The position numbers and the translations under genes were made by a program. A DNA stretch of 64,000 bases from Bacteroidota bacterium (GTDB taxonomy: Bacteria > Bacteroidota > Ignavibacteria > UBA10030 > UBA8401): contig JBMOHT010000003.1 in assembly GCA_049317705.1 (NCBI GenBank), positions 165-64,164 of the forward strand. Direction: 5' to 3'. Shown here one piece after another: positions 1 to 64,000 of this stretch. A model generated the notes under the pieces. It worked only from the letters and a program-made list of their open reading frames with translations, made no database searches and was not told where the DNA came from. Numbering within the stretch: position 1 is the first letter of the stretch; each line of letters starts with the position of its first letter.

Positions 1-1
1 T

Positions 2-1447
2 GTGGATGGTCATGCAAAGGACTGGAAAGAGAATGTTCTTCAGCAGACACGCAGCTGGCTGAAAGAAGGACTTCAGGACCGCGCCATTACCCGCGATCTG
101 AGCTGGGGAATCCCGGTGCCGATCGACGGAGCCGATGGAAAAGTGATCTACGTCTGGTTCGATGCCGTGCTCGGTTATATCTCAGCAACAAAAGAATGGG
201 CGCAGCAGCAGGGGACTCCCGACAGATGGAAGGAATACTGGTGCGATGAATCGACACGGTATATCGCATTTCTGGGGAAAGATAATATCGTGTTCCATTC
301 CATCGTGTTCCCGTCGGAACTGATGGCGAAGACAGGATATATCCTTCCGGATAATGTGCCGGCGAATGAGTTCCTGAATCTTGAAGGTGGAAAATTCTCC
401 AAGAGCCGCAACAATGCCATATACGTGAAGGATATCCTCGAAAAATATCCTGCGGACATCCTTCGCTATACGATTGCAACGATCCTTCCCGAGACGAAAG
501 ATTCGGATTTTTACTGGAAGGATTTTCAGGCAAAGAATAACAACGAACTTGCAGACATCTACGGTAATTTCATCAATCGTACGATCACGTTCGTTGCGAA
601 GAATTTTGACAATTCCGTTCCCGTTCGCGGATCTCTGAATGAACGTGATACAGAAGTCCTGGCATATGTACAGTCAGCTCCTCAACGGATCGGCGATCTG
701 ATCGAACAGTTCAAGTTCCGCGATGCGACCATGGAGATGATGAACGTTGCACGTGCAGCGAACAAGTATTTCAATGACAGTGAACCATGGAAATCATTCA
801 AAACGGATAAGGAACGATGCGGTACGACGCTCAACATCTGTCTCAATATCGTCCGCTCATTGGCGGTGATGTTCTCGCCTGTTGTTCCGTTCTCATCGGA
901 CAAAGTGTGGATGATGCTGAATCAATCCGGTTCTGTCGCGGCTGAAGAATGGATGAAAGCAGGTGAACCGCAGCTGCAGGACGGACATGCACTCGGCCGT
1001 TCTGAAATTTTATTTACCAAGATCGAGGATACTACCATCGAACAGGAATTAGGGAAATTAGTCACTGCCGCTGAAGCTAAAGCGGAGGAAAAAGCAGCAA
1101 GCACATTTGCTCCGCTTAAAGCACCGGTCACGTATGATGATTTTGCGAAGATCGATTTTCGCACGGCAAAAGTGCTCGAAGCGGAAGCGGTACCGAAATC
1201 GAAGAAATTACTCCGGCTGCAGATCGACCTCGGTTTTGAAAAACGGCAGATCGTTGCAGGAATTGCGGAGAAGGTCACTCCGGAACAGCTTATCGGTAAG
1301 ACCATCATCGTTGTAGCCAATCTCGCACCTGCAAAATTGATGGGTGTGGAATCGAACGGCATGCTGCTCGCTACGGCTGCGGACGGTGAGAACTTTGCTT
1401 TATTAACTTCATCCAAAGACGTCGAAACAGGGATAGGGATAAAATGA
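2..1447 (+). CDS. metG: Methionyl-tRNA synthetase, C-terminal portion (5'-truncated by window edge)
   Basis: KFSKS (KMSKS-class) motif, anticodon-binding region and C-terminal EMAP/tRNA-binding-like domain; reading frame open to window start. Confidence 0.9.
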   Translation: MDGHAKDWKENVLQQTRSWLKEGLQDRAITRDLSWGIPVPIDGADGKVIYVWFDAVLGYISATKEWAQQQGTPDRWKEYWCDESTRYIAFLGKDNIVFHSIVFPSELMAKTGYILPDNVPANEFLNLEGGKFSKSRNNAIYVKDILEKYPADILRYTIATILPETKDSDFYWKDFQAKNNNELADIYGNFINRTITFVAKNFDNSVPVRGSLNERDTEVLAYVQSAPQRIGDLIEQFKFRDATMEMMNVARAANKYFNDSEPWKSFKTDKERCGTTLNICLNIVRSLAVMFSPVVPFSSDKVWMMLNQSGSVAAEEWMKAGEPQLQDGHALGRSEILFTKIEDTTIEQELGKLVTAAEAKAEEKAASTFAPLKAPVTYDDFAKIDFRTAKVLEAEAVPKSKKLLRLQIDLGFEKRQIVAGIAEKVTPEQLIGKTIIVVANLAPAKLMGVESNGMLLATAADGENFALLTSSKDVETGIGIK

Positions 1448-2412
1448 TAGTCGTTACCGGTGGTGCAGGATTTATCGGCAGCGCAATGCTTGCCAAACTC
1501 AACGAGAAAGGTGTATCGGACATCCTGGTTGTGGATGAACTCGCATCCACAATGAAATGGAAGAATCTGGCCGGTAAACAATTCTCTGATTATGTCCACA
1601 AGGACCACTTCATTGAGATGCTCCTGAATGAACGGCTTCCGAAGATCGATGCGATCATCCATATGGGCGCGAATTCGTCCACGACCGAGCGCGATGTCGA
1701 TCATCTGATGGAGAACAATTATCGCTACACACGCATCCTTGCCGAGTGGTCCGTACGGAAAAAAGCACGATTCATATACGCCAGCAGCGGTGCCACATAT
1801 GGCGACGGGGCTTTAGGATTCTCGGACGATGATGCGGTCAGTCCGACCCTCTTACCGTTGAACGCATACGGATATTCCAAACAGATCCTCGATCAATGGG
1901 TCCTGAAGAACGAACTGCAGAACAAAGTTGTCGGTATTAAATTCTTCAATGTCTTCGGTCCGAACGAATACCATAAAGGGGACATGAAGAGTCTTATCTG
2001 TAAAGCCTATCATCAGATCCAGGAGATCGGAAAGATCCGTCTGTTCAAGTCCTACAAGCCCGAATATAAACACGGCGAACAGGTCCGCGATTTCGTTTAC
2101 GTGAAGGATTGCACGGAAGTGCTGTGGTGGTTCCTCAATTCTCCGAAAGTGAACGGTATCTATAACCTCGGGACCGGTAAAGCGCGTTCCTGGAATGATC
2201 TGGCCAAAGCGGTCTTTAGTGCACTCGAGCTTGCACCGAATATAGAGTACTCCGAGATGCCCGAAGAGATCCGCAATGCGTATCAGTATCACACGGAAGC
2301 GACGATCACCAAACTGAAGAATTCCGGCTGTCCTGTGCAGTTCCGTTCACTTGAAGATTCGGTGAAGGATTATATCTGTAATTATCTCCATCCGGAGACG
2401 CGATATCTGTAA
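1444..2412 (+). CDS. hldD: ADP-L-glycero-D-manno-heptose 6-epimerase (NAD-dependent epimerase/dehydratase family)
   Basis: N-terminal MIVVTGGAGFIGS Rossmann motif; length 322 aa and overall similarity to RfaD/HldD; ATGA overlap with metG stop. Confidence 0.75.
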   Translation: MIVVTGGAGFIGSAMLAKLNEKGVSDILVVDELASTMKWKNLAGKQFSDYVHKDHFIEMLLNERLPKIDAIIHMGANSSTTERDVDHLMENNYRYTRILAEWSVRKKARFIYASSGATYGDGALGFSDDDAVSPTLLPLNAYGYSKQILDQWVLKNELQNKVVGIKFFNVFGPNEYHKGDMKSLICKAYHQIQEIGKIRLFKSYKPEYKHGEQVRDFVYVKDCTEVLWWFLNSPKVNGIYNLGTGKARSWNDLAKAVFSALELAPNIEYSEMPEEIRNAYQYHTEATITKLKNSGCPVQFRSLEDSVKDYICNYLHPETRYL

Positions 2413-2877
2413 TTGTGACCGACGAAAAAATTCCGTATTTTATCGAACATTTGAACCCCAATTGAATATCAATACCATCATACTGCGTTTTTTGGAGACG
2501 ATCTATATCTCGTCCTTCATCCTTTCAGACAGCTCCGTTGCGGGCTGACACTGTTGTCATCCTACTCACTTCGTTTTTGTTCCTGTTCTGCCGGTATATT
2601 CTATATAATGCTGTCCACGAAAGCCATTGCCATGAGTTGGGTCATTGCTCATCGGATCGATCATCGGTCTGGAAATTGTTTCGATGTAATGAAAGAACAT
2701 ATGAATACCTTCACTCGCAAAGACGCAACGTTACCAAGGGTTCAATGCGTAATTCTTTTTGCGTCTTAGCGACCTGTGCAGTGGGGCTTTACGAGCGTCA
2801 AAATCGGCAATGAATCATTAGTCACCGAACGTATTACTACTTAACAGATCACTCATTATTTAACTCAGGAGAAACAC

Positions 2878-3906
2878 ATGAAGAAAAACGCACTCTTAAA
2901 AGATGTCGTGAAGCAGGTGGATGCGACGAAGTTCAATTCGACGCCGATCATCAATGCGATGCGCGACATGTCATTCAGCTCACGCGACACAGCCCGCGCG
3001 ACCGACATCTTCAAGAAGATGATCGAACATAAAGGATGCACCAATGCTCTCGTCCTCGCAGGAAGCACCAGCGCCGGCGGCTGCATGAACATCTATTCCG
3101 ATATGATCAAATACAATATGGTGGACATGGTCGTAGCGACCGGTGCATCCATCGTTGATATGGATTTCTTTGAAGCGCTCGGATTCAAACATTACAAAGG
3201 AACGCCGTTCATCGACGACAATATGCTCCGCAACAACTATGTCGACCGTATCTATGATACCTACATCGATGAACAGTCGCTGCAGGTGTGCGACGGAACG
3301 ATCTTCGAGATCGCTGAATCGCTCGAACCGCGTCCGTACTCCTCGCGCGAATTCATCTATGAAATGGGAAAATGGTGCGTGAAGAATGCGAAGAAGAAGA
3401 ACTCGCTCGTTCAGTTAGCATATGAGAACAATGTTCCGATCTTCTGCCCGGCATTCTCTGATTCCTCCGCTGGCTTCGGTCTGGTGAAACATCAGCATGA
3501 ACGGATGAAAGCAGGGAAGCCGTACATGTCCATCGATTCCGTTAAGGATTTCTATGAACTCACCCAGATCAAGATGCAGGCAAAGACATCCGGTCTCTTC
3601 ATGATCGGCGGCGGTGTTCCGAAGAATTTCATCCAGGATACCGTTGTCTGCGCTGAAGTGCTCGGAATGGATGTGCCGATGCACGAATACGCCATCCAGA
3701 TCACGGTCGCCGATGTCCGCGACGGTGCCTGTTCCTCATCCACACTGAAAGAAGCCTCCTCATGGGGTAAGGTCCAGACGACCCATGAACAGATGGTATA
3801 TGCTGAGGCGACCACGGTTGTCCCGCTCATTTTCAGTTATTTATATCATAATGCTGCGTGGAAAAAGCGCAAAAAATATGAATGGACAAAGATCTTTAAG
3901 AAATGA
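2878..3906 (+). CDS. Deoxyhypusine synthase-like protein (bacterial DHS homolog; possible homospermidine synthase-type enzyme)
   Basis: 342 aa, DHS-family-like blocks (GGGVPKNF, ATGASIVDMD), good AGGAG RBS 8 nt upstream. Confidence 0.65.
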   Translation: MKKNALLKDVVKQVDATKFNSTPIINAMRDMSFSSRDTARATDIFKKMIEHKGCTNALVLAGSTSAGGCMNIYSDMIKYNMVDMVVATGASIVDMDFFEALGFKHYKGTPFIDDNMLRNNYVDRIYDTYIDEQSLQVCDGTIFEIAESLEPRPYSSREFIYEMGKWCVKNAKKKNSLVQLAYENNVPIFCPAFSDSSAGFGLVKHQHERMKAGKPYMSIDSVKDFYELTQIKMQAKTSGLFMIGGGVPKNFIQDTVVCAEVLGMDVPMHEYAIQITVADVRDGACSSSTLKEASSWGKVQTTHEQMVYAEATTVVPLIFSYLYHNAAWKKRKKYEWTKIFKK

Positions 3907-3915
3907 CAAAATCAA

Positions 3916-3946
3916 GACCCTCCTGAATTTTAGGAGGGTTTTTTGT
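3916..3946 (+). terminator. Rho-independent terminator after DHS-like gene
   Basis: GACCCTCCT..AGGAGGGTTTTTTG hairpin + T-run. Confidence 0.6.
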
Positions 3947-4032
3947 TCTATCCAAGATTGCTTTTCTATAAAGTGGTGCATATATTCAGCCAGTTTTTAT
4001 CACCTCTTGATCAACGATAAGGGTCTGTTCCT

Positions 4033-5430
4033 ATGGAAAAAGTCCTCAGTTTTATCGAATCGAACAAAGAACGTTACCTCTCCGAACTCAAAGATTTCCT
4101 CGCAATTCCCAGTGTCAGCTCCCAGTCAAATCATAACGGCGATATCCAGCTCTGCGCTCAATGGATCGCGGACCACATGAAGACCATCGGCATGCAGAAT
4201 ATCAAGATCATGCCGACGGAAGGACATCCGGTGGTCTACAGCGAATGGCTCGGCGCCAAAGGAGCACCGACCGTATTGTTCTATGGTCACTATGATGTGC
4301 AGCCGGTCGATCCGCTGAATCTGTGGACCTCGCCTCCGTTCGAGATGACGATCCGAAATGAGAATATCTATGCACGCGGTTCTGCCGATGATAAGGGACA
4401 GGTCTTCATCCACTTCAAAGGGATCGAAGCGATCATGAAACAGCACGGCACTCTTCCGGTGAATATCAAGATGCTGATCGAAGGGGAAGAGGAGATCGGA
4501 AGTAAGAATCTTGATGAATTCGTCAAAAAGAATAAAGAGCTGCTGAAAGCGGATCTTGTCCTCATTTCCGATACATCAATGTTTGCTCAAGGAGTACCAT
4601 CGATCACATACGGTCTCCGCGGACTTACATATATGGAGATCGAACTGACCGGTCCGAACAAGGACCTTCACTCCGGTTCATTCGGCGGATCGGTACACAA
4701 TCCTGCGCAAGCGCTTGCCGAGATCATCGCATCACTTCACGATAAGAACAACAAAGTGAATATCCCCGGTTTCTACAAGGATGTCCGGCCGCTCACGGGT
4801 GTAGAAAGAGCTGCGTATAAGAAACTGCCGCACAGCGACAAAGCATATGCAAAGGAACTCGGTGTGAAAGTCTTGTGGGGGGAAAAAGGATTCACGACAC
4901 TTGAACGGATATGGGCGCGGCCGACATTGGAAGTGAATGGGATGTGGGGCGGATATACCGGTGAAGGTGCAAAGACGGTTCTTCCCTCCAAAGCTTCGGC
5001 GAAGATCTCCTGCAGATTGGTTCCCGACCAGAAGTCAGGCAAGATCACCAAATTGGTCGTCGATCATATCAAGAAGATCGCACCGAAATCAATGGATGTG
5101 AAAGTGAAACTGCATCACGGCGGCGAAGCGGCAATCACTCCGATCGATTCTCCCGGCGTAAAAGCAGCGATGTCCGCGCTGGAAAAAGGATTCGGGAAGA
5201 AACCTCTCTATCAACGTGAAGGGGGCTCGATCCCGATCGTTGTGCAGTTCAAGAACCTTCTGGGATTGGATACAGTTCTGCTTGGATTCGGGAAACCGGA
5301 TGAGAATGCACACTCTCCCGATGAACATTTGAATGTCGATCATTTCTTCAACGGAATTAAAACATCGGTCCACTTTTTCAATGAGCTTCCGGAATTCTGG
5401 AATTCACGCTCTAAAAAGAAGAAAAAATAG
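4033..5430 (+). CDS. M20-family metallopeptidase (dipeptidase/ArgE-DapE-CPG2 clan)
   Basis: HYDVQP...GSADDKGQ metal-binding motifs, EGEEEIGS, 465 aa with dimerisation domain. Confidence 0.8.
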   Translation: MEKVLSFIESNKERYLSELKDFLAIPSVSSQSNHNGDIQLCAQWIADHMKTIGMQNIKIMPTEGHPVVYSEWLGAKGAPTVLFYGHYDVQPVDPLNLWTSPPFEMTIRNENIYARGSADDKGQVFIHFKGIEAIMKQHGTLPVNIKMLIEGEEEIGSKNLDEFVKKNKELLKADLVLISDTSMFAQGVPSITYGLRGLTYMEIELTGPNKDLHSGSFGGSVHNPAQALAEIIASLHDKNNKVNIPGFYKDVRPLTGVERAAYKKLPHSDKAYAKELGVKVLWGEKGFTTLERIWARPTLEVNGMWGGYTGEGAKTVLPSKASAKISCRLVPDQKSGKITKLVVDHIKKIAPKSMDVKVKLHHGGEAAITPIDSPGVKAAMSALEKGFGKKPLYQREGGSIPIVVQFKNLLGLDTVLLGFGKPDENAHSPDEHLNVDHFFNGIKTSVHFFNELPEFWNSRSKKKKK

Positions 5431-5529
5431 GATCCGGTTTCCATTGTTAATACTCTCGTAACAGTAAAAATGTATATTTGTAACAGCTTCTAAACCACTA
5501 ATCCCCCACAATAATCCATAAGGTATATT

Positions 5530-8500
5530 ATGAGATATGCGATACGCCTTCTGCTGGTGATGTGTGTTCTGTCATCGGCAATGTTCGCACAAGGAGTCAC
5601 GAACGGTGCTATCACCGGTCAGGTCTCCGATAAAGACGGTAACGGTCTGCCGGGTGTCAATGTTATGGCAGTGCACGTACCGAGCGGTACAAAATATGGT
5701 GTTACCACACGCGAAGACGGTCATTATAATCTTCCGAACCTTCGTGTCGGCGGTCCCTACACCGTTTCAGCTTCCATCCTGGGATATTCGAAACAGGAAC
5801 GGCCCAATGTATTTGTTCAGTTGGCACAGACAACTCAGCAGGATTTCCGTTTGGCATCGGAAGATGTTCAGATGGGCGCTGTGGAAGTTACAGCTGAGCG
5901 CAGCACAGTATTGAATGCTGGCCGCACGGGCGCAGCAACATCGGTGAGCGCGGTTGCTATCCAATCGCTTCCGACCATCACCCGTAAGGTGCAGGACTTC
6001 TCCCGCTTGACACCTCAGTTCAGTGGAAATAATTCCTTCGGCGGTATGGATAACCGTTACAACAATACGACCGTTGACGGTTCATATTTCAATAACTCCT
6101 TCGGATTACAGGGACAGCCCGGCGATCGTACCGGTGTAGCTCCGGTTTCCGTTGATGCAGTGGAACAGATCCAGGTAAACATCGCTCCCTATGACGTCCG
6201 TCAGGGTAACTTTATTGGTGCCGGTGTCAATACCATCACCAAGAGCGGAACGAACGATATCTCCGGAACAGCATACTATTATATGCGTCATCAGGGACTC
6301 GTCGGTCAGCAGGCCGGTGCAGTGGAATATAAACCGGGACGTTTCCAATATTATCAGCTCGGTGCGAATATCGGCGGACCGATCATCGAGAACAAATTGT
6401 TCCTCTTTGGCAGCTTTGAAACCGAGAATCTCACACAGCCCGGAACAACATTCCGCGCTAACAAAGGCGGCGAAACGGTCGGCGGGAATACGACCCGCGT
6501 TCTTCAGTCCGATCTTGATGCTCTCAGCTCCTTCCTGAAAACGAATTTCGGTTATGAGACCGGACCGTATCAGGGATATGATAACGAAACTCCTGCAATG
6601 CGTCTGCTTGCCAAAATGGACTATAACATGGATGACAACAACAAGATCATCCTTCGCTATATCCATCTTGATTCAAAGACGGACGTTCTCGAATCGAACT
6701 CATCGTCACTCGGTCTTGGTACCGGCGGCCGTCAGAATGTGACCACCGCACTCGGCTTCCAGAACTCGAACTACCAGATCGGCGAGAACATCCGCAATAT
6801 CATCGGTGAATGGAACTCGACATTCGGCGACAATATGGCAAATAACCTCATCGTCGGTTATTCGCATCATGATGAGAGCCGTGAGTCACGCGGTTCGTTC
6901 TTCCCGTTCGTCGACATCCTTGGTTCCGGTGCAACGAACTATACATCGTTCGGTTATGAACCGTTCACACCGAACAACGAACTTCGCTATTCATCCATTC
7001 AATTGCAGGATAACTTCACCTACTATATGGGCGATCATTATCTGACATTGGGTGCAAGCATCGAAAAATATCAGTCAGAGAATATCTTCTTCCCTGGTGC
7101 ACAGAGCGCATATGTCTACAACAAGCTGTCAGATTTCTATGCAGACGCTAACGGTTATTTGGCAAATCCTTCACGCGTTGCAGCCGACAGCACACTCCGT
7201 CGCTTCCAGGTCCGTTGGGCAAATATTCCCGGCTTGAAGAAACCGGTACAGGATCTGAAAGTTCTCTATACTGGATTCTATGCACAGGATGAATGGCAGG
7301 CAATGAAGGACCTGCGCCTCTCATTCGGTTTACGCGTCGATATTCCTTTCTTCGAGAACACCGGATATCGCAATGCTGAAGTTGATACTATGAACTTCCG
7401 TGATGAGAACGGTGCTGTGGCAAAGTATGCAACCGACAAGATGCCCGATGCAAACATTCTCTGGTCACCCCGCTTCGGTTTCAACTATGATGTGACCGGC
7501 GACCGTACTACACAGATCCGCGGCGGATCCGGTATCTTCACCGGTAAACCGGCATATGTCTGGATCTCGAATCAGATCGGCAACAACGGTGTGCTCACCG
7601 GTTTCGAACAGATCGACAACACAAAAACCCGTCCGTTCAATCCCAATCCGGACCGCTACAAGCCGACAACCGTTACCGGAGCACCGGCTGCAAGCTACGA
7701 ATTGGCATTGACCAATCCGGATTTCAAGTTCCCCCAGTTATGGAGAAGCAACATCGCAATTGACCAGAAACTTCCGTTCGATCTCGTTGGAACGACGGAA
7801 TTTCTTTACAGCACCGATGTGAACGGTGTCTATTATATCAATGCAAACCTGCCCAAAGCCGATACAATGTATATCGGAGTGGACAGCCGTCCGCGTTGGA
7901 AGACAACGAACAAGATCTATAACAAAGTGACTAACGCGATCGTCATGAAGAACGAAGATGTTGGATATTCATGGAACCTCGCATTCTCTCTGGAAAAACC
8001 GTTCGCTGACGGCTGGTTTGCAAAAGCCGCCTATAGCTATGGCGTCTCCAAAAATACTGTTGATCCGGGTTCCATCGCTTCCGGTTCATGGTATGGAAAT
8101 GCAATGAGCCAGGATCCGAATAATCCCGGTGTCGGATTTGCAGGAACATCTCCCGGCCATCGCGTGTTCGGAACAGCATCATACCGCCTTGAATATTTCG
8201 ATATGGGCGCAACGACCATGTCAGTATTCTGGGAAGGCCGCACGATCGGAACATCGAGCTACACGTTCAGCGGTGATCTGAATAATGACGGCGGCGTGAA
8301 CGATCTTATCTATATCCCGAAAGATCAGTCCGAAATGAATTTTGCGGCGATCACCGGTACTACACCGTTCACCGTGCAGCAGCAGAAAGATGCATGGGAA
8401 GCGTATATCAAACAGGACGACTATCTGAATGCGAATAGAGGTAAGTACGCTGAGCGTAATGCAGTGTTCATGCCGATGGTCTTCAGAGCTGATTTCAGTT

Positions 8501-8778
8501 TGACGCAGGAAGTGTTCACGGAAATGTTCGGCAAACGCAATTCGCTCCAGTTCCGTATGGACATCCTCAACTTCACCAATCTGCTGAGCAGCGATTGGGG
8601 TCTGTCGCAGCGTTTCGTGACAACTCAGCCGTTGATCAACGTGACTCCGGTCGACGGAAGAGTGCTTTATCAATTACGTGCTGTGAACGGCAAATTGATC
8701 GACCACACGTTTGAGAAAACTGCAAATATCGATGACGTATATCGGATCCAGTTCGGCGTCCGCTATACATTCAATTGA
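5530..8778 (+). CDS. TonB-dependent outer-membrane receptor with N-terminal carboxypeptidase-regulatory-like domain
   Basis: Signal peptide, CarbopepD_reg-like ITGQVSDKDGNGLPGVNV, plug + long beta-barrel, C-terminal aromatic-rich terminal strand (RYTFN); 1082 aa. Confidence 0.8.
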   Translation: MRYAIRLLLVMCVLSSAMFAQGVTNGAITGQVSDKDGNGLPGVNVMAVHVPSGTKYGVTTREDGHYNLPNLRVGGPYTVSASILGYSKQERPNVFVQLAQTTQQDFRLASEDVQMGAVEVTAERSTVLNAGRTGAATSVSAVAIQSLPTITRKVQDFSRLTPQFSGNNSFGGMDNRYNNTTVDGSYFNNSFGLQGQPGDRTGVAPVSVDAVEQIQVNIAPYDVRQGNFIGAGVNTITKSGTNDISGTAYYYMRHQGLVGQQAGAVEYKPGRFQYYQLGANIGGPIIENKLFLFGSFETENLTQPGTTFRANKGGETVGGNTTRVLQSDLDALSSFLKTNFGYETGPYQGYDNETPAMRLLAKMDYNMDDNNKIILRYIHLDSKTDVLESNSSSLGLGTGGRQNVTTALGFQNSNYQIGENIRNIIGEWNSTFGDNMANNLIVGYSHHDESRESRGSFFPFVDILGSGATNYTSFGYEPFTPNNELRYSSIQLQDNFTYYMGDHYLTLGASIEKYQSENIFFPGAQSAYVYNKLSDFYADANGYLANPSRVAADSTLRRFQVRWANIPGLKKPVQDLKVLYTGFYAQDEWQAMKDLRLSFGLRVDIPFFENTGYRNAEVDTMNFRDENGAVAKYATDKMPDANILWSPRFGFNYDVTGDRTTQIRGGSGIFTGKPAYVWISNQIGNNGVLTGFEQIDNTKTRPFNPNPDRYKPTTVTGAPAASYELALTNPDFKFPQLWRSNIAIDQKLPFDLVGTTEFLYSTDVNGVYYINANLPKADTMYIGVDSRPRWKTTNKIYNKVTNAIVMKNEDVGYSWNLAFSLEKPFADGWFAKAAYSYGVSKNTVDPGSIASGSWYGNAMSQDPNNPGVGFAGTSPGHRVFGTASYRLEYFDMGATTMSVFWEGRTIGTSSYTFSGDLNNDGGVNDLIYIPKDQSEMNFAAITGTTPFTVQQQKDAWEAYIKQDDYLNANRGKYAERNAVFMPMVFRADFSLTQEVFTEMFGKRNSLQFRMDILNFTNLLSSDWGLSQRFVTTQPLINVTPVDGRVLYQLRAVNGKLIDHTFEKTANIDDVYRIQFGVRYTFN

Positions 8779-8797
8779 TCATTGTCTTGACAATACA

Positions 8798-8830
8798 GCC
8801 CCGCAGAGGTCTTTGCGGGGCTTTTTTTTT
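8798..8830 (+). terminator. Rho-independent terminator after TonB-dependent receptor gene
   Basis: GCCCCGCA-loop-TGCGGGGC followed by T9. Confidence 0.7.
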
Positions 8831-8839
8831 ATTGCACAT

Positions 8840-10051
8840 ATGAAATTACAATCTTTACTGGTCATTCTATTCCTCTGGGCCGCCATTTCATCCGCTCAAG
8901 AGAAACAGTGTACGATCCTTATCTCGTTTGACGGATTCAGATGGGACTATCTCAACAGGAACCTCACACCGACGATCGATTCACTCGCGAAGCAGGGAGT
9001 CCGCGCTTCGTCGTTGGAACCGGTCTATCCATCCAAAACTTTCCCGAATCATCTTGCCATTGCCACCGGAATGTATGCGGACAATCACGGGATCATTCAG
9101 AATGATTTCCTTGATGATAATGCTCAGAGACGGTTCAAGATCAGCGATACCGTTGAAGTGCGCGATGCACGTTGGTACCGGGGGGAAGCGATCTGGGAGA
9201 CCGCACGAAAGAATAAAAAGATCTCCGCCAGCTATTTCTGGCCGGGGAGTGAATTGAATGAAGAACAGCGTCACCCGAATTATTTTGAACGATATGAGAT
9301 GAAACGTCCATATTCGGACCGTATCAACGGTGTATTGAAATGGATCGGCATGCCCGCAGCGCAGCGTCCCGATATCATCACGTTGTATTTTGATGCGACC
9401 GACACGCAGGGACATTACTTCGGACCGAATTCAACCCAGGTGAACGGTGCTATCTCCCGTCTGGATTCCGTTGTCGCAGCATTGATCGCAGGACTTCGCA
9501 AAATGAAGATGACCGATTCCACCAACATCATTCTTGTTTCCGATCATGGTATGGCTGAAGTTGATTTGTCCCGGACCATCGTACTGGATGACCTTTTGAA
9601 GGGTGAGCAATATCAAACACAATGGTCAGGTCCTACGGTGCTTCTCCGTTCCACCAACGGCCGCGACAAACAGATCATCGAGCTGCTGCGGAAAAAAATG
9701 GACCATGCATCTGTATATACAAAAAGTGAGTTTCCCGACTATTTCCATTTTTCACATAACGATCTGATCTATCCTGTTATCATCGCCGCGGATCTCGGAT
9801 GGCAGGTGAGAGCGAATGCACTCACAAAGAAGGATTCTGTGAACATAGAATACGGTAATCATGGATTCGATAATCATCATATGGACATGCACGGTATTTT
9901 CATCGCTTCGGGACCGGTATTCAAGAAGAATTACTTAACGGGAATGCTGAAAAATATCGATATCTATCCGATGCTCTGCAAAGTGTTGAAGATCGGACCG
10001 AATTCGAATACCGATGGGAAATTGGAACGTATCGGTTTCATTTTACGTTAA
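8840..10051 (+). CDS. Ectonucleotide pyrophosphatase/phosphodiesterase (ENPP / type I phosphodiesterase, alkaline-phosphatase superfamily), secreted
   Basis: Start moved to the internal Met at 8840 (MKLQSLLVILFLWAAISSA signal peptide, and located after the upstream terminator); ISFDGFRWDY, TFPNH, DHGM motifs of ENPP family. Confidence 0.8.
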   Translation: MKLQSLLVILFLWAAISSAQEKQCTILISFDGFRWDYLNRNLTPTIDSLAKQGVRASSLEPVYPSKTFPNHLAIATGMYADNHGIIQNDFLDDNAQRRFKISDTVEVRDARWYRGEAIWETARKNKKISASYFWPGSELNEEQRHPNYFERYEMKRPYSDRINGVLKWIGMPAAQRPDIITLYFDATDTQGHYFGPNSTQVNGAISRLDSVVAALIAGLRKMKMTDSTNIILVSDHGMAEVDLSRTIVLDDLLKGEQYQTQWSGPTVLLRSTNGRDKQIIELLRKKMDHASVYTKSEFPDYFHFSHNDLIYPVIIAADLGWQVRANALTKKDSVNIEYGNHGFDNHHMDMHGIFIASGPVFKKNYLTGMLKNIDIYPMLCKVLKIGPNSNTDGKLERIGFILR

Positions 10052-10124
10052 CAAATAACGGAGTTCCGATATAATTTTCCATTTCACATTACGAAAACGA
10101 CAAACAAAATAGACAGGAAGTGTT

Positions 10125-10685
10125 ATGAAGATCTATACCAAGACGGGCGACAAAGGAGAGACGGCATTGTTCGGCGGAGAGCGTGTTCCAAAGGATGCTC
10201 AGAGGATCGAAGCCTATGGATCGGTGGATGAATTGAACTGTATCCTTGGTGTGATCCGATCACTTGACCCGGATAAATTCATCGCTGCATCGCTGCAGAA
10301 GATCCAGAATCAACTCTTCGAACTCGGTGCGGATCTTGCCACACCCAAAGCGCATCAAAGTCCCCTGATCCCGAGGATAAAATTGTCGCACTCATCGTTC
10401 CTGGAAAAAGCGATCGATACAATGGAGAAAGAACTCCATCCTCTGAAGACATTCATCCTTCCCGGCGGAACGGTGATCGCTTCCCATCTCCATCTTGCAC
10501 GGACCGTCTGCCGTCGTGCCGAACGGAGTGTCGTGCGGCTTTCCAGAAATGAGGATATCGGTGATGCCGTGATCATTTACCTGAACCGCCTTTCTGACCT
10601 GCTGTTTGTAATGGCCAGGTATGCGAATCATCTCTCCGGCCATGAAGAAGTAAAATGGGTGAGCGGGCGAAGAAAGACAAAATAA
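10125..10685 (+). CDS. ATP:cob(I)alamin adenosyltransferase, PduO/MMAB type
   Basis: MKIYTKTGDKGETALFGG N-terminus typical of PduO-type ATR; 186 aa. Confidence 0.85.
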   Translation: MKIYTKTGDKGETALFGGERVPKDAQRIEAYGSVDELNCILGVIRSLDPDKFIAASLQKIQNQLFELGADLATPKAHQSPLIPRIKLSHSSFLEKAIDTMEKELHPLKTFILPGGTVIASHLHLARTVCRRAERSVVRLSRNEDIGDAVIIYLNRLSDLLFVMARYANHLSGHEEVKWVSGRRKTK

Positions 10686-10914
10686 CAGCGGATCACATAT
10701 CCCATGAATATCGCTTTTGACGCGATATTCATGCCATTCACCCCAATGCCGTTAGATGTTGCTCACCTCCCAATACCCGCGAAACATACTTTTTCATCCA
10801 TAATTTAGATCAAAATGAGGGCATTCTTCGTCCAATAGGATGAATGCCGTTTTATGGTTCAGCAAAAAAATAGTATATTAAAGCATAACGAGAATATTTT
10901 CATAAAGGGAATCA

Positions 10915-13900
10915 ATGTTAAAGTTTTTCAGCAATTTATTCGGCAGCAAGAAAGAAAAAGATGTCAGTCAATTAATTCCGCTGGTGCAGGAGATCAACGA
11001 ACAATTCGCATTGTTGGGCGGATTGACCGATGATGAACTGCGGGCGAAGACCCAGGAATTCCGTCAGAGGATCGCAGACGCAGTCAAAGAAACAAAGGAT
11101 CAGATCGCGGAACATAATACGCAGTTGACCGACGAACAGGATCCGGTAAAACGCGAAGAGATCTTCAATGCCATAGAAGATCTTGAACAGGAAGAACTTG
11201 AGATCATCAAAGAGACGCTGGATGAACTTCTGCCCGAAGCGTTCGCCGTTGTGAAAGAGACCTGCCGTAGGATGTTCGGCCAGGATTTTGATGTTGTCGG
11301 CCATAAATTGAAATGGGAAATGGTTCCGTACGATGTTCAGTTGATGGGCGGTATCGTCCTGCATCAGGGGAAGATCTCCGAAATGGCTACCGGAGAAGGA
11401 AAGACCCTCGTCGCTGTTGCCCCGATGTACCTGAATGCACTCGCCGGAAGAGGTGTCCACCTCGTTACAGTGAACGATTATCTTGCACGCCGTGACAGTG
11501 AGTGGATGGGTAAAGTATTCCAGTTCCACGGCATGTCGGTCGGCTGCATTGTCACGAATCAGAATCCGTTCCTTCGTCGGGAACAGTATAACTGCGACAT
11601 CACATACGGAACGAACAATGAGTTCGGATTCGACTATCTCCGCGACAACATGGTGCATACTCCTGATGAGATGGTGCAGCGCGGTCACTATTATGCGATC
11701 GTGGACGAAGTGGACTCCGTGCTGATCGATGAAGCACGTACTCCGTTGATCATCAGCGGTCCTGTAGAAGTTGATGATCATAAATACAATGAGATGAAAC
11801 CGCGTGTTGAACGTATCGTCAGCACACAGAAGAATCTTGTCGCCAAGATCATTGCCGAAGCGGATAAACTGCTGAATGACGGTAAGACGGAAGAAGCGGG
11901 TGTTCTCTTATTCCGTGCATACCGCGGTGATCCGAAGAACAATAAGTTGACAAAGATGTTCTCCGAAGGTGCACCGAAGAAGCTCATGCTCGAGACCGAA
12001 TCCGTCTATATCGCGGAACAGAATAAACGGCTTCATGAGATCGACGATGAACTGTACTATTCCATTGATGAACGGAATCATTCCATCGATCTGACCGAAA
12101 AAGGACGCGAATTCATGGCGGCCGGCACAGATAAGGATATGTTCCTTCTTCCCGATGTCGGAACGGAAATGAGCATCATCGAGAATGATGCCGCTATGAG
12201 CCATGAAGAGAAACAACTGAAGAAGGACGATGTCAACAAAGTGTACGCTGAACGCTCCGATCGCGTCCATACCGTTCGTCAGCTGCTGCGCGCATATTCA
12301 TTGTATGATAAAGATGTGGAATATGTGGTAACGGACGACGGAAAAGTGCAGATCGTCGATGAGTTCACCGGACGTATCCTGCATGGCAGACGGTACAGCG
12401 ACGGACTGCATCAGGCCATCGAAGCGAAAGAAGGAGTGCATGTAGAACGCGATACACAGACAATGGCGACCGTTACGCTGCAGAATTATTTCCGTCTCTA
12501 CAAGAAACTGGCAGGCATGACCGGAACCGCAGAGACCGAAGCTGCTGAATTCTTTGATATCTACAAGTTGGACGTCGTCATCATCCCGACCAATAAGGAT
12601 ATTGTCCGTGACGATCTGAACGATGTTGTCTATCGGACCAAACGCGAGAAGTATAATGCACTTATCACTCAGATCAAGGAACTGCGCGATAAGAAACAGC
12701 CGGTGCTTGTCGGAACAACGAGTGTTGAGGTCTCAGAGACCCTCAGCAGAATGATGACACGCGAGAAGATCCCGCATAATGTACTGAATGCGAAACAACA
12801 TCAGCGCGAAGCAGAGATCGTCACCAATGCAGGTCTTCCGGGAGCGGTTACCATTGCAACGAACATGGCGGGCCGCGGAACCGATATCAAACTCGGACCG
12901 GGTGTACGCGAAGTGGGCGGTCTTTCCATTATCGGTACCGAACGGCACGAAGCACGTCGTATCGACCGTCAGCTGCGCGGACGTGCTGGTCGTCAGGGTG
13001 ATCCGGGTATGACAAAATTCTTCCTATCACTTGAGGATGATCTGATGCGTCTTTTCGGCAGCGACAGGATCGCTTCTGTTATGACGAAGATGGGAGCAGA
13101 AGAAGGTGAAGTGATCGAACATTCCATGATCACCCGCATGATCGAACGTGCACAAAAGAAAGTGGAAGAGAACAACTTCGGTATTCGTAAACGTTTACTG
13201 GAATATGACAACGTGATGAACCAGCAGCGTGAAGTGATCTACTCCAAACGCCGACATGCATTGCTGGGTGAACATCTTGAGGATGATATCCGGCAGATGC
13301 TTGAGGATTATGCTTCGGATGTTGTTGAACGGCATTACGATGCCGGAACGCTGGACGAGATGCGTGATGAACTCAGGACGAATCTGCTCATCGATGTGCA
13401 GATGACACCGTCCGAATTTCAGACTGCCGGTGTTTCCGGTGTGACTGAACGGGTGATGCAGACCGCCGATGAATTCCTGAAAAGGAAGCGCGAATCGGTC
13501 GGCAACGATGCTATGAATTTCATCCAAAAGATCTCATTGCTTCAGGTGATCGATGCCCGGTGGAAAGAACACTTGCGCGAGATGGATGATCTGAAAGAAG
13601 GTATCTATCTGCGCGCCTACGGTCAAAAGGATCCGATCCTGGAATATAAATCCGAAGCATATAAGATGTTCGTTGAACTGCTCGGAATGGTCAACCGCGA
13701 AGCTTTGAATATGGTCTTCAAACTCTTCCCGGAGAATCAGCAGCAGATCGAAGCACAAAAGCAGCGCCGTGCATTCAATACGGATCGGATGACCCTAACC
13801 CATACTGCATCGACCGGAATGGGTCTGCAGGGAAATGTTGAAAGCGAAGAATCGGATCCCCAGCAGCCGCAGCAACAACAGCAGGTCCCAAAGGTTCAGC

Positions 13901-13992
13901 AGATCATTTCCGGTGATAAAGTGGGAAGAAATGATCCCTGTCCATGCGGAAGCGGGAAAAAATACAAGAATTGCCATGGTAAAGGTGCTTAA
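10915..13992 (+). CDS. secA: Preprotein translocase ATPase SecA
   Basis: DEAD-motor motifs (GEGKT, DEVDSVLIDEARTPLIISG, TNMAGRGTDI), C-terminal CPCGSGKKYKNCHG zinc-finger; 1025 aa. Confidence 0.95.
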   Translation: MLKFFSNLFGSKKEKDVSQLIPLVQEINEQFALLGGLTDDELRAKTQEFRQRIADAVKETKDQIAEHNTQLTDEQDPVKREEIFNAIEDLEQEELEIIKETLDELLPEAFAVVKETCRRMFGQDFDVVGHKLKWEMVPYDVQLMGGIVLHQGKISEMATGEGKTLVAVAPMYLNALAGRGVHLVTVNDYLARRDSEWMGKVFQFHGMSVGCIVTNQNPFLRREQYNCDITYGTNNEFGFDYLRDNMVHTPDEMVQRGHYYAIVDEVDSVLIDEARTPLIISGPVEVDDHKYNEMKPRVERIVSTQKNLVAKIIAEADKLLNDGKTEEAGVLLFRAYRGDPKNNKLTKMFSEGAPKKLMLETESVYIAEQNKRLHEIDDELYYSIDERNHSIDLTEKGREFMAAGTDKDMFLLPDVGTEMSIIENDAAMSHEEKQLKKDDVNKVYAERSDRVHTVRQLLRAYSLYDKDVEYVVTDDGKVQIVDEFTGRILHGRRYSDGLHQAIEAKEGVHVERDTQTMATVTLQNYFRLYKKLAGMTGTAETEAAEFFDIYKLDVVIIPTNKDIVRDDLNDVVYRTKREKYNALITQIKELRDKKQPVLVGTTSVEVSETLSRMMTREKIPHNVLNAKQHQREAEIVTNAGLPGAVTIATNMAGRGTDIKLGPGVREVGGLSIIGTERHEARRIDRQLRGRAGRQGDPGMTKFFLSLEDDLMRLFGSDRIASVMTKMGAEEGEVIEHSMITRMIERAQKKVEENNFGIRKRLLEYDNVMNQQREVIYSKRRHALLGEHLEDDIRQMLEDYASDVVERHYDAGTLDEMRDELRTNLLIDVQMTPSEFQTAGVSGVTERVMQTADEFLKRKRESVGNDAMNFIQKISLLQVIDARWKEHLREMDDLKEGIYLRAYGQKDPILEYKSEAYKMFVELLGMVNREALNMVFKLFPENQQQIEAQKQRRAFNTDRMTLTHTASTGMGLQGNVESEESDPQQPQQQQQVPKVQQIISGDKVGRNDPCPCGSGKKYKNCHGKGA

Positions 13993-14308
13993 CAATTACT
14001 ATTAAACTCTAATAGTTCTATTCTTGATTGTTTTCAATGCATATAGTACCTTGATTTGTTCACAAATGTTTACACTTCTGCGTTTGATATCTGGATTTAT
14101 CGCAGAAAACTAAGATTGTAATAACTAATCGGTATTATTTCCTCTGCTCCAAGTAAAATTTACCGATATTGAATCACGACACAGCAAATTAGGTCATTTT
14201 CTCATTACATTTTTTGGCATGATTGATGTAATAGTAATGATACCCGATAGAAAAGTTGCACTAATAAACTAACCAACACACATAACAACCATTTAAGGAG
14301 TAATTACT

Positions 14309-14719
14309 ATGGGACAACAACAGTTGCTTTTGATCATCCTCGGCGTTATCATTGTCGGTATCGCAGTAGCAGTCGGAATCACAATGTTTCAGGATAATGC
14401 TGTAAGCGCAAACCGCGACGCAGTGACGAATGACCTTGTTCAGCTTGCTGCAAAAGCTCAGCAGTACTATCGCAAACCGACATCGCTCGGCGGCGGCGGT
14501 AATTCATTCATCACATTAACAGCTGCTGCTGGTATGGATCTGTTGGTTTCAACAGCATTCTCCAACAACGATAACGGCACATACACAATCCCTGCAAATG
14601 CTTCAGCTACAACAGTTATTTTCCAGGGCGTTGGCAAAACTGATATCGGCGGAGGATCCTTCCCGACCTATACCTGCACAGTTACAGCTGCAGGTTATGT
14701 CATTGCAAAGACAAACTAA
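14309..14719 (+). CDS. Pilin-like protein 1 (putative major filament subunit, non-canonical N-terminus)
   Basis: 136 aa; Met-Gly then ~25-residue hydrophobic helix, then variable beta-rich region with GGGG stretch; strong AAGGAG RBS; sits directly upstream of pilC/pilB-like genes. Confidence 0.5.
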   Translation: MGQQQLLLIILGVIIVGIAVAVGITMFQDNAVSANRDAVTNDLVQLAAKAQQYYRKPTSLGGGGNSFITLTAAAGMDLLVSTAFSNNDNGTYTIPANASATTVIFQGVGKTDIGGGSFPTYTCTVTAAGYVIAKTN

Positions 14720-14785
14720 TGATCAAAGCCCAGACGGGATTGTCTCCCGTCTAGGCTTCTAAATTTATAATTTGGAATTCTTTCA

Positions 14786-15199
14786 ATGGGGCAGCAACAG
14801 TTATTACTTATCATTCTGGGTGTTATGATCGTCGGTGTTGCCATTGCCGTCGGAATAACAATGTTCAGGGATAATGCTGTTAGCTCAAATAGAGATGCTA
14901 TTGCTAACGATCTGATGCATCTTGCTGCGAAAGCAAAACATTACTACAAACGTCCTACATCGATGGGCGGCGGCGGACATTCATTTGTTGGCTTGACTGC
15001 GAATCCTGCAGGATTGTTGATCCTGGTTACTCCGGCATTCTCCAATAATAATAATGCAGCCTATTCGATCAAGACTGCAGGTGATGCAACAAGTGTTGAG
15101 TTCAGAGCGGTCGGTAAAGCTCCATTGGATGACGGAACATTCCCAATCATCGATTGTTTTGTGACTCAGGGGGCCCAGCAGATCACGATCGTTCATTGA
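14786..15199 (+). CDS. Pilin-like protein 2 (paralog of pilin-like 1)
   Basis: 137 aa; first ~60 residues near-identical to upstream paralog, C-terminal half divergent; followed by strong terminator. Confidence 0.5.
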   Translation: MGQQQLLLIILGVMIVGVAIAVGITMFRDNAVSSNRDAIANDLMHLAAKAKHYYKRPTSMGGGGHSFVGLTANPAGLLILVTPAFSNNNNAAYSIKTAGDATSVEFRAVGKAPLDDGTFPIIDCFVTQGAQQITIVH

Positions 15200-15222
15200 T
15201 CGACCACCGTTTGAGGAACACA

Positions 15223-15262
15223 AAAGCAGAAATCATGCACTGATTTCTGCTTTCGTGTTTTA
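15223..15262 (+). terminator. Rho-independent terminator after tandem pilin-like genes
   Basis: AAAGCAGAAATCA-TGCAC-TGATTTCTGCTTT then CGTGTTTT. Confidence 0.6.
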
Positions 15263-15342
15263 AACCCTGTTCCATCCTGTTTGCTCAGTTGATTTTGAGT
15301 AGTGGTGATTGTATCTTTACATCTACAAGAGGAAAAATATCT

Positions 15343-16710
15343 ATGCCAGAATTTCGAGTTGATGGAGTATCGCTCAGCGGTAAACCGGTTCAAGGGATCA
15401 TTAATGCCGATTCGATGAAACTTGCCAAAGAACGTGCGTCCCAAATGGCCAGGGAACGAAAGTTCAAGATCAGCGGGGTTCATGCAAGGGATAATTTCCT
15501 GTATCGGGTAAAAAAAGGGAATGAAAAACCGATCGATGGCGAGCAAAAGGCATTTACAAAGCAGGAAGTGATCGATGCACTGTCGAAGATGGGATACACT
15601 ATCATCTACGTTCGGAAGCAGTTCTTTTCTGGTGGAGGCAAGGTCCCGGAAATTGAAGTAGTATCATTCGTCCGAGTGAGTGCCGACTTGATACGGCAGA
15701 AACTGCCGTTCAACGACATGATGGCGATGCTGATCAATGATATCCAGAATAAGCCTCTTCGTGAAGCGATCCGCGATATCAATCAGGATCTGAAGCAGGG
15801 AAAGGACAGTGAGCGTGCGTTCCAAAAACATGAAAAAGAACTCGGGAAATTCGCGGCACATATGCTTGGTTTGGCATCAAAGAGCGGTAATATGGGTGAG
15901 ATCTTTGAGAGCACAGCGAAATTCCTTGAGCGTAATGCACAGTTCAAGAAGGATCTGAAAAGTGCTTTGATCATGCCTGTTGTTACGTTGGTGATCCTGT
16001 TCGGTGCTGTCGGTTATTACGTCGCATATATCTTCCCCGAAACAGCCAGCCTGTTCCAGAAATTCAAGATCGAACTTCCTCCGATGACCAAAGCAACACT
16101 GAAATTGAGTGACTTCATTACATCAAATATCATTTGGCTGATGATGATTGTCATTATTCCTTCGATCGCGTTTGCCCGGTTCGCAGCCACCGATCGTGGA
16201 CGATTTCTCATTGATAAGTATACGTGGAAGGTACCCGCAATCGGTGACCTGATCCATAAGATGAGTATTGAGATCTTTTGCCGAGTGTTCTATGCATTGT
16301 ATTCCGGCTCCGGTGAGAATATCGAAGTGATCAAAATGGCGTCGGAAGCATGCGGTAATAAATATATGGAACATCAGATCAAGTCCATCGCACTGCCGAT
16401 GATGGTCGAGAAGGGAGCCGGGATCACCGAAGCCTTTGAAGCAAGCGGGGTCTTTACTAAAACAGCGTTGTCACGGTTCCATTCCGGAGCTGAGACCGGT
16501 ACCGTAAAGAATACAGCATTGCAATTGGCTGAGTATTATGAAAAAGAGACCGGATATCGGATGCGCAACGCGATCGATCTGATACAGTTGGTGATCTCCA
16601 TGATCATCATGGTCGTACTGACCGGGCTGACTCTCGTGTCGTCGGAGACAGCAACGATCAAACCGAAGCCTCCCGGAGGCTGGCTGACATTCTTCAGTTT
16701 TTATTTCTAG
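15343..16710 (+). CDS. pilC: Type IV pilus/T2SS inner-membrane platform protein (PilC/GspF family)
   Basis: Two T2SSF-type repeats with 3+ TM segments; start set to MPEFRVDG (AGAGGA RBS) not the upstream in-frame Met at 15289. Confidence 0.75.
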   Translation: MPEFRVDGVSLSGKPVQGIINADSMKLAKERASQMARERKFKISGVHARDNFLYRVKKGNEKPIDGEQKAFTKQEVIDALSKMGYTIIYVRKQFFSGGGKVPEIEVVSFVRVSADLIRQKLPFNDMMAMLINDIQNKPLREAIRDINQDLKQGKDSERAFQKHEKELGKFAAHMLGLASKSGNMGEIFESTAKFLERNAQFKKDLKSALIMPVVTLVILFGAVGYYVAYIFPETASLFQKFKIELPPMTKATLKLSDFITSNIIWLMMIVIIPSIAFARFAATDRGRFLIDKYTWKVPAIGDLIHKMSIEIFCRVFYALYSGSGENIEVIKMASEACGNKYMEHQIKSIALPMMVEKGAGITEAFEASGVFTKTALSRFHSGAETGTVKNTALQLAEYYEKETGYRMRNAIDLIQLVISMIIMVVLTGLTLVSSETATIKPKPPGGWLTFFSFYF

Positions 16711-16731
16711 TTGTCCTTTAAAGGATAAACC

Positions 16732-18519
16732 ATGGCAGATATAGATATCACGGATAAGATAGGATATACGCTTCTCAAAAAGGGGATCATCGATTATGAG
16801 ACCCTCGAAAAGTCCTTGCGTATCAAAGAATCCGAAGCGACCAAAAAAGAACGCCGGAATCTCGGACAGATCCTTGTGTCTGAATTCAGTGCGGATCATG
16901 ATGCTGTATTCCGTGAAGTGGCGAACCTCTATGCGTTTCGCGAGATCTATATCGCTGACGAGAATATCGAAAAAGGCAGGATCGAATTCATCCGGAAACT
17001 GATCGATGGTCTTCCGGAAGGGAATCGTGAGATGCTCATTCAGACGAAGATGCTGCCGCTCAAATTCGACGAGAAGCAGCCGGACAAACTGATCATTATC
17101 TCGGCTGATCCGACGGACAGGAACATTCCGCTGATCTCCCGAAATTTCAACGTAAAAAAATATGAGGTCACGTACTGCCGGTTGAAGGACCTGCAGAGTC
17201 TCATTGAACAAGTGATCCCGCCGCAGAACGAATTCCTGAAACTGCTTGAGGATAACCACATCAGTGTTGAGACCGGCGATGAAGAAGCGAATGTCGATGA
17301 AGATGAACTGAATGCCGAGATCAACAAGAGCGCATTGGCAAATCTGTTTGAAGGTGCTCTTGTCGAAGCGGTGCGGTCCGGAGTGAGCGACGTTCATATT
17401 GTTGCTGCAGAAGGAAAGAGAACGAATATCCTGTTCCGTGTTGACGGTAATTTGAAACTCTGGCACTGCCAGGAAGGTACTATGCCGGAAGCGGTAATGG
17501 CGGTGGTGAAAGACCGGACGAAGAATGTGGACAGATTCGAACGCGAAATGTCGCAGGACGGATTCATTCAGCGCGTTGTCGATGGTCACCAGCTCCGTTT
17601 TCGTGTCTCGATCATGCCGATCGTTACAACGGAATTCAAGAACAAATTCGAATCGGTCGTTATCCGCGTGTTGGATGACCGGAAAGTGATCACCGATCTG
17701 AACAAGCTCGGTCTTCAAGGACCGGCGAGAGGCTTCTTCTACAAAGCCATCGAAAAACCGCAAGGGATCATTATTCTGACAGGTCCGACCGGATCCGGAA
17801 AATCTACGACACTGATTGCTGCGCTCTATCAAGTGATCGACCCCACAGTGAATGTATTGACGATCGAAGAGCCTGTGGAATATATCATTAAAGGTGCCCG
17901 TCAGTTGAAGATCGGACCGAAGATGACCTTTGAACAATCCATCCGCGGTATTCTCCGTCATGATCCGGACATCGTGCTCGTCGGTGAAATGCGCGATAAG
18001 ATCACCGCCGAGACCGCCATTAAACTTGCGAATACCGGTCACTTGGTCTTTTCTACACTGCATACGAACGATGCACCCAGTGCTGTTGCCCGTTTGTATA
18101 AGATGGGTATCGAGCCATTCCTTATCGCCTATGCCATCAACATTATCGTCGCCCAGCGTCTTATCCGTACATTGTGCAAGATATGCAAATCGCCGATCGA
18201 CGAAAATGAAAAACCCGATCTGCTGAAGTTTGGATTCAGCGAAGAGGATGTGAAAAATCATACCTTTTACAAGGCGGTGGGATGCGATAAGTGCAACGGC
18301 GGATACAAAGGACGTGCTGCTATCCACGAAGCGCTGTATTTTACGAAAGCGATCAAGGATATCGTATTGAATGCCGGTGATAAAGTTGATGAGAATGCCA
18401 TCCGTGATCAGGCTTCGAAGGACGGAATGTGGACGCTGCGCCGCTCAGGCATGGAACGTATGAAGGAGGGATCCACATCTCTGGAAGAGGTCATTTCTTC
18501 GACCGTTGAAGATGAGTAG
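16732..18519 (+). CDS. pilB: Type IV pilus assembly / T2SS ATPase (PilB/GspE family)
   Basis: N-terminal GSPII_E-N-like domain, Walker A GPTGSGKSTT, Asp/His boxes, tetracysteine CKIC...CDKC zinc motif; 595 aa. Confidence 0.9.
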   Translation: MADIDITDKIGYTLLKKGIIDYETLEKSLRIKESEATKKERRNLGQILVSEFSADHDAVFREVANLYAFREIYIADENIEKGRIEFIRKLIDGLPEGNREMLIQTKMLPLKFDEKQPDKLIIISADPTDRNIPLISRNFNVKKYEVTYCRLKDLQSLIEQVIPPQNEFLKLLEDNHISVETGDEEANVDEDELNAEINKSALANLFEGALVEAVRSGVSDVHIVAAEGKRTNILFRVDGNLKLWHCQEGTMPEAVMAVVKDRTKNVDRFEREMSQDGFIQRVVDGHQLRFRVSIMPIVTTEFKNKFESVVIRVLDDRKVITDLNKLGLQGPARGFFYKAIEKPQGIIILTGPTGSGKSTTLIAALYQVIDPTVNVLTIEEPVEYIIKGARQLKIGPKMTFEQSIRGILRHDPDIVLVGEMRDKITAETAIKLANTGHLVFSTLHTNDAPSAVARLYKMGIEPFLIAYAINIIVAQRLIRTLCKICKSPIDENEKPDLLKFGFSEEDVKNHTFYKAVGCDKCNGGYKGRAAIHEALYFTKAIKDIVLNAGDKVDENAIRDQASKDGMWTLRRSGMERMKEGSTSLEEVISSTVEDE

Positions 18520-18688
18520 GGAACATTGAAGAATATTCAGTTCCTATCACGGAATAGTTCCTCTAATTTTCTAATTTTTGAGTGATATGATTCGGTATGG
18601 ATATTGAATATATTTGTATCGCATTGTTCTGCGACACATGCGCATTGTCTTCATGACAGTATCTTTGCAATAATTACACAGCAGTATT

Positions 18689-19216
18689 ATGGGATTAGGT
18701 CAGACATTATTGACGATCATGGGTTTGATCCTGATGGGGAGGTTGATTCTTTCCATCAACAGGACCACTTTGGATACCGGGTTCACCAAGGATATGGCGG
18801 AGTACCGCATCACCGGGACATCATTAGGTACTTCAATGCTCGAAAAAGCAAGTAATCTTGCCTTCGATGAAAAGAGTGTCGACGCCGCGATACTTGTTGT
18901 TAGCGGTTTCACGGTGAATGGATCATTAGGAAAAGATGCCGGTGAAACAACGGAAATCACCTTTGATGATATTGATGATTATCATAATTACGTATCCGTC
19001 GATACACTCTCTACTTCTGCAACATTCAAGTCCCGCGTTACGGTCCAATATATCTCTGTTGCCGCCAATGTGATCTCGGTTTCGGCAACACAACAATATG
19101 CCAAGATGCTGACTGTTGATGTGACGAGCGATTATCTTATTGATTACTCGGTCTCACCGCCTCGTCCGGATACACTGCGGTTCAAAGAAATTTTCAGTTA
19201 TTGGTATTTTCGTTGA
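18689..19216 (+). CDS. Minor pilin-like protein (N-terminal hydrophobic helix)
   Basis: 175 aa, MG + hydrophobic N-terminal helix, position within pilus cluster; no homology recognised. Confidence 0.35.
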   Translation: MGLGQTLLTIMGLILMGRLILSINRTTLDTGFTKDMAEYRITGTSLGTSMLEKASNLAFDEKSVDAAILVVSGFTVNGSLGKDAGETTEITFDDIDDYHNYVSVDTLSTSATFKSRVTVQYISVAANVISVSATQQYAKMLTVDVTSDYLIDYSVSPPRPDTLRFKEIFSYWYFR

Positions 19217-19236
19217 GGGACGTGTAAAGGAGTTCT

Positions 19237-19884
19237 ATGGGCTCGCAAACAATCTTAGATCTGATCGCTTCAACGATGGTATTCAGTTCATTACTGTTGA
19301 TGGCAATGCGGTTGAATGCATCGGTCTCATCGAATCTTTTTGCCTACAAAGGTGACCTCATCGTTCAGCAGAATCTTGTTGAGATCGTGAAACTTCTGGA
19401 ATATGATTTCCGGAAGATCGGCTACTGTAAAGATCCTTCAAAGATCCCCGATCCCACCAAAGCCATTCGATACGCTGATTCCATACGCATAAAATTCTAT
19501 ACGGACCTTGCGTCTTCCGCGAATCCATACGGCGATGGAATTGTCGATTCATTGGATTATTATATGGGTTCATTTGCGTCAGGAACTCCTAATCCATTAG
19601 ATCGATTGATATTTCGTGTTGAGAATAATGCAACACCTATTGGTGTTGATCTTGGAGTGACCACATTCAATTTGAAGTATTACGACGCAAATAAAGTCGA
19701 GTTGACCTATCCGATCACTAATTACGGCGCAATTGCAACACTGCAGATCACGATCCAATGTCAGAATCTGGCTGCAGTGAGCGTCTCTCAATATGCCGGT
19801 AGATTTGATTCATTGTCACTCGGATATCAATCAGCATATTGGCGGCAGGTTCGGTTGGTCGCTCGTAATTTGAGGAATCGTTAG
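19237..19884 (+). CDS. Minor pilin/pseudopilin-like protein
   Basis: 215 aa, MGSQTILDLIASTMVF... N-terminus (acidic residue Asp at +5 if cleaved after Ser3; +6 if after Gly2), AAGGAG RBS. Confidence 0.4.
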   Translation: MGSQTILDLIASTMVFSSLLLMAMRLNASVSSNLFAYKGDLIVQQNLVEIVKLLEYDFRKIGYCKDPSKIPDPTKAIRYADSIRIKFYTDLASSANPYGDGIVDSLDYYMGSFASGTPNPLDRLIFRVENNATPIGVDLGVTTFNLKYYDANKVELTYPITNYGAIATLQITIQCQNLAAVSVSQYAGRFDSLSLGYQSAYWRQVRLVARNLRNR

Positions 19885-19901
19885 GACGGAAAGGAGAACG
19901 A

Positions 19902-21086
19902 ATGGGACGCGCAGCAATATATATGATCATCGGTTTCAGCACGATCTTCCTTTTTGTCGGGAAGAATATGACCGATGTGAGTGTTCAGTCACTCGACAAT
20001 GCTCTGACCTATTACGAAGGTTCGCAACGATATAATATCGCGGGTGCCGGTGCAGGATTGGCATGCACGCAGCTTTTCCTCGATAAAAATTGGAGGACTG
20101 GTTATTCCAATGTTGATTTTAATTATGGACGATTTACGGTTACTGTCGCCGACACAACCCTTCAGCGTGTGAAGATCATTTCAACGGGAACGTATCAAAA
20201 TACCAGTAATACGGTGATCGTGATCCTTCAGCCAAGTTCATTCTCAAAATTCGCGTATTTTTCTGATAACGAACCTTCGACCATCTTTTGGCAGTCAGGT
20301 GATACAGTATACGGACCGTACCACAGCAATACAAAATTATATTCATCAGGTTCACCGGTATTTAATGGTAAGGTGACAACGAGAACCGGAAAAAGCGGCG
20401 GATCGCCGAAATTCAACGGCGGTTATGAGACCGGTGTGAGTATGCCGCTGCCGTCGGACTTGGCTCCGACCAAGGATTCGGCTATTTCACGGGGAAGATA
20501 CTTGGCGACCATTGATACTGTATGGGCGACATTCAATGCCGATGGGACAATTACTGTCAAAGTTGGTGCGGCAGCTCCAACAACTACAGCATTGACCACA
20601 TATGCTCCTAATGGGGTCATAACATACGAGGGTGCAGTTCTAAGAATTAAGGGAACGGTTTCCGGCCAAGTGAGTATCTCAACAATTACCAATGGTTCCG
20701 GCAAAGGGGGAAAGGTTTTTATTGACGACGATATAAAGTATAAGACCAATCCTCGGTCAAATCCTTCATCAACTGATCTATTAGGCATTATTGCTACAAA
20801 AGAAATTCTGGTTGCGAACACTACCGCCAATAATTCAACAGGGGTTGACATTCAGGCCACGTTATACTCGCAAACGAAAGGATTAGGAGCGGAAAATATC
20901 ACTTCCGGCGGAATGAAAGGATCAATACGGCTTCTTGGCGGAACAACGCAAGGCGAACGACAAATTGTGCAATCATCCGGAAATGGATATCTAAAAAGCT
21001 ATTATTACGATGACCGTTTAATGGGTATGTCGCCCCCCGGTTTCCCTTTGACCGGCGGATTTGAGATCGTCTCCTGGCTTGAATAA
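19902..21086 (+). CDS. Large minor pilin / pilus-associated protein (possible tip/priming subunit)
   Basis: 394 aa, MGRAAIYMIIGFSTIFLFV N-terminal helix then Ser/Thr/Gly-rich beta region; AAGGAG RBS. Confidence 0.35.
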   Translation: MGRAAIYMIIGFSTIFLFVGKNMTDVSVQSLDNALTYYEGSQRYNIAGAGAGLACTQLFLDKNWRTGYSNVDFNYGRFTVTVADTTLQRVKIISTGTYQNTSNTVIVILQPSSFSKFAYFSDNEPSTIFWQSGDTVYGPYHSNTKLYSSGSPVFNGKVTTRTGKSGGSPKFNGGYETGVSMPLPSDLAPTKDSAISRGRYLATIDTVWATFNADGTITVKVGAAAPTTTALTTYAPNGVITYEGAVLRIKGTVSGQVSISTITNGSGKGGKVFIDDDIKYKTNPRSNPSSTDLLGIIATKEILVANTTANNSTGVDIQATLYSQTKGLGAENITSGGMKGSIRLLGGTTQGERQIVQSSGNGYLKSYYYDDRLMGMSPPGFPLTGGFEIVSWLE

Positions 21087-21100
21087 AAAGGCCGAAACTG

Positions 21101-21129
21101 TTGACATTCTCTATGCCTTTCAATATATT
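21101..21129 (+). promoter_or_regulatory. Candidate internal sigma-70-type promoter (TTGACA-N17-TATATT) in 136-nt gap before pilT-like gene
   Basis: Perfect -35 hexamer, 17-nt spacer, near-consensus -10 read directly in sequence. Confidence 0.3.
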
Positions 21130-21222
21130 CACTCCAACGTTTAATGTAACACTTTAGAATGTTGTGTAAACCCTTTATTCTAATTTAGTTGCATTCTTTT
21201 CATCTTTCAACCGTCATCCGTT

Positions 21223-22482
21223 ATGCACGCTGCTCCGACAGCATCATTGGTCATTCCTACCGAAATTGTTGAGAAGGCTCGAACTATTCTCAACCAGGTC
21301 ATTTCTCAAATTCCATCATCAACACAAGGACTTGAACGGCAGATCTTTATCGGCGATTTCGTTGAGAAACTCCCAATTGAGAACAGGCAGATGCTGAGGG
21401 CATTCGTTGAAAGTCTTCTCTTGAGAATGCAATTGATCAACGCATCTGATATTGATTTCGGCGGTTTTGGCGGACACGGGAAGGTGTGGTACAGGATATT
21501 CGGAGCAAAAAAACCTGATCCGACACTTGATCAATTATCGGTGGACGATACCAATATCCTTATTCAATCTCTGATCTCGTCTCGTCAGCGGCAATATCTC
21601 TATGAAATGAAGAATCTCGATTTTTCTTTCATGATCCTCGACGGCGACAAGATGAATCGGTACCGCGCGGACGCGTACATGGATCTTGATCAGCTCGCAC
21701 TGAATATGCGCGCGATCAATGCCACTGTTCGTCCTTACAAAAGTCTTGAACTGCATCCGAATGTAACGAAGATCGTCAGTCTTGCACACACAAAAGAGGG
21801 GATGATCCTGATCACCGGTATAACGGGGTCAGGAAAGAGTACGACACTTGATGCAATGATCGACCTGAACAATCACACAGTGGATGGTCACATCTGTATC
21901 GTTGCATCGCCGATCGAGTACGTTCATAAATCCGACCGCTGTATCGTTCGTCACCGTGAGGTCGGCCGCGATGTGCTTTCATTCAAGGATGGAGCGATCC
22001 AGGCATTGCGTCAGGATCCGGATATCATTATGATCGGTGAAATGCGTGACCCAGAAACGATCATGACCGGATTGGAAATTACGGACAGCGGTCACAAAGT
22101 ATTCTCGACCCTTCATACGGCATCGGCGGTGGAAAGTATCGATCGTATCATCGGTGAAGTTCCTCATGTGGAGCAGGACCGTGTACGGATGCGGTTTGCG
22201 GATGTCTGCAAAATGGTCCTCTCACAGAAACTGATCCCGTCGCTGGACGGAAAACGTGTCGCTGCCCGTGAGATCATGATCATGAATCCTTCGGTGCGCG
22301 CCGCGATCAAGAACGGCAACACCGGAGAGATCTATCAAATGATCCAGGAATCAGGGGAGATCGGGATGCAGACGATGGAGCAGGACCTGAAGAAATTGTA
22401 TCAGCAGAAGAAGATCTCCATGGAAAATGCGATGAACTACGCCAATAATAAAAAACGGATGCAGCAAATCATCAACACGTAA
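21223..22482 (+). CDS. pilT: Twitching-motility-type retraction ATPase (PilT family) with ~60-aa N-terminal extension
   Basis: Walker A GITGSGKSTTL, IMIGEMRD, TLHTASAVESIDRI and SVRAAIKNGNTGEIYQMI (AIRNLIRE-like) PilT signatures; no tetracysteine motif. Confidence 0.8.
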   Translation: MHAAPTASLVIPTEIVEKARTILNQVISQIPSSTQGLERQIFIGDFVEKLPIENRQMLRAFVESLLLRMQLINASDIDFGGFGGHGKVWYRIFGAKKPDPTLDQLSVDDTNILIQSLISSRQRQYLYEMKNLDFSFMILDGDKMNRYRADAYMDLDQLALNMRAINATVRPYKSLELHPNVTKIVSLAHTKEGMILITGITGSGKSTTLDAMIDLNNHTVDGHICIVASPIEYVHKSDRCIVRHREVGRDVLSFKDGAIQALRQDPDIIMIGEMRDPETIMTGLEITDSGHKVFSTLHTASAVESIDRIIGEVPHVEQDRVRMRFADVCKMVLSQKLIPSLDGKRVAAREIMIMNPSVRAAIKNGNTGEIYQMIQESGEIGMQTMEQDLKKLYQQKKISMENAMNYANNKKRMQQIINT

Positions 22483-22487
22483 TTATT

Positions 22488-24050
22488 ATGCCATATAAAA
22501 AAGGTGAAGGTAAAACCGTATTAAGCATGTTCGTGGACGGACTGGATGTGAAATTCGTCCATCTTTCCATGAAGAATAAACGGATTTATCTGCATGATGT
22601 AGTGACGGTGAACCTTGTCAAGCGGCTTGAAGAGCGTGCCGGCGGCGAGATGAATGCGGCTTCAGAGAACTTCGATCTGATGGATAATATCGACAGCGGG
22701 ATGCCGAAGGATGAATTTGCGGAAGGGGAAGGCGGCGCGTCGAACGGGGAAGTGATGATCGGTCTGTTGTCTGAGTATCCCACGGCGTTGTATGAGTTTG
22801 TCTATTCTATCTCTGAACCGAATGTGTACTATCAGCAGTTCGAGGATAACTTCGGATTGTCCGGCCTAAAATTGAAACGCAAACTCGTCGATGAATTGTC
22901 AGCGACACGTTCAGTGAAACCCAGTATCGATTCGGTCTCATTCATTCCCGCAGCAGAAGGACAGATCCTCTCGATCATTCGTGAGGGCGGACTTGGACTG
23001 CTGGATGTCATTGCGAGCGTTCAGGATTTCCTCGACAAACGGGTACCGCGTGTTCAATTCATCGAAACATCGGATGTTTCGTTGATCAATTTTGTGCGTG
23101 TGAATTACGAGATCGGCGAATCCGAGATATCGATCATTGTGTATGTCGGCTCTGAATTCAGCCGCCTGATCTTTATGAAGGGGCAGGATTTCTTCCACTT
23201 TGCTCCTGTGATCAGCGAAGGCCGACTGACCCCCAATATTGAGAATACGATATATTCCAGGATCCTGCTGGAACAGGATAGTGCCGGTATTCTAAGGATC
23301 GACCGGATATTCCTTGCCGGTGAGGCGAATAAGATCGATCTGAAACAATTCCTCTCGCCTCAGTTCGCCGAATCACCTATCGAATATGTCTCGTCTTCCA
23401 ATCTGGATGTTTCGGAGTTCCAGGACAGCCCGGAAGCGATCATCTCTGAATATGCGATCCCGATATCTTCGGCGATGCGTGCACTCGAACCGAAGAATCA
23501 TAATTATTACCATGTTGACCTTCTGCCCATCAGCTTCCGCGAAGGACAGAAGATCTTCAAGCTTGCGTGGCACGGATATCTGCTGCTCACGCTCATCTTC
23601 GTCTCCACGCTGTTCTTCACGAACCGGTTCGCCACATTGAACGATGACGTGCGTCGGTCCAAGAATGAACTGCAGAAGAAGCAGGAACAGCTTGCAGAGA
23701 ATCAGCGCCTGCAGTTGATCCTGGACAGCCTGGTCACGCAGAATGCAAGTTATGAATCGGCGTTGATCGTGTATGATTCGTTGATGCCCAATTATAATCG
23801 CTGGAGTAAAGTTTTCAATCATCTCTCCGGAAGTGTTGAGAGTGTGAATTCCGTTTGGATCAAAGATATGGTGGCGAAGGGTGACTCGGGAATGGAACTT
23901 CAGGGATATACGGTCTTTCGTCAGCGGATCCCCCGAATAGCGAATATGTTCGAGAAAGCGACACTGCAGACCGTTGATATCGAGAATATCCGCGGTAAGG
24001 ATGTCTATAAATTCGTGATCTCCGTCAAAAATTTTGACACAGATAAATAG
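22488..24050 (+). CDS. PilM-like actin-fold domain fused to PilN-like TM/coiled-coil domain
   Basis: 520 aa; N-terminal ~360 aa resembles PilM/FtsA-type, then one TM segment (LLLTLIFVSTLFF) and coiled coil; assignment by architecture. Confidence 0.45.
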   Translation: MPYKKGEGKTVLSMFVDGLDVKFVHLSMKNKRIYLHDVVTVNLVKRLEERAGGEMNAASENFDLMDNIDSGMPKDEFAEGEGGASNGEVMIGLLSEYPTALYEFVYSISEPNVYYQQFEDNFGLSGLKLKRKLVDELSATRSVKPSIDSVSFIPAAEGQILSIIREGGLGLLDVIASVQDFLDKRVPRVQFIETSDVSLINFVRVNYEIGESEISIIVYVGSEFSRLIFMKGQDFFHFAPVISEGRLTPNIENTIYSRILLEQDSAGILRIDRIFLAGEANKIDLKQFLSPQFAESPIEYVSSSNLDVSEFQDSPEAIISEYAIPISSAMRALEPKNHNYYHVDLLPISFREGQKIFKLAWHGYLLLTLIFVSTLFFTNRFATLNDDVRRSKNELQKKQEQLAENQRLQLILDSLVTQNASYESALIVYDSLMPNYNRWSKVFNHLSGSVESVNSVWIKDMVAKGDSGMELQGYTVFRQRIPRIANMFEKATLQTVDIENIRGKDVYKFVISVKNFDTDK

Positions 24051-24057
24051 GTGAATC

Positions 24058-24960
24058 GTGTCATATAAAATCAGAAATAGTATCGTTCTCGCCGTGCTGA
24101 TCCTGCTGGTTATCATTATCGGCACGTACGTAACGGTATTCTATCAGCCGAAGAAGATCCAGCAGAATCTGAAGGAGTCAAAGAAGATCTCCGCTCAGCT
24201 GCAGGACAATACAGAGCAGATGAATGCGATCGAGCAGAATCAATTGAAGCTGCGTGAAACGATGCATCGGTGGAATAATCGTATCAAAGAGATCTCCGAA
24301 TCGGATGTGTCATCGCAGACGTATGGCTATCTCAGCGATATCATTGATGAGAGCGGAGCTCAGCAACTGAAGATGAATTTAGCACTTACCGGTACTGTCG
24401 AGGGCTCGACGATCGGATATAATACTTACAAGATCAGCGGTGTATCCGAGTTCCCCAATATCTTCCGATTCCTTTGGCTGTTGGAGAACGGTCGAAAATT
24501 ATATAAGATCACGAATATCTCCTTCCGCAGCGATGAGGTCGGGGCAGATTCCATGGAGGTCCCGCGGATCGCATTACAGTATGAGATGGAGATCAATGCA
24601 TACTTCACCAAAGAGAAGACCTTGGGTATGCAGGTGATGCGTCCTGATTCTACTCCTCAGCCCATCATGTCCAATCCGTTCCAGCCGAGCATCCTTCGGA
24701 TGAAACCTGCAAATGTCCGTAACCTCGTTGACGTAGACCGGATCTCGGTGAAAGCGACTGCGAACGGCAAGGCACTGGTCATGACGGATGACGGACGACT
24801 GCTCACGCTGCAGATCGGAGACGAGGTCTATCTTGGGAAGGTTTCCAACATCATGCCGAAAGAAGGTTCCATTGAATTTATGCTGAACAATGGTGGAATC
24901 GCGCAGATAGTCCGAAAACAAATACAATTCGAGAAAACAGAGAAGGACGCAGTACAATGA
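24058..24960 (+). CDS. PilO/PilP-like inner-membrane pilus alignment protein
   Basis: GTG start; N-terminal TM + Gln-rich coiled coil, C-terminal beta domain; 300 aa. Confidence 0.4.
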   Translation: MSYKIRNSIVLAVLILLVIIIGTYVTVFYQPKKIQQNLKESKKISAQLQDNTEQMNAIEQNQLKLRETMHRWNNRIKEISESDVSSQTYGYLSDIIDESGAQQLKMNLALTGTVEGSTIGYNTYKISGVSEFPNIFRFLWLLENGRKLYKITNISFRSDEVGADSMEVPRIALQYEMEINAYFTKEKTLGMQVMRPDSTPQPIMSNPFQPSILRMKPANVRNLVDVDRISVKATANGKALVMTDDGRLLTLQIGDEVYLGKVSNIMPKEGSIEFMLNNGGIAQIVRKQIQFEKTEKDAVQ

Positions 24961-26261
24961 AACGATTGATCCTGTTCACAGCCTGTATCGTGCTGATGTC
25001 GATGAATGCGGCAGCACAAAATAACCGTGAGCGTCGTTTGCTGCTGAATGATTACGTCTCACCGGAAGAGCTCGTTTCAATGTCGAAGTCACTTCCGTTC
25101 GACAAAGCTGTGCTTTTATTCAGCGACTTCAGTAAAAAATACATGAATAAGATCATTGTGGATGTGAGCAACAATAAGAAGCCGATCGGTGTGGACATTG
25201 AGAACACATATTGGTATCAGGCATTCGAAGGCGTGCTGCGAACCAATGGATTATGGTACGATGAACGCGAAGAATTCTTTTATGTCTATTCACAGAAAGA
25301 TTCATTAAAGAACGCCGGAGGCTCGAATGGTTCTTCCTCGAATCCATTAACAGCTGCTCAGATCGACTCGACAGGAAAGGTCCTATTACGTCAGCGTGAT
25401 GTGAAGATCTCAACGGTCTTCTTCACGGTCGATGTCGTTAAATCATTGAATGCCGGCATCAACTGGAGTTTCTTCTATTCCGGTGATACGACTCAGGCAG
25501 GTTCCAGACCGACCCAATTTGGGTCCGACTTCTACGGCGGATTCAAGGATCCGAAAGAAACCCAATCCAGCGGTTCCTCCTCATCGTCGAGTTCGTCTTC
25601 CGCGATCAGCCCCGGATTTTACAGCAAGTTCATCCCTGCGATCTCGTTCACGAATATCACTGCGCTGATCAATTTCTTCCAGAACAATCAGCTTGGCGAT
25701 GTCCTCTCCGGTCCTCAGATCGTTGTGTCTTCCGGGAAACAGGGAAAGATCCAGGTAGGTCAGGATATCTTCATTACCACCAGGGATATCGCAGGGAACA
25801 CGATCCAGCAGCCGTTGTCATCCGGTATCATTATCGATGTGAAACCGACTGTGTATGATGAGAATGATATCAAGTTCATCAACCTTGATGTGAAGGCGGA
25901 ACGGAGCACCGCGAGTCCGGGACCGGTGATCAATAAATCATCGGCATCGACATTCAACGTGCTCTATGACGGTGAAGAAATGGTGATGGGCGGATTGTAT
26001 ACAAATGTTGAATCTTCCGAACGGGGAGGGGTGCCCTTCTTAAAGGATCTGCCGTGGTGGGTATTCGGTTTAAAATACCTTTTCGGATATGATAAACAGA
26101 CCACCTCGACTCAGGAACTTATCATTCTGCTGAAAGCTGAATTGATACCGACGTTGGAAGAGCGTGTCGCAACAGCTTCTCAGCGTAAAGGGGCCAACCC
26201 GATCGAACAGGTCCGTACAAAAAATGCTGCTGAGATCGAACGTTTCAAACCCAAAAAATAG
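24957..26261 (+). CDS. pilQ: Outer-membrane secretin (PilQ/GspD family, minimal 434-aa form)
   Basis: Signal peptide; C-terminal secretin signature VMGGLYTN...GGVPFLKDLPWWVFGLKYLFG...TQELIILLKAELIP; poly-Ser linker; ATGA-coupled to upstream gene. Confidence 0.75.
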   Translation: MKRLILFTACIVLMSMNAAAQNNRERRLLLNDYVSPEELVSMSKSLPFDKAVLLFSDFSKKYMNKIIVDVSNNKKPIGVDIENTYWYQAFEGVLRTNGLWYDEREEFFYVYSQKDSLKNAGGSNGSSSNPLTAAQIDSTGKVLLRQRDVKISTVFFTVDVVKSLNAGINWSFFYSGDTTQAGSRPTQFGSDFYGGFKDPKETQSSGSSSSSSSSSAISPGFYSKFIPAISFTNITALINFFQNNQLGDVLSGPQIVVSSGKQGKIQVGQDIFITTRDIAGNTIQQPLSSGIIIDVKPTVYDENDIKFINLDVKAERSTASPGPVINKSSASTFNVLYDGEEMVMGGLYTNVESSERGGVPFLKDLPWWVFGLKYLFGYDKQTTSTQELIILLKAELIPTLEERVATASQRKGANPIEQVRTKNAAEIERFKPKK

Positions 26262-26353
26262 ATCGTGCTATAGATCATCTTTTTCGTCATAACGTTTCAG
26301 TACGTTATGACGATATATTTTTTTAGAGAGTCCCATCTAACTACAGGTATGTT

Positions 26354-29300
26354 ATGAAGTATCTCATGAGAGTTTTGACAAGTGCTGTTCTTATCCTGGT
26401 ATTGGGGATATTCTCCTGTCAGGATCCCAATGCTCCAACGTCTGATTTTACCGTAACGGTGACAGGAACAGCGGTCAATAAAAAAGGAGCGACACAGGAC
26501 AGTGTGATCGTTGTTCTCGACAATCCTTTCCGAAGGGACACCACGAAATCGGATGGGACCTTCTCGTATACATTCACTTCCTCTGAGAAGAACGAAGTAA
26601 CAGCGACATTCAAATTTACACACCGCAATCTTGCATTCCGCGAGACAACGCTTACCCGGACATACAGTTCTTCAAAAAAAACAATCGCATTCGGTGAAGT
26701 GACCCTCAACGGAGTTGACTCGAGTGCGGACAATCAGGACCCGACCCGGCCTTCGTCCCGTGCCGGAGTAGTAACATTTGTCAGCTCTACATTCAAAACT
26801 ATTTCCATCCGCGGTGCCGGCGGTAATGAAGTGACCAACCTGACATTCGAAGTTCGCGACAGTCTCGGCACACCGGTGGATGATAAGAATAAGATCTCCG
26901 TATCATTCAAACTCATCACAAAACCGGATATTGCTGTCGAATTGAATCGCACCAATGCAACCACCAATTCTATCGGTCAGGTTGTCGTTCAACTGACATC
27001 CGGTGATAAAGCCGGTATCGCTCAGGTGCAGGCGGTCACGGCAGTGAAGAATTTGGTCGACACCACGAAATTTGATACGCTCAAATCTCAGATCATTTCC
27101 GTAGCGATCGCAGGCGGACTTCCCGCGATAAGCCATTTTACTCTCGGGTCGGAAAAATTGAATGTCCCCGGTTTGGTACGGTTCGGAATGAAGAATACCA
27201 TCACGGCGATCGTTGCCGATACTTTCGGAAATCCTGTGCAGAAGGGAACGATCGTTTCATTTACAACGAACGGCGGTATCATCAAGAATTCTGCAGAAAC
27301 GTCAGAAGATGGTTTGGTCTCTGTTGACCTGATCACAAGTTACCCATATCCGCCGAATGGTTTTGCGACCGTCACGGCGCAGGTAGGAACTCCGGGTATT
27401 CTGGCAACCAAATCAAATGATGGCGACGCAGCAAACAGTGCTTCGATGGATGAAGCAGTCGTGATCAAGGGATTACGTAATAAAAAGAATCCTCAGACCA
27501 GAAAAGGTTCTTCGCTTATGCTTAAAACCGCAGGCGGAACGACCTTCTCAAAATCCATCAATGTACTCTTCACCGGTGCACCAAGGATCACATCGAATGA
27601 TTCTACGTTCTTCGTACCGCCGCTTGGAACAAAACAGATCCAGTTCACAGTGGATGATATTAACGGCAACCCGATGGTCGGCGGAACGAGTATAAAAGTG
27701 ACCGGTGTGGGTCTTGATACGACCGGAGCTGTCCTTACCGGAGACCTCGTGAGCGATGTGAAGGATTCACACGATAAGTCCTATACGAAATTCAACATCA
27801 GTGTCGCTGACAAACGGACGAAGAATTTAAGCGCCAATATCCCGATCACGATCAATATCGAAGTTGCCGGTGATAATGGGAACATAAAAAAATCATTCAC
27901 CGGTGTCCTTTCCTCCATTGTGTCAGGTGACAGCGGAAAAGTCGGCACTGTCTCTCTTGTGAACAGTTCTACGGATTCTATCGTAGCATCCGGTGCAGGT
28001 TCACCGAATTCTGTGACCGTTCAGGCTAAAGTGCTTACGGTCGTTGGGCAGCCTTCCGCATCCATTCCGGTCAACTTTACGATCGTGAAGAATGTGAATG
28101 GAGGAGAATATCTTTCGTCTCAGGTCGCATTCACCAATGCCGCCGGGATAGCAACGACGACGTTATACAGCGGTATCCGTGCCGGCCTTGTGCAGGTGCA
28201 GGCATCAGTGAAAAAAGATTCATTGGCGATCTCCTCCGATCTGAAGAATATCTATATCAAGACCGGAAAAGTATCATCGATATTCCTTGTGAGCGTCTCA
28301 GCACCGATCATCTCTGTGAAAGGGGGCGGCGGCAATGAGAATAGTGTGATGGTATTCGAAGGTCGCGATTCTCTCGGGAATGCCATTGATGGCTCCAATC
28401 AAGCATCGATCACATTCTTATTGAAGGGGGATACATCCGGAGCGCGTATCAACCCAACAATTATTGGTACTGATCCCAACACGGGGAGAGTTACGGCAAG
28501 CCTTTCGTCGGGTAATCAATCAGGAATCATTCAAGTGGTGGCTCAGTCCGGATCAGTACAATCTCGAGCAGTGCAGATCTCTGTCTCAGGTGGACTACCG
28601 GCACAATCACAGTTCACATTGAATATGCCGAAAAAGAATTATTCGATCCTGACCGACAAAACGACCATCCCATCGGTGACCGTTGGTGATGCACAGGGGA
28701 ATCCGGTGAGCCCGAATACCTTGGTGAATTTCAAAACGAACGGCGGTTTGATCAGTTCAGCTGCCTTTACCAATGCTGATGGTTCAGCATCAACAACACT
28801 CCAGATCGTCAATCCTCAGCCTCCCGGAGGCGTTGCAACAATCGAAGCAAAGACATTCGGTGCAAACGGAGTGATCATTCGTGATACACAGACGGTGGTC
28901 TTCTCACGCGAGGCTGTGATCACCGAAGTCGGCGGTCCATTCAATAATTTCGAGATCGAGGACGGTTTATCGAAAACATTCCAATATACCGTAGCCGATG
29001 TCAACGGAAATCCACTTTCACAGGGAAATGTGATCACAGTGGAATCATTCGGACTCGCATCAGGGAATATCGTCATTTCCGGTGATATCAATGTTTCCTT
29101 GAATGATTCAAAGATCCAAGGTATCGGAACGACTCAATTCTCATTCACTGCTCGCGATACCGTGAAAGATGAAGGGCAGGGACCAAAACCACTAGGATTT
29201 AAGATCAAAGTAACCGGTCCCAATACGATTGGTACCTTGGTGTCGACATTCAACGGCACGTTGAAAGGCGGCGCCGGCGTCGGGAATGAAGGCAGTGTGG

Positions 29301-31711
29301 CTTCTGTCTCGTATTCCAAATCATCCAAAGATACTATTTTTGTTGCGAATGCCGGGATTCCGACAACCGACACTATTACATTCGTTGCACGCAATCTGAA
29401 TCAATTGCCGGTAAAAGGTGCAGCAGTTCAATTCTTCTTTGAGCAGGCACAAAATGCCAGTGAGTTCCTGAGTCCATCGTATGCAGTATCAGATGATTCC
29501 GGAAGGGTAAAAGTTGCCGTTCATAGCGGCATCAAAGCCGGAGTTCTGAAGGTTATGGCGAAAGTAACCGCCGGTAATTCCGTTATTTCATCACTGCCGG
29601 TGAATGTCTTTATTAAGACAGGACCGCTAAAATCTATTGCATTGATCAATGTCGATAAGAAGGAGATCTCTGTTCGCGGTGTCGGCGGTGAAGAAAATGC
29701 AGTCATCACCTATGAAGCACGAGATCTTCTGGGTAATCCTCTTGACTTTGCAAACCAAACAAAATTGTTCTTTAAAATGAAAGGTGTTGTCGGGTTCGAT
29801 GAAGAAGTGAAACCGGACAGTGCGTTGACAGATCCGTTCAGCGGCAGGGCTACAGTTACGGTCACGAGCGGTACCCGTTCAACGGTACTTCAATTGATCG
29901 CTCAAAACGCTGATTCCTCCATTAAATCATCTCCGGTGCCGATCGTCGTGCATGGCGGTTTTGCGGTGGATTCGCTGTTCATTTTCAAGAATGTCAAACG
30001 TAATATCTCCATCTACGAGCAAAATGCATCTGAATTTAAAATGCAGGTCGGTGATAGATACGGCAATCCGGTAAAACCGGGAACTGCGGTGTATTTTGAG
30101 ACTGAAGCCGGCATTATCGGAGCTTCTGCCTTTACCGATGCAGGAGGGAATGTCTCTACGAGTTTCAGCTCCGTCCTTGATAATTCCCGATTGGGATCAA
30201 AGGTCTTTAAAGCAAGCACGGTTGGACAAAGTGGATTGATCCAAAAATCCATCAATGTGTTGATGTCAGGCCGTCCTGCTATAACTGTAGTGAATTTACC
30301 GACAGACTCATTGACACTCTTCGATGGGACCTCTACAACGATCAATTACCGAATAGAGGATATCCTCGGTAATCCGATCTCATCGGGACACGGGTATCAG
30401 ATCTTTGTGGATGGTTCAGTTTCAAGCCAGATCACAATTACCGGTGATGTTTCCGGAGTTCTACCCGATACAGATGACAAAGTAAATGGGACGAAATTCA
30501 GTTTTGTGGTGTCGGACTTTGGTGTCAATAGCGGTACGGGAGGTAATTTTAAGATCCGTATCGTCGTTACAGGAACGACTGGTACAACGGTTAAAACGAT
30601 CAATGGAACGTTGCTTGCTCCGGCGAATATCGTTGTTCCACCTTCAGCCAGAGTTGCCGCTTCCATCCGATTGGAAAGTACTTCCCGAAACGATATCTCG
30701 ATCACCGGTGTAGGCGGAACGGAGAATGCCACTATCACTTATCAGGTGCTCGATTCCGTCGGTGCTCCTGTTGATCGGCAGAACAAAGCTACGGTCGCCT
30801 ATAAAGTGAATTTCAATCCGAACGGATTCACATTAGGAGGAACACCTCCGAAGATCCTTCCGCTGATCGACAGCACAGATGAGAATGGAAAGAGCAGAGT
30901 ATCGATCACCAGCGGAACTCAAGCCGGTGTGGTGCAGATCGAAGCGACCATTACAATGACTAATCCTGTCAGGACGATCAAATCGCAGCCGGTGACAATT
31001 TCGATCAACTCCGGCTTTGCAGATCAGGGACATTTTACACTCTCTCCGAACAGATATAATTTCCCGGGTCTTCAGAGATCATTCTTACCCATGAGCGTTA
31101 CGGTCCAGATCGGGGATAAATACAGCAATCCTGTGAAACAAGGAACTGTTGTATATTTCAATTCAGCGAATGGTATCATTCAGACACAGCAAGGATTGAC
31201 CGATAACAATGGATTCGTTACGATGACACTATTCTCAGGTAATCCTCTACCGTTATCACCGAAGCTTGCATCCGGATTGACGGACGGTTACTCACGAGTG
31301 TACGCACGAACGATCGGAAGGGATAGCGCGAACATACTGGATTCAGTTGATATTCTCTGGACGGGGAGCCCGATTGTAACAAAGACGGATGCGATCAATT
31401 CGTACACCATTGCGAATGGCGGAACAGCAGGACCGTTCTCCTTCACCGTGCTGGATTACCTTGGTCATCCAATGTCTGAAGGGACATCGATCGCTGTAGA
31501 AGCGACCGGATTAGAGGTCAGCGGTAACGCAAACATTACCATGCCTGATACAAAATCAACCGGTGCGGGGCTTACCTCATTTACGTTCACAGTGAAGGAT
31601 GCTAACTTGACTGATACCGAGCCGCCGGCGGCAAGCCTGATCACGGTCATTGTAACACATCCGGTTTATGGGACATACAAACGTGTGATCGCATCAGGAA
31701 CAGTGGATTAA
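26354..31711 (+). CDS. Giant lipoprotein with bacterial Ig-like (Big/invasin-type) domain super-repeats (1785 aa)
   Basis: Lipobox LGIFSC; four ~350-500-aa modules each containing recurring blocks IS(I/V)(R/K)G.GG.EN..(I/M).(F/Y)E.RD.LG.P.D, GGLPA.S.FTL and V.F.T.GG.I; no T9SS-type C-terminal domain recognised. Confidence 0.7.
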   Translation: MKYLMRVLTSAVLILVLGIFSCQDPNAPTSDFTVTVTGTAVNKKGATQDSVIVVLDNPFRRDTTKSDGTFSYTFTSSEKNEVTATFKFTHRNLAFRETTLTRTYSSSKKTIAFGEVTLNGVDSSADNQDPTRPSSRAGVVTFVSSTFKTISIRGAGGNEVTNLTFEVRDSLGTPVDDKNKISVSFKLITKPDIAVELNRTNATTNSIGQVVVQLTSGDKAGIAQVQAVTAVKNLVDTTKFDTLKSQIISVAIAGGLPAISHFTLGSEKLNVPGLVRFGMKNTITAIVADTFGNPVQKGTIVSFTTNGGIIKNSAETSEDGLVSVDLITSYPYPPNGFATVTAQVGTPGILATKSNDGDAANSASMDEAVVIKGLRNKKNPQTRKGSSLMLKTAGGTTFSKSINVLFTGAPRITSNDSTFFVPPLGTKQIQFTVDDINGNPMVGGTSIKVTGVGLDTTGAVLTGDLVSDVKDSHDKSYTKFNISVADKRTKNLSANIPITINIEVAGDNGNIKKSFTGVLSSIVSGDSGKVGTVSLVNSSTDSIVASGAGSPNSVTVQAKVLTVVGQPSASIPVNFTIVKNVNGGEYLSSQVAFTNAAGIATTTLYSGIRAGLVQVQASVKKDSLAISSDLKNIYIKTGKVSSIFLVSVSAPIISVKGGGGNENSVMVFEGRDSLGNAIDGSNQASITFLLKGDTSGARINPTIIGTDPNTGRVTASLSSGNQSGIIQVVAQSGSVQSRAVQISVSGGLPAQSQFTLNMPKKNYSILTDKTTIPSVTVGDAQGNPVSPNTLVNFKTNGGLISSAAFTNADGSASTTLQIVNPQPPGGVATIEAKTFGANGVIIRDTQTVVFSREAVITEVGGPFNNFEIEDGLSKTFQYTVADVNGNPLSQGNVITVESFGLASGNIVISGDINVSLNDSKIQGIGTTQFSFTARDTVKDEGQGPKPLGFKIKVTGPNTIGTLVSTFNGTLKGGAGVGNEGSVASVSYSKSSKDTIFVANAGIPTTDTITFVARNLNQLPVKGAAVQFFFEQAQNASEFLSPSYAVSDDSGRVKVAVHSGIKAGVLKVMAKVTAGNSVISSLPVNVFIKTGPLKSIALINVDKKEISVRGVGGEENAVITYEARDLLGNPLDFANQTKLFFKMKGVVGFDEEVKPDSALTDPFSGRATVTVTSGTRSTVLQLIAQNADSSIKSSPVPIVVHGGFAVDSLFIFKNVKRNISIYEQNASEFKMQVGDRYGNPVKPGTAVYFETEAGIIGASAFTDAGGNVSTSFSSVLDNSRLGSKVFKASTVGQSGLIQKSINVLMSGRPAITVVNLPTDSLTLFDGTSTTINYRIEDILGNPISSGHGYQIFVDGSVSSQITITGDVSGVLPDTDDKVNGTKFSFVVSDFGVNSGTGGNFKIRIVVTGTTGTTVKTINGTLLAPANIVVPPSARVAASIRLESTSRNDISITGVGGTENATITYQVLDSVGAPVDRQNKATVAYKVNFNPNGFTLGGTPPKILPLIDSTDENGKSRVSITSGTQAGVVQIEATITMTNPVRTIKSQPVTISINSGFADQGHFTLSPNRYNFPGLQRSFLPMSVTVQIGDKYSNPVKQGTVVYFNSANGIIQTQQGLTDNNGFVTMTLFSGNPLPLSPKLASGLTDGYSRVYARTIGRDSANILDSVDILWTGSPIVTKTDAINSYTIANGGTAGPFSFTVLDYLGHPMSEGTSIAVEATGLEVSGNANITMPDTKSTGAGLTSFTFTVKDANLTDTEPPAASLITVIVTHPVYGTYKRVIASGTVD

Positions 31712-31735
31712 CGTTTAGGAATGCAATGTACCATC

Positions 31736-31768
31736 GAGCGTCCTGCGTGAGCAGGACGTTCGTGTTTT
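31736..31768. terminator. Bidirectional hairpin terminator between convergent giant-lipoprotein and UDG genes
   Basis: GAGCGTCCTGC-GTGA-GCAGGACGTTC followed by GTTTT. Confidence 0.45.
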
Positions 31769-32492
31769 AAAGGTATCGTTTTGCAGTGCGGAAGATGGAA
31801 TTGAACATTGGTTCCGTCAATGTACCGGTGAACGTATTCTGCTGGCTGGGGTGATAACTTCCGATGAGGATGATATTCGAAGTGATCGGCTCGATCACAC
31901 CGTGAGAGAATTTTGGACGAGAAGACCGCTCTGTCCAACCCAGTGATCTCATGCAATCGAATGCTGTATCAAAACCGGTCTTACCGAGTCCGATCACAAC
32001 GCGGAGGTCTTTCAGCAGTAGGAATTCATCGAGGATGTAACGACGACATTTTATTAGTTCATCCGGCAGGGGTTTATTGTCGGGAGGAGCACAACGGCAT
32101 GCGGCAGTGATATAGCTATTGGTCAATGATAGTCCGTCATCCTTTTGGATTGAATCAGGCTGATTCGCAAATCCCGCTTTATACAGTGCACGAAACAGCC
32201 ATTTTCCGCTCTCATCACCCGTGAACATCCGGCCTGTTCTGTTCGCGCCATGCGCTGCAGGTGCAAGTCCAACCAATAACAGCTGAGCCTTCGGGTCGCC
32301 AAATCCGGGGACGGGTCTACCCCAGTATTCGCAGTCCATGAATCGCTTCGTCTTCATCTGAGCGACAGTCTCACGCCATTCGACGAGACGCGGGCAATCG
32401 CGACAGGAAATTATCTTTCGGTGAAGGGCAGGGAGTGATCTTGTCATGGGATCGAAAGAAGGGATGTGGAAGACCCTGTCAAGGTCAAGCAT
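31767..32492 (-). CDS. Uracil-DNA glycosylase, family 4/5 (Fe-S cluster type)
   Basis: GLAPAAHGANRTGRMFTGD motif, four Cys ligands (CRDCPRL..., CRCAPP...C). Confidence 0.75.
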   Translation of the reverse strand: MLDLDRVFHIPSFDPMTRSLPALHRKIISCRDCPRLVEWRETVAQMKTKRFMDCEYWGRPVPGFGDPKAQLLLVGLAPAAHGANRTGRMFTGDESGKWLFRALYKAGFANQPDSIQKDDGLSLTNSYITAACRCAPPDNKPLPDELIKCRRYILDEFLLLKDLRVVIGLGKTGFDTAFDCMRSLGWTERSSRPKFSHGVIEPITSNIILIGSYHPSQQNTFTGTLTEPMFNSIFRTAKRYL

Positions 32493-32521
32493 TTACGCTC
32501 GTTCATTGACAGGGATGTATA

Positions 32522-33331
32522 TTACAATTTGATCTGCGCCATGAACGCTGTCAGATGTTTATTGAACTCGGCTGGGTTCTCCATGTTACTGACATGACCG
32601 GCGCCGGGAATGACGAACATCTCCGCTCCCGGGATCTTATCCTTCAGAATTTGTGCTGCAGCAACGGGGGTAACAGTATCTTTCTCGCCGACCAGGATCA
32701 ACGTCGGGCATTTGATATTCGGAAGATGATGCGTCGTATCGGTGCGTCCCGCCAGTGCGAGCAGCGTACCGAAGATCGCTGTCGGTGCCGTCCGTTCCAC
32801 GATACTTTGGATCATCTTCACGGATTCGGCCTTTCCTTCGAATGACTGCGGCGCAAAGACGATCTTCACATAATCCTGAGCGTAATATTTCATTCCGTTC
32901 GCTTGGACGAATTTCATTCCGTTCGCACGTTTGATCTTCGCTTCATTCCCGTCCGCCTCACTTTTTGTGTCGGCAAGGACAAGACCGATAATGCGGTCAG
33001 GATTCCGTTCTACGGCTCGAAGAGCAATGTATCCGCCCATGGAAAGTCCGCACAGGACCGCCTTTGGGATATTCAAATGGTCCATGAGCAGAAAGAGGTC
33101 ATCCACAAAGAGTTCAATGGCATAATGACCTGTGCCGACCTCGCTCTCACCGTGGCCGCGAAGGTCGTATGCAATGACACGATTCGAAGCAGTGAGCGCA
33201 TCCACCTGACCGCCCGGGAAGTTCCACATCTTGTGACTGAATGGGAATCCATGGATGAAGATGATCGGAACGGCGCTCTGTGAACCGACGTCGATATACC
33301 GCAGCAGTGAATTATTGATCGTTGCTTTCAT
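32522..33331 (-). CDS. Alpha/beta-fold hydrolase
   Basis: IIFIHGFPFSHKMW, nucleophile elbow GLSMGGY, C-terminal His in GAGH. Confidence 0.75.
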   Translation of the reverse strand: MKATINNSLLRYIDVGSQSAVPIIFIHGFPFSHKMWNFPGGQVDALTASNRVIAYDLRGHGESEVGTGHYAIELFVDDLFLLMDHLNIPKAVLCGLSMGGYIALRAVERNPDRIIGLVLADTKSEADGNEAKIKRANGMKFVQANGMKYYAQDYVKIVFAPQSFEGKAESVKMIQSIVERTAPTAIFGTLLALAGRTDTTHHLPNIKCPTLILVGEKDTVTPVAAAQILKDKIPGAEMFVIPGAGHVSNMENPAEFNKHLTAFMAQIKL

Positions 33332-33388
33332 TCGTATGCTCCAAAATAAAAACGTCCCGCAAGTGCGGGACGTTCGATGAGAGTGCTG

Positions 33389-34678
33389 TTACTTTCTCTG
33401 GTCGATCCCGACATAGTCACGGGTGTCGTGTCCAAGGTAGATCTGGCGCGGACGGGCGATCTTCTGGTCCTCATCCAGCAGCATTTCCTGCCAGTGAGTG
33501 ATCCATCCTGATGTGCGGGGGATGGCGAAGAGGACCGGGAAGAATTCCATCGGGAAGCCCATTGCTTTATAGATGAGTCCTGAATAGAAGTCCACATTCG
33601 GATACAATTTCCGTTTCACGAAATACTCATCGCTCAATGCGATGCGTTCCAGTTCCAATGCGATCTCGAGTTTCGGATCGACACCGGTCACTTTGAATAC
33701 CTCGTCCGCAAGTTCCTTGATGACCTTTGCACGGGGATCGTAGTTCTTGTAGACGCGGTGACCGAAGCCCATCAGTCTGCCTTCTCCCGCTTTCACTTTC
33801 TCGATGAATGCCGGTACGTTCTTGATGTTGCCGATGTGATCGAGCATCCTCAGAACCGCTTCATTTGCTCCGCCGTGCAGTGGACCGTACAATGCTGCTG
33901 CCGCAGCAGCCGTAGCGGAGTACGGATCGACCTGAGAACTGCCGACACTGCGCATTGCGCTGGTGCTGCAGTTCTGTTCGTGGTCCGCGTGCAGGATGAA
34001 GAGGATGTTCAACGCTTTTTCGAATATCGCCGGTACCTCATATTTATGTGAACCGATGCTGTACATCATGTTCAAAAAATTCTTGATGAAACTGAGGTCA
34101 TTGTTCGGATACACATACGGCATCCCTTTGATATGACGGTAGGAGAATGCTGCGATGGTCGGGACCTTACCGATCAGACGGAGGACCTGTTTCTGGCGGA
34201 CCTCCTGATCGAACACTTTGTTCGCTTCCGGATAGAATGTGGAAAGGGCAGCGACGGTGCTGATGAACATTCCCATGGGATGAGCATCATACCGGAATCC
34301 TTCCATCAATTTCTTCACATTCTCGTGGATGTATGTATGAAGCATAACGCTTGCTTCCCAGTCCTCGAGCTGTTTCTTGGTCGGCAGTTCACCGTTCAGC
34401 AGGAGGAAGGTCACTTCAAGATATGAGCTCTTTTCCGCCAGCTGTTCGATCGGATATCCTCTGTACCGCAGGATCCCTTTGTCGCCGTCGATGTAGGTAA
34501 CGGTGCTTTTGCACGACGCGGTATTCATGAATGCCGGATCGTATGTCATCATGCCGAAATCATCCTCGGCTACTTTGATCTTTCGGAGGTCGGTCGCATG
34601 GATTGTGCCGTAATTGATCGGCAATTCATACGATTTGCCGGTCCGATTATCTGTGATCGTAAGCGTTTCTTTAGACAT
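33389..34678 (-). CDS. gltA: Citrate synthase
   Basis: Start moved to internal Met at 34678 (MSKETLTITDNRTGKSYELPI, typical N-terminus); GFGHRVYKNYDPRA catalytic motif. Confidence 0.9.
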   Translation of the reverse strand: MSKETLTITDNRTGKSYELPINYGTIHATDLRKIKVAEDDFGMMTYDPAFMNTASCKSTVTYIDGDKGILRYRGYPIEQLAEKSSYLEVTFLLLNGELPTKKQLEDWEASVMLHTYIHENVKKLMEGFRYDAHPMGMFISTVAALSTFYPEANKVFDQEVRQKQVLRLIGKVPTIAAFSYRHIKGMPYVYPNNDLSFIKNFLNMMYSIGSHKYEVPAIFEKALNILFILHADHEQNCSTSAMRSVGSSQVDPYSATAAAAAALYGPLHGGANEAVLRMLDHIGNIKNVPAFIEKVKAGEGRLMGFGHRVYKNYDPRAKVIKELADEVFKVTGVDPKLEIALELERIALSDEYFVKRKLYPNVDFYSGLIYKAMGFPMEFFPVLFAIPRTSGWITHWQEMLLDEDQKIARPRQIYLGHDTRDYVGIDQRK

Positions 34679-34698
34679 AATTCTCCACAAAGAAAGAG

Positions 34699-36222
34699 TT
34701 AATAAACTGGTTGAGCAAATGTTGAAAGTTCTTTGGCTGACTGTGCTTCGATCTCGGCATGCAGACTGTTCCCGTGAGCATCCATTGTAACGATCGCAGG
34801 GAAATTCTTCACGGTGAGATGCCACATTGCTTCGGGGAGTCCGAACTGCTCAAGATCGACTCCGTCAACCGAGGTGATACATTGTGCATAGTACTGAGCG
34901 GCACCGCCGATGGCGTTCAAATAGACCGCTCCATGCTCCTGTAAGGCGGCAAGTGTCTTCTTTCCCATGCCCCCTTTTCCGATCACAGCACGGACACCGA
35001 ATTTTTTGATGATGTCCGCCTGATACGGTTCTTCACGGCCGCTGGTCGTGGGACCGGCTGCAGTGATCTTCCATTGTCCATCCTTTTTGATCGTGACTGG
35101 ACCGCAATGATACAATGCCTGACCGTGAAGATCAACGGGCGGGTCGTTCGTCATTAAATGCGCGTGGATCGCATCGCGTCCGGTATACATCTTTCCGCTG
35201 ATCAGGACCACATCACCGACCTTCAATGAACGCACTTTCTCTTCGGTCAACGGTGTCTCGAGCATGATCTCTTTCCCGGAGAGGGGAATCTCAGATCCTT
35301 TTCCCATGGTGATGACCGGTGCATCTTCTTTATAGATCCACCGTTTGATCTTTCCTGTTTTTGCATCGAGAATGACACCCTGACGGCGGAATGCCCAGCA
35401 ATCATACGCAACAGAGACGAAGAAACTTGCGGGAAGGCGGTTCTGCACTCCGATCTTACATCCGATCAATGTGGAATTGCCGCCGAATCCCATCGTACCG
35501 ATCTTCAGATCGTTCACATGTTCCATGATGTACTGTTCAAGTTCAGCAAGCGTCGGATTCGGATTTACATCATCGATCGTCCTGAACAACTGTTTCTTGG
35601 CGTGTTCATATCCGGATGTCCTATCGCCTCCGATACAGACCCCGACCGCACCGATGGCGCATCCATGACCTTGAGCCTGCCACACGGCATGAAGGATGCA
35701 TTTGCGGATTCCATCGAGGTTACGTCCTGCTTTTCCGAGATGCTCAAGTTCCATGGGAAGGGAATACTGGATGTTCTTATTCTCGCATCCGCCGCCTTTC
35801 AGCAGCAGTTTCACTTCGATCTCGTCGTTATTCTCCCATTGTTCCCAATGCATCACCGGAGTCCCTTCACCGAGATTATCACCGCTGTTCTTTCCGGTCA
35901 ACGAATCTACCGAATTTGAACGGAGTTTCCCGGATCGGGTGCTTTCCGCAACGGCATCGCGGATCCAACGTTTCATTTCGATCTGGTTTGCACCGACAGG
36001 TGTGTGAATGAAGAAGGTCGGCATGCCGGTATCCTGGCATATCGGACCTACATTCTCACATGCCATATCGATATTGGTGGCGATTGTCTCCAACGCGAGT
36101 GCGGAGCGGGTGCCGTCTGTCTCTTTTTTCTGAGCGGCTTTGATCGCTTTGCGTACATCGGGGGGGAGATTGCTGGATGTATCGGCGATCAGGTCGAGCA
36201 TGCTTTGCTTGAACTCGTTCAT
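34699..36222 (-). CDS. Class I (Fe-S) fumarate hydratase / L(+)-tartrate dehydratase-type hydro-lyase, fused alpha+beta
   Basis: Start moved to internal Met at 36222 (MNEFKQSM, GGAG RBS); Cys ligands and fumarase class I alpha and beta domain blocks; 507 aa. Confidence 0.85.
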   Translation of the reverse strand: MNEFKQSMLDLIADTSSNLPPDVRKAIKAAQKKETDGTRSALALETIATNIDMACENVGPICQDTGMPTFFIHTPVGANQIEMKRWIRDAVAESTRSGKLRSNSVDSLTGKNSGDNLGEGTPVMHWEQWENNDEIEVKLLLKGGGCENKNIQYSLPMELEHLGKAGRNLDGIRKCILHAVWQAQGHGCAIGAVGVCIGGDRTSGYEHAKKQLFRTIDDVNPNPTLAELEQYIMEHVNDLKIGTMGFGGNSTLIGCKIGVQNRLPASFFVSVAYDCWAFRRQGVILDAKTGKIKRWIYKEDAPVITMGKGSEIPLSGKEIMLETPLTEEKVRSLKVGDVVLISGKMYTGRDAIHAHLMTNDPPVDLHGQALYHCGPVTIKKDGQWKITAAGPTTSGREEPYQADIIKKFGVRAVIGKGGMGKKTLAALQEHGAVYLNAIGGAAQYYAQCITSVDGVDLEQFGLPEAMWHLTVKNFPAIVTMDAHGNSLHAEIEAQSAKELSTFAQPVY

Positions 36223-36232
36223 AGAACTCTCC

Positions 36233-36931
36233 TCAACGAATATCCTCGCTCCAGAAGGTAAAATTCTCACTTTGATTCATCAATGCAAGCTTTGTGGGAA
36301 CGACCTGAAGATTGATCTGCTGGGCTGATTCATTGAATGATATGTCGAACACAAATGACAATTTGAAGAAAATATCCGATTCACGGTTCTTCGCATCCTG
36401 AGCTGTCTGTTTATTGACGAACCATGTGAATTCAGGGTTGGTATTGAGATGAATATATGCTCTTCTGTAACCTTTGGAATTCTTTTCGGTGAGCGCAATG
36501 TATTTATTTTCCGGCATGGAAAGAGCGACCTCGTTCTTCTTCGGCTGGACCAGAATCTGCGTGGAAGATCTCAGTCCGTATGTCTGATTGTCGGCATCGT
36601 ATTTCACCAGATCGGCCTTGAACCAAACATTGTAGACACGGGAATTAAGTTTGTTATCACTGTAGAATTTTCTGATCTTGTTGACGTATTCGTCTTTGCT
36701 TCTCTGTATGCGGGCGTTGTATTCTGCGGATGATTCGAATTCATTCTTTGCGGATGCTTCTGCTTGGTACTGTTCGGAAAGTTTCTTCAAACCATCCCAC
36801 ACAGTCTTGATCACATCATAACATTTCTCCGCCGTCAACGTTTGATTCGGGTCGTGTGTCTCCAGAACATTTTGAGCGAATGTTCTGGAACAACAGAAGA
36901 CGAGTAATAAGAGGAATGTCGAAACTTTCAT
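36233..36931 (-). CDS. Hypothetical secreted protein
   Basis: Start moved to internal Met at 36931 (MKVSTFLLLLVFCCSRTFAQ signal peptide); no recognised domain. Confidence 0.5.
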   Translation of the reverse strand: MKVSTFLLLLVFCCSRTFAQNVLETHDPNQTLTAEKCYDVIKTVWDGLKKLSEQYQAEASAKNEFESSAEYNARIQRSKDEYVNKIRKFYSDNKLNSRVYNVWFKADLVKYDADNQTYGLRSSTQILVQPKKNEVALSMPENKYIALTEKNSKGYRRAYIHLNTNPEFTWFVNKQTAQDAKNRESDIFFKLSFVFDISFNESAQQINLQVVPTKLALMNQSENFTFWSEDIR

Positions 36932-37210
36932 AACTCTATCCTTTAATTTTCTGGTGAAATATACAACTTTTTTCGTGATTTTGTAGTAAAATCTGATGAA
37001 ATTCAAGAAATGAGATGATTTACTCTATTTTCTATTTCCACTATTCTCCATAATGACTTATGCTGAACTAGTGAAAGACATTGATCAGAAATTATGAAAC
37101 AGGGCCATCGGTGTTTTGCTGTCGCGTTGTTCAGGACTAATATTTTATTGTATTGTTCGGCGGTGAATCTTCGCTGAAAGGCTAATGCAAACGTTGGAAG
37201 GAATGATCCA

Positions 37211-38980
37211 TTGAACATATTACAGGTCCTCTCGCAATTTGAAGTGACCGGAGCAGAGACATTTGCAGCAGCGCTTGCTGATACACAGATCGCGAACGGC
37301 CATACCGTCTATATCCTCTCAGACAATTTCTACACAAAAACCAATGCCACAGTGATCTCCCATCCCATCGGGAAACGTGATTTGGCACAACGGTGGAAAA
37401 ATGTCGCATTCATTAAGAATTTCATCAGGGAAAAGAAGATCGACGTTGTCCATGCTCATTCCCGGGCAGCAAGCTGGGTCTGTTATTTTGCTACGCGAAA
37501 CGGGAACGTACCGCTTGTTTCATCTATCCATGGAAGACAACACCTGCATTTCTCATCGAAAATGTTCTCTGTTTATGGGGAAAAAAGAGTGGCGGTCTGT
37601 AAATCCATCTACGATCACCTGAATCACGATCTGAAGTATGAATTGGATACTCTGTCGCTCGTCCACAACGGCATCGAAATGTCGAAATGGAGATTCGAGA
37701 GACACAATCCTCCGAAACGAACGAAGAAGATCGTGTCATACGTCGGCAGATTGTCGGGTTTCAAAGGGGATACACTGCTGATCATTGTGGAACAGATCTT
37801 TCCGAAGGTGCTGGAGCGGTATCCTGATGTTGAATTCCATATCATCGGAGGGATGAACGAGAAGAGTAAGATCATTCCTGCGATCGACACAACGAATAAG
37901 AGGATGGGGAAGGAATTCATCATTGCCAAAGGATTCAGCAATGATGTTGAACGGGTGTACCGGGACTCTGACCTGATCATCGGTTCGGGACGGGTTGCAA
38001 TGGAGGCACTTGCATGCGGCTCACCTGTTGTAGCGATCGGTGAGTCCAATTATGTCGGTATCCTTTCGGAGGAGACCGAACGGGAAGCGGTGATAACGAA
38101 CTTCGGCGACCTGGAAGCGCGCCGCCCGATCGATGTTGAGAATTCTGTCCTGTCCATTCTGAAAGGATTGGAGCATCCGGAATCCATCGAAGGAACATGG
38201 GGACGGAACTTCATTGAGAAGAATTTTGAGATCAAAGCTGTTACCGCTCAGATCGACGGGGTCTATGTTGAGGCGATCGCAACGAAGAAGGGTATCACTG
38301 AGATCCCTGTCCTTTCATATCACGCGGTGACGAACGGCGCCGGATCCGAACGGAAGCTGTCCGCGATAGAATTTGAGAAACAATTACATTTCATGAAAGA
38401 ACGGAAGTTCACTGCGCTGAACTTTTATGACATCGGCAGGATACTCTCGTTGAAACTCCCGCTTCCTGAACGACCGGTCATCCTCACCTTCGATTCGTTC
38501 AGTGACAATGCCGACGTTGCCGCTCCATTGCTGAAGCGTTATGGATTCAACGCTTGTTTCTTCCTTCAGTCGAAGCCGGTGTATGACAGCGGGTTGCCAT
38601 CGATGACCTTCGAACAGGCGCGTGCGTTGAAGCAGGACGGCTTCGAGATCGGCTCCGCATCTGAAACACGTCCGAAGATGAATATCCTTGCAGAAGAACA
38701 GTTACTTCCGGAGATCGAAGGTTCTAAATCGGCAATAGAGAAGGAAATCGGTTCTCCGATCATCACATTCGCATATCCCGGCGGATATGTGAACGAAAAG
38801 ATCAAAACGATGGTCCGCAATTCGGGGTACCGCTTTGCCGTCACCAACGATTCCGGACGAAGGAATTTCTGGTCAGACCTCCTCAAGATCCGCCGCATCC
38901 AGGTCTTCAGCGGATCATCATTGTTCTCATTCTGGAAAAAGACCTCCGGACGTTATCACTGGTATAAAGATGTTTATTGA
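37211..38980 (+). CDS. GT4-family glycosyltransferase fused to a C-terminal CE4 (NodB-type polysaccharide deacetylase)-like domain
   Basis: N-terminal GT-B/GT4 region (~370 aa, E-x7-E-like region); C-terminal ~200 aa with TFDSFSDN / EIGSASETRP / AYPGGY blocks aligning to CE4 motifs 1-3 but lacking the Asp-His-His metal ligands; TTG start. Confidence 0.65.
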   Translation: MNILQVLSQFEVTGAETFAAALADTQIANGHTVYILSDNFYTKTNATVISHPIGKRDLAQRWKNVAFIKNFIREKKIDVVHAHSRAASWVCYFATRNGNVPLVSSIHGRQHLHFSSKMFSVYGEKRVAVCKSIYDHLNHDLKYELDTLSLVHNGIEMSKWRFERHNPPKRTKKIVSYVGRLSGFKGDTLLIIVEQIFPKVLERYPDVEFHIIGGMNEKSKIIPAIDTTNKRMGKEFIIAKGFSNDVERVYRDSDLIIGSGRVAMEALACGSPVVAIGESNYVGILSEETEREAVITNFGDLEARRPIDVENSVLSILKGLEHPESIEGTWGRNFIEKNFEIKAVTAQIDGVYVEAIATKKGITEIPVLSYHAVTNGAGSERKLSAIEFEKQLHFMKERKFTALNFYDIGRILSLKLPLPERPVILTFDSFSDNADVAAPLLKRYGFNACFFLQSKPVYDSGLPSMTFEQARALKQDGFEIGSASETRPKMNILAEEQLLPEIEGSKSAIEKEIGSPIITFAYPGGYVNEKIKTMVRNSGYRFAVTNDSGRRNFWSDLLKIRRIQVFSGSSLFSFWKKTSGRYHWYKDVY

Positions 38981-39761
38981 TTCGCATTGTCATCTGTTCT
39001 ATGAGGACTTTAAGGAAGACATGGAAGGAGTATTGGCGAGAGCCAATGATGCCGGCGTGAAGTATTTCATCGTTCCCGCGACCAATCATCAAACGGCAGT
39101 TGAAGCCATCCGACTTGCAGAACAATATCCGGGGATCTTTGCATCGGTCGGTTTCCATCCGCTCGATCTGAAAGAGTTCACCGAAGAACGGTTGAGGGAG
39201 ATCGAAGAACTTTCGAGGCATCCTAAAGTGGTAGCGATCGGCGAGATCGGGATCGATTATTTCTACGATACATCACCGAGGGAATATCAGCGGGAGATCT
39301 TTGCACGGCAGATCGAACTTGCCGTCCGCCGTGATATGCCGATCATTGTTCACACCCGTGATTCCGTTCAGGATGCGGTCGATATCGTGACCGAGCAGGT
39401 TGTGAAACATCCTGATTGGAAGAAGGAAGGGAAGAGGGGAGTATTCCATTGCTTCACCGGTAGTGTAGAACAGGCGCGGCATCTGTTCGACCATGGTTTT
39501 CTTGTCTCTTTTCCGGGACCGATCACGTTCAAAAAGGGGACGATGCATGAAGTTGTCCGTGAGATCGGACTGGACAATGTTATGGTGGAAACGGACTCAC
39601 CGTTCCTCACTCCCGTTCCGTTCAGAGGAAAGAGGAATGAACCTTCCTATATACCGATCATCGCTCAAAAGATCGCAGAGACGCTCAATATCCCTATCGA
39701 AGATGTGGCTGAGAGAACGACACGCAATGCCGTTGAATTATTCCAACTAACCGTCCAATGA
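38970..39761 (+). CDS. tatD: TatD-family metal-dependent hydrolase
   Basis: Start moved to internal Met at 38970 (MFIDSHCHL, canonical TatD start); 263 aa; overlaps upstream stop by 11 nt. Confidence 0.85.
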   Translation: MFIDSHCHLFYEDFKEDMEGVLARANDAGVKYFIVPATNHQTAVEAIRLAEQYPGIFASVGFHPLDLKEFTEERLREIEELSRHPKVVAIGEIGIDYFYDTSPREYQREIFARQIELAVRRDMPIIVHTRDSVQDAVDIVTEQVVKHPDWKKEGKRGVFHCFTGSVEQARHLFDHGFLVSFPGPITFKKGTMHEVVREIGLDNVMVETDSPFLTPVPFRGKRNEPSYIPIIAQKIAETLNIPIEDVAERTTRNAVELFQLTVQ

Positions 39762-39805
39762 ACTGTCCAATTGCAGTACTATAATTTAGGATAGAACTGA
39801 CCGAT

Positions 39806-41791
39806 ATGAAAAATCTCCTCCTGTTGATGTTCGTTCCGTTGACCCTTTTTGCTCAATCCGAGCAGCAGATCAGGATACATCAGGATAAAAGGATCGAACA
39901 ATCGCAGGAACTCTATACATATTTAAGATCCGACAATGAGCGAGAACGAGAACTGGCATTATTGGCGATCGCTAACATTCAGGATACAGCGGCAGTCGAT
40001 GCCGTTGCGCCACTGCTCACCGATGAAGTTCCCAAGGTCCGCTCAATGGCCGCTTTTGCATTGGGAATGATCAATAAACCGCGCTGTGCCACGCTGTTAT
40101 TCCGACGGCTCTCTGTGGAACGGGAAGAGAAATGTGTTGCGGATATCCTGAATGCAATCGGACTATGCGGAACGCAGGATGATCTGAAAAAGATGGTCGT
40201 CCAGGCGGAAGATTATCCTGAAGAGTGGAGATCGTGGCTTGCACTTTCCATAGCGCGTTTTGCTAACCGCAAGATCAAGGATATCACCGCAACAAAATTT
40301 GCCGCAACGCTGCTCAACGATAATGCGACAGTCATCAATGCAACGTACGCATTGATGAGGATCGGCGATACAACAGTGATCAGGAATAATCGAATCCGGT
40401 TGATAGAGCAGCTGGGGAATTCCTCCGCGATCGTCCGAATGTGGAGCGCTTCGGCACTCTCAGTATTGAAGGACGATGAAACGATACAAGCACTTACTCG
40501 GACAGCAGAACAGGATAAGGACTGGCGGGTTCGCGTGAATGCTATCCGTGCACTCCGTTCCAAACCATCTTCTCGGATGACGGTGCTGAAAGCAATCAAT
40601 GATAAAAATGAACATGCCGCATTGAGTGCCGTTGCATCGTACGATCAAATAACTGCGGACGAAACGGTAATTGCAGACAGCAGTATCATGTTCGAGCTTC
40701 TGCGGTCGACCGTTACGCCGGTCTCCGTGAAAGAGGATATCCGTATTTTGCTGGCGAAGAAGATGGGTGAACGGGCGATCCCGTTGATCGGTCCATGGAA
40801 GAATGAGAATCCCTACATTGCGGCTCAGCGTGTGAGAGCGTTTGGTGCTACCGGTTCCGAGAAAAGTGTTCCGTTGATCAGGGAGGCGATACTGCAATCC
40901 GGTTCTTCATCCGCCATTGTGACGATCGCCGGGATCGAATCGTATCAATCCATCGCTCAACATTCAAATGAACAGGTAAAGAAAGATTTTTTGAAGACTG
41001 CGATCCTGATGTTCGCACGGAATGATGCGGGAATTTCGTATACATCGTCAGTGGCATTTCAGGATACGGCATTCTCTGCAGATATTCGGAAGATATATCT
41101 TTCAGCACTTGTCACGGCGTACAATAATATGAAGGCTCCTGCAGATCTTGAACCAATGGTAGAACTGCTGAAAGTGTTCGGCGAAATAGGAGATTCGAGC
41201 GCACTGCCTTCCATCGAGAATGCTCTAACAGCGCAGGACAATGTCATACGACGTTCGGCTGAAAAAGCGTATACTGCGATCACAGACGAAGAGCCGCCGA
41301 CCGGTTCAGTCAGCAGTGCCGAGAGTTACAAACCGTTCTATTCAATGCAGGACCTTCCACTGCTAGAACAGTATAAAGGTGCAGAAATAACAACTTCGCG
41401 GGGAAAGATCCGAATTACCTTTGAGAAGGAAGCCGCACCGTTCACGGTGCTGAACTTCATCAAACTTGCCAAGCAAAAATTCTATGACGGACTATCGTTC
41501 CACCGGGTGGTGAGCAATTTTGTGATCCAGGGGGGTGATCCTTTAGGGAACGGAAGCGGCGGTCCGAACTATTCGATTAGGACGGAAGTGCATCCGAATG
41601 CGCGGTTCAAAAGCGGGGGAGTGGGAATGGCGAGTGCAGGAAAGGATACCGAGGGATCCCAGTGGTTCATCACGCATTGTCCCACGCCGCACTTAGATTA
41701 CCGGTATACCGTCTTCGGATATACGCCCGATGCGAAGGTCATCGACCAGATCATGATTGGTGACAAGATCGAAAGGATTGTATTGTTTTAA
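39806..41791 (+). CDS. Periplasmic HEAT-repeat protein fused to C-terminal cyclophilin-type peptidyl-prolyl isomerase
   Basis: Signal peptide; multiple HEAT/PBS-lyase-like repeats (VRSMAAFALG, VRMWSASALS, WRVRVNAIRALR); C-terminal FHRVVSNFVIQGGDP...GMASAGKDTEGSQWFIT cyclophilin signature. Confidence 0.75.
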   Translation: MKNLLLLMFVPLTLFAQSEQQIRIHQDKRIEQSQELYTYLRSDNERERELALLAIANIQDTAAVDAVAPLLTDEVPKVRSMAAFALGMINKPRCATLLFRRLSVEREEKCVADILNAIGLCGTQDDLKKMVVQAEDYPEEWRSWLALSIARFANRKIKDITATKFAATLLNDNATVINATYALMRIGDTTVIRNNRIRLIEQLGNSSAIVRMWSASALSVLKDDETIQALTRTAEQDKDWRVRVNAIRALRSKPSSRMTVLKAINDKNEHAALSAVASYDQITADETVIADSSIMFELLRSTVTPVSVKEDIRILLAKKMGERAIPLIGPWKNENPYIAAQRVRAFGATGSEKSVPLIREAILQSGSSSAIVTIAGIESYQSIAQHSNEQVKKDFLKTAILMFARNDAGISYTSSVAFQDTAFSADIRKIYLSALVTAYNNMKAPADLEPMVELLKVFGEIGDSSALPSIENALTAQDNVIRRSAEKAYTAITDEEPPTGSVSSAESYKPFYSMQDLPLLEQYKGAEITTSRGKIRITFEKEAAPFTVLNFIKLAKQKFYDGLSFHRVVSNFVIQGGDPLGNGSGGPNYSIRTEVHPNARFKSGGVGMASAGKDTEGSQWFITHCPTPHLDYRYTVFGYTPDAKVIDQIMIGDKIERIVLF

Positions 41792-41806
41792 CGGAATTAT
41801 ATTCTA

Positions 41807-42199
41807 TTGCGAGCGGTTATAATGTTTATGATTGGTGTTCCATATAGAAAAATAAGAGTTGCCGGGTGCGTAGTTCAACAAGTGATCACATCCATGATCA
41901 TTCTCGCCATGTTGTGCTCCGCCACAGCACCGGTGTTTCCATCCGCGATGGTTGACCACAATACGACCCCGACTGAGTGGCATTTGGATCAGGAACACGG
42001 CGATCATATTTTTCTATCCTCGGTCAAGGCGAATACACATGTCCGATACATTGATATTTCGTATGATCCTCAGTCTGTAAACCACCAGTATCTGATTTCA
42101 TGGTTTGGTGAATCACCGGTGGCGTTAATTCCTGTCACTACCGGACCGTCATATTCTCTGCTGCTTGTCTATTCACAAACGACCTCTTCCGATCTCTGA
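41807..42199 (+). CDS. Hypothetical protein (weakly supported)
   Basis: 130-aa ORF in otherwise gene-free 700-nt interval; hydrophobic N-terminus; no homology recognised. Confidence 0.2.
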   Translation: MRAVIMFMIGVPYRKIRVAGCVVQQVITSMIILAMLCSATAPVFPSAMVDHNTTPTEWHLDQEHGDHIFLSSVKANTHVRYIDISYDPQSVNHQYLISWFGESPVALIPVTTGPSYSLLLVYSQTTSSDL

Positions 42200-42292
42200 G
42201 TAATTCTCCTCTGCACGTCGAAAAACCAATGCAACAAAGACGAATATTTCTTTTGCAAAGGATATTATTGTCATCAATTAAAGGAAGAGTGA

Positions 42293-42420
42293 AAATGAAG
42301 CCAATTGACTCAAACGAACGTCCTGACTCACCAGTCGGGACACCGATATTTCTTTACATCTTTATCGGGATATTAGTGTTAAGCCTTGTCGGAATGATAG
42401 GTATGGTAATTTTCAGCTAA
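42293..42420 (+). CDS. Small single-TM membrane protein (hypothetical)
   Basis: AGGAAG RBS 7 nt upstream of ATG at 42293; C-terminal hydrophobic helix; followed by strong terminator. Confidence 0.25.
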
Positions 42421-42442
42421 CGAAAATCAATGGGGGTGGGTA

Positions 42443-42476
42443 CAAAAAAAAGGCGGCATCAGCCGCCTTTTTTTAT
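42443..42476. terminator. Bidirectional rho-independent terminator (A-run/hairpin/T-run)
   Basis: AAAAAAAAGGCGGCATCAGCCGCCTTTTTTT between convergent genes. Confidence 0.65.
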
Positions 42477-42489
42477 TCTATTGATCCAA

Positions 42490-42828
42490 TTATCGGAAAC
42501 TTTCGACCGCACTCTTGACGCTGTCATGAAGTTCGATCACATTACTGACCTTGGTCATCTTGAATACCTGTGCTACCTTCTCAGCAGCAGAAGCGATCTT
42601 CAGATTCCCGCCGGCATTCCGCATGGTTGTTACGGCGCCGATCAGCATCCCTAATCCCGAACTGTTCATCAATGAGACACCGCTCAGGTCCACAACGATA
42701 AATTTCTTCTTCGCATCGAGCAGTTTGTGAAGTGCGCTATTGAGTTCGGATGCTTCCGGACCGCCGAGCATAGAACCTTCCATCTTCACTACGGTGATAT
42801 CGTTCAGTTCTTTCGTTGAGAATTTCAT
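42490..42828 (-). CDS. STAS-domain anti-sigma-factor antagonist (SpoIIAA/RsbV-like)
   Basis: VDLSGVSLMNSSGLGMLIG phosphorylatable-Ser STAS motif; 112 aa. Confidence 0.8.
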   Translation of the reverse strand: MKFSTKELNDITVVKMEGSMLGGPEASELNSALHKLLDAKKKFIVVDLSGVSLMNSSGLGMLIGAVTTMRNAGGNLKIASAAEKVAQVFKMTKVSNVIELHDSVKSAVESFR

Positions 42829-42858
42829 AAGGTTCCCGATGTTGAACTAGTTGGTTGC

Positions 42859-43773
42859 TTACTGTTTCTTTGTTTTGCGCAGGGACATGTCCAGCACGAT
42901 CGCACTTGCGACATAGATGGACGAATATGTTCCCAGGATCGTTCCGATGAAGAATGTGAACGCGAATCCGCGGTTCACTTCGCCTCCAAAGACGATCAGC
43001 ACGATCAGCACGAGGATCACAGTTCCGCTGGTGATCACCGTTCTGCTCAGTGTCTCATTCACCGAACGGTTCATGATGTTGAACAGCGATTCCGTCTTAT
43101 GGATCTTCAGATTCTCACGGATACGATCGAACACGATAACCGTATCATTGATCGAGAATCCGATCAGCGTCAGGAACGCCGCCATGATCGTCTGATTGAT
43201 CTCAAGACTCAGGTGAGGATTGAGTCCGTTCAGCAGAACGATAATGCCAAGCGTCGCGATCACGTCATGGAAGATAGCGACAACACCGGCAACGCCGTAT
43301 ATGAAATGGAACCGGAAGCCGACATAGATCATGATCAGCAGCATCGTTGCACCGACTGCGTAGATGGCATTCCGGCGAAGTTCTTCACCGATCTTCGGTC
43401 CGATCTTATCTTCGCGAAGCACGGTGAATTTGCTTGAGGGGAATTCCTTCTGGAGTTCCGAACGGATCTGTTCCGCTACTTTTCCGCCTTCACCCTGTTG
43501 GGAAGTGAAGATGAGGATATCGGTCGGTTTTCCGAAGGACTTAATTTCCGTCCCTTTGAATCCGATCTTATCCATCGCGTTGCGGATATCGGAGACAGCC
43601 GGGGGATTCTCGAACCGGAGCAGTAATTCCGTTCCGCCGAGGAAGTCGATACCGAAAGTGAGACCTTTACCGAAGATACCGGCAAGACCGACAACAAGGG
43701 TGAAGACAGAGACCGCGTATGCGATGTTCCGCTTTCCCATAAAATCAATGTTCGTTTTTTTGAAAAGATGCAT
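42859..43773 (-). CDS. secF: Protein-export membrane protein SecF
   Basis: 6-TM SecF topology and conserved blocks; immediately downstream of secD. Confidence 0.9.
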   Translation of the reverse strand: MHLFKKTNIDFMGKRNIAYAVSVFTLVVGLAGIFGKGLTFGIDFLGGTELLLRFENPPAVSDIRNAMDKIGFKGTEIKSFGKPTDILIFTSQQGEGGKVAEQIRSELQKEFPSSKFTVLREDKIGPKIGEELRRNAIYAVGATMLLIMIYVGFRFHFIYGVAGVVAIFHDVIATLGIIVLLNGLNPHLSLEINQTIMAAFLTLIGFSINDTVIVFDRIRENLKIHKTESLFNIMNRSVNETLSRTVITSGTVILVLIVLIVFGGEVNRGFAFTFFIGTILGTYSSIYVASAIVLDMSLRKTKKQ

Positions 43774-43835
43774 TACAATTATTCTCCTAAATCAATAAAT
43801 ATCGTATCGTCAATTCTGTTGATTGCATCGGTCGT

Positions 43836-45722
43836 TTAACCGAAGTTGATCTCGGTTGAACCGCGTTCTACCATGATATCGAACACGACACGTGTGATGA
43901 CAATGGCCGTGAATAAGTTTGCAGTCACACCCATCATCAGCGTCAAGGCAAATCCCTGGATCGGACCTGTACCGAACTGATACAAGACAACGCCTGAGAA
44001 GAATGTCGTAACGTTCGAGTCAAGGATAGCGCTGAATGCTTTTCCGTAACCGGCATCGATCGCTGCGCGGAGTCCTTTGTGCGTAAGCAATTCCTCGCGG
44101 ATACGTTCATAGATCAGCACGTTCGCATCCACCGCCATACCGATGGTCAGGACGATACCGGCGATACCGGGAAGCGTCATTGTACCGCCGAATGCTGCGA
44201 GGATCGCAAAGATGAAGAGCACGTTCACAAAAAGAGCTATATTGGCTACTGCGCCGCCGGTGCGGTAATACACCAGCATGAACAGAACAGTGATAATGAG
44301 TGCATAGGTGAATGAACTGACACCTGCTGCGATGGAATCCTCACCAAGTGACGGTCCGACGGAACGCTGTTCCATGATCTCAACAGGAGCGGGCAGTGCG
44401 CCGGCCTTCAGGATGATCTCCAGCAGACGGGCCTCTTCAAGATTCTCCATCCCTTCGATCTGTGAACGGCCGCCGGTGATCTTACCGCGGATGTTCGGCG
44501 CAGAGAACACAGCATCATCAAGGACGATCGCCATGCGTTTGTTCACGTTCGCACCGGTGATGCGAGCCCATTCACGTGAACCTTCACCGTTCATTTCCAT
44601 TGTTACGATCGCTTGATTGAAGTTCGGATCGATGGTTGCCTGAGCATTCACGATCACGCTGCCGGTCAATTCCGGCGTCCTCTTCAGACCGAAGAGACTG
44701 TAGTATTTTACTCCTTCGTTGATGAAGATATGTTTGGAAGAGAAGGAGAACGCCATATCCGACGGGATGAGCCGTTGAACATCAGGACGAGCAAGGATCT
44801 TCACGACTTTTTCCTTGTCATTCTCGGAGACATACGCTTCACCGTTGCCTTGTTGATTCGGACGTGCAAGGATAAGGAAAGGATGTTCTTTTGCCTGCTG
44901 CTCGGGAGATTTTTGGGCATCACCTGCATTAGCAGAAGTATCGTTCTTGCTGGTCAAGGCGGTCAAAGAATTCTTTGCTTCGGCTGCTTTCTTTGTTGTG
45001 TCGCCGGAAGCGGTTGTATCGGAATATCCTTTTCCTGCAAGGAATTTATCCACTGCATCCATCGTCTTATAAATGACATCAGGATCCTTCATCAGCTTGA
45101 ACTCAAGGAGAGCTGTTCCCTGAAGCAGCTGCCGAACTTCATCTTCTTTTGATACACCGGGAAGTTCCACGATGATCCTGCGGCCGCCCTGCTTTTGGAT
45201 GGACGGTTCGGAAACGCCGTATTGGTCAACGCGGTTACGGATGATCTCCATTGCACGGTCAACGGCTTTGTCCGTCTCGTCCTGCAGACGCTTCAGGATC
45301 TTGTCGTTATCTTCACGAAGACTTCCGTAATATCTGTTCAATCGGACCTGTTTTGTATCGAATGCACGCTGGAAGATCGGGATGATCCCTTCATCACTGG
45401 TTTTCGCTTCTGCGGAAACTTCTGACATAAGCTGAGCGAACTGATCATCTTTATTCTTGGCGATCTGTTCGAGCATCTTCAATACGTTCACTTCCATCAC
45501 AACGCGCATGCCGCCTTGAAGGTCCAGACCAAGCTTGATCCGTTTTCCTTTGGCTTCGCGCATTGATAGTTCATTTTCCGTCAGATACTTAGCACTGTCG
45601 GCACCGGTGAGTGAGGATAATTCCTTCTCAAAATGGTACGATTGATAGGTAGGATAGAGAAAATAGAGTGCCAACGCGAATGTGGCGACAATGACAAACA
45701 ACTTACCGCGATTTTTTTTCAC
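43836..45722 (-). CDS. secD: Protein-export membrane protein SecD
   Basis: 628 aa, N-terminal TM, large periplasmic domain, C-terminal 5 TM with SecD blocks; GGAGG RBS. Confidence 0.9.
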   Translation of the reverse strand: MKKNRGKLFVIVATFALALYFLYPTYQSYHFEKELSSLTGADSAKYLTENELSMREAKGKRIKLGLDLQGGMRVVMEVNVLKMLEQIAKNKDDQFAQLMSEVSAEAKTSDEGIIPIFQRAFDTKQVRLNRYYGSLREDNDKILKRLQDETDKAVDRAMEIIRNRVDQYGVSEPSIQKQGGRRIIVELPGVSKEDEVRQLLQGTALLEFKLMKDPDVIYKTMDAVDKFLAGKGYSDTTASGDTTKKAAEAKNSLTALTSKNDTSANAGDAQKSPEQQAKEHPFLILARPNQQGNGEAYVSENDKEKVVKILARPDVQRLIPSDMAFSFSSKHIFINEGVKYYSLFGLKRTPELTGSVIVNAQATIDPNFNQAIVTMEMNGEGSREWARITGANVNKRMAIVLDDAVFSAPNIRGKITGGRSQIEGMENLEEARLLEIILKAGALPAPVEIMEQRSVGPSLGEDSIAAGVSSFTYALIITVLFMLVYYRTGGAVANIALFVNVLFIFAILAAFGGTMTLPGIAGIVLTIGMAVDANVLIYERIREELLTHKGLRAAIDAGYGKAFSAILDSNVTTFFSGVVLYQFGTGPIQGFALTLMMGVTANLFTAIVITRVVFDIMVERGSTEINFG

Positions 45723-45935
45723 AAATAAACCTCCAACAATAACAGGTGTTTTTGAATTAATAGTAGTTCAAGGAGAAAAATATAACGCAAAACCGCTCTA
45801 AAATCAATGAAAATTTACCCTGATGCCTCCCATGTTCGTTGTTAATCAGTCGATATTTTTCTACTTTGTTCCAGCAGTGTAACTTTTCAGCGTAAAATCC
45901 GAAAGATTTACCTGCAATTCATTCGACAATACTCA

Positions 45936-48005
45936 ATGCGTCTCAGAAAAATCCTGCTCCTGACCGGAGCGATCATACTTTCCGTCATCGTTTTCATCAT
46001 CAACGCTGCTTCCAAGAATATCGATCTGGAAGCGTCGATGATGCAGCATATCCGCACCGGATGTATCCTATTCTCATTTGCCGCTGTCTACTTTTATATT
46101 CAGATCATTAAACGGGAAAAATCGCTCGGCATTGTTCAAGGCATTGGATCGGTTGCCGTTTTTGCAGGGATATTCCTCGGCTCGTATCTTGTCATCAGTT
46201 TTTTACCGCTCAAAGGATTTGAAGCGCGGGATCAGATACTGTATCCGCGTGACTATCAGACAATATTCTTCTCTTCGATCATCAGCATCGTTTCCGGGAT
46301 ATTTGCAATTGTCTCACTTCTCTATATTAAAGATCTGATCCTTTATAAGCGGAAGAAAACAACACTGAGGAATTTTTTGATCCTGATCGGAAGTATCGTC
46401 ATCGCATCGATCTCCGAACTGTTCAACAAGCCGCTCGAAGACTCAACGGTCAGCGTCTCTTTCCTTGTGATCGCAGTGCTCATGATCATCGTCAATTCAT
46501 TCCGGCTTGCTTGGATCGCGTATCTGCCTCGGAAGGAAAAGATCTATTCGTTGCTCTATTCATTGTTATCCTTCTTTGGTTTCCTCATCATCATTATCAT
46601 CATCTCAAGCGAGGCAGGGTGGACCGAGAAGGGGATCCACTATTATAGTCCGGCACTCTTTACCTTTGTCCGGCTGACGTCGATCTTTGGTGCCGTCTAT
46701 TTCGGGATGTCGTTCAGCAGCACATTGTTCCATCTTCCCACGGCTGAGGCCTTTGACCGGAAACAAAATGAGATCAGTTCACTGCACAATCTCAGCCGGT
46801 TGATCAATCAAGTGTTCGATTTGAAGGACCTCGCAGAGACAGCTACGAAGATGACCACCGAGGTGATCCAATCCACCAGCGTATGGCTCGAGATCATTCC
46901 AACGGAAGGTTCCTTCCATAAGAGCGGATTGATGTCGCACCGCAATATCGACGAGCATGAGATCGAAATGATCCTGGCAGGGGGAGAGAAATCTGTGCGG
47001 GCCATCGTTTGCGAAACAAAGAAGGTGCTGATGATCGACGATATGAGCACTGACCGCAGGACGAAACATCTTCCGAAGATGAAGAAGGCCGGTTCGCTGC
47101 TGATCGTTCCGCTGTTGTCGCATCAGCATGTGATCGGAATTCTCTATGCAACCAAAGAGATGAATTACGGATTCGATCAGGATGATGTGGACATTCTCGC
47201 CGGATTTGCGGACCAGGTATCGATCGCCATTGAAAACGCGCGGCTGATCGAACGGTCACTTGAAAAGGAACGCCTGCAACGGGAACTGATCCTCGCTCAG
47301 GAAATGCAGAAACGTTTGCTGCCGCAGGAACTTCCGGTCTTCTCAACGGTGGATATGAAAGCAGTATCATCTCCGGCACTTGAGGTCGGCGGGGATTATT
47401 ACGACTACGTTCAGATCGATAAGGAACTTGTCGGTATTGTGATCGGTGATGTGTCCGGAAAAGGTGTCGGAGCCGCATTCTATATGGCGGAAGTGAAAGG
47501 GATATTCCAGTCGTTAGCGAAGATCTACCGCTCACCGCGTGAATTCATGATCAAAGCAAATGACGCACTCGTTTCAAGTATCGACAAACGGTCGTTCATC
47601 AGTCTGATCTATTCCACCATCAATGTCCGGACCGGTGAATTGATCATTGCGCGGGCGGGGCATTGTCCCATCTTATATAATTCAGCGGGAACAAGTGAAT
47701 ATCTTAAACCGGTCGGTCTCGGACTTGGGATCAAATCCGGAGCGATCTTCGATGAAAATGTTGAAGAGCAAAAAATCATGATGAAAAGTGGAGATGTCTG
47801 TGTATTTTATACGGACGGCGTTACGGAATCTCGTGCAACGGACGGGGAAGAATTCGGTTACGAACGTTTGTCGGACGTCGTGAATGCGAATCGGCATCGA
47901 ACTGCGGAAGAGATCAAGGAATCGATCATTCAGACCGTCTGGAGTTATACGGATGCGCAGGGGTATCACGATGATCTGACGATCTTTGTGGTGAAATGGC
48001 TGTAA
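45936..48005 (+). CDS. Membrane-anchored PP2C-type Ser/Thr phosphatase with multi-TM sensor and GAF domain (RsbU/SpoIIE family)
   Basis: ~8 predicted TM helices in the first 270 aa, GAF region, C-terminal PP2C/SpoIIE blocks (GDVSGKGVGAAFYMA, FYTDGVTE, DDLT). Confidence 0.8.
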   Translation: MRLRKILLLTGAIILSVIVFIINAASKNIDLEASMMQHIRTGCILFSFAAVYFYIQIIKREKSLGIVQGIGSVAVFAGIFLGSYLVISFLPLKGFEARDQILYPRDYQTIFFSSIISIVSGIFAIVSLLYIKDLILYKRKKTTLRNFLILIGSIVIASISELFNKPLEDSTVSVSFLVIAVLMIIVNSFRLAWIAYLPRKEKIYSLLYSLLSFFGFLIIIIIISSEAGWTEKGIHYYSPALFTFVRLTSIFGAVYFGMSFSSTLFHLPTAEAFDRKQNEISSLHNLSRLINQVFDLKDLAETATKMTTEVIQSTSVWLEIIPTEGSFHKSGLMSHRNIDEHEIEMILAGGEKSVRAIVCETKKVLMIDDMSTDRRTKHLPKMKKAGSLLIVPLLSHQHVIGILYATKEMNYGFDQDDVDILAGFADQVSIAIENARLIERSLEKERLQRELILAQEMQKRLLPQELPVFSTVDMKAVSSPALEVGGDYYDYVQIDKELVGIVIGDVSGKGVGAAFYMAEVKGIFQSLAKIYRSPREFMIKANDALVSSIDKRSFISLIYSTINVRTGELIIARAGHCPILYNSAGTSEYLKPVGLGLGIKSGAIFDENVEEQKIMMKSGDVCVFYTDGVTESRATDGEEFGYERLSDVVNANRHRTAEEIKESIIQTVWSYTDAQGYHDDLTIFVVKWL

Positions 48006-48065
48006 AGTTCCTTCCGGACGTGGAACAAATATGACTATAAAACGTTTATCCTTTTAGGAGAAGGT

Positions 48066-48419
48066 ATGAGTGAATTCAAAGTAAACATTCGATCACGGGA
48101 CAACAACATTCAGGTGTTGGAGTTGAAGGGGTATCTTGATGCCCACACAACTCCGGTGTTGGAGGATGCGTTCCAGAAGATGTTGAACGAGAAACAATAC
48201 CGGCTTATCGTCAATTGTAAAGAATTATCATATATCTCAAGTGCAGGACTCGGCGTTTTCATGGCATTCATTGAGGATGTCCGTGCGAATCAGGGGGATA
48301 TAAAACTCTCTGATATGTCCCCGAAGGTGTTCAACATCTTCGATCTGCTCGGATTCCCGATGCTCTATGATATTGTGAAAGCAGAAGAGGAAGCAGCCAA
48401 AAAATTTGAGGAGAAATAA
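48066..48419 (+). CDS. STAS-domain anti-sigma-factor antagonist (RsbV-like)
   Basis: ISSAGLGVF STAS motif; 117 aa. Confidence 0.8.
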   Translation: MSEFKVNIRSRDNNIQVLELKGYLDAHTTPVLEDAFQKMLNEKQYRLIVNCKELSYISSAGLGVFMAFIEDVRANQGDIKLSDMSPKVFNIFDLLGFPMLYDIVKAEEEAAKKFEEK

Positions 48420-48441
48420 TAATCTGTTCCAATAAACGACC

Positions 48442-48870
48442 ATGGCAGTCCAGCAACCATATCGATCCGCACTGAGCATTCCGAGTCAAACGGAACGCCT
48501 GAACGATGTCCGGGAATTCGTTTCCGAACTGGCGCGTGCTCACGGATTCAGCGAGGATGATATCAATAAGATCACCATCGCGGTCGATGAGGCATGCACC
48601 AACATCATCAAGCACGGATATAATTACTCCCCCGACAAAAAGATCGATGTCGAGATCGTCCGCCGCGGACAGGATTTCGAGATCACCATCTCCGACAAAG
48701 GGAAACATTTCGATGCCAGTGCGATCCGTACACCGGATATGAAGGATTACTTCGAACATTACCGCCGCGGCGGTCTGGGAGTGTATCTGATGAAGCGCAT
48801 CATGGATAAAGTGGAGTTCAATCTGCAGAACGACCGGAATGTGCTCCGCATGACCAAAACACTTCACTGA
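48442..48870 (+). CDS. Anti-sigma regulatory factor / Ser-protein kinase (RsbW/SpoIIAB-like, HATPase_c)
   Basis: 142 aa; N-box EACTNIIKH, G-boxes DKGKHFD, GGLGVYLMKR. Confidence 0.8.
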   Translation: MAVQQPYRSALSIPSQTERLNDVREFVSELARAHGFSEDDINKITIAVDEACTNIIKHGYNYSPDKKIDVEIVRRGQDFEITISDKGKHFDASAIRTPDMKDYFEHYRRGGLGVYLMKRIMDKVEFNLQNDRNVLRMTKTLH

Positions 48871-48878
48871 CGGATACC

Positions 48879-50576
48879 GTGAAGACCCGACCCCAGACAT
48901 CACGTTCCGAATCAGAATTGTTATCACTGTTCGAATTCAGCAATATTGTCAATTCCTCCCTCGATCTTTCTTTTGTTCTTGACTCACTGCTCCTTACACT
49001 GATGGGTAAACTGCTGACAACGAAAGCAGTGATCCTTCTTCATTCAGGAAAAAAGCAATTCGCCGTCGTGAACGGGAAAGGTGTCCCGAAGAATTTCCTG
49101 AAACAACAGATAGAATTCCCGTCGCTCCGCAAGAAACGCACACGGATCGATGCGTCATTCAGTGAACCGCTGAGTTCGAACGGGATCAATTATCTCTTTC
49201 CGATCATTTCTCAGGAGCACATCCTCGGATATTTCGGTGTGAGTGAAAATGCAAAACGTCCCATCGACACCGAGCTGAGCAGATTCGTCGAGACTATCAT
49301 CAGTATCTCCGCTACAGCGATCGAGAAAAGTTTTTCATTCGCCGACGTGAAGAAGGTCAACCGGTCACTGGACGAAAAGGTCCATCAGCTGAAGACGCTG
49401 TTCGAACTGGCGAAGGAATTCGGCGGGATCCTCGATCAGCAGAAATTACTCAAGTTATTCTCGCTGACATTGATGGGACAGGTTGGTACGAGCCGGTACG
49501 CCATCTGTCTTAAGGAAGGGAAGAGTATCTATTCAAAAATCTCCGGCAGTTACCTTGAAACGGACAAGGCGCTGATCTTCGATCTTGTTTCTTCTCCGCT
49601 GCTTGTCTCTGCGATCCCTTTAAAGAAAAAATATGAAACACTTCACGGACATCTTGCTCATGAGAAGATCGTGGCGATGGTCCCGCTGCAGATGCAGAGC
49701 GAAGTAAAAGGTGTTCTCTGTCTCGGTGAGAGACTCCGGGGCGGGATCTATTCCGAGAGCGATCTGGAATTCATCTTCTCGCTCGCGAATCTTGCATTCG
49801 TGTCGCTGGAGAATTCCCGGCTGTTCGATGATGCCATCGAGAAGAAGAAACTGGAGAGTGAACTGCTGATCGCGCGGGAGATCCAGCAGGGACTGCTGCC
49901 GCGGGAATTGCCGGTGATCAAAGGATTCGATGTTGCTGCGGTGAACATCTCCTCGAAACAGGTCGGCGGTGATTACTACGATGTGATCCCGACGGAAGAT
50001 GGCAAATTCATGATCGTGATCGCCGATGTTTCCGGCAAAGGAACTCCGGCATCACTGTTGATGGCGAATGTTCAGGCGACCGTGCATGCACTCGTGCCGT
50101 TCAATCTTTCCCTGTCGATCGCCACGGCACGCGTGAACGATCTGATCTACCGGAATACCGGTTCCGATAAATTCATCACATTCTTTTGGGGGTCGGTCGA
50201 TCCGGCAACCCGCACATTCCGCTATGTGAACGCTGGACACAATCCTCCGATAGTGTTGAGGACAGACGGCAGAGTGGAACGGCTTTCCGAAGGGGGACTG
50301 ATCCTTGGTGTGATGAAAACGATGATCCCGTATGAAGAAGGGAGTATCGTTCTTGAGAAGGGGGAGAGCATCATCCTGTATACGGATGGTGTCAGTGAAG
50401 CAATGGATATCAATGGTGTGGATTATACTGAAGAACGGCTCGAGGAGTTCGTCCGGCTGCAACGGGACGGCACAGCCGAGCATACGCTTGCGGCGATCAA
50501 GAATGAGATCGAACGTCACACACTCGGAGCACCGCAGTCCGATGACATCACCATGGTCGTGCTGAAGGCCCGATAA
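48879..50576 (+). CDS. Soluble GAF-domain PP2C-type phosphatase (RsbU/SpoIIE family)
   Basis: GAF region(s) then PP2C blocks (GGDYYDVIP, ADVSGKGTPASLLMA, LYTDGVSEA, DDITMVV). Confidence 0.8.
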   Translation: MKTRPQTSRSESELLSLFEFSNIVNSSLDLSFVLDSLLLTLMGKLLTTKAVILLHSGKKQFAVVNGKGVPKNFLKQQIEFPSLRKKRTRIDASFSEPLSSNGINYLFPIISQEHILGYFGVSENAKRPIDTELSRFVETIISISATAIEKSFSFADVKKVNRSLDEKVHQLKTLFELAKEFGGILDQQKLLKLFSLTLMGQVGTSRYAICLKEGKSIYSKISGSYLETDKALIFDLVSSPLLVSAIPLKKKYETLHGHLAHEKIVAMVPLQMQSEVKGVLCLGERLRGGIYSESDLEFIFSLANLAFVSLENSRLFDDAIEKKKLESELLIAREIQQGLLPRELPVIKGFDVAAVNISSKQVGGDYYDVIPTEDGKFMIVIADVSGKGTPASLLMANVQATVHALVPFNLSLSIATARVNDLIYRNTGSDKFITFFWGSVDPATRTFRYVNAGHNPPIVLRTDGRVERLSEGGLILGVMKTMIPYEEGSIVLEKGESIILYTDGVSEAMDINGVDYTEERLEEFVRLQRDGTAEHTLAAIKNEIERHTLGAPQSDDITMVVLKAR

Positions 50577-50602
50577 ATTCCTTCAGTATCCCTCATCCTT
50601 TT

Positions 50603-51559
50603 TTGATTTCCAACGAGTCTTTCGTATTTTCCACCATGCAAAACACGATCGAATTCTTTTTTTTTCGCATCCTTCTTCTTCTCATCCGATCCTTCAGCTT
50701 TAATTCCGTACAGAAACTGGGTGATGCATTCGGCATCTTCATCTACTCTGTCATAGGATTGCGGAAGGGCCTTGTCCTTTCCAATCTGCGTCACGCATTC
50801 CCTGAAAAGACCGAAGAAGAGATCCGATCCATTGCAAAAGGTTCCTACCGTAATCTTTTCACCGCATATTTCGAGATCCTGTATCTCGATAGGTTGAGTG
50901 CTGATGATCTGAAGCGGATGATCTCGTTTCCCGATATCCGGAAGATCTCCGACGCATTGAAAAAGAATAAAGGACTCATCCTGCTTTCCGGACATTATGG
51001 GAACTGGGAATTGCTTGCGCTTTCTGTGCCGGTGCTCTCGGGAAATTATTATACGATGGTGGTTCAAAAACAACGAAATCCTCATATCGACCGTTATATG
51101 ACAGCAATGAGGACCAGATTGGGGAATCAAGTGGTCGTGATGGAACGTGCATTCCGGGAATTACTGAGGACATTATCGAATAACGGAACGGTAGCATTGC
51201 TTGCGGACCAAAGCGGACCGGAGAGCGGGATCTACACCGAATTCTTCGGACGGATGACATCGACGCATCAGGGGCCGGCGGTGCTGCAGGTAAGAACCGG
51301 TGCACCAATGATCATCGGATTATTGGTCCGCGAAGGACCGGGGAAATTTCGTGTTGAGCTTGAAGAGATCGATACCACCGGTCTTACCGGGACAAACGAA
51401 GAGAAGATGCAGCAGATCAGTCAGCGTCATGTGAGTGTTCTTGAAAAACATATACGGCGGCATCCTGAGCACTGGCTGTGGATGCACAAACGGTGGAAAC
51501 ATACCGAATCATATATGAAGAAGCAGGCTGCGGCAGCAGCGAAGGACATTGATCAATGA
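50603..51559 (+). CDS. Lipid A biosynthesis (Kdo2-lipid IVA) late acyltransferase, LpxL/HtrB family
   Basis: N-terminal TM, LPLAT/HtrB blocks (LLSGHYGNWEL catalytic HX4E-like region); alternative start at 50636 possible. Confidence 0.7.
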   Translation: MISNESFVFSTMQNTIEFFFFRILLLLIRSFSFNSVQKLGDAFGIFIYSVIGLRKGLVLSNLRHAFPEKTEEEIRSIAKGSYRNLFTAYFEILYLDRLSADDLKRMISFPDIRKISDALKKNKGLILLSGHYGNWELLALSVPVLSGNYYTMVVQKQRNPHIDRYMTAMRTRLGNQVVVMERAFRELLRTLSNNGTVALLADQSGPESGIYTEFFGRMTSTHQGPAVLQVRTGAPMIIGLLVREGPGKFRVELEEIDTTGLTGTNEEKMQQISQRHVSVLEKHIRRHPEHWLWMHKRWKHTESYMKKQAAAAAKDIDQ

Positions 51560-52596
51560 AAGAACCGGCACGCATACTCGTCTTTCAGACAGCGTTCCTC
51601 GGTGATGTCATCCTCACGCTGCCGATGATCCAGCTGCTTCACGCACGGTATCCTTCAGCGGAGATCGATGTTGTTACGACACCGAATGCCGCCGAATTCC
51701 TGATGAATCATCCCGCCATATCCAACATCATTAAATATGATAAACGGAAGGTGCAAAAAGGTCTTAAAGGAATTGCGGCAATGTCCGTCTTCCTGAGCAA
51801 AAGAAATTACGACCTCGCCGTTGTTCCGCACCGTTCGTTCAGGACATCGATGATCATCACGCTGAGTGGAATAAAAGAACGGATCGGTTTCTCCACGGCC
51901 TCCGTAGCGTTTTTGTATAACCATGTCGTTCGCTACGAGAAGAATTTTCACGAGATCGACCGCAACATATCGCTCCTGCAGCCGCTCGGGATACAGAATC
52001 CAGATCGTGAACTTCCCCGATTATATCCGTCCAAAACGGATAAAGAGTATATCAATAAATTTTTGTTCGAGCGGGAACTGCTGAATCAGGAACGGATGAT
52101 CGCGATCGCACCGGGGTCAGTATGGAACACCAAACGATGGCCGGCGGAACGGTATGCACAATCTGCAGTGATGCTGGCTGAAGCCGGATTTGAACTGCTG
52201 ATCGTCGGAGGGAAAGAGGATGAGGAACTTGGTGCGGCGATCGTTGAGACGGCGAAGCATAAACATATCTATAACGCGGTGGGGAAACTTTCGCTGCTGC
52301 AGTCCGCTGAACTGATCGGACGCTGCAATGTGCTGATCACGAACGACAGCGCTCCGCTGCATATCGCGGTAGCGATGAGAACGCCGGTGGCAGCGATATT
52401 CGGCGCTACCGTTCCGGCATTCGGGTTCGGTCCGTATGGGGACCATGATATTGTGATCGAAACGAAGGACCTGAAATGCCGGCCGTGTGCCATTCACGGC
52501 GGTAAGGAATGTCCCATCGGGACATTTGTCTGTATGAAGAATATCGAAGCGGAAATGGTCTACCAAAAAGTATTACGCATGATCACATCACTCTAG
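51556..52596 (+). CDS. ADP-heptose:LPS heptosyltransferase (GT9, WaaF/WaaC family)
   Basis: RILVFQTAFLGDVILTLP N-terminus and GT9 C-terminal blocks (ITNDSAPLHIA); ATGA overlap with upstream gene. Confidence 0.75.
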   Translation: MKEPARILVFQTAFLGDVILTLPMIQLLHARYPSAEIDVVTTPNAAEFLMNHPAISNIIKYDKRKVQKGLKGIAAMSVFLSKRNYDLAVVPHRSFRTSMIITLSGIKERIGFSTASVAFLYNHVVRYEKNFHEIDRNISLLQPLGIQNPDRELPRLYPSKTDKEYINKFLFERELLNQERMIAIAPGSVWNTKRWPAERYAQSAVMLAEAGFELLIVGGKEDEELGAAIVETAKHKHIYNAVGKLSLLQSAELIGRCNVLITNDSAPLHIAVAMRTPVAAIFGATVPAFGFGPYGDHDIVIETKDLKCRPCAIHGGKECPIGTFVCMKNIEAEMVYQKVLRMITSL

Positions 52597-52867
52597 TCCG
52601 CGCATGTATGCGGACCATCTCTCTCTTCCTATCGCCGTTATTAAAAATATAGCAAATAATATTGTTCATGCGAGCAAGCCCGCCTTTGGCGGGCAAGATG
52701 TCGCCGTTAAGAAATTCTTCCCCTAATGGGGTCCCTTCGGGAGACGCGGCATACGAAAAAAATGACAGCCTTGCTCAGGTCCAAAGGACTCCTTCGGAGA
52801 TGAACAGTTCGGCGACATCGCGCCGAAGCATGATCGAAAAATTCAGCCGTCCATAATTGAAGCGGCA

Positions 52868-55165
52868 CTAAAATTCCGTCGAACTTCCCGTTGATAACGT
52901 ATCCGCCGTCTGATGCAGATCGCACTGTGCCGGAGGATATTTTGAATTGAAGATGTCGGTGATCTTCACGGGACAGAATTGTGTGGCAAGTTTCTTCGAT
53001 TCAGCGCAGATGGTATCGCGCTCCACACCGTTCGGGACCTTGAAATACGGCTGTGTAATGGGAATGGTCTTATCTTCATACACATATTTCATGAATCGGC
53101 CGAAGAGAGGAGCTGCTGCGCGTCCGCCTTGGCCGTCTGCCGAATTGAACGTGATGGATTGATCATCGAAGCCGACCCACATTCCAGCCGCAAGCTGCGG
53201 AGTGAATCCCACGAACCATGCGTCGGTATAATCCTGCGTTGTTCCCGTTTTCCCTGCAGCAGGATAGTGGAAGAAATTCCTGATGCGGGCACCTGAACCG
53301 AGCGGATTGTTGATGACATCTTCCATCATGCTCGTCATGATATACGCCGTCTCTTTGCTCAACACTTCTTTCTTCTCCGGATAATTCTCTTCAATGATGT
53401 TCCCGTCCTTATCCTCGATCTTCAGAATGGAATTCGGTTCCACCAACACACCTTCATTCGCGAAGACTCCGAATGCCGAGGTCATCTCAAGAGGAGTCAC
53501 CTGCGCGGTACCAAGCGCAATGGATTCATACGGCGGGATTGGGGATTTGATCCCCATGCGTTTCGCATATTCCACCACTTCCTCCTTCGGTGCGATCTCC
53601 ATAATGGCGCGTACCGCAACAAGGTTCAGCGAACGGGTGAGTGCGTTACGGAGCGTTGATTTACCTCCGACATCGCCTTCAAAGTTTCCCGGTGTCCATC
53701 GTGTACCGTCGGCCATTTCGACCGTTACGGGTTGATTGAGCAACTCATATGTCGGCGGGAATCCGTTATCGATCGCCACAGTATAGACGAACGGTTTGAA
53801 TGACGAACCGGGCTGGCGACGGATCTGCGTGACGTGATTCAATCCGTACCGGAATGTGCGGAAATTCCTTCCGCCGACCATGGCACGGATGCCGCCGGTC
53901 TTCGGATCGATCGCAACGAAACCGACCTCGATGGACTGCCAGATGTTCTTGATGGAATCTATGAACGCCGGATCACTTTTCAGTGCGGTGAGGATGCTGT
54001 CCTTATTCGAATACCGTCGATAGAGCATTGACTGCCGTGCTGCACGGTCGAGGATCTTCTCGAGCAGAACAGGTTTACGGTTCCAATTCCAGATCTTATT
54101 GAACTGTTCCTGCTTCTCTGCAAGATGTTCTTCTACGGCCCGGTTGGCATACCGCTGCATGCGGCTGTCGAGCGTCGTATAAATGGAGAGTCCTTCTTTA
54201 TAGATATTGAAACCGTATTTCTCCGCTTTGTCCCGCATCTGCTGACGGATATATTCTACGAAATGCGGAGCGAGCCCGAGCGGTGCTTCCTCATTTGTCG
54301 TGAAGGACATCGGTTCGGATTTCACTTTCTCTGCCTGTTCTTTGGAGAGCCGTCCGGCCTGCACCATCAACGATAATACCAGGTCGCGTCTCGTAAACGC
54401 ACGGTCCGGATGTTTCTGCGGATCGTAGTATGCCGGTCCATTCAGAATGGCGACGAGCATTGCGGATTCTCCCAGGGAGAGTTCCATCACCTGCTTGCCG
54501 AAATAGACTCCGGCGGCGGCGGAAATGCCGTAGACACTTCGACCAAAATAGATCTCATTCAGATACATCTCGATGATCTCTTTTTTCGTGAAATTCTTTT
54601 CGATCTGAACGGATGTGAAGAACTCCCTGAACTTTCGAGTAGCTTTGTCGAACGTATTCTCATCGGCTTTCTGGAAACTGTAAAGATTCCGTGCCAGCTG
54701 CTGAGTGATGGTGCTGGCACCTTCTTTCAACCGGAGAGAGAGGACGTTCTTGATCATCGCACGGAGAAACCGCCACGGTGTAATGCCCCAATGGTCGTAG
54801 AAATTCTTATCCTCGGTGGAGATGAGCGCATCGATCACACTTTGGGGAATGGAGTCGTACGGAACGTAGGAGCGGTTCTTCGTGGAATAGAAAGTGGAAA
54901 GTACTTCGCCGTCGATGGAATACACTTTGGTGGCAAGTTCGGGTTTCGGATTCTCAAGATCTTCGAGAGAGGGGAGACCGGCAACGATGTAATTATAATA
55001 GAACGCCATCATGATGATGAATATTCCCCCGGCGCCGAAGAAGTAATAGCGGTATTTGCGAAAGAATCCGCGGCTGCGGTTGAGCAGTTCCTCACGATAC
55101 TTCGGATCGTTGAAGTATTTCTTCATCTCGTCGGAACTGTATTTTGGTCTTTTCTTCTCTGCCAT
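52868..55165 (-). CDS. mrcA: Class A penicillin-binding protein 1A (bifunctional glycosyltransferase/transpeptidase)
   Basis: GT51 motifs (EDKNFYDHWG, GASTITQQL), transpeptidase SxxK/SxN/KTG (SSFKPF, KTGTT); 765 aa. Confidence 0.9.
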   Translation of the reverse strand: MAEKKRPKYSSDEMKKYFNDPKYREELLNRSRGFFRKYRYYFFGAGGIFIIMMAFYYNYIVAGLPSLEDLENPKPELATKVYSIDGEVLSTFYSTKNRSYVPYDSIPQSVIDALISTEDKNFYDHWGITPWRFLRAMIKNVLSLRLKEGASTITQQLARNLYSFQKADENTFDKATRKFREFFTSVQIEKNFTKKEIIEMYLNEIYFGRSVYGISAAAGVYFGKQVMELSLGESAMLVAILNGPAYYDPQKHPDRAFTRRDLVLSLMVQAGRLSKEQAEKVKSEPMSFTTNEEAPLGLAPHFVEYIRQQMRDKAEKYGFNIYKEGLSIYTTLDSRMQRYANRAVEEHLAEKQEQFNKIWNWNRKPVLLEKILDRAARQSMLYRRYSNKDSILTALKSDPAFIDSIKNIWQSIEVGFVAIDPKTGGIRAMVGGRNFRTFRYGLNHVTQIRRQPGSSFKPFVYTVAIDNGFPPTYELLNQPVTVEMADGTRWTPGNFEGDVGGKSTLRNALTRSLNLVAVRAIMEIAPKEEVVEYAKRMGIKSPIPPYESIALGTAQVTPLEMTSAFGVFANEGVLVEPNSILKIEDKDGNIIEENYPEKKEVLSKETAYIMTSMMEDVINNPLGSGARIRNFFHYPAAGKTGTTQDYTDAWFVGFTPQLAAGMWVGFDDQSITFNSADGQGGRAAAPLFGRFMKYVYEDKTIPITQPYFKVPNGVERDTICAESKKLATQFCPVKITDIFNSKYPPAQCDLHQTADTLSTGSSTEF

Positions 55166-55179
55166 AATCGCTCAATAGA

Positions 55180-55995
55180 TTACTTGGAACGTTTTACCGA
55201 AGTTCGTGTCTGATTGGCCTTCTTCGCCGGATTCTTTTTCTTCGTTTCACTTTTGATCTCAGATTCGGGGAATTCTTTCCATTCTTTCAATTCAAGAGTT
55301 GTGCCGTCGAACTCTGCAAACGTATTGTAGTTCAGCCAGTCACCGAGATTGATATAGAGTCCGTTGCCCGATGGATGCCGAAGCGGTTTGTGACGATGTC
55401 CCATCACGACGAAATCATATCCCTCGCCGAGCTTCTCATCTGCGAACTTGATCATTCCGTCGGTCTCACCGAAATCTTTGGTCCCCGTATATGCCCGGCT
55501 GGTCTTCGATGTCCCGCGTGCAAGCGGCGCGGTCCAGTCAGGATGCAGGATCGAGAACAGGAAGATGCAGATGCGGCTGCGGAGGATCTTCTTCAGGATG
55601 AGATAACCAGTATCATTCAACGCCAGGCCGTCGCCGTGATGAAGATAGAACTTCTTATCGCGAAGCGTGATGCCGAACGGCTCTTTATACACCTGAATTC
55701 CGAGATCGTTCGGGAAGAAATCCTTCAGCCAGAAATCGTGATTGCCTGCTATATAATGGATCTTGATCCCGTGTTCCACCATGGAGCCGAGCTTGGAAAG
55801 GACATGATGATACCCGCGGGGGATGACATATTTATACTCGAACCAGTAATCGAACAAATCGCCCATAATGAACAATTGTTCGCCGTGCTGCTCTACATGT
55901 GACAAGAATTTCAGCAGCCGCTGTTCTTTCAGCTTTTCCTGCGTGGAATCCTGAAGTCCTAAATGAACATCGGAAAAAAAGAAGATCTTCTTCAT
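55180..55995 (-). CDS. LpxH-like UDP-2,3-diacylglucosamine pyrophosphatase / calcineurin-like metallophosphoesterase
   Basis: Start moved to internal Met at 55995 (MKKIFFFSDVHLG); metallophosphoesterase motifs DVHLG, GDLFDYW, GNHD, GHRH; Lys-rich C-terminal tail. Confidence 0.65.
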   Translation of the reverse strand: MKKIFFFSDVHLGLQDSTQEKLKEQRLLKFLSHVEQHGEQLFIMGDLFDYWFEYKYVIPRGYHHVLSKLGSMVEHGIKIHYIAGNHDFWLKDFFPNDLGIQVYKEPFGITLRDKKFYLHHGDGLALNDTGYLILKKILRSRICIFLFSILHPDWTAPLARGTSKTSRAYTGTKDFGETDGMIKFADEKLGEGYDFVVMGHRHKPLRHPSGNGLYINLGDWLNYNTFAEFDGTTLELKEWKEFPESEIKSETKKKNPAKKANQTRTSVKRSK

Positions 55996-56417
55996 CGCTT
56001 GATCTCTACGGTTATCTCGACCGGCTGACTGAACCGGCTGCACCATCCGTCCTTTTCAGAACAATAAAAATAGTTCAGTTTCCCTTTGATCACTGCTTTC
56101 CCCGAGAGAGAATTGTTCTTCGCATTCAGTGTGACCGCTACCGGTGATGCTGTTTCAAGATAATCCTTATCAGTTTTTTTGTATTGAGGTTTTCCCGAAA
56201 GTTCGAATGGGGAATCTTTGGCAAGGACGAATTCGACCGCCGGTGTCGTATTGATATGTATCCCTTCATTCGGGGTAAGATGGAACGCAACTGCGACGGA
56301 GGTCTTTTTGGCGACCGTGGTTTGAATGGAGAGTTCCATCTTTACATGTTCATTCACTGCGGGGGACTGCATCGCCGGCAATGTCATGAAGAGCAGAACA
56401 AGAATTGAATTGATCAT
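55992..56417 (-). CDS. Small secreted protein of unknown function
   Basis: Signal peptide MINSILVLLFMTLPAMQSPA; two Cys near C-terminus (CSEKDGWC); translationally coupled on both sides. Confidence 0.45.
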   Translation of the reverse strand: MINSILVLLFMTLPAMQSPAVNEHVKMELSIQTTVAKKTSVAVAFHLTPNEGIHINTTPAVEFVLAKDSPFELSGKPQYKKTDKDYLETASPVAVTLNAKNNSLSGKAVIKGKLNYFYCSEKDGWCSRFSQPVEITVEIKR

Positions 56418-57691
56418 TAGGAATGTTCCTCGATAGTTCTGACGTGGACCTTGTCGCTGACACGTTCCAACAGGATGAGGCCGGCAATGAAAAAGAGACC
56501 GATCGTCAGGACGGAAAAGCGCTGGTCATTGGTAATATACGAAATCAGGCCGAACAAAAAAGTACCGACAACTGCGGAAGCTTTTCCGCACAAGCCGTCA
56601 TAGAATCCGAAGAATTCCGCTTCACGTTCTTTCGGAGTCAGCTGCGCCATCAAACTTCTGCTTGCCGCTTGTGATGCTCCCATGGAACTTCCGGCAACCG
56701 CTCCGATGATGTAGAACATTTCTTTGGATTGAGCAACATATGCAGCAGCGACAACACCGATCCAGATGACGAGATTGACCGCGATGGTCCGTTTAGCGCC
56801 GATCTTGTCCGTGACAACACCGAAGAAGAGTGAACCGATGATGCCGGATGCCTGCACGACCGCAAACAGGACAAGCACCTCTTTGAGCGTGAAGTGAAGT
56901 GTCTGCGTGGCGAAGATGGATGCAAAAGAGATCACGGTGAGGATGCCGTCGTTGTAGATGAAGAATGCCAGCAGAAAACGTGACACGTTCTTGTAGTTCT
57001 TCAAATGTCCTATAGTTTCACTGACGCGTTGAATGCCCGCTTTCACATAGGAGACTTTATATTCGAACTTTGTTTTATGGTCCCGCAGAAAGATGAACAA
57101 CGGTGCGGAAAAGAGAAGGAATATCCCCGCCGCGATCAAGAAACTTTCTTTGATGTTGTGAAGATTCTCCTGCACAAATCCATCCGCATAGAGCGGCATG
57201 GCGATCAGCAGCGTTACCAGCGAACCGACATATCCCATCGCAAAACCGTAACCGGAGACACGGCCGTAGCTTCGTTCCGTCGTCAGATTGGGGAGGAACG
57301 CGTCATAGAAGACCAATCCTCCTTCGAAACCCACATTGGCGATGATGAAGAGCGCCATTCCAGTGACAATCATTCCCGCATCCACAAAATAGAGAAGGGC
57401 AGTGGAGAGGATGCTGACGATGGTGAATCCGAAGAGGAATCGTTTTCTGCGTGAGGAAAAATCCGCCGCCGCACCGAGGACCGGAGCGATGAGCGCAGTG
57501 AGGAGCATGGAGATGCTGACGGCAATTCCCCAAAGCAGATCCCCTTTACCGCTTCCGCCGGCGACGATCTCCTTAAAATAGAGGGAGTAGCCGACAGCGA
57601 CGATCATGACGGAAAATGACGTGTTGGCAAAATCGAACAACGTCCAAACAAAGATCTGAAATCTGTTCGATTGAGTCGGAGTGAATGCCAT
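56417..57691 (-). CDS. MFS transporter (UMF1/Atg22-like family)
   Basis: 12-TM profile; N-terminal FVWTLFDFANTSFSVMIV block typical of UMF1 family. Confidence 0.75.
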   Translation of the reverse strand: MAFTPTQSNRFQIFVWTLFDFANTSFSVMIVAVGYSLYFKEIVAGGSGKGDLLWGIAVSISMLLTALIAPVLGAAADFSSRRKRFLFGFTIVSILSTALLYFVDAGMIVTGMALFIIANVGFEGGLVFYDAFLPNLTTERSYGRVSGYGFAMGYVGSLVTLLIAMPLYADGFVQENLHNIKESFLIAAGIFLLFSAPLFIFLRDHKTKFEYKVSYVKAGIQRVSETIGHLKNYKNVSRFLLAFFIYNDGILTVISFASIFATQTLHFTLKEVLVLFAVVQASGIIGSLFFGVVTDKIGAKRTIAVNLVIWIGVVAAAYVAQSKEMFYIIGAVAGSSMGASQAASRSLMAQLTPKEREAEFFGFYDGLCGKASAVVGTFLFGLISYITNDQRFSVLTIGLFFIAGLILLERVSDKVHVRTIEEHS

Positions 57692-57698
57692 GAAGGAA

Positions 57699-58184
57699 TT
57701 ACGTGTGAGATTTTTTGGATTGTGTATCGAGCAGTCCGCGTCCGGTCTTGTTCAGCGCCCCTTCTTTCTTCAGTTCGATCAGTACGGCATCCATAATGCC
57801 GTTGATGAAGGTACCGCTGCTTTCGGTGCTGTAATCTTTTGCGATCTCGATCGCTTCGTTGATGGAGACTTTCGGAGGAATATCCGGGAAATAGAGGATC
57901 TCGCACAGACTCATGCGGAGCAGGATCTTGTCGATCAGTGCGATGCGGTGGAAATCCCAATGCTCGGATTTTGATTTGAGGCGTTTATCGATCTCCGCCT
58001 GATGGGCAATGGTCTTAATGAACATCGACTGTGCAAAATCGAAATCAGCACCATTCTCCTTCAATTCACTCAGGATCGTGTCAACGACATGCTGCGGTGC
58101 ATCCTTGGAGATCTCAATGGCATACAATGCCTGCATCACTAATTCACGGATCTGGCGGCGTTTCGGTATTTTTTGTTCAGTCAT
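57699..58184 (-). CDS. nusB: Transcription antitermination factor NusB
   Basis: Start moved to internal Met at 58184 (MTEQKIPKRRQIRELVMQALYAIE), conserved NusB N-terminus; 161 aa. Confidence 0.8.
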   Translation of the reverse strand: MTEQKIPKRRQIRELVMQALYAIEISKDAPQHVVDTILSELKENGADFDFAQSMFIKTIAHQAEIDKRLKSKSEHWDFHRIALIDKILLRMSLCEILYFPDIPPKVSINEAIEIAKDYSTESSGTFINGIMDAVLIELKKEGALNKTGRGLLDTQSKKSHT

Positions 58185-58377
58185 GCACAAAGATACGGAA
58201 AAATGAGAAGCAGTGCCACAGATTAAATAAGAGCTGTTACTTGTCTCTCGCAAAGACGCCAAGACGCAAAGATTTTCGAATTTCAATACTTTGCGACTTT
58301 GCGAGAGTTCCTGAATAGAATCTATGGATGCTGGACAGTAATGAAAAAGCGGAGAGTTTTTTGTATTTTATGGACAT

Positions 58378-59646
58378 ATGCTATCAAAATTACTTCCCAC
58401 ACCGTCAGATTATCCGCGGGACCAGATCGGCGCTCTCCGTCAGAATATCCGGATGCATTTGCTTGATGGTTCGTTCTATGTGTTGGGAATGAGTCTTGTC
58501 TCCATGCAGACGATCCTTCCGATCTTCGTGAAGGAACTCGGCGGGAGTCCTGTCTCGATCGGTTCGGTACATGTGTTGTGGTGGATCGGTCAGAATATCC
58601 CCGGCATTGCAGTAGCGCACTCGCTTCGGCGGCGGACGGAGTTCAAGTTCCCGATGGTGCTGTGGGGATTCATCCATCGGGCGATGCTGCTTGTGTGCGC
58701 GGTCGCTGCATACTTTCTTATTGGAAGGATTCCTGCAGAAGCGGCAGTTCCTCTCTTTCTCTTTCTTATCTTTCTCATTCCGACCTTCGGAGGGTTCTCC
58801 GGAATTCCGTGGTTCCAGGTCTTCACAAAGACCGTTCCCGTGAAACTCCGGGGGAGACTGATGGGGATCCGACAGCTGATCGGTTCAGCGGCGGGAGCAT
58901 TCGGCGGTACGATCGTGAGCTTCATCCTTTTTGCTGTCGCATACCCCTCGAATTTTGCACTACTTTTTCTGCTGGCATTCATCTTCACAATGATCTCGTT
59001 CATTTTCTTGACGCGAATTCAGGAGGAACCTTCCATTCGGGATGAGCAGAGTGTCCGGAAAAGAGAACTGCTTTCCAATGCGTGGAAGATCATTGCGGCC
59101 AACCGGAATTTCAGGAATTTTATTATCGCCGATGCCTTTGTGCTGATGTCCATTGCCGCTTCATCATTCTATTCTGTGTATGCGGTGGAAAAATTTGCTC
59201 TTCCCACATCGTATGCGGGTACATTCACCGCCATCGTTATGATCACGAATGTGGCTGCGAACATCATCTTCGGGATCATCGCTGATGTCTACGGTCACAG
59301 GACAAATATCCTGATGATGGCCATCGCATCTGTATTGGCGGCGCTCTTCGCGCTTCTTTCCTCGAACATTCTCATGTATGGTTTTGTCTTCTTCTTCCTT
59401 GCCTGTGCCGTGCAGATCCAGGCGATCTCCCGTCTGGCGATCGTTGCGGAGATGTGCCGCGAGAATGAACGGCCGATGTATGTAGGCATCATGAACACGG
59501 TCACCGCTCCGACGGTGTTCATCGGAATCCTGTTCGGACTGATGGTCCCTTCCATCGGGTATCCGGCAATTTTCGTGATTACATCGTTGCTTGCTGTGAA
59601 TTCCTTTATGATATTATATAAATTTGTCGCTGAACCGAGAAAATGA
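58378..59646 (+). CDS. MFS-type membrane transporter
   Basis: 422 aa, ~12 hydrophobic segments in 6+6 arrangement. Confidence 0.7.
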   Translation: MLSKLLPTPSDYPRDQIGALRQNIRMHLLDGSFYVLGMSLVSMQTILPIFVKELGGSPVSIGSVHVLWWIGQNIPGIAVAHSLRRRTEFKFPMVLWGFIHRAMLLVCAVAAYFLIGRIPAEAAVPLFLFLIFLIPTFGGFSGIPWFQVFTKTVPVKLRGRLMGIRQLIGSAAGAFGGTIVSFILFAVAYPSNFALLFLLAFIFTMISFIFLTRIQEEPSIRDEQSVRKRELLSNAWKIIAANRNFRNFIIADAFVLMSIAASSFYSVYAVEKFALPTSYAGTFTAIVMITNVAANIIFGIIADVYGHRTNILMMAIASVLAALFALLSSNILMYGFVFFFLACAVQIQAISRLAIVAEMCRENERPMYVGIMNTVTAPTVFIGILFGLMVPSIGYPAIFVITSLLAVNSFMILYKFVAEPRK

Positions 59647-59667
59647 TCCGCCAATATTCTGGACTCA

Positions 59668-59973
59668 ATGAAACCGATCTCTATTAAACAGACCGACCCC
59701 GAGACACTCACTTTCACCTGGGATGATGAACTGGTCACACCGATCCCCATCCGGCTGCTGCGGGATGAATGTCCCTGCGCCGAGTGCAAAGGGGAGACGG
59801 TGCTGATGCATCAGATCCTTCCTGTAGTGAAACCGAAACTCCCTGGACATTATTCCATTATGAAGATCGTTCCGGTAGGAAGTTACGCTGTGCAGATCAC
59901 CTGGGGCGATACGCACGACACCGGTCTGTATGCATGGGAATATCTGCGGAACCTCCATCGGAAACAGCAGTGA
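59668..59973 (+). CDS. DUF971-family protein (gamma-butyrobetaine-hydroxylase-like N-terminal Zn-ribbon domain)
   Basis: 101 aa; CPCAEC motif and W..(D/E) pattern typical of DUF971. Confidence 0.55.
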   Translation: MKPISIKQTDPETLTFTWDDELVTPIPIRLLRDECPCAECKGETVLMHQILPVVKPKLPGHYSIMKIVPVGSYAVQITWGDTHDTGLYAWEYLRNLHRKQQ

Positions 59974-60005
59974 CACACTCCTTTTATCAATCAGCAGGGG
60001 AATGA

Positions 60006-60413
60006 ATGAACAAGAACATTCGCAAAGAATTGATACAGCGTGCTGTTGAAGCCAAGAAGACATCCTACTCACCGTATTCAAAATTCAGAGTGGGCGCTGC
60101 GCTGCTCACAAGCGACGGGGAGATCTTCTCCGGCTGTAATGTTGAGAATGCTTCCTACGGACTGGCGATCTGTGCGGAACGCAACGCGGTCTTTCAAGCG
60201 GCGTTCGCCGGAAAGCGGAAGATCGTTGCTGTTGCTGTCACTTCCGATGAAAAATCATTCCTTACACCGTGCGGCGCATGCCGTCAGGTGATCTCGGAAT
60301 TTGCTGCCGGAGATGCGGAGATCATTCTCGTGAGTGCCGATGGAAAAACAAAATCCATGAAGTTTGAAAAGATCTTCCCGACCCCTCCGGCCCTGGAAAA
60401 ACTAAAGAAATAA
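60006..60413 (+). CDS. cdd: Cytidine deaminase (homotetrameric type)
   Basis: CAERNA and PCGACRQV zinc-ligand motifs; 135 aa. Confidence 0.85.
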   Translation: MNKNIRKELIQRAVEAKKTSYSPYSKFRVGAALLTSDGEIFSGCNVENASYGLAICAERNAVFQAAFAGKRKIVAVAVTSDEKSFLTPCGACRQVISEFAAGDAEIILVSADGKTKSMKFEKIFPTPPALEKLKK

Positions 60414-60430
60414 TCGCTCACGACAACGTC

Positions 60431-60994
60431 ATGCATATCATCATCGCAAGCACACGGTCACCGAAGATCCAAGGAGTGAAACGGGCAGTAGAGCGGCTCG
60501 ATCACTTCACGGTTGATGGATCTTCACCGTTCACTTTCGAATCGGTGGAAGCAGTGAGCGGCGTCAGTGATATGCCCCGTTCCCTTGAAGAGATCATACT
60601 CGGTGCAAAGAACCGGGCGGTGAATGCGTTTCGGGCGGAGACAGATGGGCCTGTGATCAGTGTGGGTGTTGAAGGGGGATTGTTCGAACATGACGGGAAA
60701 GTATTCCTGCAGAGCTGGTCCTGTGCATTCAATGGAACAGAATTCCATCTCGGAAGTTCCGGCGCCGTCGAACTTCCGAAACAACTGTCGGATGAAGTGA
60801 TGCTGAACGGCAGGGAATTGAGTGCTGCGATCGATGAATTTTCCCGTCAATCGGATGTCCGGAGCAATCAGGGGACGTACGGAATACTCACCGACGATCT
60901 TGTGACAAGAGAGGATTCATTCGAGACCTCGTCTCTGTTTGCACTACTTCCGTTCTTCAATGCAAAATGTTATTCACATTCCGGTAATATATAA
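60431..60994 (+). CDS. yjjX: Non-canonical purine NTP phosphatase (inosine/xanthosine triphosphatase, YjjX family)
   Basis: MHIIIASTRSPKIQGVKRA N-terminus matches YjjX family; 187 aa. Confidence 0.65.
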   Translation: MHIIIASTRSPKIQGVKRAVERLDHFTVDGSSPFTFESVEAVSGVSDMPRSLEEIILGAKNRAVNAFRAETDGPVISVGVEGGLFEHDGKVFLQSWSCAFNGTEFHLGSSGAVELPKQLSDEVMLNGRELSAAIDEFSRQSDVRSNQGTYGILTDDLVTREDSFETSSLFALLPFFNAKCYSHSGNI

Positions 60995-61069
60995 TTAACA
61001 CAGCGTTAACACTCAGTGCATTGTAGCCCGTTCCATTCTTCTGTATATTGACGTCGCAGTGAAAGGACA

Positions 61070-61765
61070 TTGATGAAACAAAAGATACTGATCGCCGACG
61101 ACGAACGTGATATCATCGATTTCGTAAAGTACAACCTTGAAAAAGAAGGATTCGACGTGCTGACTGCGAAGAACGGTGTAGAAGCAGTGGCACTCGCGAA
61201 GAAGAATCCGAGTCTCATCCTGCTGGATGTGATGATGCCGGAAATGGACGGACTGGAAGCTGTCCGTATCCTAAAGAAGAGTTCAGCAACGGCAAAGATC
61301 CCGGTGATCTTTCTGACTGCGAGAGGGTCTGAAGTAGATGAAGTGGTCGGACTGGAACTCGGAGCTGATGATTACATCACTAAACCGGTCAGTCTTCCCA
61401 AACTGATGGCACGGATCAAACTCATTCTCCGAAAAAAATCCGTCCAAAAGGACGATGAAGCAACGGCAAACGAGACTCTCCGTCATGGAATACTCGAGAT
61501 CAACCGCTCACATTATAAAGTGTATGTCAGTAAGAAAGAAGTATTCTTCCCAAAGAAAGAATTCGAAGTGTTATCCTATCTTGTGAAGAATGCCGGGAAA
61601 GTTGTGACACGCGAGACCCTCCTTTCGCAGATATGGGGGAGCGATGTGTATGTGATCGACAGAACGGTGGATGTGCATATCCGTAAGATCCGTGAAAAAC
61701 TCGGTTCCCATGCCGATTATATCGATACCATCAAAGGTGTCGGTTACCGGATGAAAGAGATCTGA
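61070..61765 (+). CDS. Two-component response regulator, OmpR/PhoB family (REC + winged helix)
   Basis: ILIADDE...D (phospho-acceptor) LLDVMMP, K; C-terminal trans_reg_C blocks (VDVHIRKIREKL...IDTIKGVGYR). Confidence 0.85.
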   Translation: MMKQKILIADDERDIIDFVKYNLEKEGFDVLTAKNGVEAVALAKKNPSLILLDVMMPEMDGLEAVRILKKSSATAKIPVIFLTARGSEVDEVVGLELGADDYITKPVSLPKLMARIKLILRKKSVQKDDEATANETLRHGILEINRSHYKVYVSKKEVFFPKKEFEVLSYLVKNAGKVVTRETLLSQIWGSDVYVIDRTVDVHIRKIREKLGSHADYIDTIKGVGYRMKEI

Positions 61766-61768
61766 TCG

Positions 61769-61802
61769 AAGACCCTGGCAACTGTCAGGGTCTTTTTTTT
61801 GA
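61769..61802 (+). terminator. Rho-independent terminator after response regulator
   Basis: AGACCCTG-GCAACTGT-CAGGGTCT + T9. Confidence 0.7.
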
Positions 61803-61951
61803 AAAGCCTTCCACGAATATCACGAATAGACACGAATATTGGTTCGGCATGAAATCACTATCTGAATTTTAGATTTCTTCGGATGCACCTTTTTCATTAG
61901 ATTCTTGCATTCAGATAGGAAATAATTCGGAGAAACTCGTATCTTCAAGAT

Positions 61952-62968
61952 ATGTATTCCTTACGCATCCAACTCCTTGCCGTTACTCTCCTTTCCGCCA
62001 TCGGCGGTGCAGTCACATTCTACAACCATTCATCACTTCTTATCTCGTTTTTGATCACGCTTGCGATCATCACTGTTGCATACGGTCTTCTGCTCGTGCT
62101 CGTCTATCGTCCGCTGCAGCGCATTCAGCGTGTGGTGACGGCCCAGGAGGATAAAGCATCTGTCCGCAGAGTGAACGCAAGTTCCTCTGACGAATTCCAG
62201 CATCTCGCCGAATCATTCAATACCATGCTCGATTCATTCAGAACGGATATCCGACAGCTCGAAAAACTGGAACGGGTGAGGAGTGAATTCCTGGGGAATG
62301 TCTCACACGAACTTCGGACCCCGTTGTTCGCAACGCAGGGACTGATCGAAACGCTGCTGCACGGTGCCGTAGATGATAAAAAAGTGAACAAGGATTTTCT
62401 CAAGAAAGCATTGAACAATATCGAACGGCTCAACTCACTGCTTGAGGAACTGATCGATATCTCCAGGATCGAATCGGGTGAGATGAAACTGCGGGTCCGC
62501 TATTTCGATATCCTTCCGACACTTGAGAGCACTGTGTCAGAATTGCAGGATTATGCCGGTCAACGCTCCATTGCGCTTTCACTGAATGCACCGCAAGGAT
62601 CTGAACTGAAAGTCTTCGGGGACCGCGAACGGCTGGGAAGAGTGCTGGTGAATCTTATCGAGAACGCCGTGAAATATTCGGAACCGAATGATTCCGTTAT
62701 TGTTTCTTGTACGAACGAAAAGGATCATGTCGTGATCTCCGTTAAGGACACCGGGATAGGGATCGCTCCGCAGCACATTTCCAGGATCTTCGAACGATTC
62801 TATCGTGTTGATAAGGACCGGAACAGGGATGTGGGAGGTTCGGGTCTCGGACTTGCGATCGTCAAGCATATCATCGAAGCACATAACCAAACGATCTCCG
62901 TCGACAGCACAGTAGGCATCGGCACGACGTTTACATTCACCGTCAGTAAAGTGGGAGTGGAAGTATAA
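61952..62968 (+). CDS. Sensor histidine kinase (2 TM, HisKA + HATPase_c)
   Basis: H-box FLGNVSHELRTPL, N/G boxes (NLIENAVKYS, DTGIGI, GGSGLGLAIV). Confidence 0.85.
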   Translation: MYSLRIQLLAVTLLSAIGGAVTFYNHSSLLISFLITLAIITVAYGLLLVLVYRPLQRIQRVVTAQEDKASVRRVNASSSDEFQHLAESFNTMLDSFRTDIRQLEKLERVRSEFLGNVSHELRTPLFATQGLIETLLHGAVDDKKVNKDFLKKALNNIERLNSLLEELIDISRIESGEMKLRVRYFDILPTLESTVSELQDYAGQRSIALSLNAPQGSELKVFGDRERLGRVLVNLIENAVKYSEPNDSVIVSCTNEKDHVVISVKDTGIGIAPQHISRIFERFYRVDKDRNRDVGGSGLGLAIVKHIIEAHNQTISVDSTVGIGTTFTFTVSKVGVEV

Positions 62969-62998
62969 ACGGTTCTTCATCGTAGCAGGAAAAAATCT

Positions 62999-64000
62999 AT
63001 GACATCGAATCCTTCAAAAGGACGTGGAGCAGGTTTCAATCCGACGAACCGTTTCGAGACCAAGAGCTATGAGATCTTGGAGGAGGAACTCGATCCCGAA
63101 CGGAAGATCGTCACACAGTTCTTCCGCGACACATCGAAGACCGCACTCGCGAAGAATGATTCTCCCGATATCGGATTCACCTATGATCTGAATCCGTACC
63201 GCGGCTGCGAACACGGCTGTGTCTATTGTTATGCCCGTCCCACACACGAGTACCTCGGTTTTTCATCCGGACTTGATTTCGAGACGAAGATCATGGTGAA
63301 GCCGGATATCCATCTGCTTCTGGAAAAAGAATTTCAGAAGAAGAATTGGAAACCGTCCACCATCAGCATCGCCGGCAATACTGACTGCTATCAGCCCATC
63401 GAACGGAAGCTTCAGCTCACACGAAAATGTCTTGAAGTATTTCTGAAATACCGGAACCCCGTCGGCGTCATCACCAAGAATGCACTCATCACACGCGATA
63501 TCGACATCCTTTCAGAGCTCGCCAAACAGGATCTCGTCCACGCGACCATTACCATCACCACGCTCGATAAGGACCTACAGCGCTCCATGGAGCCGAGGAC
63601 ATCGTCACCGGAACAGAAACTGAAAGCGATCGAAGCGCTCGCCAATGCCGGCATCAATGTCGGCGTGAGTCTTGCTCCGGTCATTCCGGGACTGAACGAT
63701 ATCGAGATGCCGGCTATTCTGAAACGCGCGAGTGAACACGGCGCAACATTCGCATTCTATACGATGGTCCGCCTGCCGCATTCAGTAAAGGATCTCTTTG
63801 TTGAATGGCTCAAGCGGGAATATCCGGACCGTGCAGAAAAAGTGATCAACCGCATCAAGGATGTGAGGGAAGGGAAGATGAACTCCGCTGAATTCGGTAA
63901 ACGGATGAGCGGCAGCGGCGAGATCGCGGATTCCATTTCACAACTCTTCGAATTGACCTGCCGGAAATATCACTTCAACGAGAAAGAATACCGTCTGAGC
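62999..64000 (+). CDS. Radical-SAM protein (PA0069/Rv2578c SPL-like family), 3'-truncated by window edge
   Basis: CEHGCVYCYA CxxxCxxC-type motif near N-terminus; ORF runs off the window. Confidence 0.7.
   Translation, partial: MTSNPSKGRGAGFNPTNRFETKSYEILEEELDPERKIVTQFFRDTSKTALAKNDSPDIGFTYDLNPYRGCEHGCVYCYARPTHEYLGFSSGLDFETKIMVKPDIHLLLEKEFQKKNWKPSTISIAGNTDCYQPIERKLQLTRKCLEVFLKYRNPVGVITKNALITRDIDILSELAKQDLVHATITITTLDKDLQRSMEPRTSSPEQKLKAIEALANAGINVGVSLAPVIPGLNDIEMPAILKRASEHGATFAFYTMVRLPHSVKDLFVEWLKREYPDRAEKVINRIKDVREGKMNSAEFGKRMSGSGEIADSISQLFELTCRKYHFNEKEYRLS

Follow-up and report, generated by a model that had tools for sequence, protein, structure and literature searches.

Directly behind a secretin gene, on the same strand and starting 92 nt past its stop codon, the window (the whole 64,000-nucleotide stretch of DNA analysed) carries the gene for a 1785-aa lipoprotein (Table 1). 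A first-pass annotation of this DNA had recognised the reading frame with its lipobox, LGIFSC, and its adjacency to the upstream gene, and both were upheld by our open reading frame and signal peptide analyses; the gap had been given as 93 nt, and the name pilQ for the upstream gene was too specific, as the scores of this secretin against GspD, PilQ and MshL were close together, the one for GspD slightly above that for PilQ and the highest of the three. A convergent next gene and a hairpin terminator had also been described correctly: the gene belongs to the UDG family, and the hairpin, with a 12-bp stem and a T-run, is placed after the lipoprotein stop codon, between the convergent genes. A further terminator-like hairpin (z = -4.5), overlooked previously, lies inside the 92-nt gap between secretin and lipoprotein.

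Table 1. Coordinates of the filament operon, the lipoprotein gene and its domains, and flanking hairpins in the window.
Feature	Position	Strand	Details
Remainder of filament operon	14309..21086	+	Two pilin-like, GspF/PilC-like, PilB/GspE-like and three minor-pilin-like ORFs
Two pilin-like ORFs	14309-14719, 14786-15199	+	
GspF/PilC-like protein	15289-16710	+	
PilB/GspE-like ATPase	16732-18519	+	
Three minor-pilin-like ORFs	18689-21086	+	
PilT/PilU-family ATPase	21223..22482	+	419 aa; TIGR01420 at 320.2 bits (cutoff 319.1)
PilM+PilN-like fusion	22488..24050	+	520 aa; GspL-like layout; weak assignment
PilO/GspM-like bitopic protein	24058..24960	+	300 aa; PilO 3jc8_Oa, E 0.0014
Secretin	24957..26261	+	434 aa; short N-terminal region and poly-Ser linker
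Terminator-like hairpin in gap	26284..26323	+	Hairpin 26284-26313, then TATATTTTTT; 12-bp perfect stem, 5 GC pairs, 6-nt loop
Lipoprotein gene	26354..31711	+	1785 aa
Lipoprotein signal peptide	26354..26419	+	aa 1-22; ends in lipobox G-I-F-S-C22
N-terminal beta-sandwich	26420..26758	+	aa 23-135; transthyretin/CarboxypepD_reg type
Module 1	26762..27916	+	aa 137-521; D1 (Big_1/Invasin_D3), D2 (Big_1), insert, D3
Extra single Big_1 after module 1	27947..28261	+	aa 532-636; Big_1 4e-08
Module 2	28274..29278	+	aa 641-975; D1-D2-D3
Extra single Big_1 after module 2	29303..29623	+	aa 984-1090
Module 3	29630..30628	+	aa 1093-1425; D1-D2-D3
Module 4 (C-terminal)	30659..31708	+	aa 1436-1785; module HMM reaches last residue
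Intrinsic-terminator-like hairpin	31735..31771	+	Hairpin 31735-31762, with T-run to 31771; 12 bp, 8 GC pairs

The genes before the lipoprotein would encode a filament machine, and the block PilT-PilMN-PilO-secretin-lipoprotein, with PilT first, is conserved in order. The 520-aa PilMN-like protein matched the Amuc_1101 family at 2.4e-05, far under the cutoff, and returned no matches in a PDB sequence search; the 300-aa PilO-like protein has a conserved C-terminal beta-rich segment that may be PilP/GspC-HR-like. The assembly ATPase scored higher for PilB than for GspE, both below cutoff, the pilins are non-canonical with a two-residue MG leader, and no prepilin peptidase was recognisable in the locus. 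Judged by these predicted components, the machine is of hybrid character among type IV filament systems: it combines an ATPase of the PilT family with a secretin that leans slightly towards GspD and with pilins of a non-canonical type. Classical type II secretion systems (T2SS) are without a PilT-family ATPase.

The lipobox cysteine, Cys22, is the sole cysteine of the whole 1785-aa protein and is kept in 243 of the 265 relatives examined, and the residues following it, C-Q-D-P-N, fit the family pattern C-[EQK]-[DNS]-P-[TN]. The mature lipoprotein has a mass of ~184 kDa and a pI of 8.75 and is enriched in Thr, Ser, Val and Gly; the NCBI gene model (P0001) takes the second Met as its start and gives 1781 aa. 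Family members are named in sources only as ‘hypothetical’ or ‘Ig-like domain-containing’, and our literature searches, including those for Ignavibacteria and Melioribacter, returned general remarks on pil genes and no published description of the family.

Pfam searches of the whole protein, as the first-pass annotation had proposed, revealed Big_1 (8 stretches, 2.3e-37) and Invasin_D3 (10 stretches, 4.3e-33). Whole-protein self-BLASTP gave the identity match only; segment-versus-segment BLASTP together with a module HMM delimited four super-repeats, starting near aa 150, 653, 1105 and 1448, which are 29-37% identical pairwise over 290-500 aa. With E-values of 1e-22 to 1e-53, this similarity can be regarded as far beyond chance. 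Each super-repeat comprises three Ig-like beta-sandwiches, two of them Big_1/Invasin_D3 domains and one without a Pfam family, and module 1 has a disordered insert of ~50 aa (aa 347-396) between D2 and D3. The tandem duplication of a three-domain Big/invasin-like unit, proposed from the letters of the sequence, was thus borne out by Pfam, segment BLASTP, the module HMM and a structural model; of the three motif blocks on which it had been based, two do occur once per repeat, but GGLPA appears in exact form just in the first two repeats, its counterparts being GGFAV in repeat 3 and SGFAD in repeat 4. The extra Big_1 domains behind modules 1 and 2 had not been noted before. The lipoprotein is therefore a rod-like string of ~15 tandem beta-sandwiches: the N-terminal domain, four three-domain modules and two extra Big_1 domains.

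An AlphaFold2 model of aa 1-640 was all-beta, with pLDDT >90 for D1-D3, and a Foldseek search with this 640-aa model placed invasin (1cwv) among the top matches (E 4e-11, 16% identity). Matches to alpha-2-macroglobulin chains, with TM-scores <=0.21, were of a generic kind between beta-sandwich strings, and that class was rejected: there is no CxEQ thioester motif, and the only cysteine is that of the lipobox. The N-terminal domain, whose strands were modelled at aa 32-117, shows the lowest conservation of all folded domains (on average 45% identical to its counterparts in the four-module orthologues). Taken alone, the window copy gave no significant match in a Pfam search; homologues of the domain carry precomputed PF13620/PF13715 matches, and a SusC homologue, 9hfj_A, is matched in its N-terminal domain by the family profile (E 0.002). 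We also considered a specialised third domain or adhesive tip and rejected it, as a model of D3 alone (pLDDT 87) matched generic Ig-like folds only, with TM-scores <=0.63 (chaperone-usher chaperones, SbsC and glycosidase-linked Ig domains), and conservation is even along the rod; comparison of four-module orthologues revealed no hypervariable tip. The 12-stranded beta-barrel of inverse autotransporters is absent, with no barrel family among the Pfam matches and an N-terminus made up of the signal peptide and a ~110-aa beta-sandwich. Nor is there a C-terminal lectin-like cap: the module HMM spans aa 1436-1785, and the last 120 aa gave a weak Big_9 match only. Module 4 extends to the very C-terminus, leaving no space for such a cap or for a T9SS C-terminal domain.

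Several other known classes were tried and set aside. No Por_Secre_tail or C-terminal domain match was found in the whole protein or in its last 120 aa, as would be expected of T9SS cargo; neighbouring genomes do encode Por_Secre_tail proteins. PilP is a ~170-aa lipoprotein with an HR beta-sandwich, encoded upstream of the secretin, and the present gene lies downstream, differs in size and architecture and has no PilP family match. The known pilotins (PulS/AspS and PilF/PilW/Tgl types) were likewise rejected, since the 1785-aa protein is built of Ig-like domains and matched neither pilotin nor TPR families.

The first-pass annotation had also claimed nucleotide-level similarity among the repeats and, with it, a risk of mis-assembly. 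Self-blastn of the gene (word size 11, E<=1e-3) returned the identity match only, Tandem Repeats Finder found nothing, and the longest direct DNA repeats were 20-25 nt at 76-90% identity; without DNA-level similarity among the repeats, and with no DNA repeat >25 nt, the concern is unfounded. Four-module orthologues, 1780-1815 aa long and alike in domain order (42-67% identity), are encoded in eleven independent assemblies, and an identical protein is present in NCBI (P0001). The notion of an assembly artefact behind the repeats or the length of the gene, or of a reading frame that is no real gene, was raised on account of the repeats and gathered no supporting evidence; the short repeats, the independent orthologues and the identical NCBI protein already refute it, and we give it virtually no chance of being right.

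The family comprises 701 cluster representatives at E<=1e-30, with 1-12 modules each. Most secretin-linked relatives have a single module and are ~460-500 aa long, while members of the window's clade have 2-12 modules, and the window protein is a lineage-specific, module-expanded form of the ~460-500-aa single-module lipoprotein. A tree of the modules showed positional orthology between species, with the C-terminal modules of all multi-module relatives forming one clade; on this basis the module duplications are ancient. Tandem paralogues of the lipoprotein occur at two loci (L015 and L017).

Across genomes, the gene keeps its place. In a secretin-anchored survey of Ignavibacteriota-type genomes, a module-bearing lipoprotein reading frame follows the secretin in 59/63 loci, the 63 being those with at least 1.5 kb of downstream sequence; reading frames were counted on the + strand when they began no more than 2.5 kb past the secretin, and nearly all of them lay directly behind it. 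All secretin-linked module reading frames have a lipobox and the N-terminal domain, and the gaps range from -1 to ~240 nt, with overlapping start and stop codons at some loci. When the search was anchored on the lipoprotein instead, six of seven independent relatives (seven of eight places) were found to adjoin a secretin (L001-L007, L088). The genes downstream of the lipoprotein vary (UDG, epimerase, aminotransferase, glycosyltransferase, response regulators), two loci have the minor-pilin trio in inverted orientation, and the order after the secretin persists at secretin identities of only 36-41% as flanking genes turn over. A functional tie to the secretin operon, suspected from the window itself, is thereby strongly supported, and since the gene lies directly after the secretin in most genomes sampled, its product is likely to be an undescribed partner or cargo of the secretin machine. 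A displayed adhesin and a secreted substrate, the two roles put forward in the first-pass annotation, are both candidates. From this gene order it seems that a dedicated Ig-module lipoprotein gene is the last member of most type IV filament operons in the Ignavibacteriota.

The two kinds of observation that the first-pass annotation had named as refuting its reading, an independent promoter and orthologues elsewhere in the genome, were each found in part: a terminator-like hairpin precedes the gene, and one homologue (P0196, at L089) stands alone at an unrelated position with no adjacent secretin. Both are exceptions, and the prevailing pattern is strongly the other way. The gap hairpin also occurs in L001, L019 and L022, with compensatory changes, and is missing from most of the phylum; being confined to the nearest relatives, it is a clade-specific rather than family-wide feature, and it may act as an attenuator or partial terminator. 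Ignavibacterium-like and Calditrichia loci have the machine and lack the lipoprotein gene.

We compared the residues after Cys22 with two published sorting signals. T2SS-dependent lipoproteins of Acinetobacter baumannii carry GGG or ND(N/D) at P2'-P4' and >4 G/S or N/D residues in P1'-P8' (PMC12802150); the window protein departs from this, reading C-Q-D-P-N-A-P-T with 2 N/D residues, an outcome of little weight as such sorting rules are species-specific. The Bacteroidota surface export signal (LES), in which K, Q or S precedes at least two D/E residues at roughly +2 to +5 from the Cys (PMC5080379), was seen in 0/47 distinct post-Cys sequences (60 relatives) of the window's clade, 0/52 (111 relatives) of a Kryptonia-type set and 11/60 from secretin loci. 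As predictors of location, both rules are uninformative for this phylum.

Among the closest known systems, compared by description, is InvL of A. baumannii, a lipoprotein of 492 aa that has Ig domains of invasin-like type, lacks a beta-barrel and depends on the T2SS secretin to reach the surface (PMC9245377). Both are N-terminal lipoproteins with tandem invasin-type Ig domains, the length of InvL is close to that of the ancestral single-module form (~460-500 aa), and the secretin-dependent surface display known for InvL is what gene context leads us to propose for the window protein. InvL differs in having three Ig domains and a C-terminal lectin-like cap, whereas the window protein is capless, with a CarboxypepD_reg-like N-terminal domain and a three-domain module present four times; InvL also has a GGG motif after its Cys and needs GspN (PMC12802150), neither of which was found at the window locus. 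The machines differ too, in that the present one has a PilT-family ATPase. PulA of Klebsiella and SslE of E. coli, which like MtrC and OmcA are T2SS-dependent surface lipoproteins, resemble the window protein as large lipoproteins with a secretin-based, filament-type route (proposed in our case), but are catalytic enzymes, whereas the window protein is Ig-like only and has no recognisable catalytic or binding domain. The PulA and SslE genes lie beside secretion genes. [quoted passage not shown] Leptospira LigA and LigB are surface adhesins, lipoproteins with 12-13 tandem Big_2 domains; they share the lipobox followed by a long bacterial Ig-like string, but differ in using Big_2 rather than Big_1, in lacking a three-domain super-repeat and in being unconnected with any secretin operon. 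The cap and belt proteins of Deinococcus radiodurans, DR_0940 and DR_1364, are, like the window protein, lineage-specific lipoproteins accompanying a type IV filament-type secretin, but were shown by cryo-EM to be parts of the complex (PMC10828601), a membership that is conjectural for the window protein, and lack modular length variation.

Our best explanation, held tentatively and at just under an even chance, is that the lipoprotein forms an outer-membrane-anchored stalk of ~55 nm placed on the cell surface by the adjacent machine, as for InvL and PulA. From its lipobox, domains and genetic linkage we infer a surface location, an export route and an adhesive role: the protein would be exported by Sec and lipidated at Cys22, the adjacent secretin machine would bring it, or accompany it, to the outer face of the outer membrane, and the resulting stalk could serve as an adhesin or spacer acting with a retractile filament, its reach set by module number, which runs from 1 to 12 among relatives. 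Such a range, up to ~130 nm extended, would misfit a fixed periplasmic width and is typical of surface stalks. Several observations count against machine-dependent export of a stalk: the PilT-family ATPase, a component foreign to classical T2SS; the absence of both the A. baumannii motif and the LES from the window protein; the gap hairpin, the stand-alone homologue and the Ignavibacterium-like and Calditrichia loci without the gene; and the even conservation, with neither a hypervariable tip nor a lectin-like cap.

A different role next to the same secretin, which we consider rather unlikely, is that of an accessory subunit (pilotin, belt, cap or collar), with the N-terminal domain docking on the secretin near the membrane and the Ig modules encircling the channel as a ring, cage or crown, either on the periplasmic side or at the surface. 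The single-module form is nearly phylum-wide and fixed immediately 3' of the secretin, the overlapping start and stop codons at some loci suggest stoichiometric co-production, lipobox and N-terminal domain are conserved, the secretin is short, and the N-terminal domain of the family resembles the periplasmic N-terminal domain of SusC-type receptors. Deinococcus radiodurans provides a precedent in its belt and cap, DR_1364 and DR_0940, on the secretin (PMC10828601). However, machines of the Ignavibacterium-like and Calditrichia type do without the gene, so that it is not an indispensable core part; 1-12 modules are hard to reconcile with one fixed complex geometry; tandem paralogues and a stand-alone copy exist; there is no similarity to known pilotin families; and the gap hairpin of the window's clade would lower or uncouple expression relative to the secretin. 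Those same loci lacking the gene, the solitary homologue and the upstream hairpin suit an ordinary Ig-repeat adhesin that would travel by the general FCB lipoprotein pathway, independently of the secretin, and share with the operon only regulation or inherited synteny. Adhesins that join a lipobox to tandem bacterial Ig domains are known, LigA and LigB among them, and acidic or polar residues follow the Cys in many relatives, of LES type in the 11 secretin-locus sequences. We nevertheless judge it unlikely, as the gene order is kept at secretin divergence beyond what neutral synteny predicts, the gaps at many loci are very short or overlapping, and the window's clade lacks the Bacteroidota export signal. 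We regard as a long shot the idea that an undescribed Ignavibacteriota type IV filament machine includes the lipoprotein as an integral component, extracellular or spanning the envelope, with a ring of its lipid-anchored Ig rods crowning or sheathing the filament exit; equally doubtful is the corollary that the N-terminal domain docks on the short secretin and that the 1-12-module length is tuned to the thickness of outer layers. If true, the protein would represent a new class of accessory to the secretin and be neither cargo nor free adhesin.

Returning to the machine-linked readings, the lipoprotein would be either a built-in cargo of the InvL or PulA type or a new accessory subunit. If an accessory, it would extend the short list of lineage-specific secretin partners. 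If a cargo, as in the surface stalk that we favour, it would offer a simple, phylum-wide and genetically linked model for how secretins handle lipid-anchored substrates, an open question. The series of 1-12 modules with positional orthology is a natural experiment on how the length of stalk proteins evolves.

The ORF that follows the secretin gene holds 1785 open codons and begins with the signal peptide MKYLMRVLTSAVLILVLGIFS-C, in keeping with its first-pass annotation as a lipoprotein. The lipobox Cys22 is the sole cysteine of the whole 1785-aa product, which is a Sec/SPII-type lipoprotein precursor. Its deposited twin (P0001, a hypothetical protein from a 'Bacteroidota bacterium' MAG) is identical but starts four codons later.

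Segment-against-segment BLASTP recovered the four super-repeats noticed in the first reading, beginning near residues 150, 653, 1105 and 1448, with pairs sharing 29–37% identity across 290–500 residues (E 1e-22 to 1e-53). Each such module comprises three domains (D1–D2–D3), and an HMM trained on all four of them located one extra first-domain copy after each of modules 1 and 2 (aa 532–636 and 984–1090). The proposed Big/invasin-like make-up was confirmed by Pfam (Big_1, 2e-37, 8 stretches; Invasin_D3, 4e-33, 10 stretches); searched domain by domain, D1 and D2 were Big_1/Invasin_D3 and D3 matched no Pfam family. The motif blocks had been described correctly, except that GGLPA is exact in modules 1 and 2 only. 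An AlphaFold2 model of residues 1–640, for which 44 single-module relatives had been aligned, was all-beta, with D1, D2 and D3 at pLDDT >90 and a disordered insert of ~50 residues in module 1; it resembled strings of Ig or MG domains, invasin (1cwv) being among the best matches. D3 modelled alone (pLDDT 87) matched generic Ig-like sandwiches only. The lipoprotein is a rod-like array of ~15 beta-sandwich domains, in which no catalytic domain, beta-barrel, lectin-like cap or T9SS sorting domain was seen.

In a neighbour-joining tree, modules grouped across species by their place in the protein, whether first, second, third or last (positional orthology), all C-terminal modules formed one clade and recent duplications were few. 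This shows a three-domain unit that was repeated, as had been suggested, but long ago. Such age explains why the nucleotide-level repeat similarity anticipated by the first-pass annotation was not found: self-blastn, TRF and a direct-repeat search gave nothing >25 nt. An artefactual origin of the gene was excluded.

Gene content and scores upstream identify a type IV filament system in which T4aP and T2SS features are mixed; the score of the secretin against GspD slightly exceeds that against PilQ, and the name 'pilQ' is too narrow for it. Between the secretin stop codon and the lipoprotein start lie 92 nt containing a terminator-like hairpin. Only the nearest relatives (loci L001, L019 and L022) share this hairpin, with compensatory changes in its stem; it is absent in most of the phylum and may be an attenuator keeping the dose of the giant lipoprotein below that of the secretin. 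The convergent neighbour and terminator-like hairpin reported 3′ of the gene are both there, this hairpin being the stronger.

Features of the filament-machine operon and neighbouring genes
Feature	Window coordinates	Strand	Remarks
Outer-membrane beta-barrel protein, 1082 aa	5530–8778	+	
Putative SecA, 1025 aa	10915–13992	+	Ends ...CPCGSGKKYKNCHG; directly upstream of pilin genes
Two tandem pilin-like ORFs, 136 and 137 aa	14309–14719, 14786–15199	+	Upstream of lipoprotein gene
GspF/PilC-type platform protein		+	Upstream of lipoprotein gene
PilB/GspE-type ATPase		+	Upstream of lipoprotein gene
Three minor-pilin-like ORFs	18689–21086	+	Upstream of lipoprotein gene
PilT/PilU-family ATPase		+	Upstream of lipoprotein gene; 320.2 bits, cutoff 319.1
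PilM+PilN-like fusion, 520 aa	22488–24050	+	Upstream of lipoprotein gene
PilO/GspM-like protein, 300 aa	24058–24960	+	Upstream of lipoprotein gene
Secretin, 434 aa	24957–26261	+	
Gap hairpin and T-run	26284–26323	+	12-bp perfect stem
Lipoprotein ORF	26354–31711	+	
3′ hairpin	31735–31762		
UDG-family gene			Convergent

Several of these neighbours are themselves unusual. The tandem pilin-like ORFs are paralogous, start MGQQQLLLIILGV with a leader of two residues, lack the G/FTLxE motif and Glu5, and match only ComP_DUS, weakly (E 0.003); the MG start is shared by the minor-pilin-like ORFs. Among the ORFs of the window that were scanned, no prepilin peptidase turned up, and the Melioribacter roseus genome was reported to have pilT, pilQ, pilB and pilC and neither pilA nor pilD (PMC3534657). 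Together these findings suggest that the phylum has pilins of a non-canonical class, or a non-canonical way of processing them. The PilO/GspM-like protein matches PilO 3jc8_Oa in its N-terminal part (E 0.0014), and the strongly conserved motif of its last ~70 residues, GDEVYLGyVtkI..G.iE.tLNkGGI, resembles the PilP/GspC HR domain, so the protein may be a PilO–PilP fusion. The PilM-like N-terminal part and PilN-like transmembrane/coiled-coil part of the 520-aa protein give it a GspL-like fused layout; its sole family match, to Amuc_1101, is weak, and a sequence search of the PDB gave nothing. At 434 aa the secretin is unusually short, and it contains a poly-Ser linker (SSGSSSSSSSSSA). Among solved structures it is closest to GspD chains, with matches reaching into the N3 region; those to PilQ are confined to the secretin core. 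The 1082-aa barrel protein is of the SusC/TonB-dependent receptor type, judging from an N-terminal CarboxypepD_reg domain, a type common to the N-domain of the lipoprotein family, and a weak Plug match.

A first homologue search returned 78 relatives (990–2926 aa, 3–8 full modules, lipobox kept), all from Bacteroidota- or Ignavibacteriales-labelled MAGs. In 5/5 looked up, the lipoprotein gene lay directly 3′ of the secretin, in a shared block (PilT, PilMN-like, PilO-like, secretin, lipoprotein) kept also in loci with other downstream genes or with an inverted minor-pilin trio. When species-representative genomes were scanned with a secretin alignment, counting loci with at least 1.5 kb downstream of the secretin, a module-bearing same-strand ORF followed the secretin in 59 of 63 loci, directly in nearly all, with gaps of −1 to about 240 nt; all of these ORFs opened with a lipobox and the same N-domain, a transthyretin/CarboxypepD_reg-type beta-sandwich. 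This linkage spans deep divergence (secretin identity 36–41%). Three Ignavibacterium-like loci and one Calditrichia locus had no such gene beside the secretin operon. Most of the phylum has a one-module form of about 460–680 aa, including Kryptonia, many Ignavibacteria and MAGs labelled 'Chlorobiaceae' or 'Chitinophagaceae', and multi-module forms are concentrated in the wider clade of the window. Tandem paralogues follow the secretin in two loci, L015 and L017, those of L017 (1207 aa, 11342–14965; 868 aa, 15069–17675) each having their own lipobox and N-domain. Single-module P0196 (480 aa, L089 10001–11443) lies far from any secretin among unrelated genes, cupin/aminotransferase on one side and peptidase M19 on the other. 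Searched with a profile, 1.84 billion cluster representatives yielded 701 family members at E<=1e-30, with 1 to 12 modules, the largest being P0199 (4280 aa, 12 module matches). Distant Big_1 lipoproteins of other lineages (P0069, P0071 and P0072) have at least 6 Gly directly after the lipobox Cys, in line with the 'GGG' motif that is reported to sort T2SS-dependent lipoproteins of A. baumannii (PMC12802150).

Among analogues characterised by experiment, InvL of Acinetobacter baumannii comes closest: this lipoprotein of 492 aa has invasin-like Ig domains, lacks a barrel and depends on the T2SS secretin to arrive at the surface (PMC9245377; PMC12802150). PulA, SslE and MtrC/OmcA are further T2SS-dependent surface lipoproteins, and the Lig lipoproteins of Leptospira are similar in design; by analogy, our lipoprotein would work most like InvL or PulA. 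Inverse autotransporter identity was ruled out because barrel and lectin cap are absent; pilotin, PilP, alpha-2-macroglobulin and T9SS cargo (there is no T9SS sorting domain) were also rejected.

We tentatively propose that the lipoprotein may be transported to the cell surface by, or together with, the adjacent secretin machine, and there act as a stalk or adhesin, anchored by its lipid, with a reach that would depend on module number. Ig-like domains in the invasin rod are ~3.6 nm long, so ~15 domains would extend roughly 55 nm, and relatives ~15 nm to >130 nm. Such a range is unlike a fixed periplasmic width and typical of surface stalks; with the InvL, PulA, SslE and MtrC/OmcA parallels, it favours this proposal. 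It is weakened by the PilT-family ATPase, which is not a T2SS feature, by post-Cys residues that fit neither the T2SS sorting motif, defined in A. baumannii, nor the Bacteroidota export signal, by the hairpin preceding the gene, and by the lineages that do without it. That the lipoprotein is instead a belt, cap or collar of the secretin seems unlikely, though the fixed gene position, the shortness of the secretin and, at some loci, overlapping start and stop codons speak for it, as does the Deinococcus radiodurans secretin complex, into which two lipoproteins are built (PMC10828601); a module number of 1–12, the existence of paralogues and the absence of the gene from some lineages speak against such a structural accessory. 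We consider it rather improbable that the protein is an independently exported surface adhesin having only synteny or regulation in common with the operon.

Literature searches found no description of the family, and sources naming any member call it hypothetical or 'Ig-like domain-containing'. What is new is the super-repeat of three domains, the N-domain of CarboxypepD_reg-like type and the phylum-wide position of the gene at the end of a type IV filament operon. The value lies in this conserved linkage, not in the protein fold, and it makes the relation between lipoprotein and machine directly testable.
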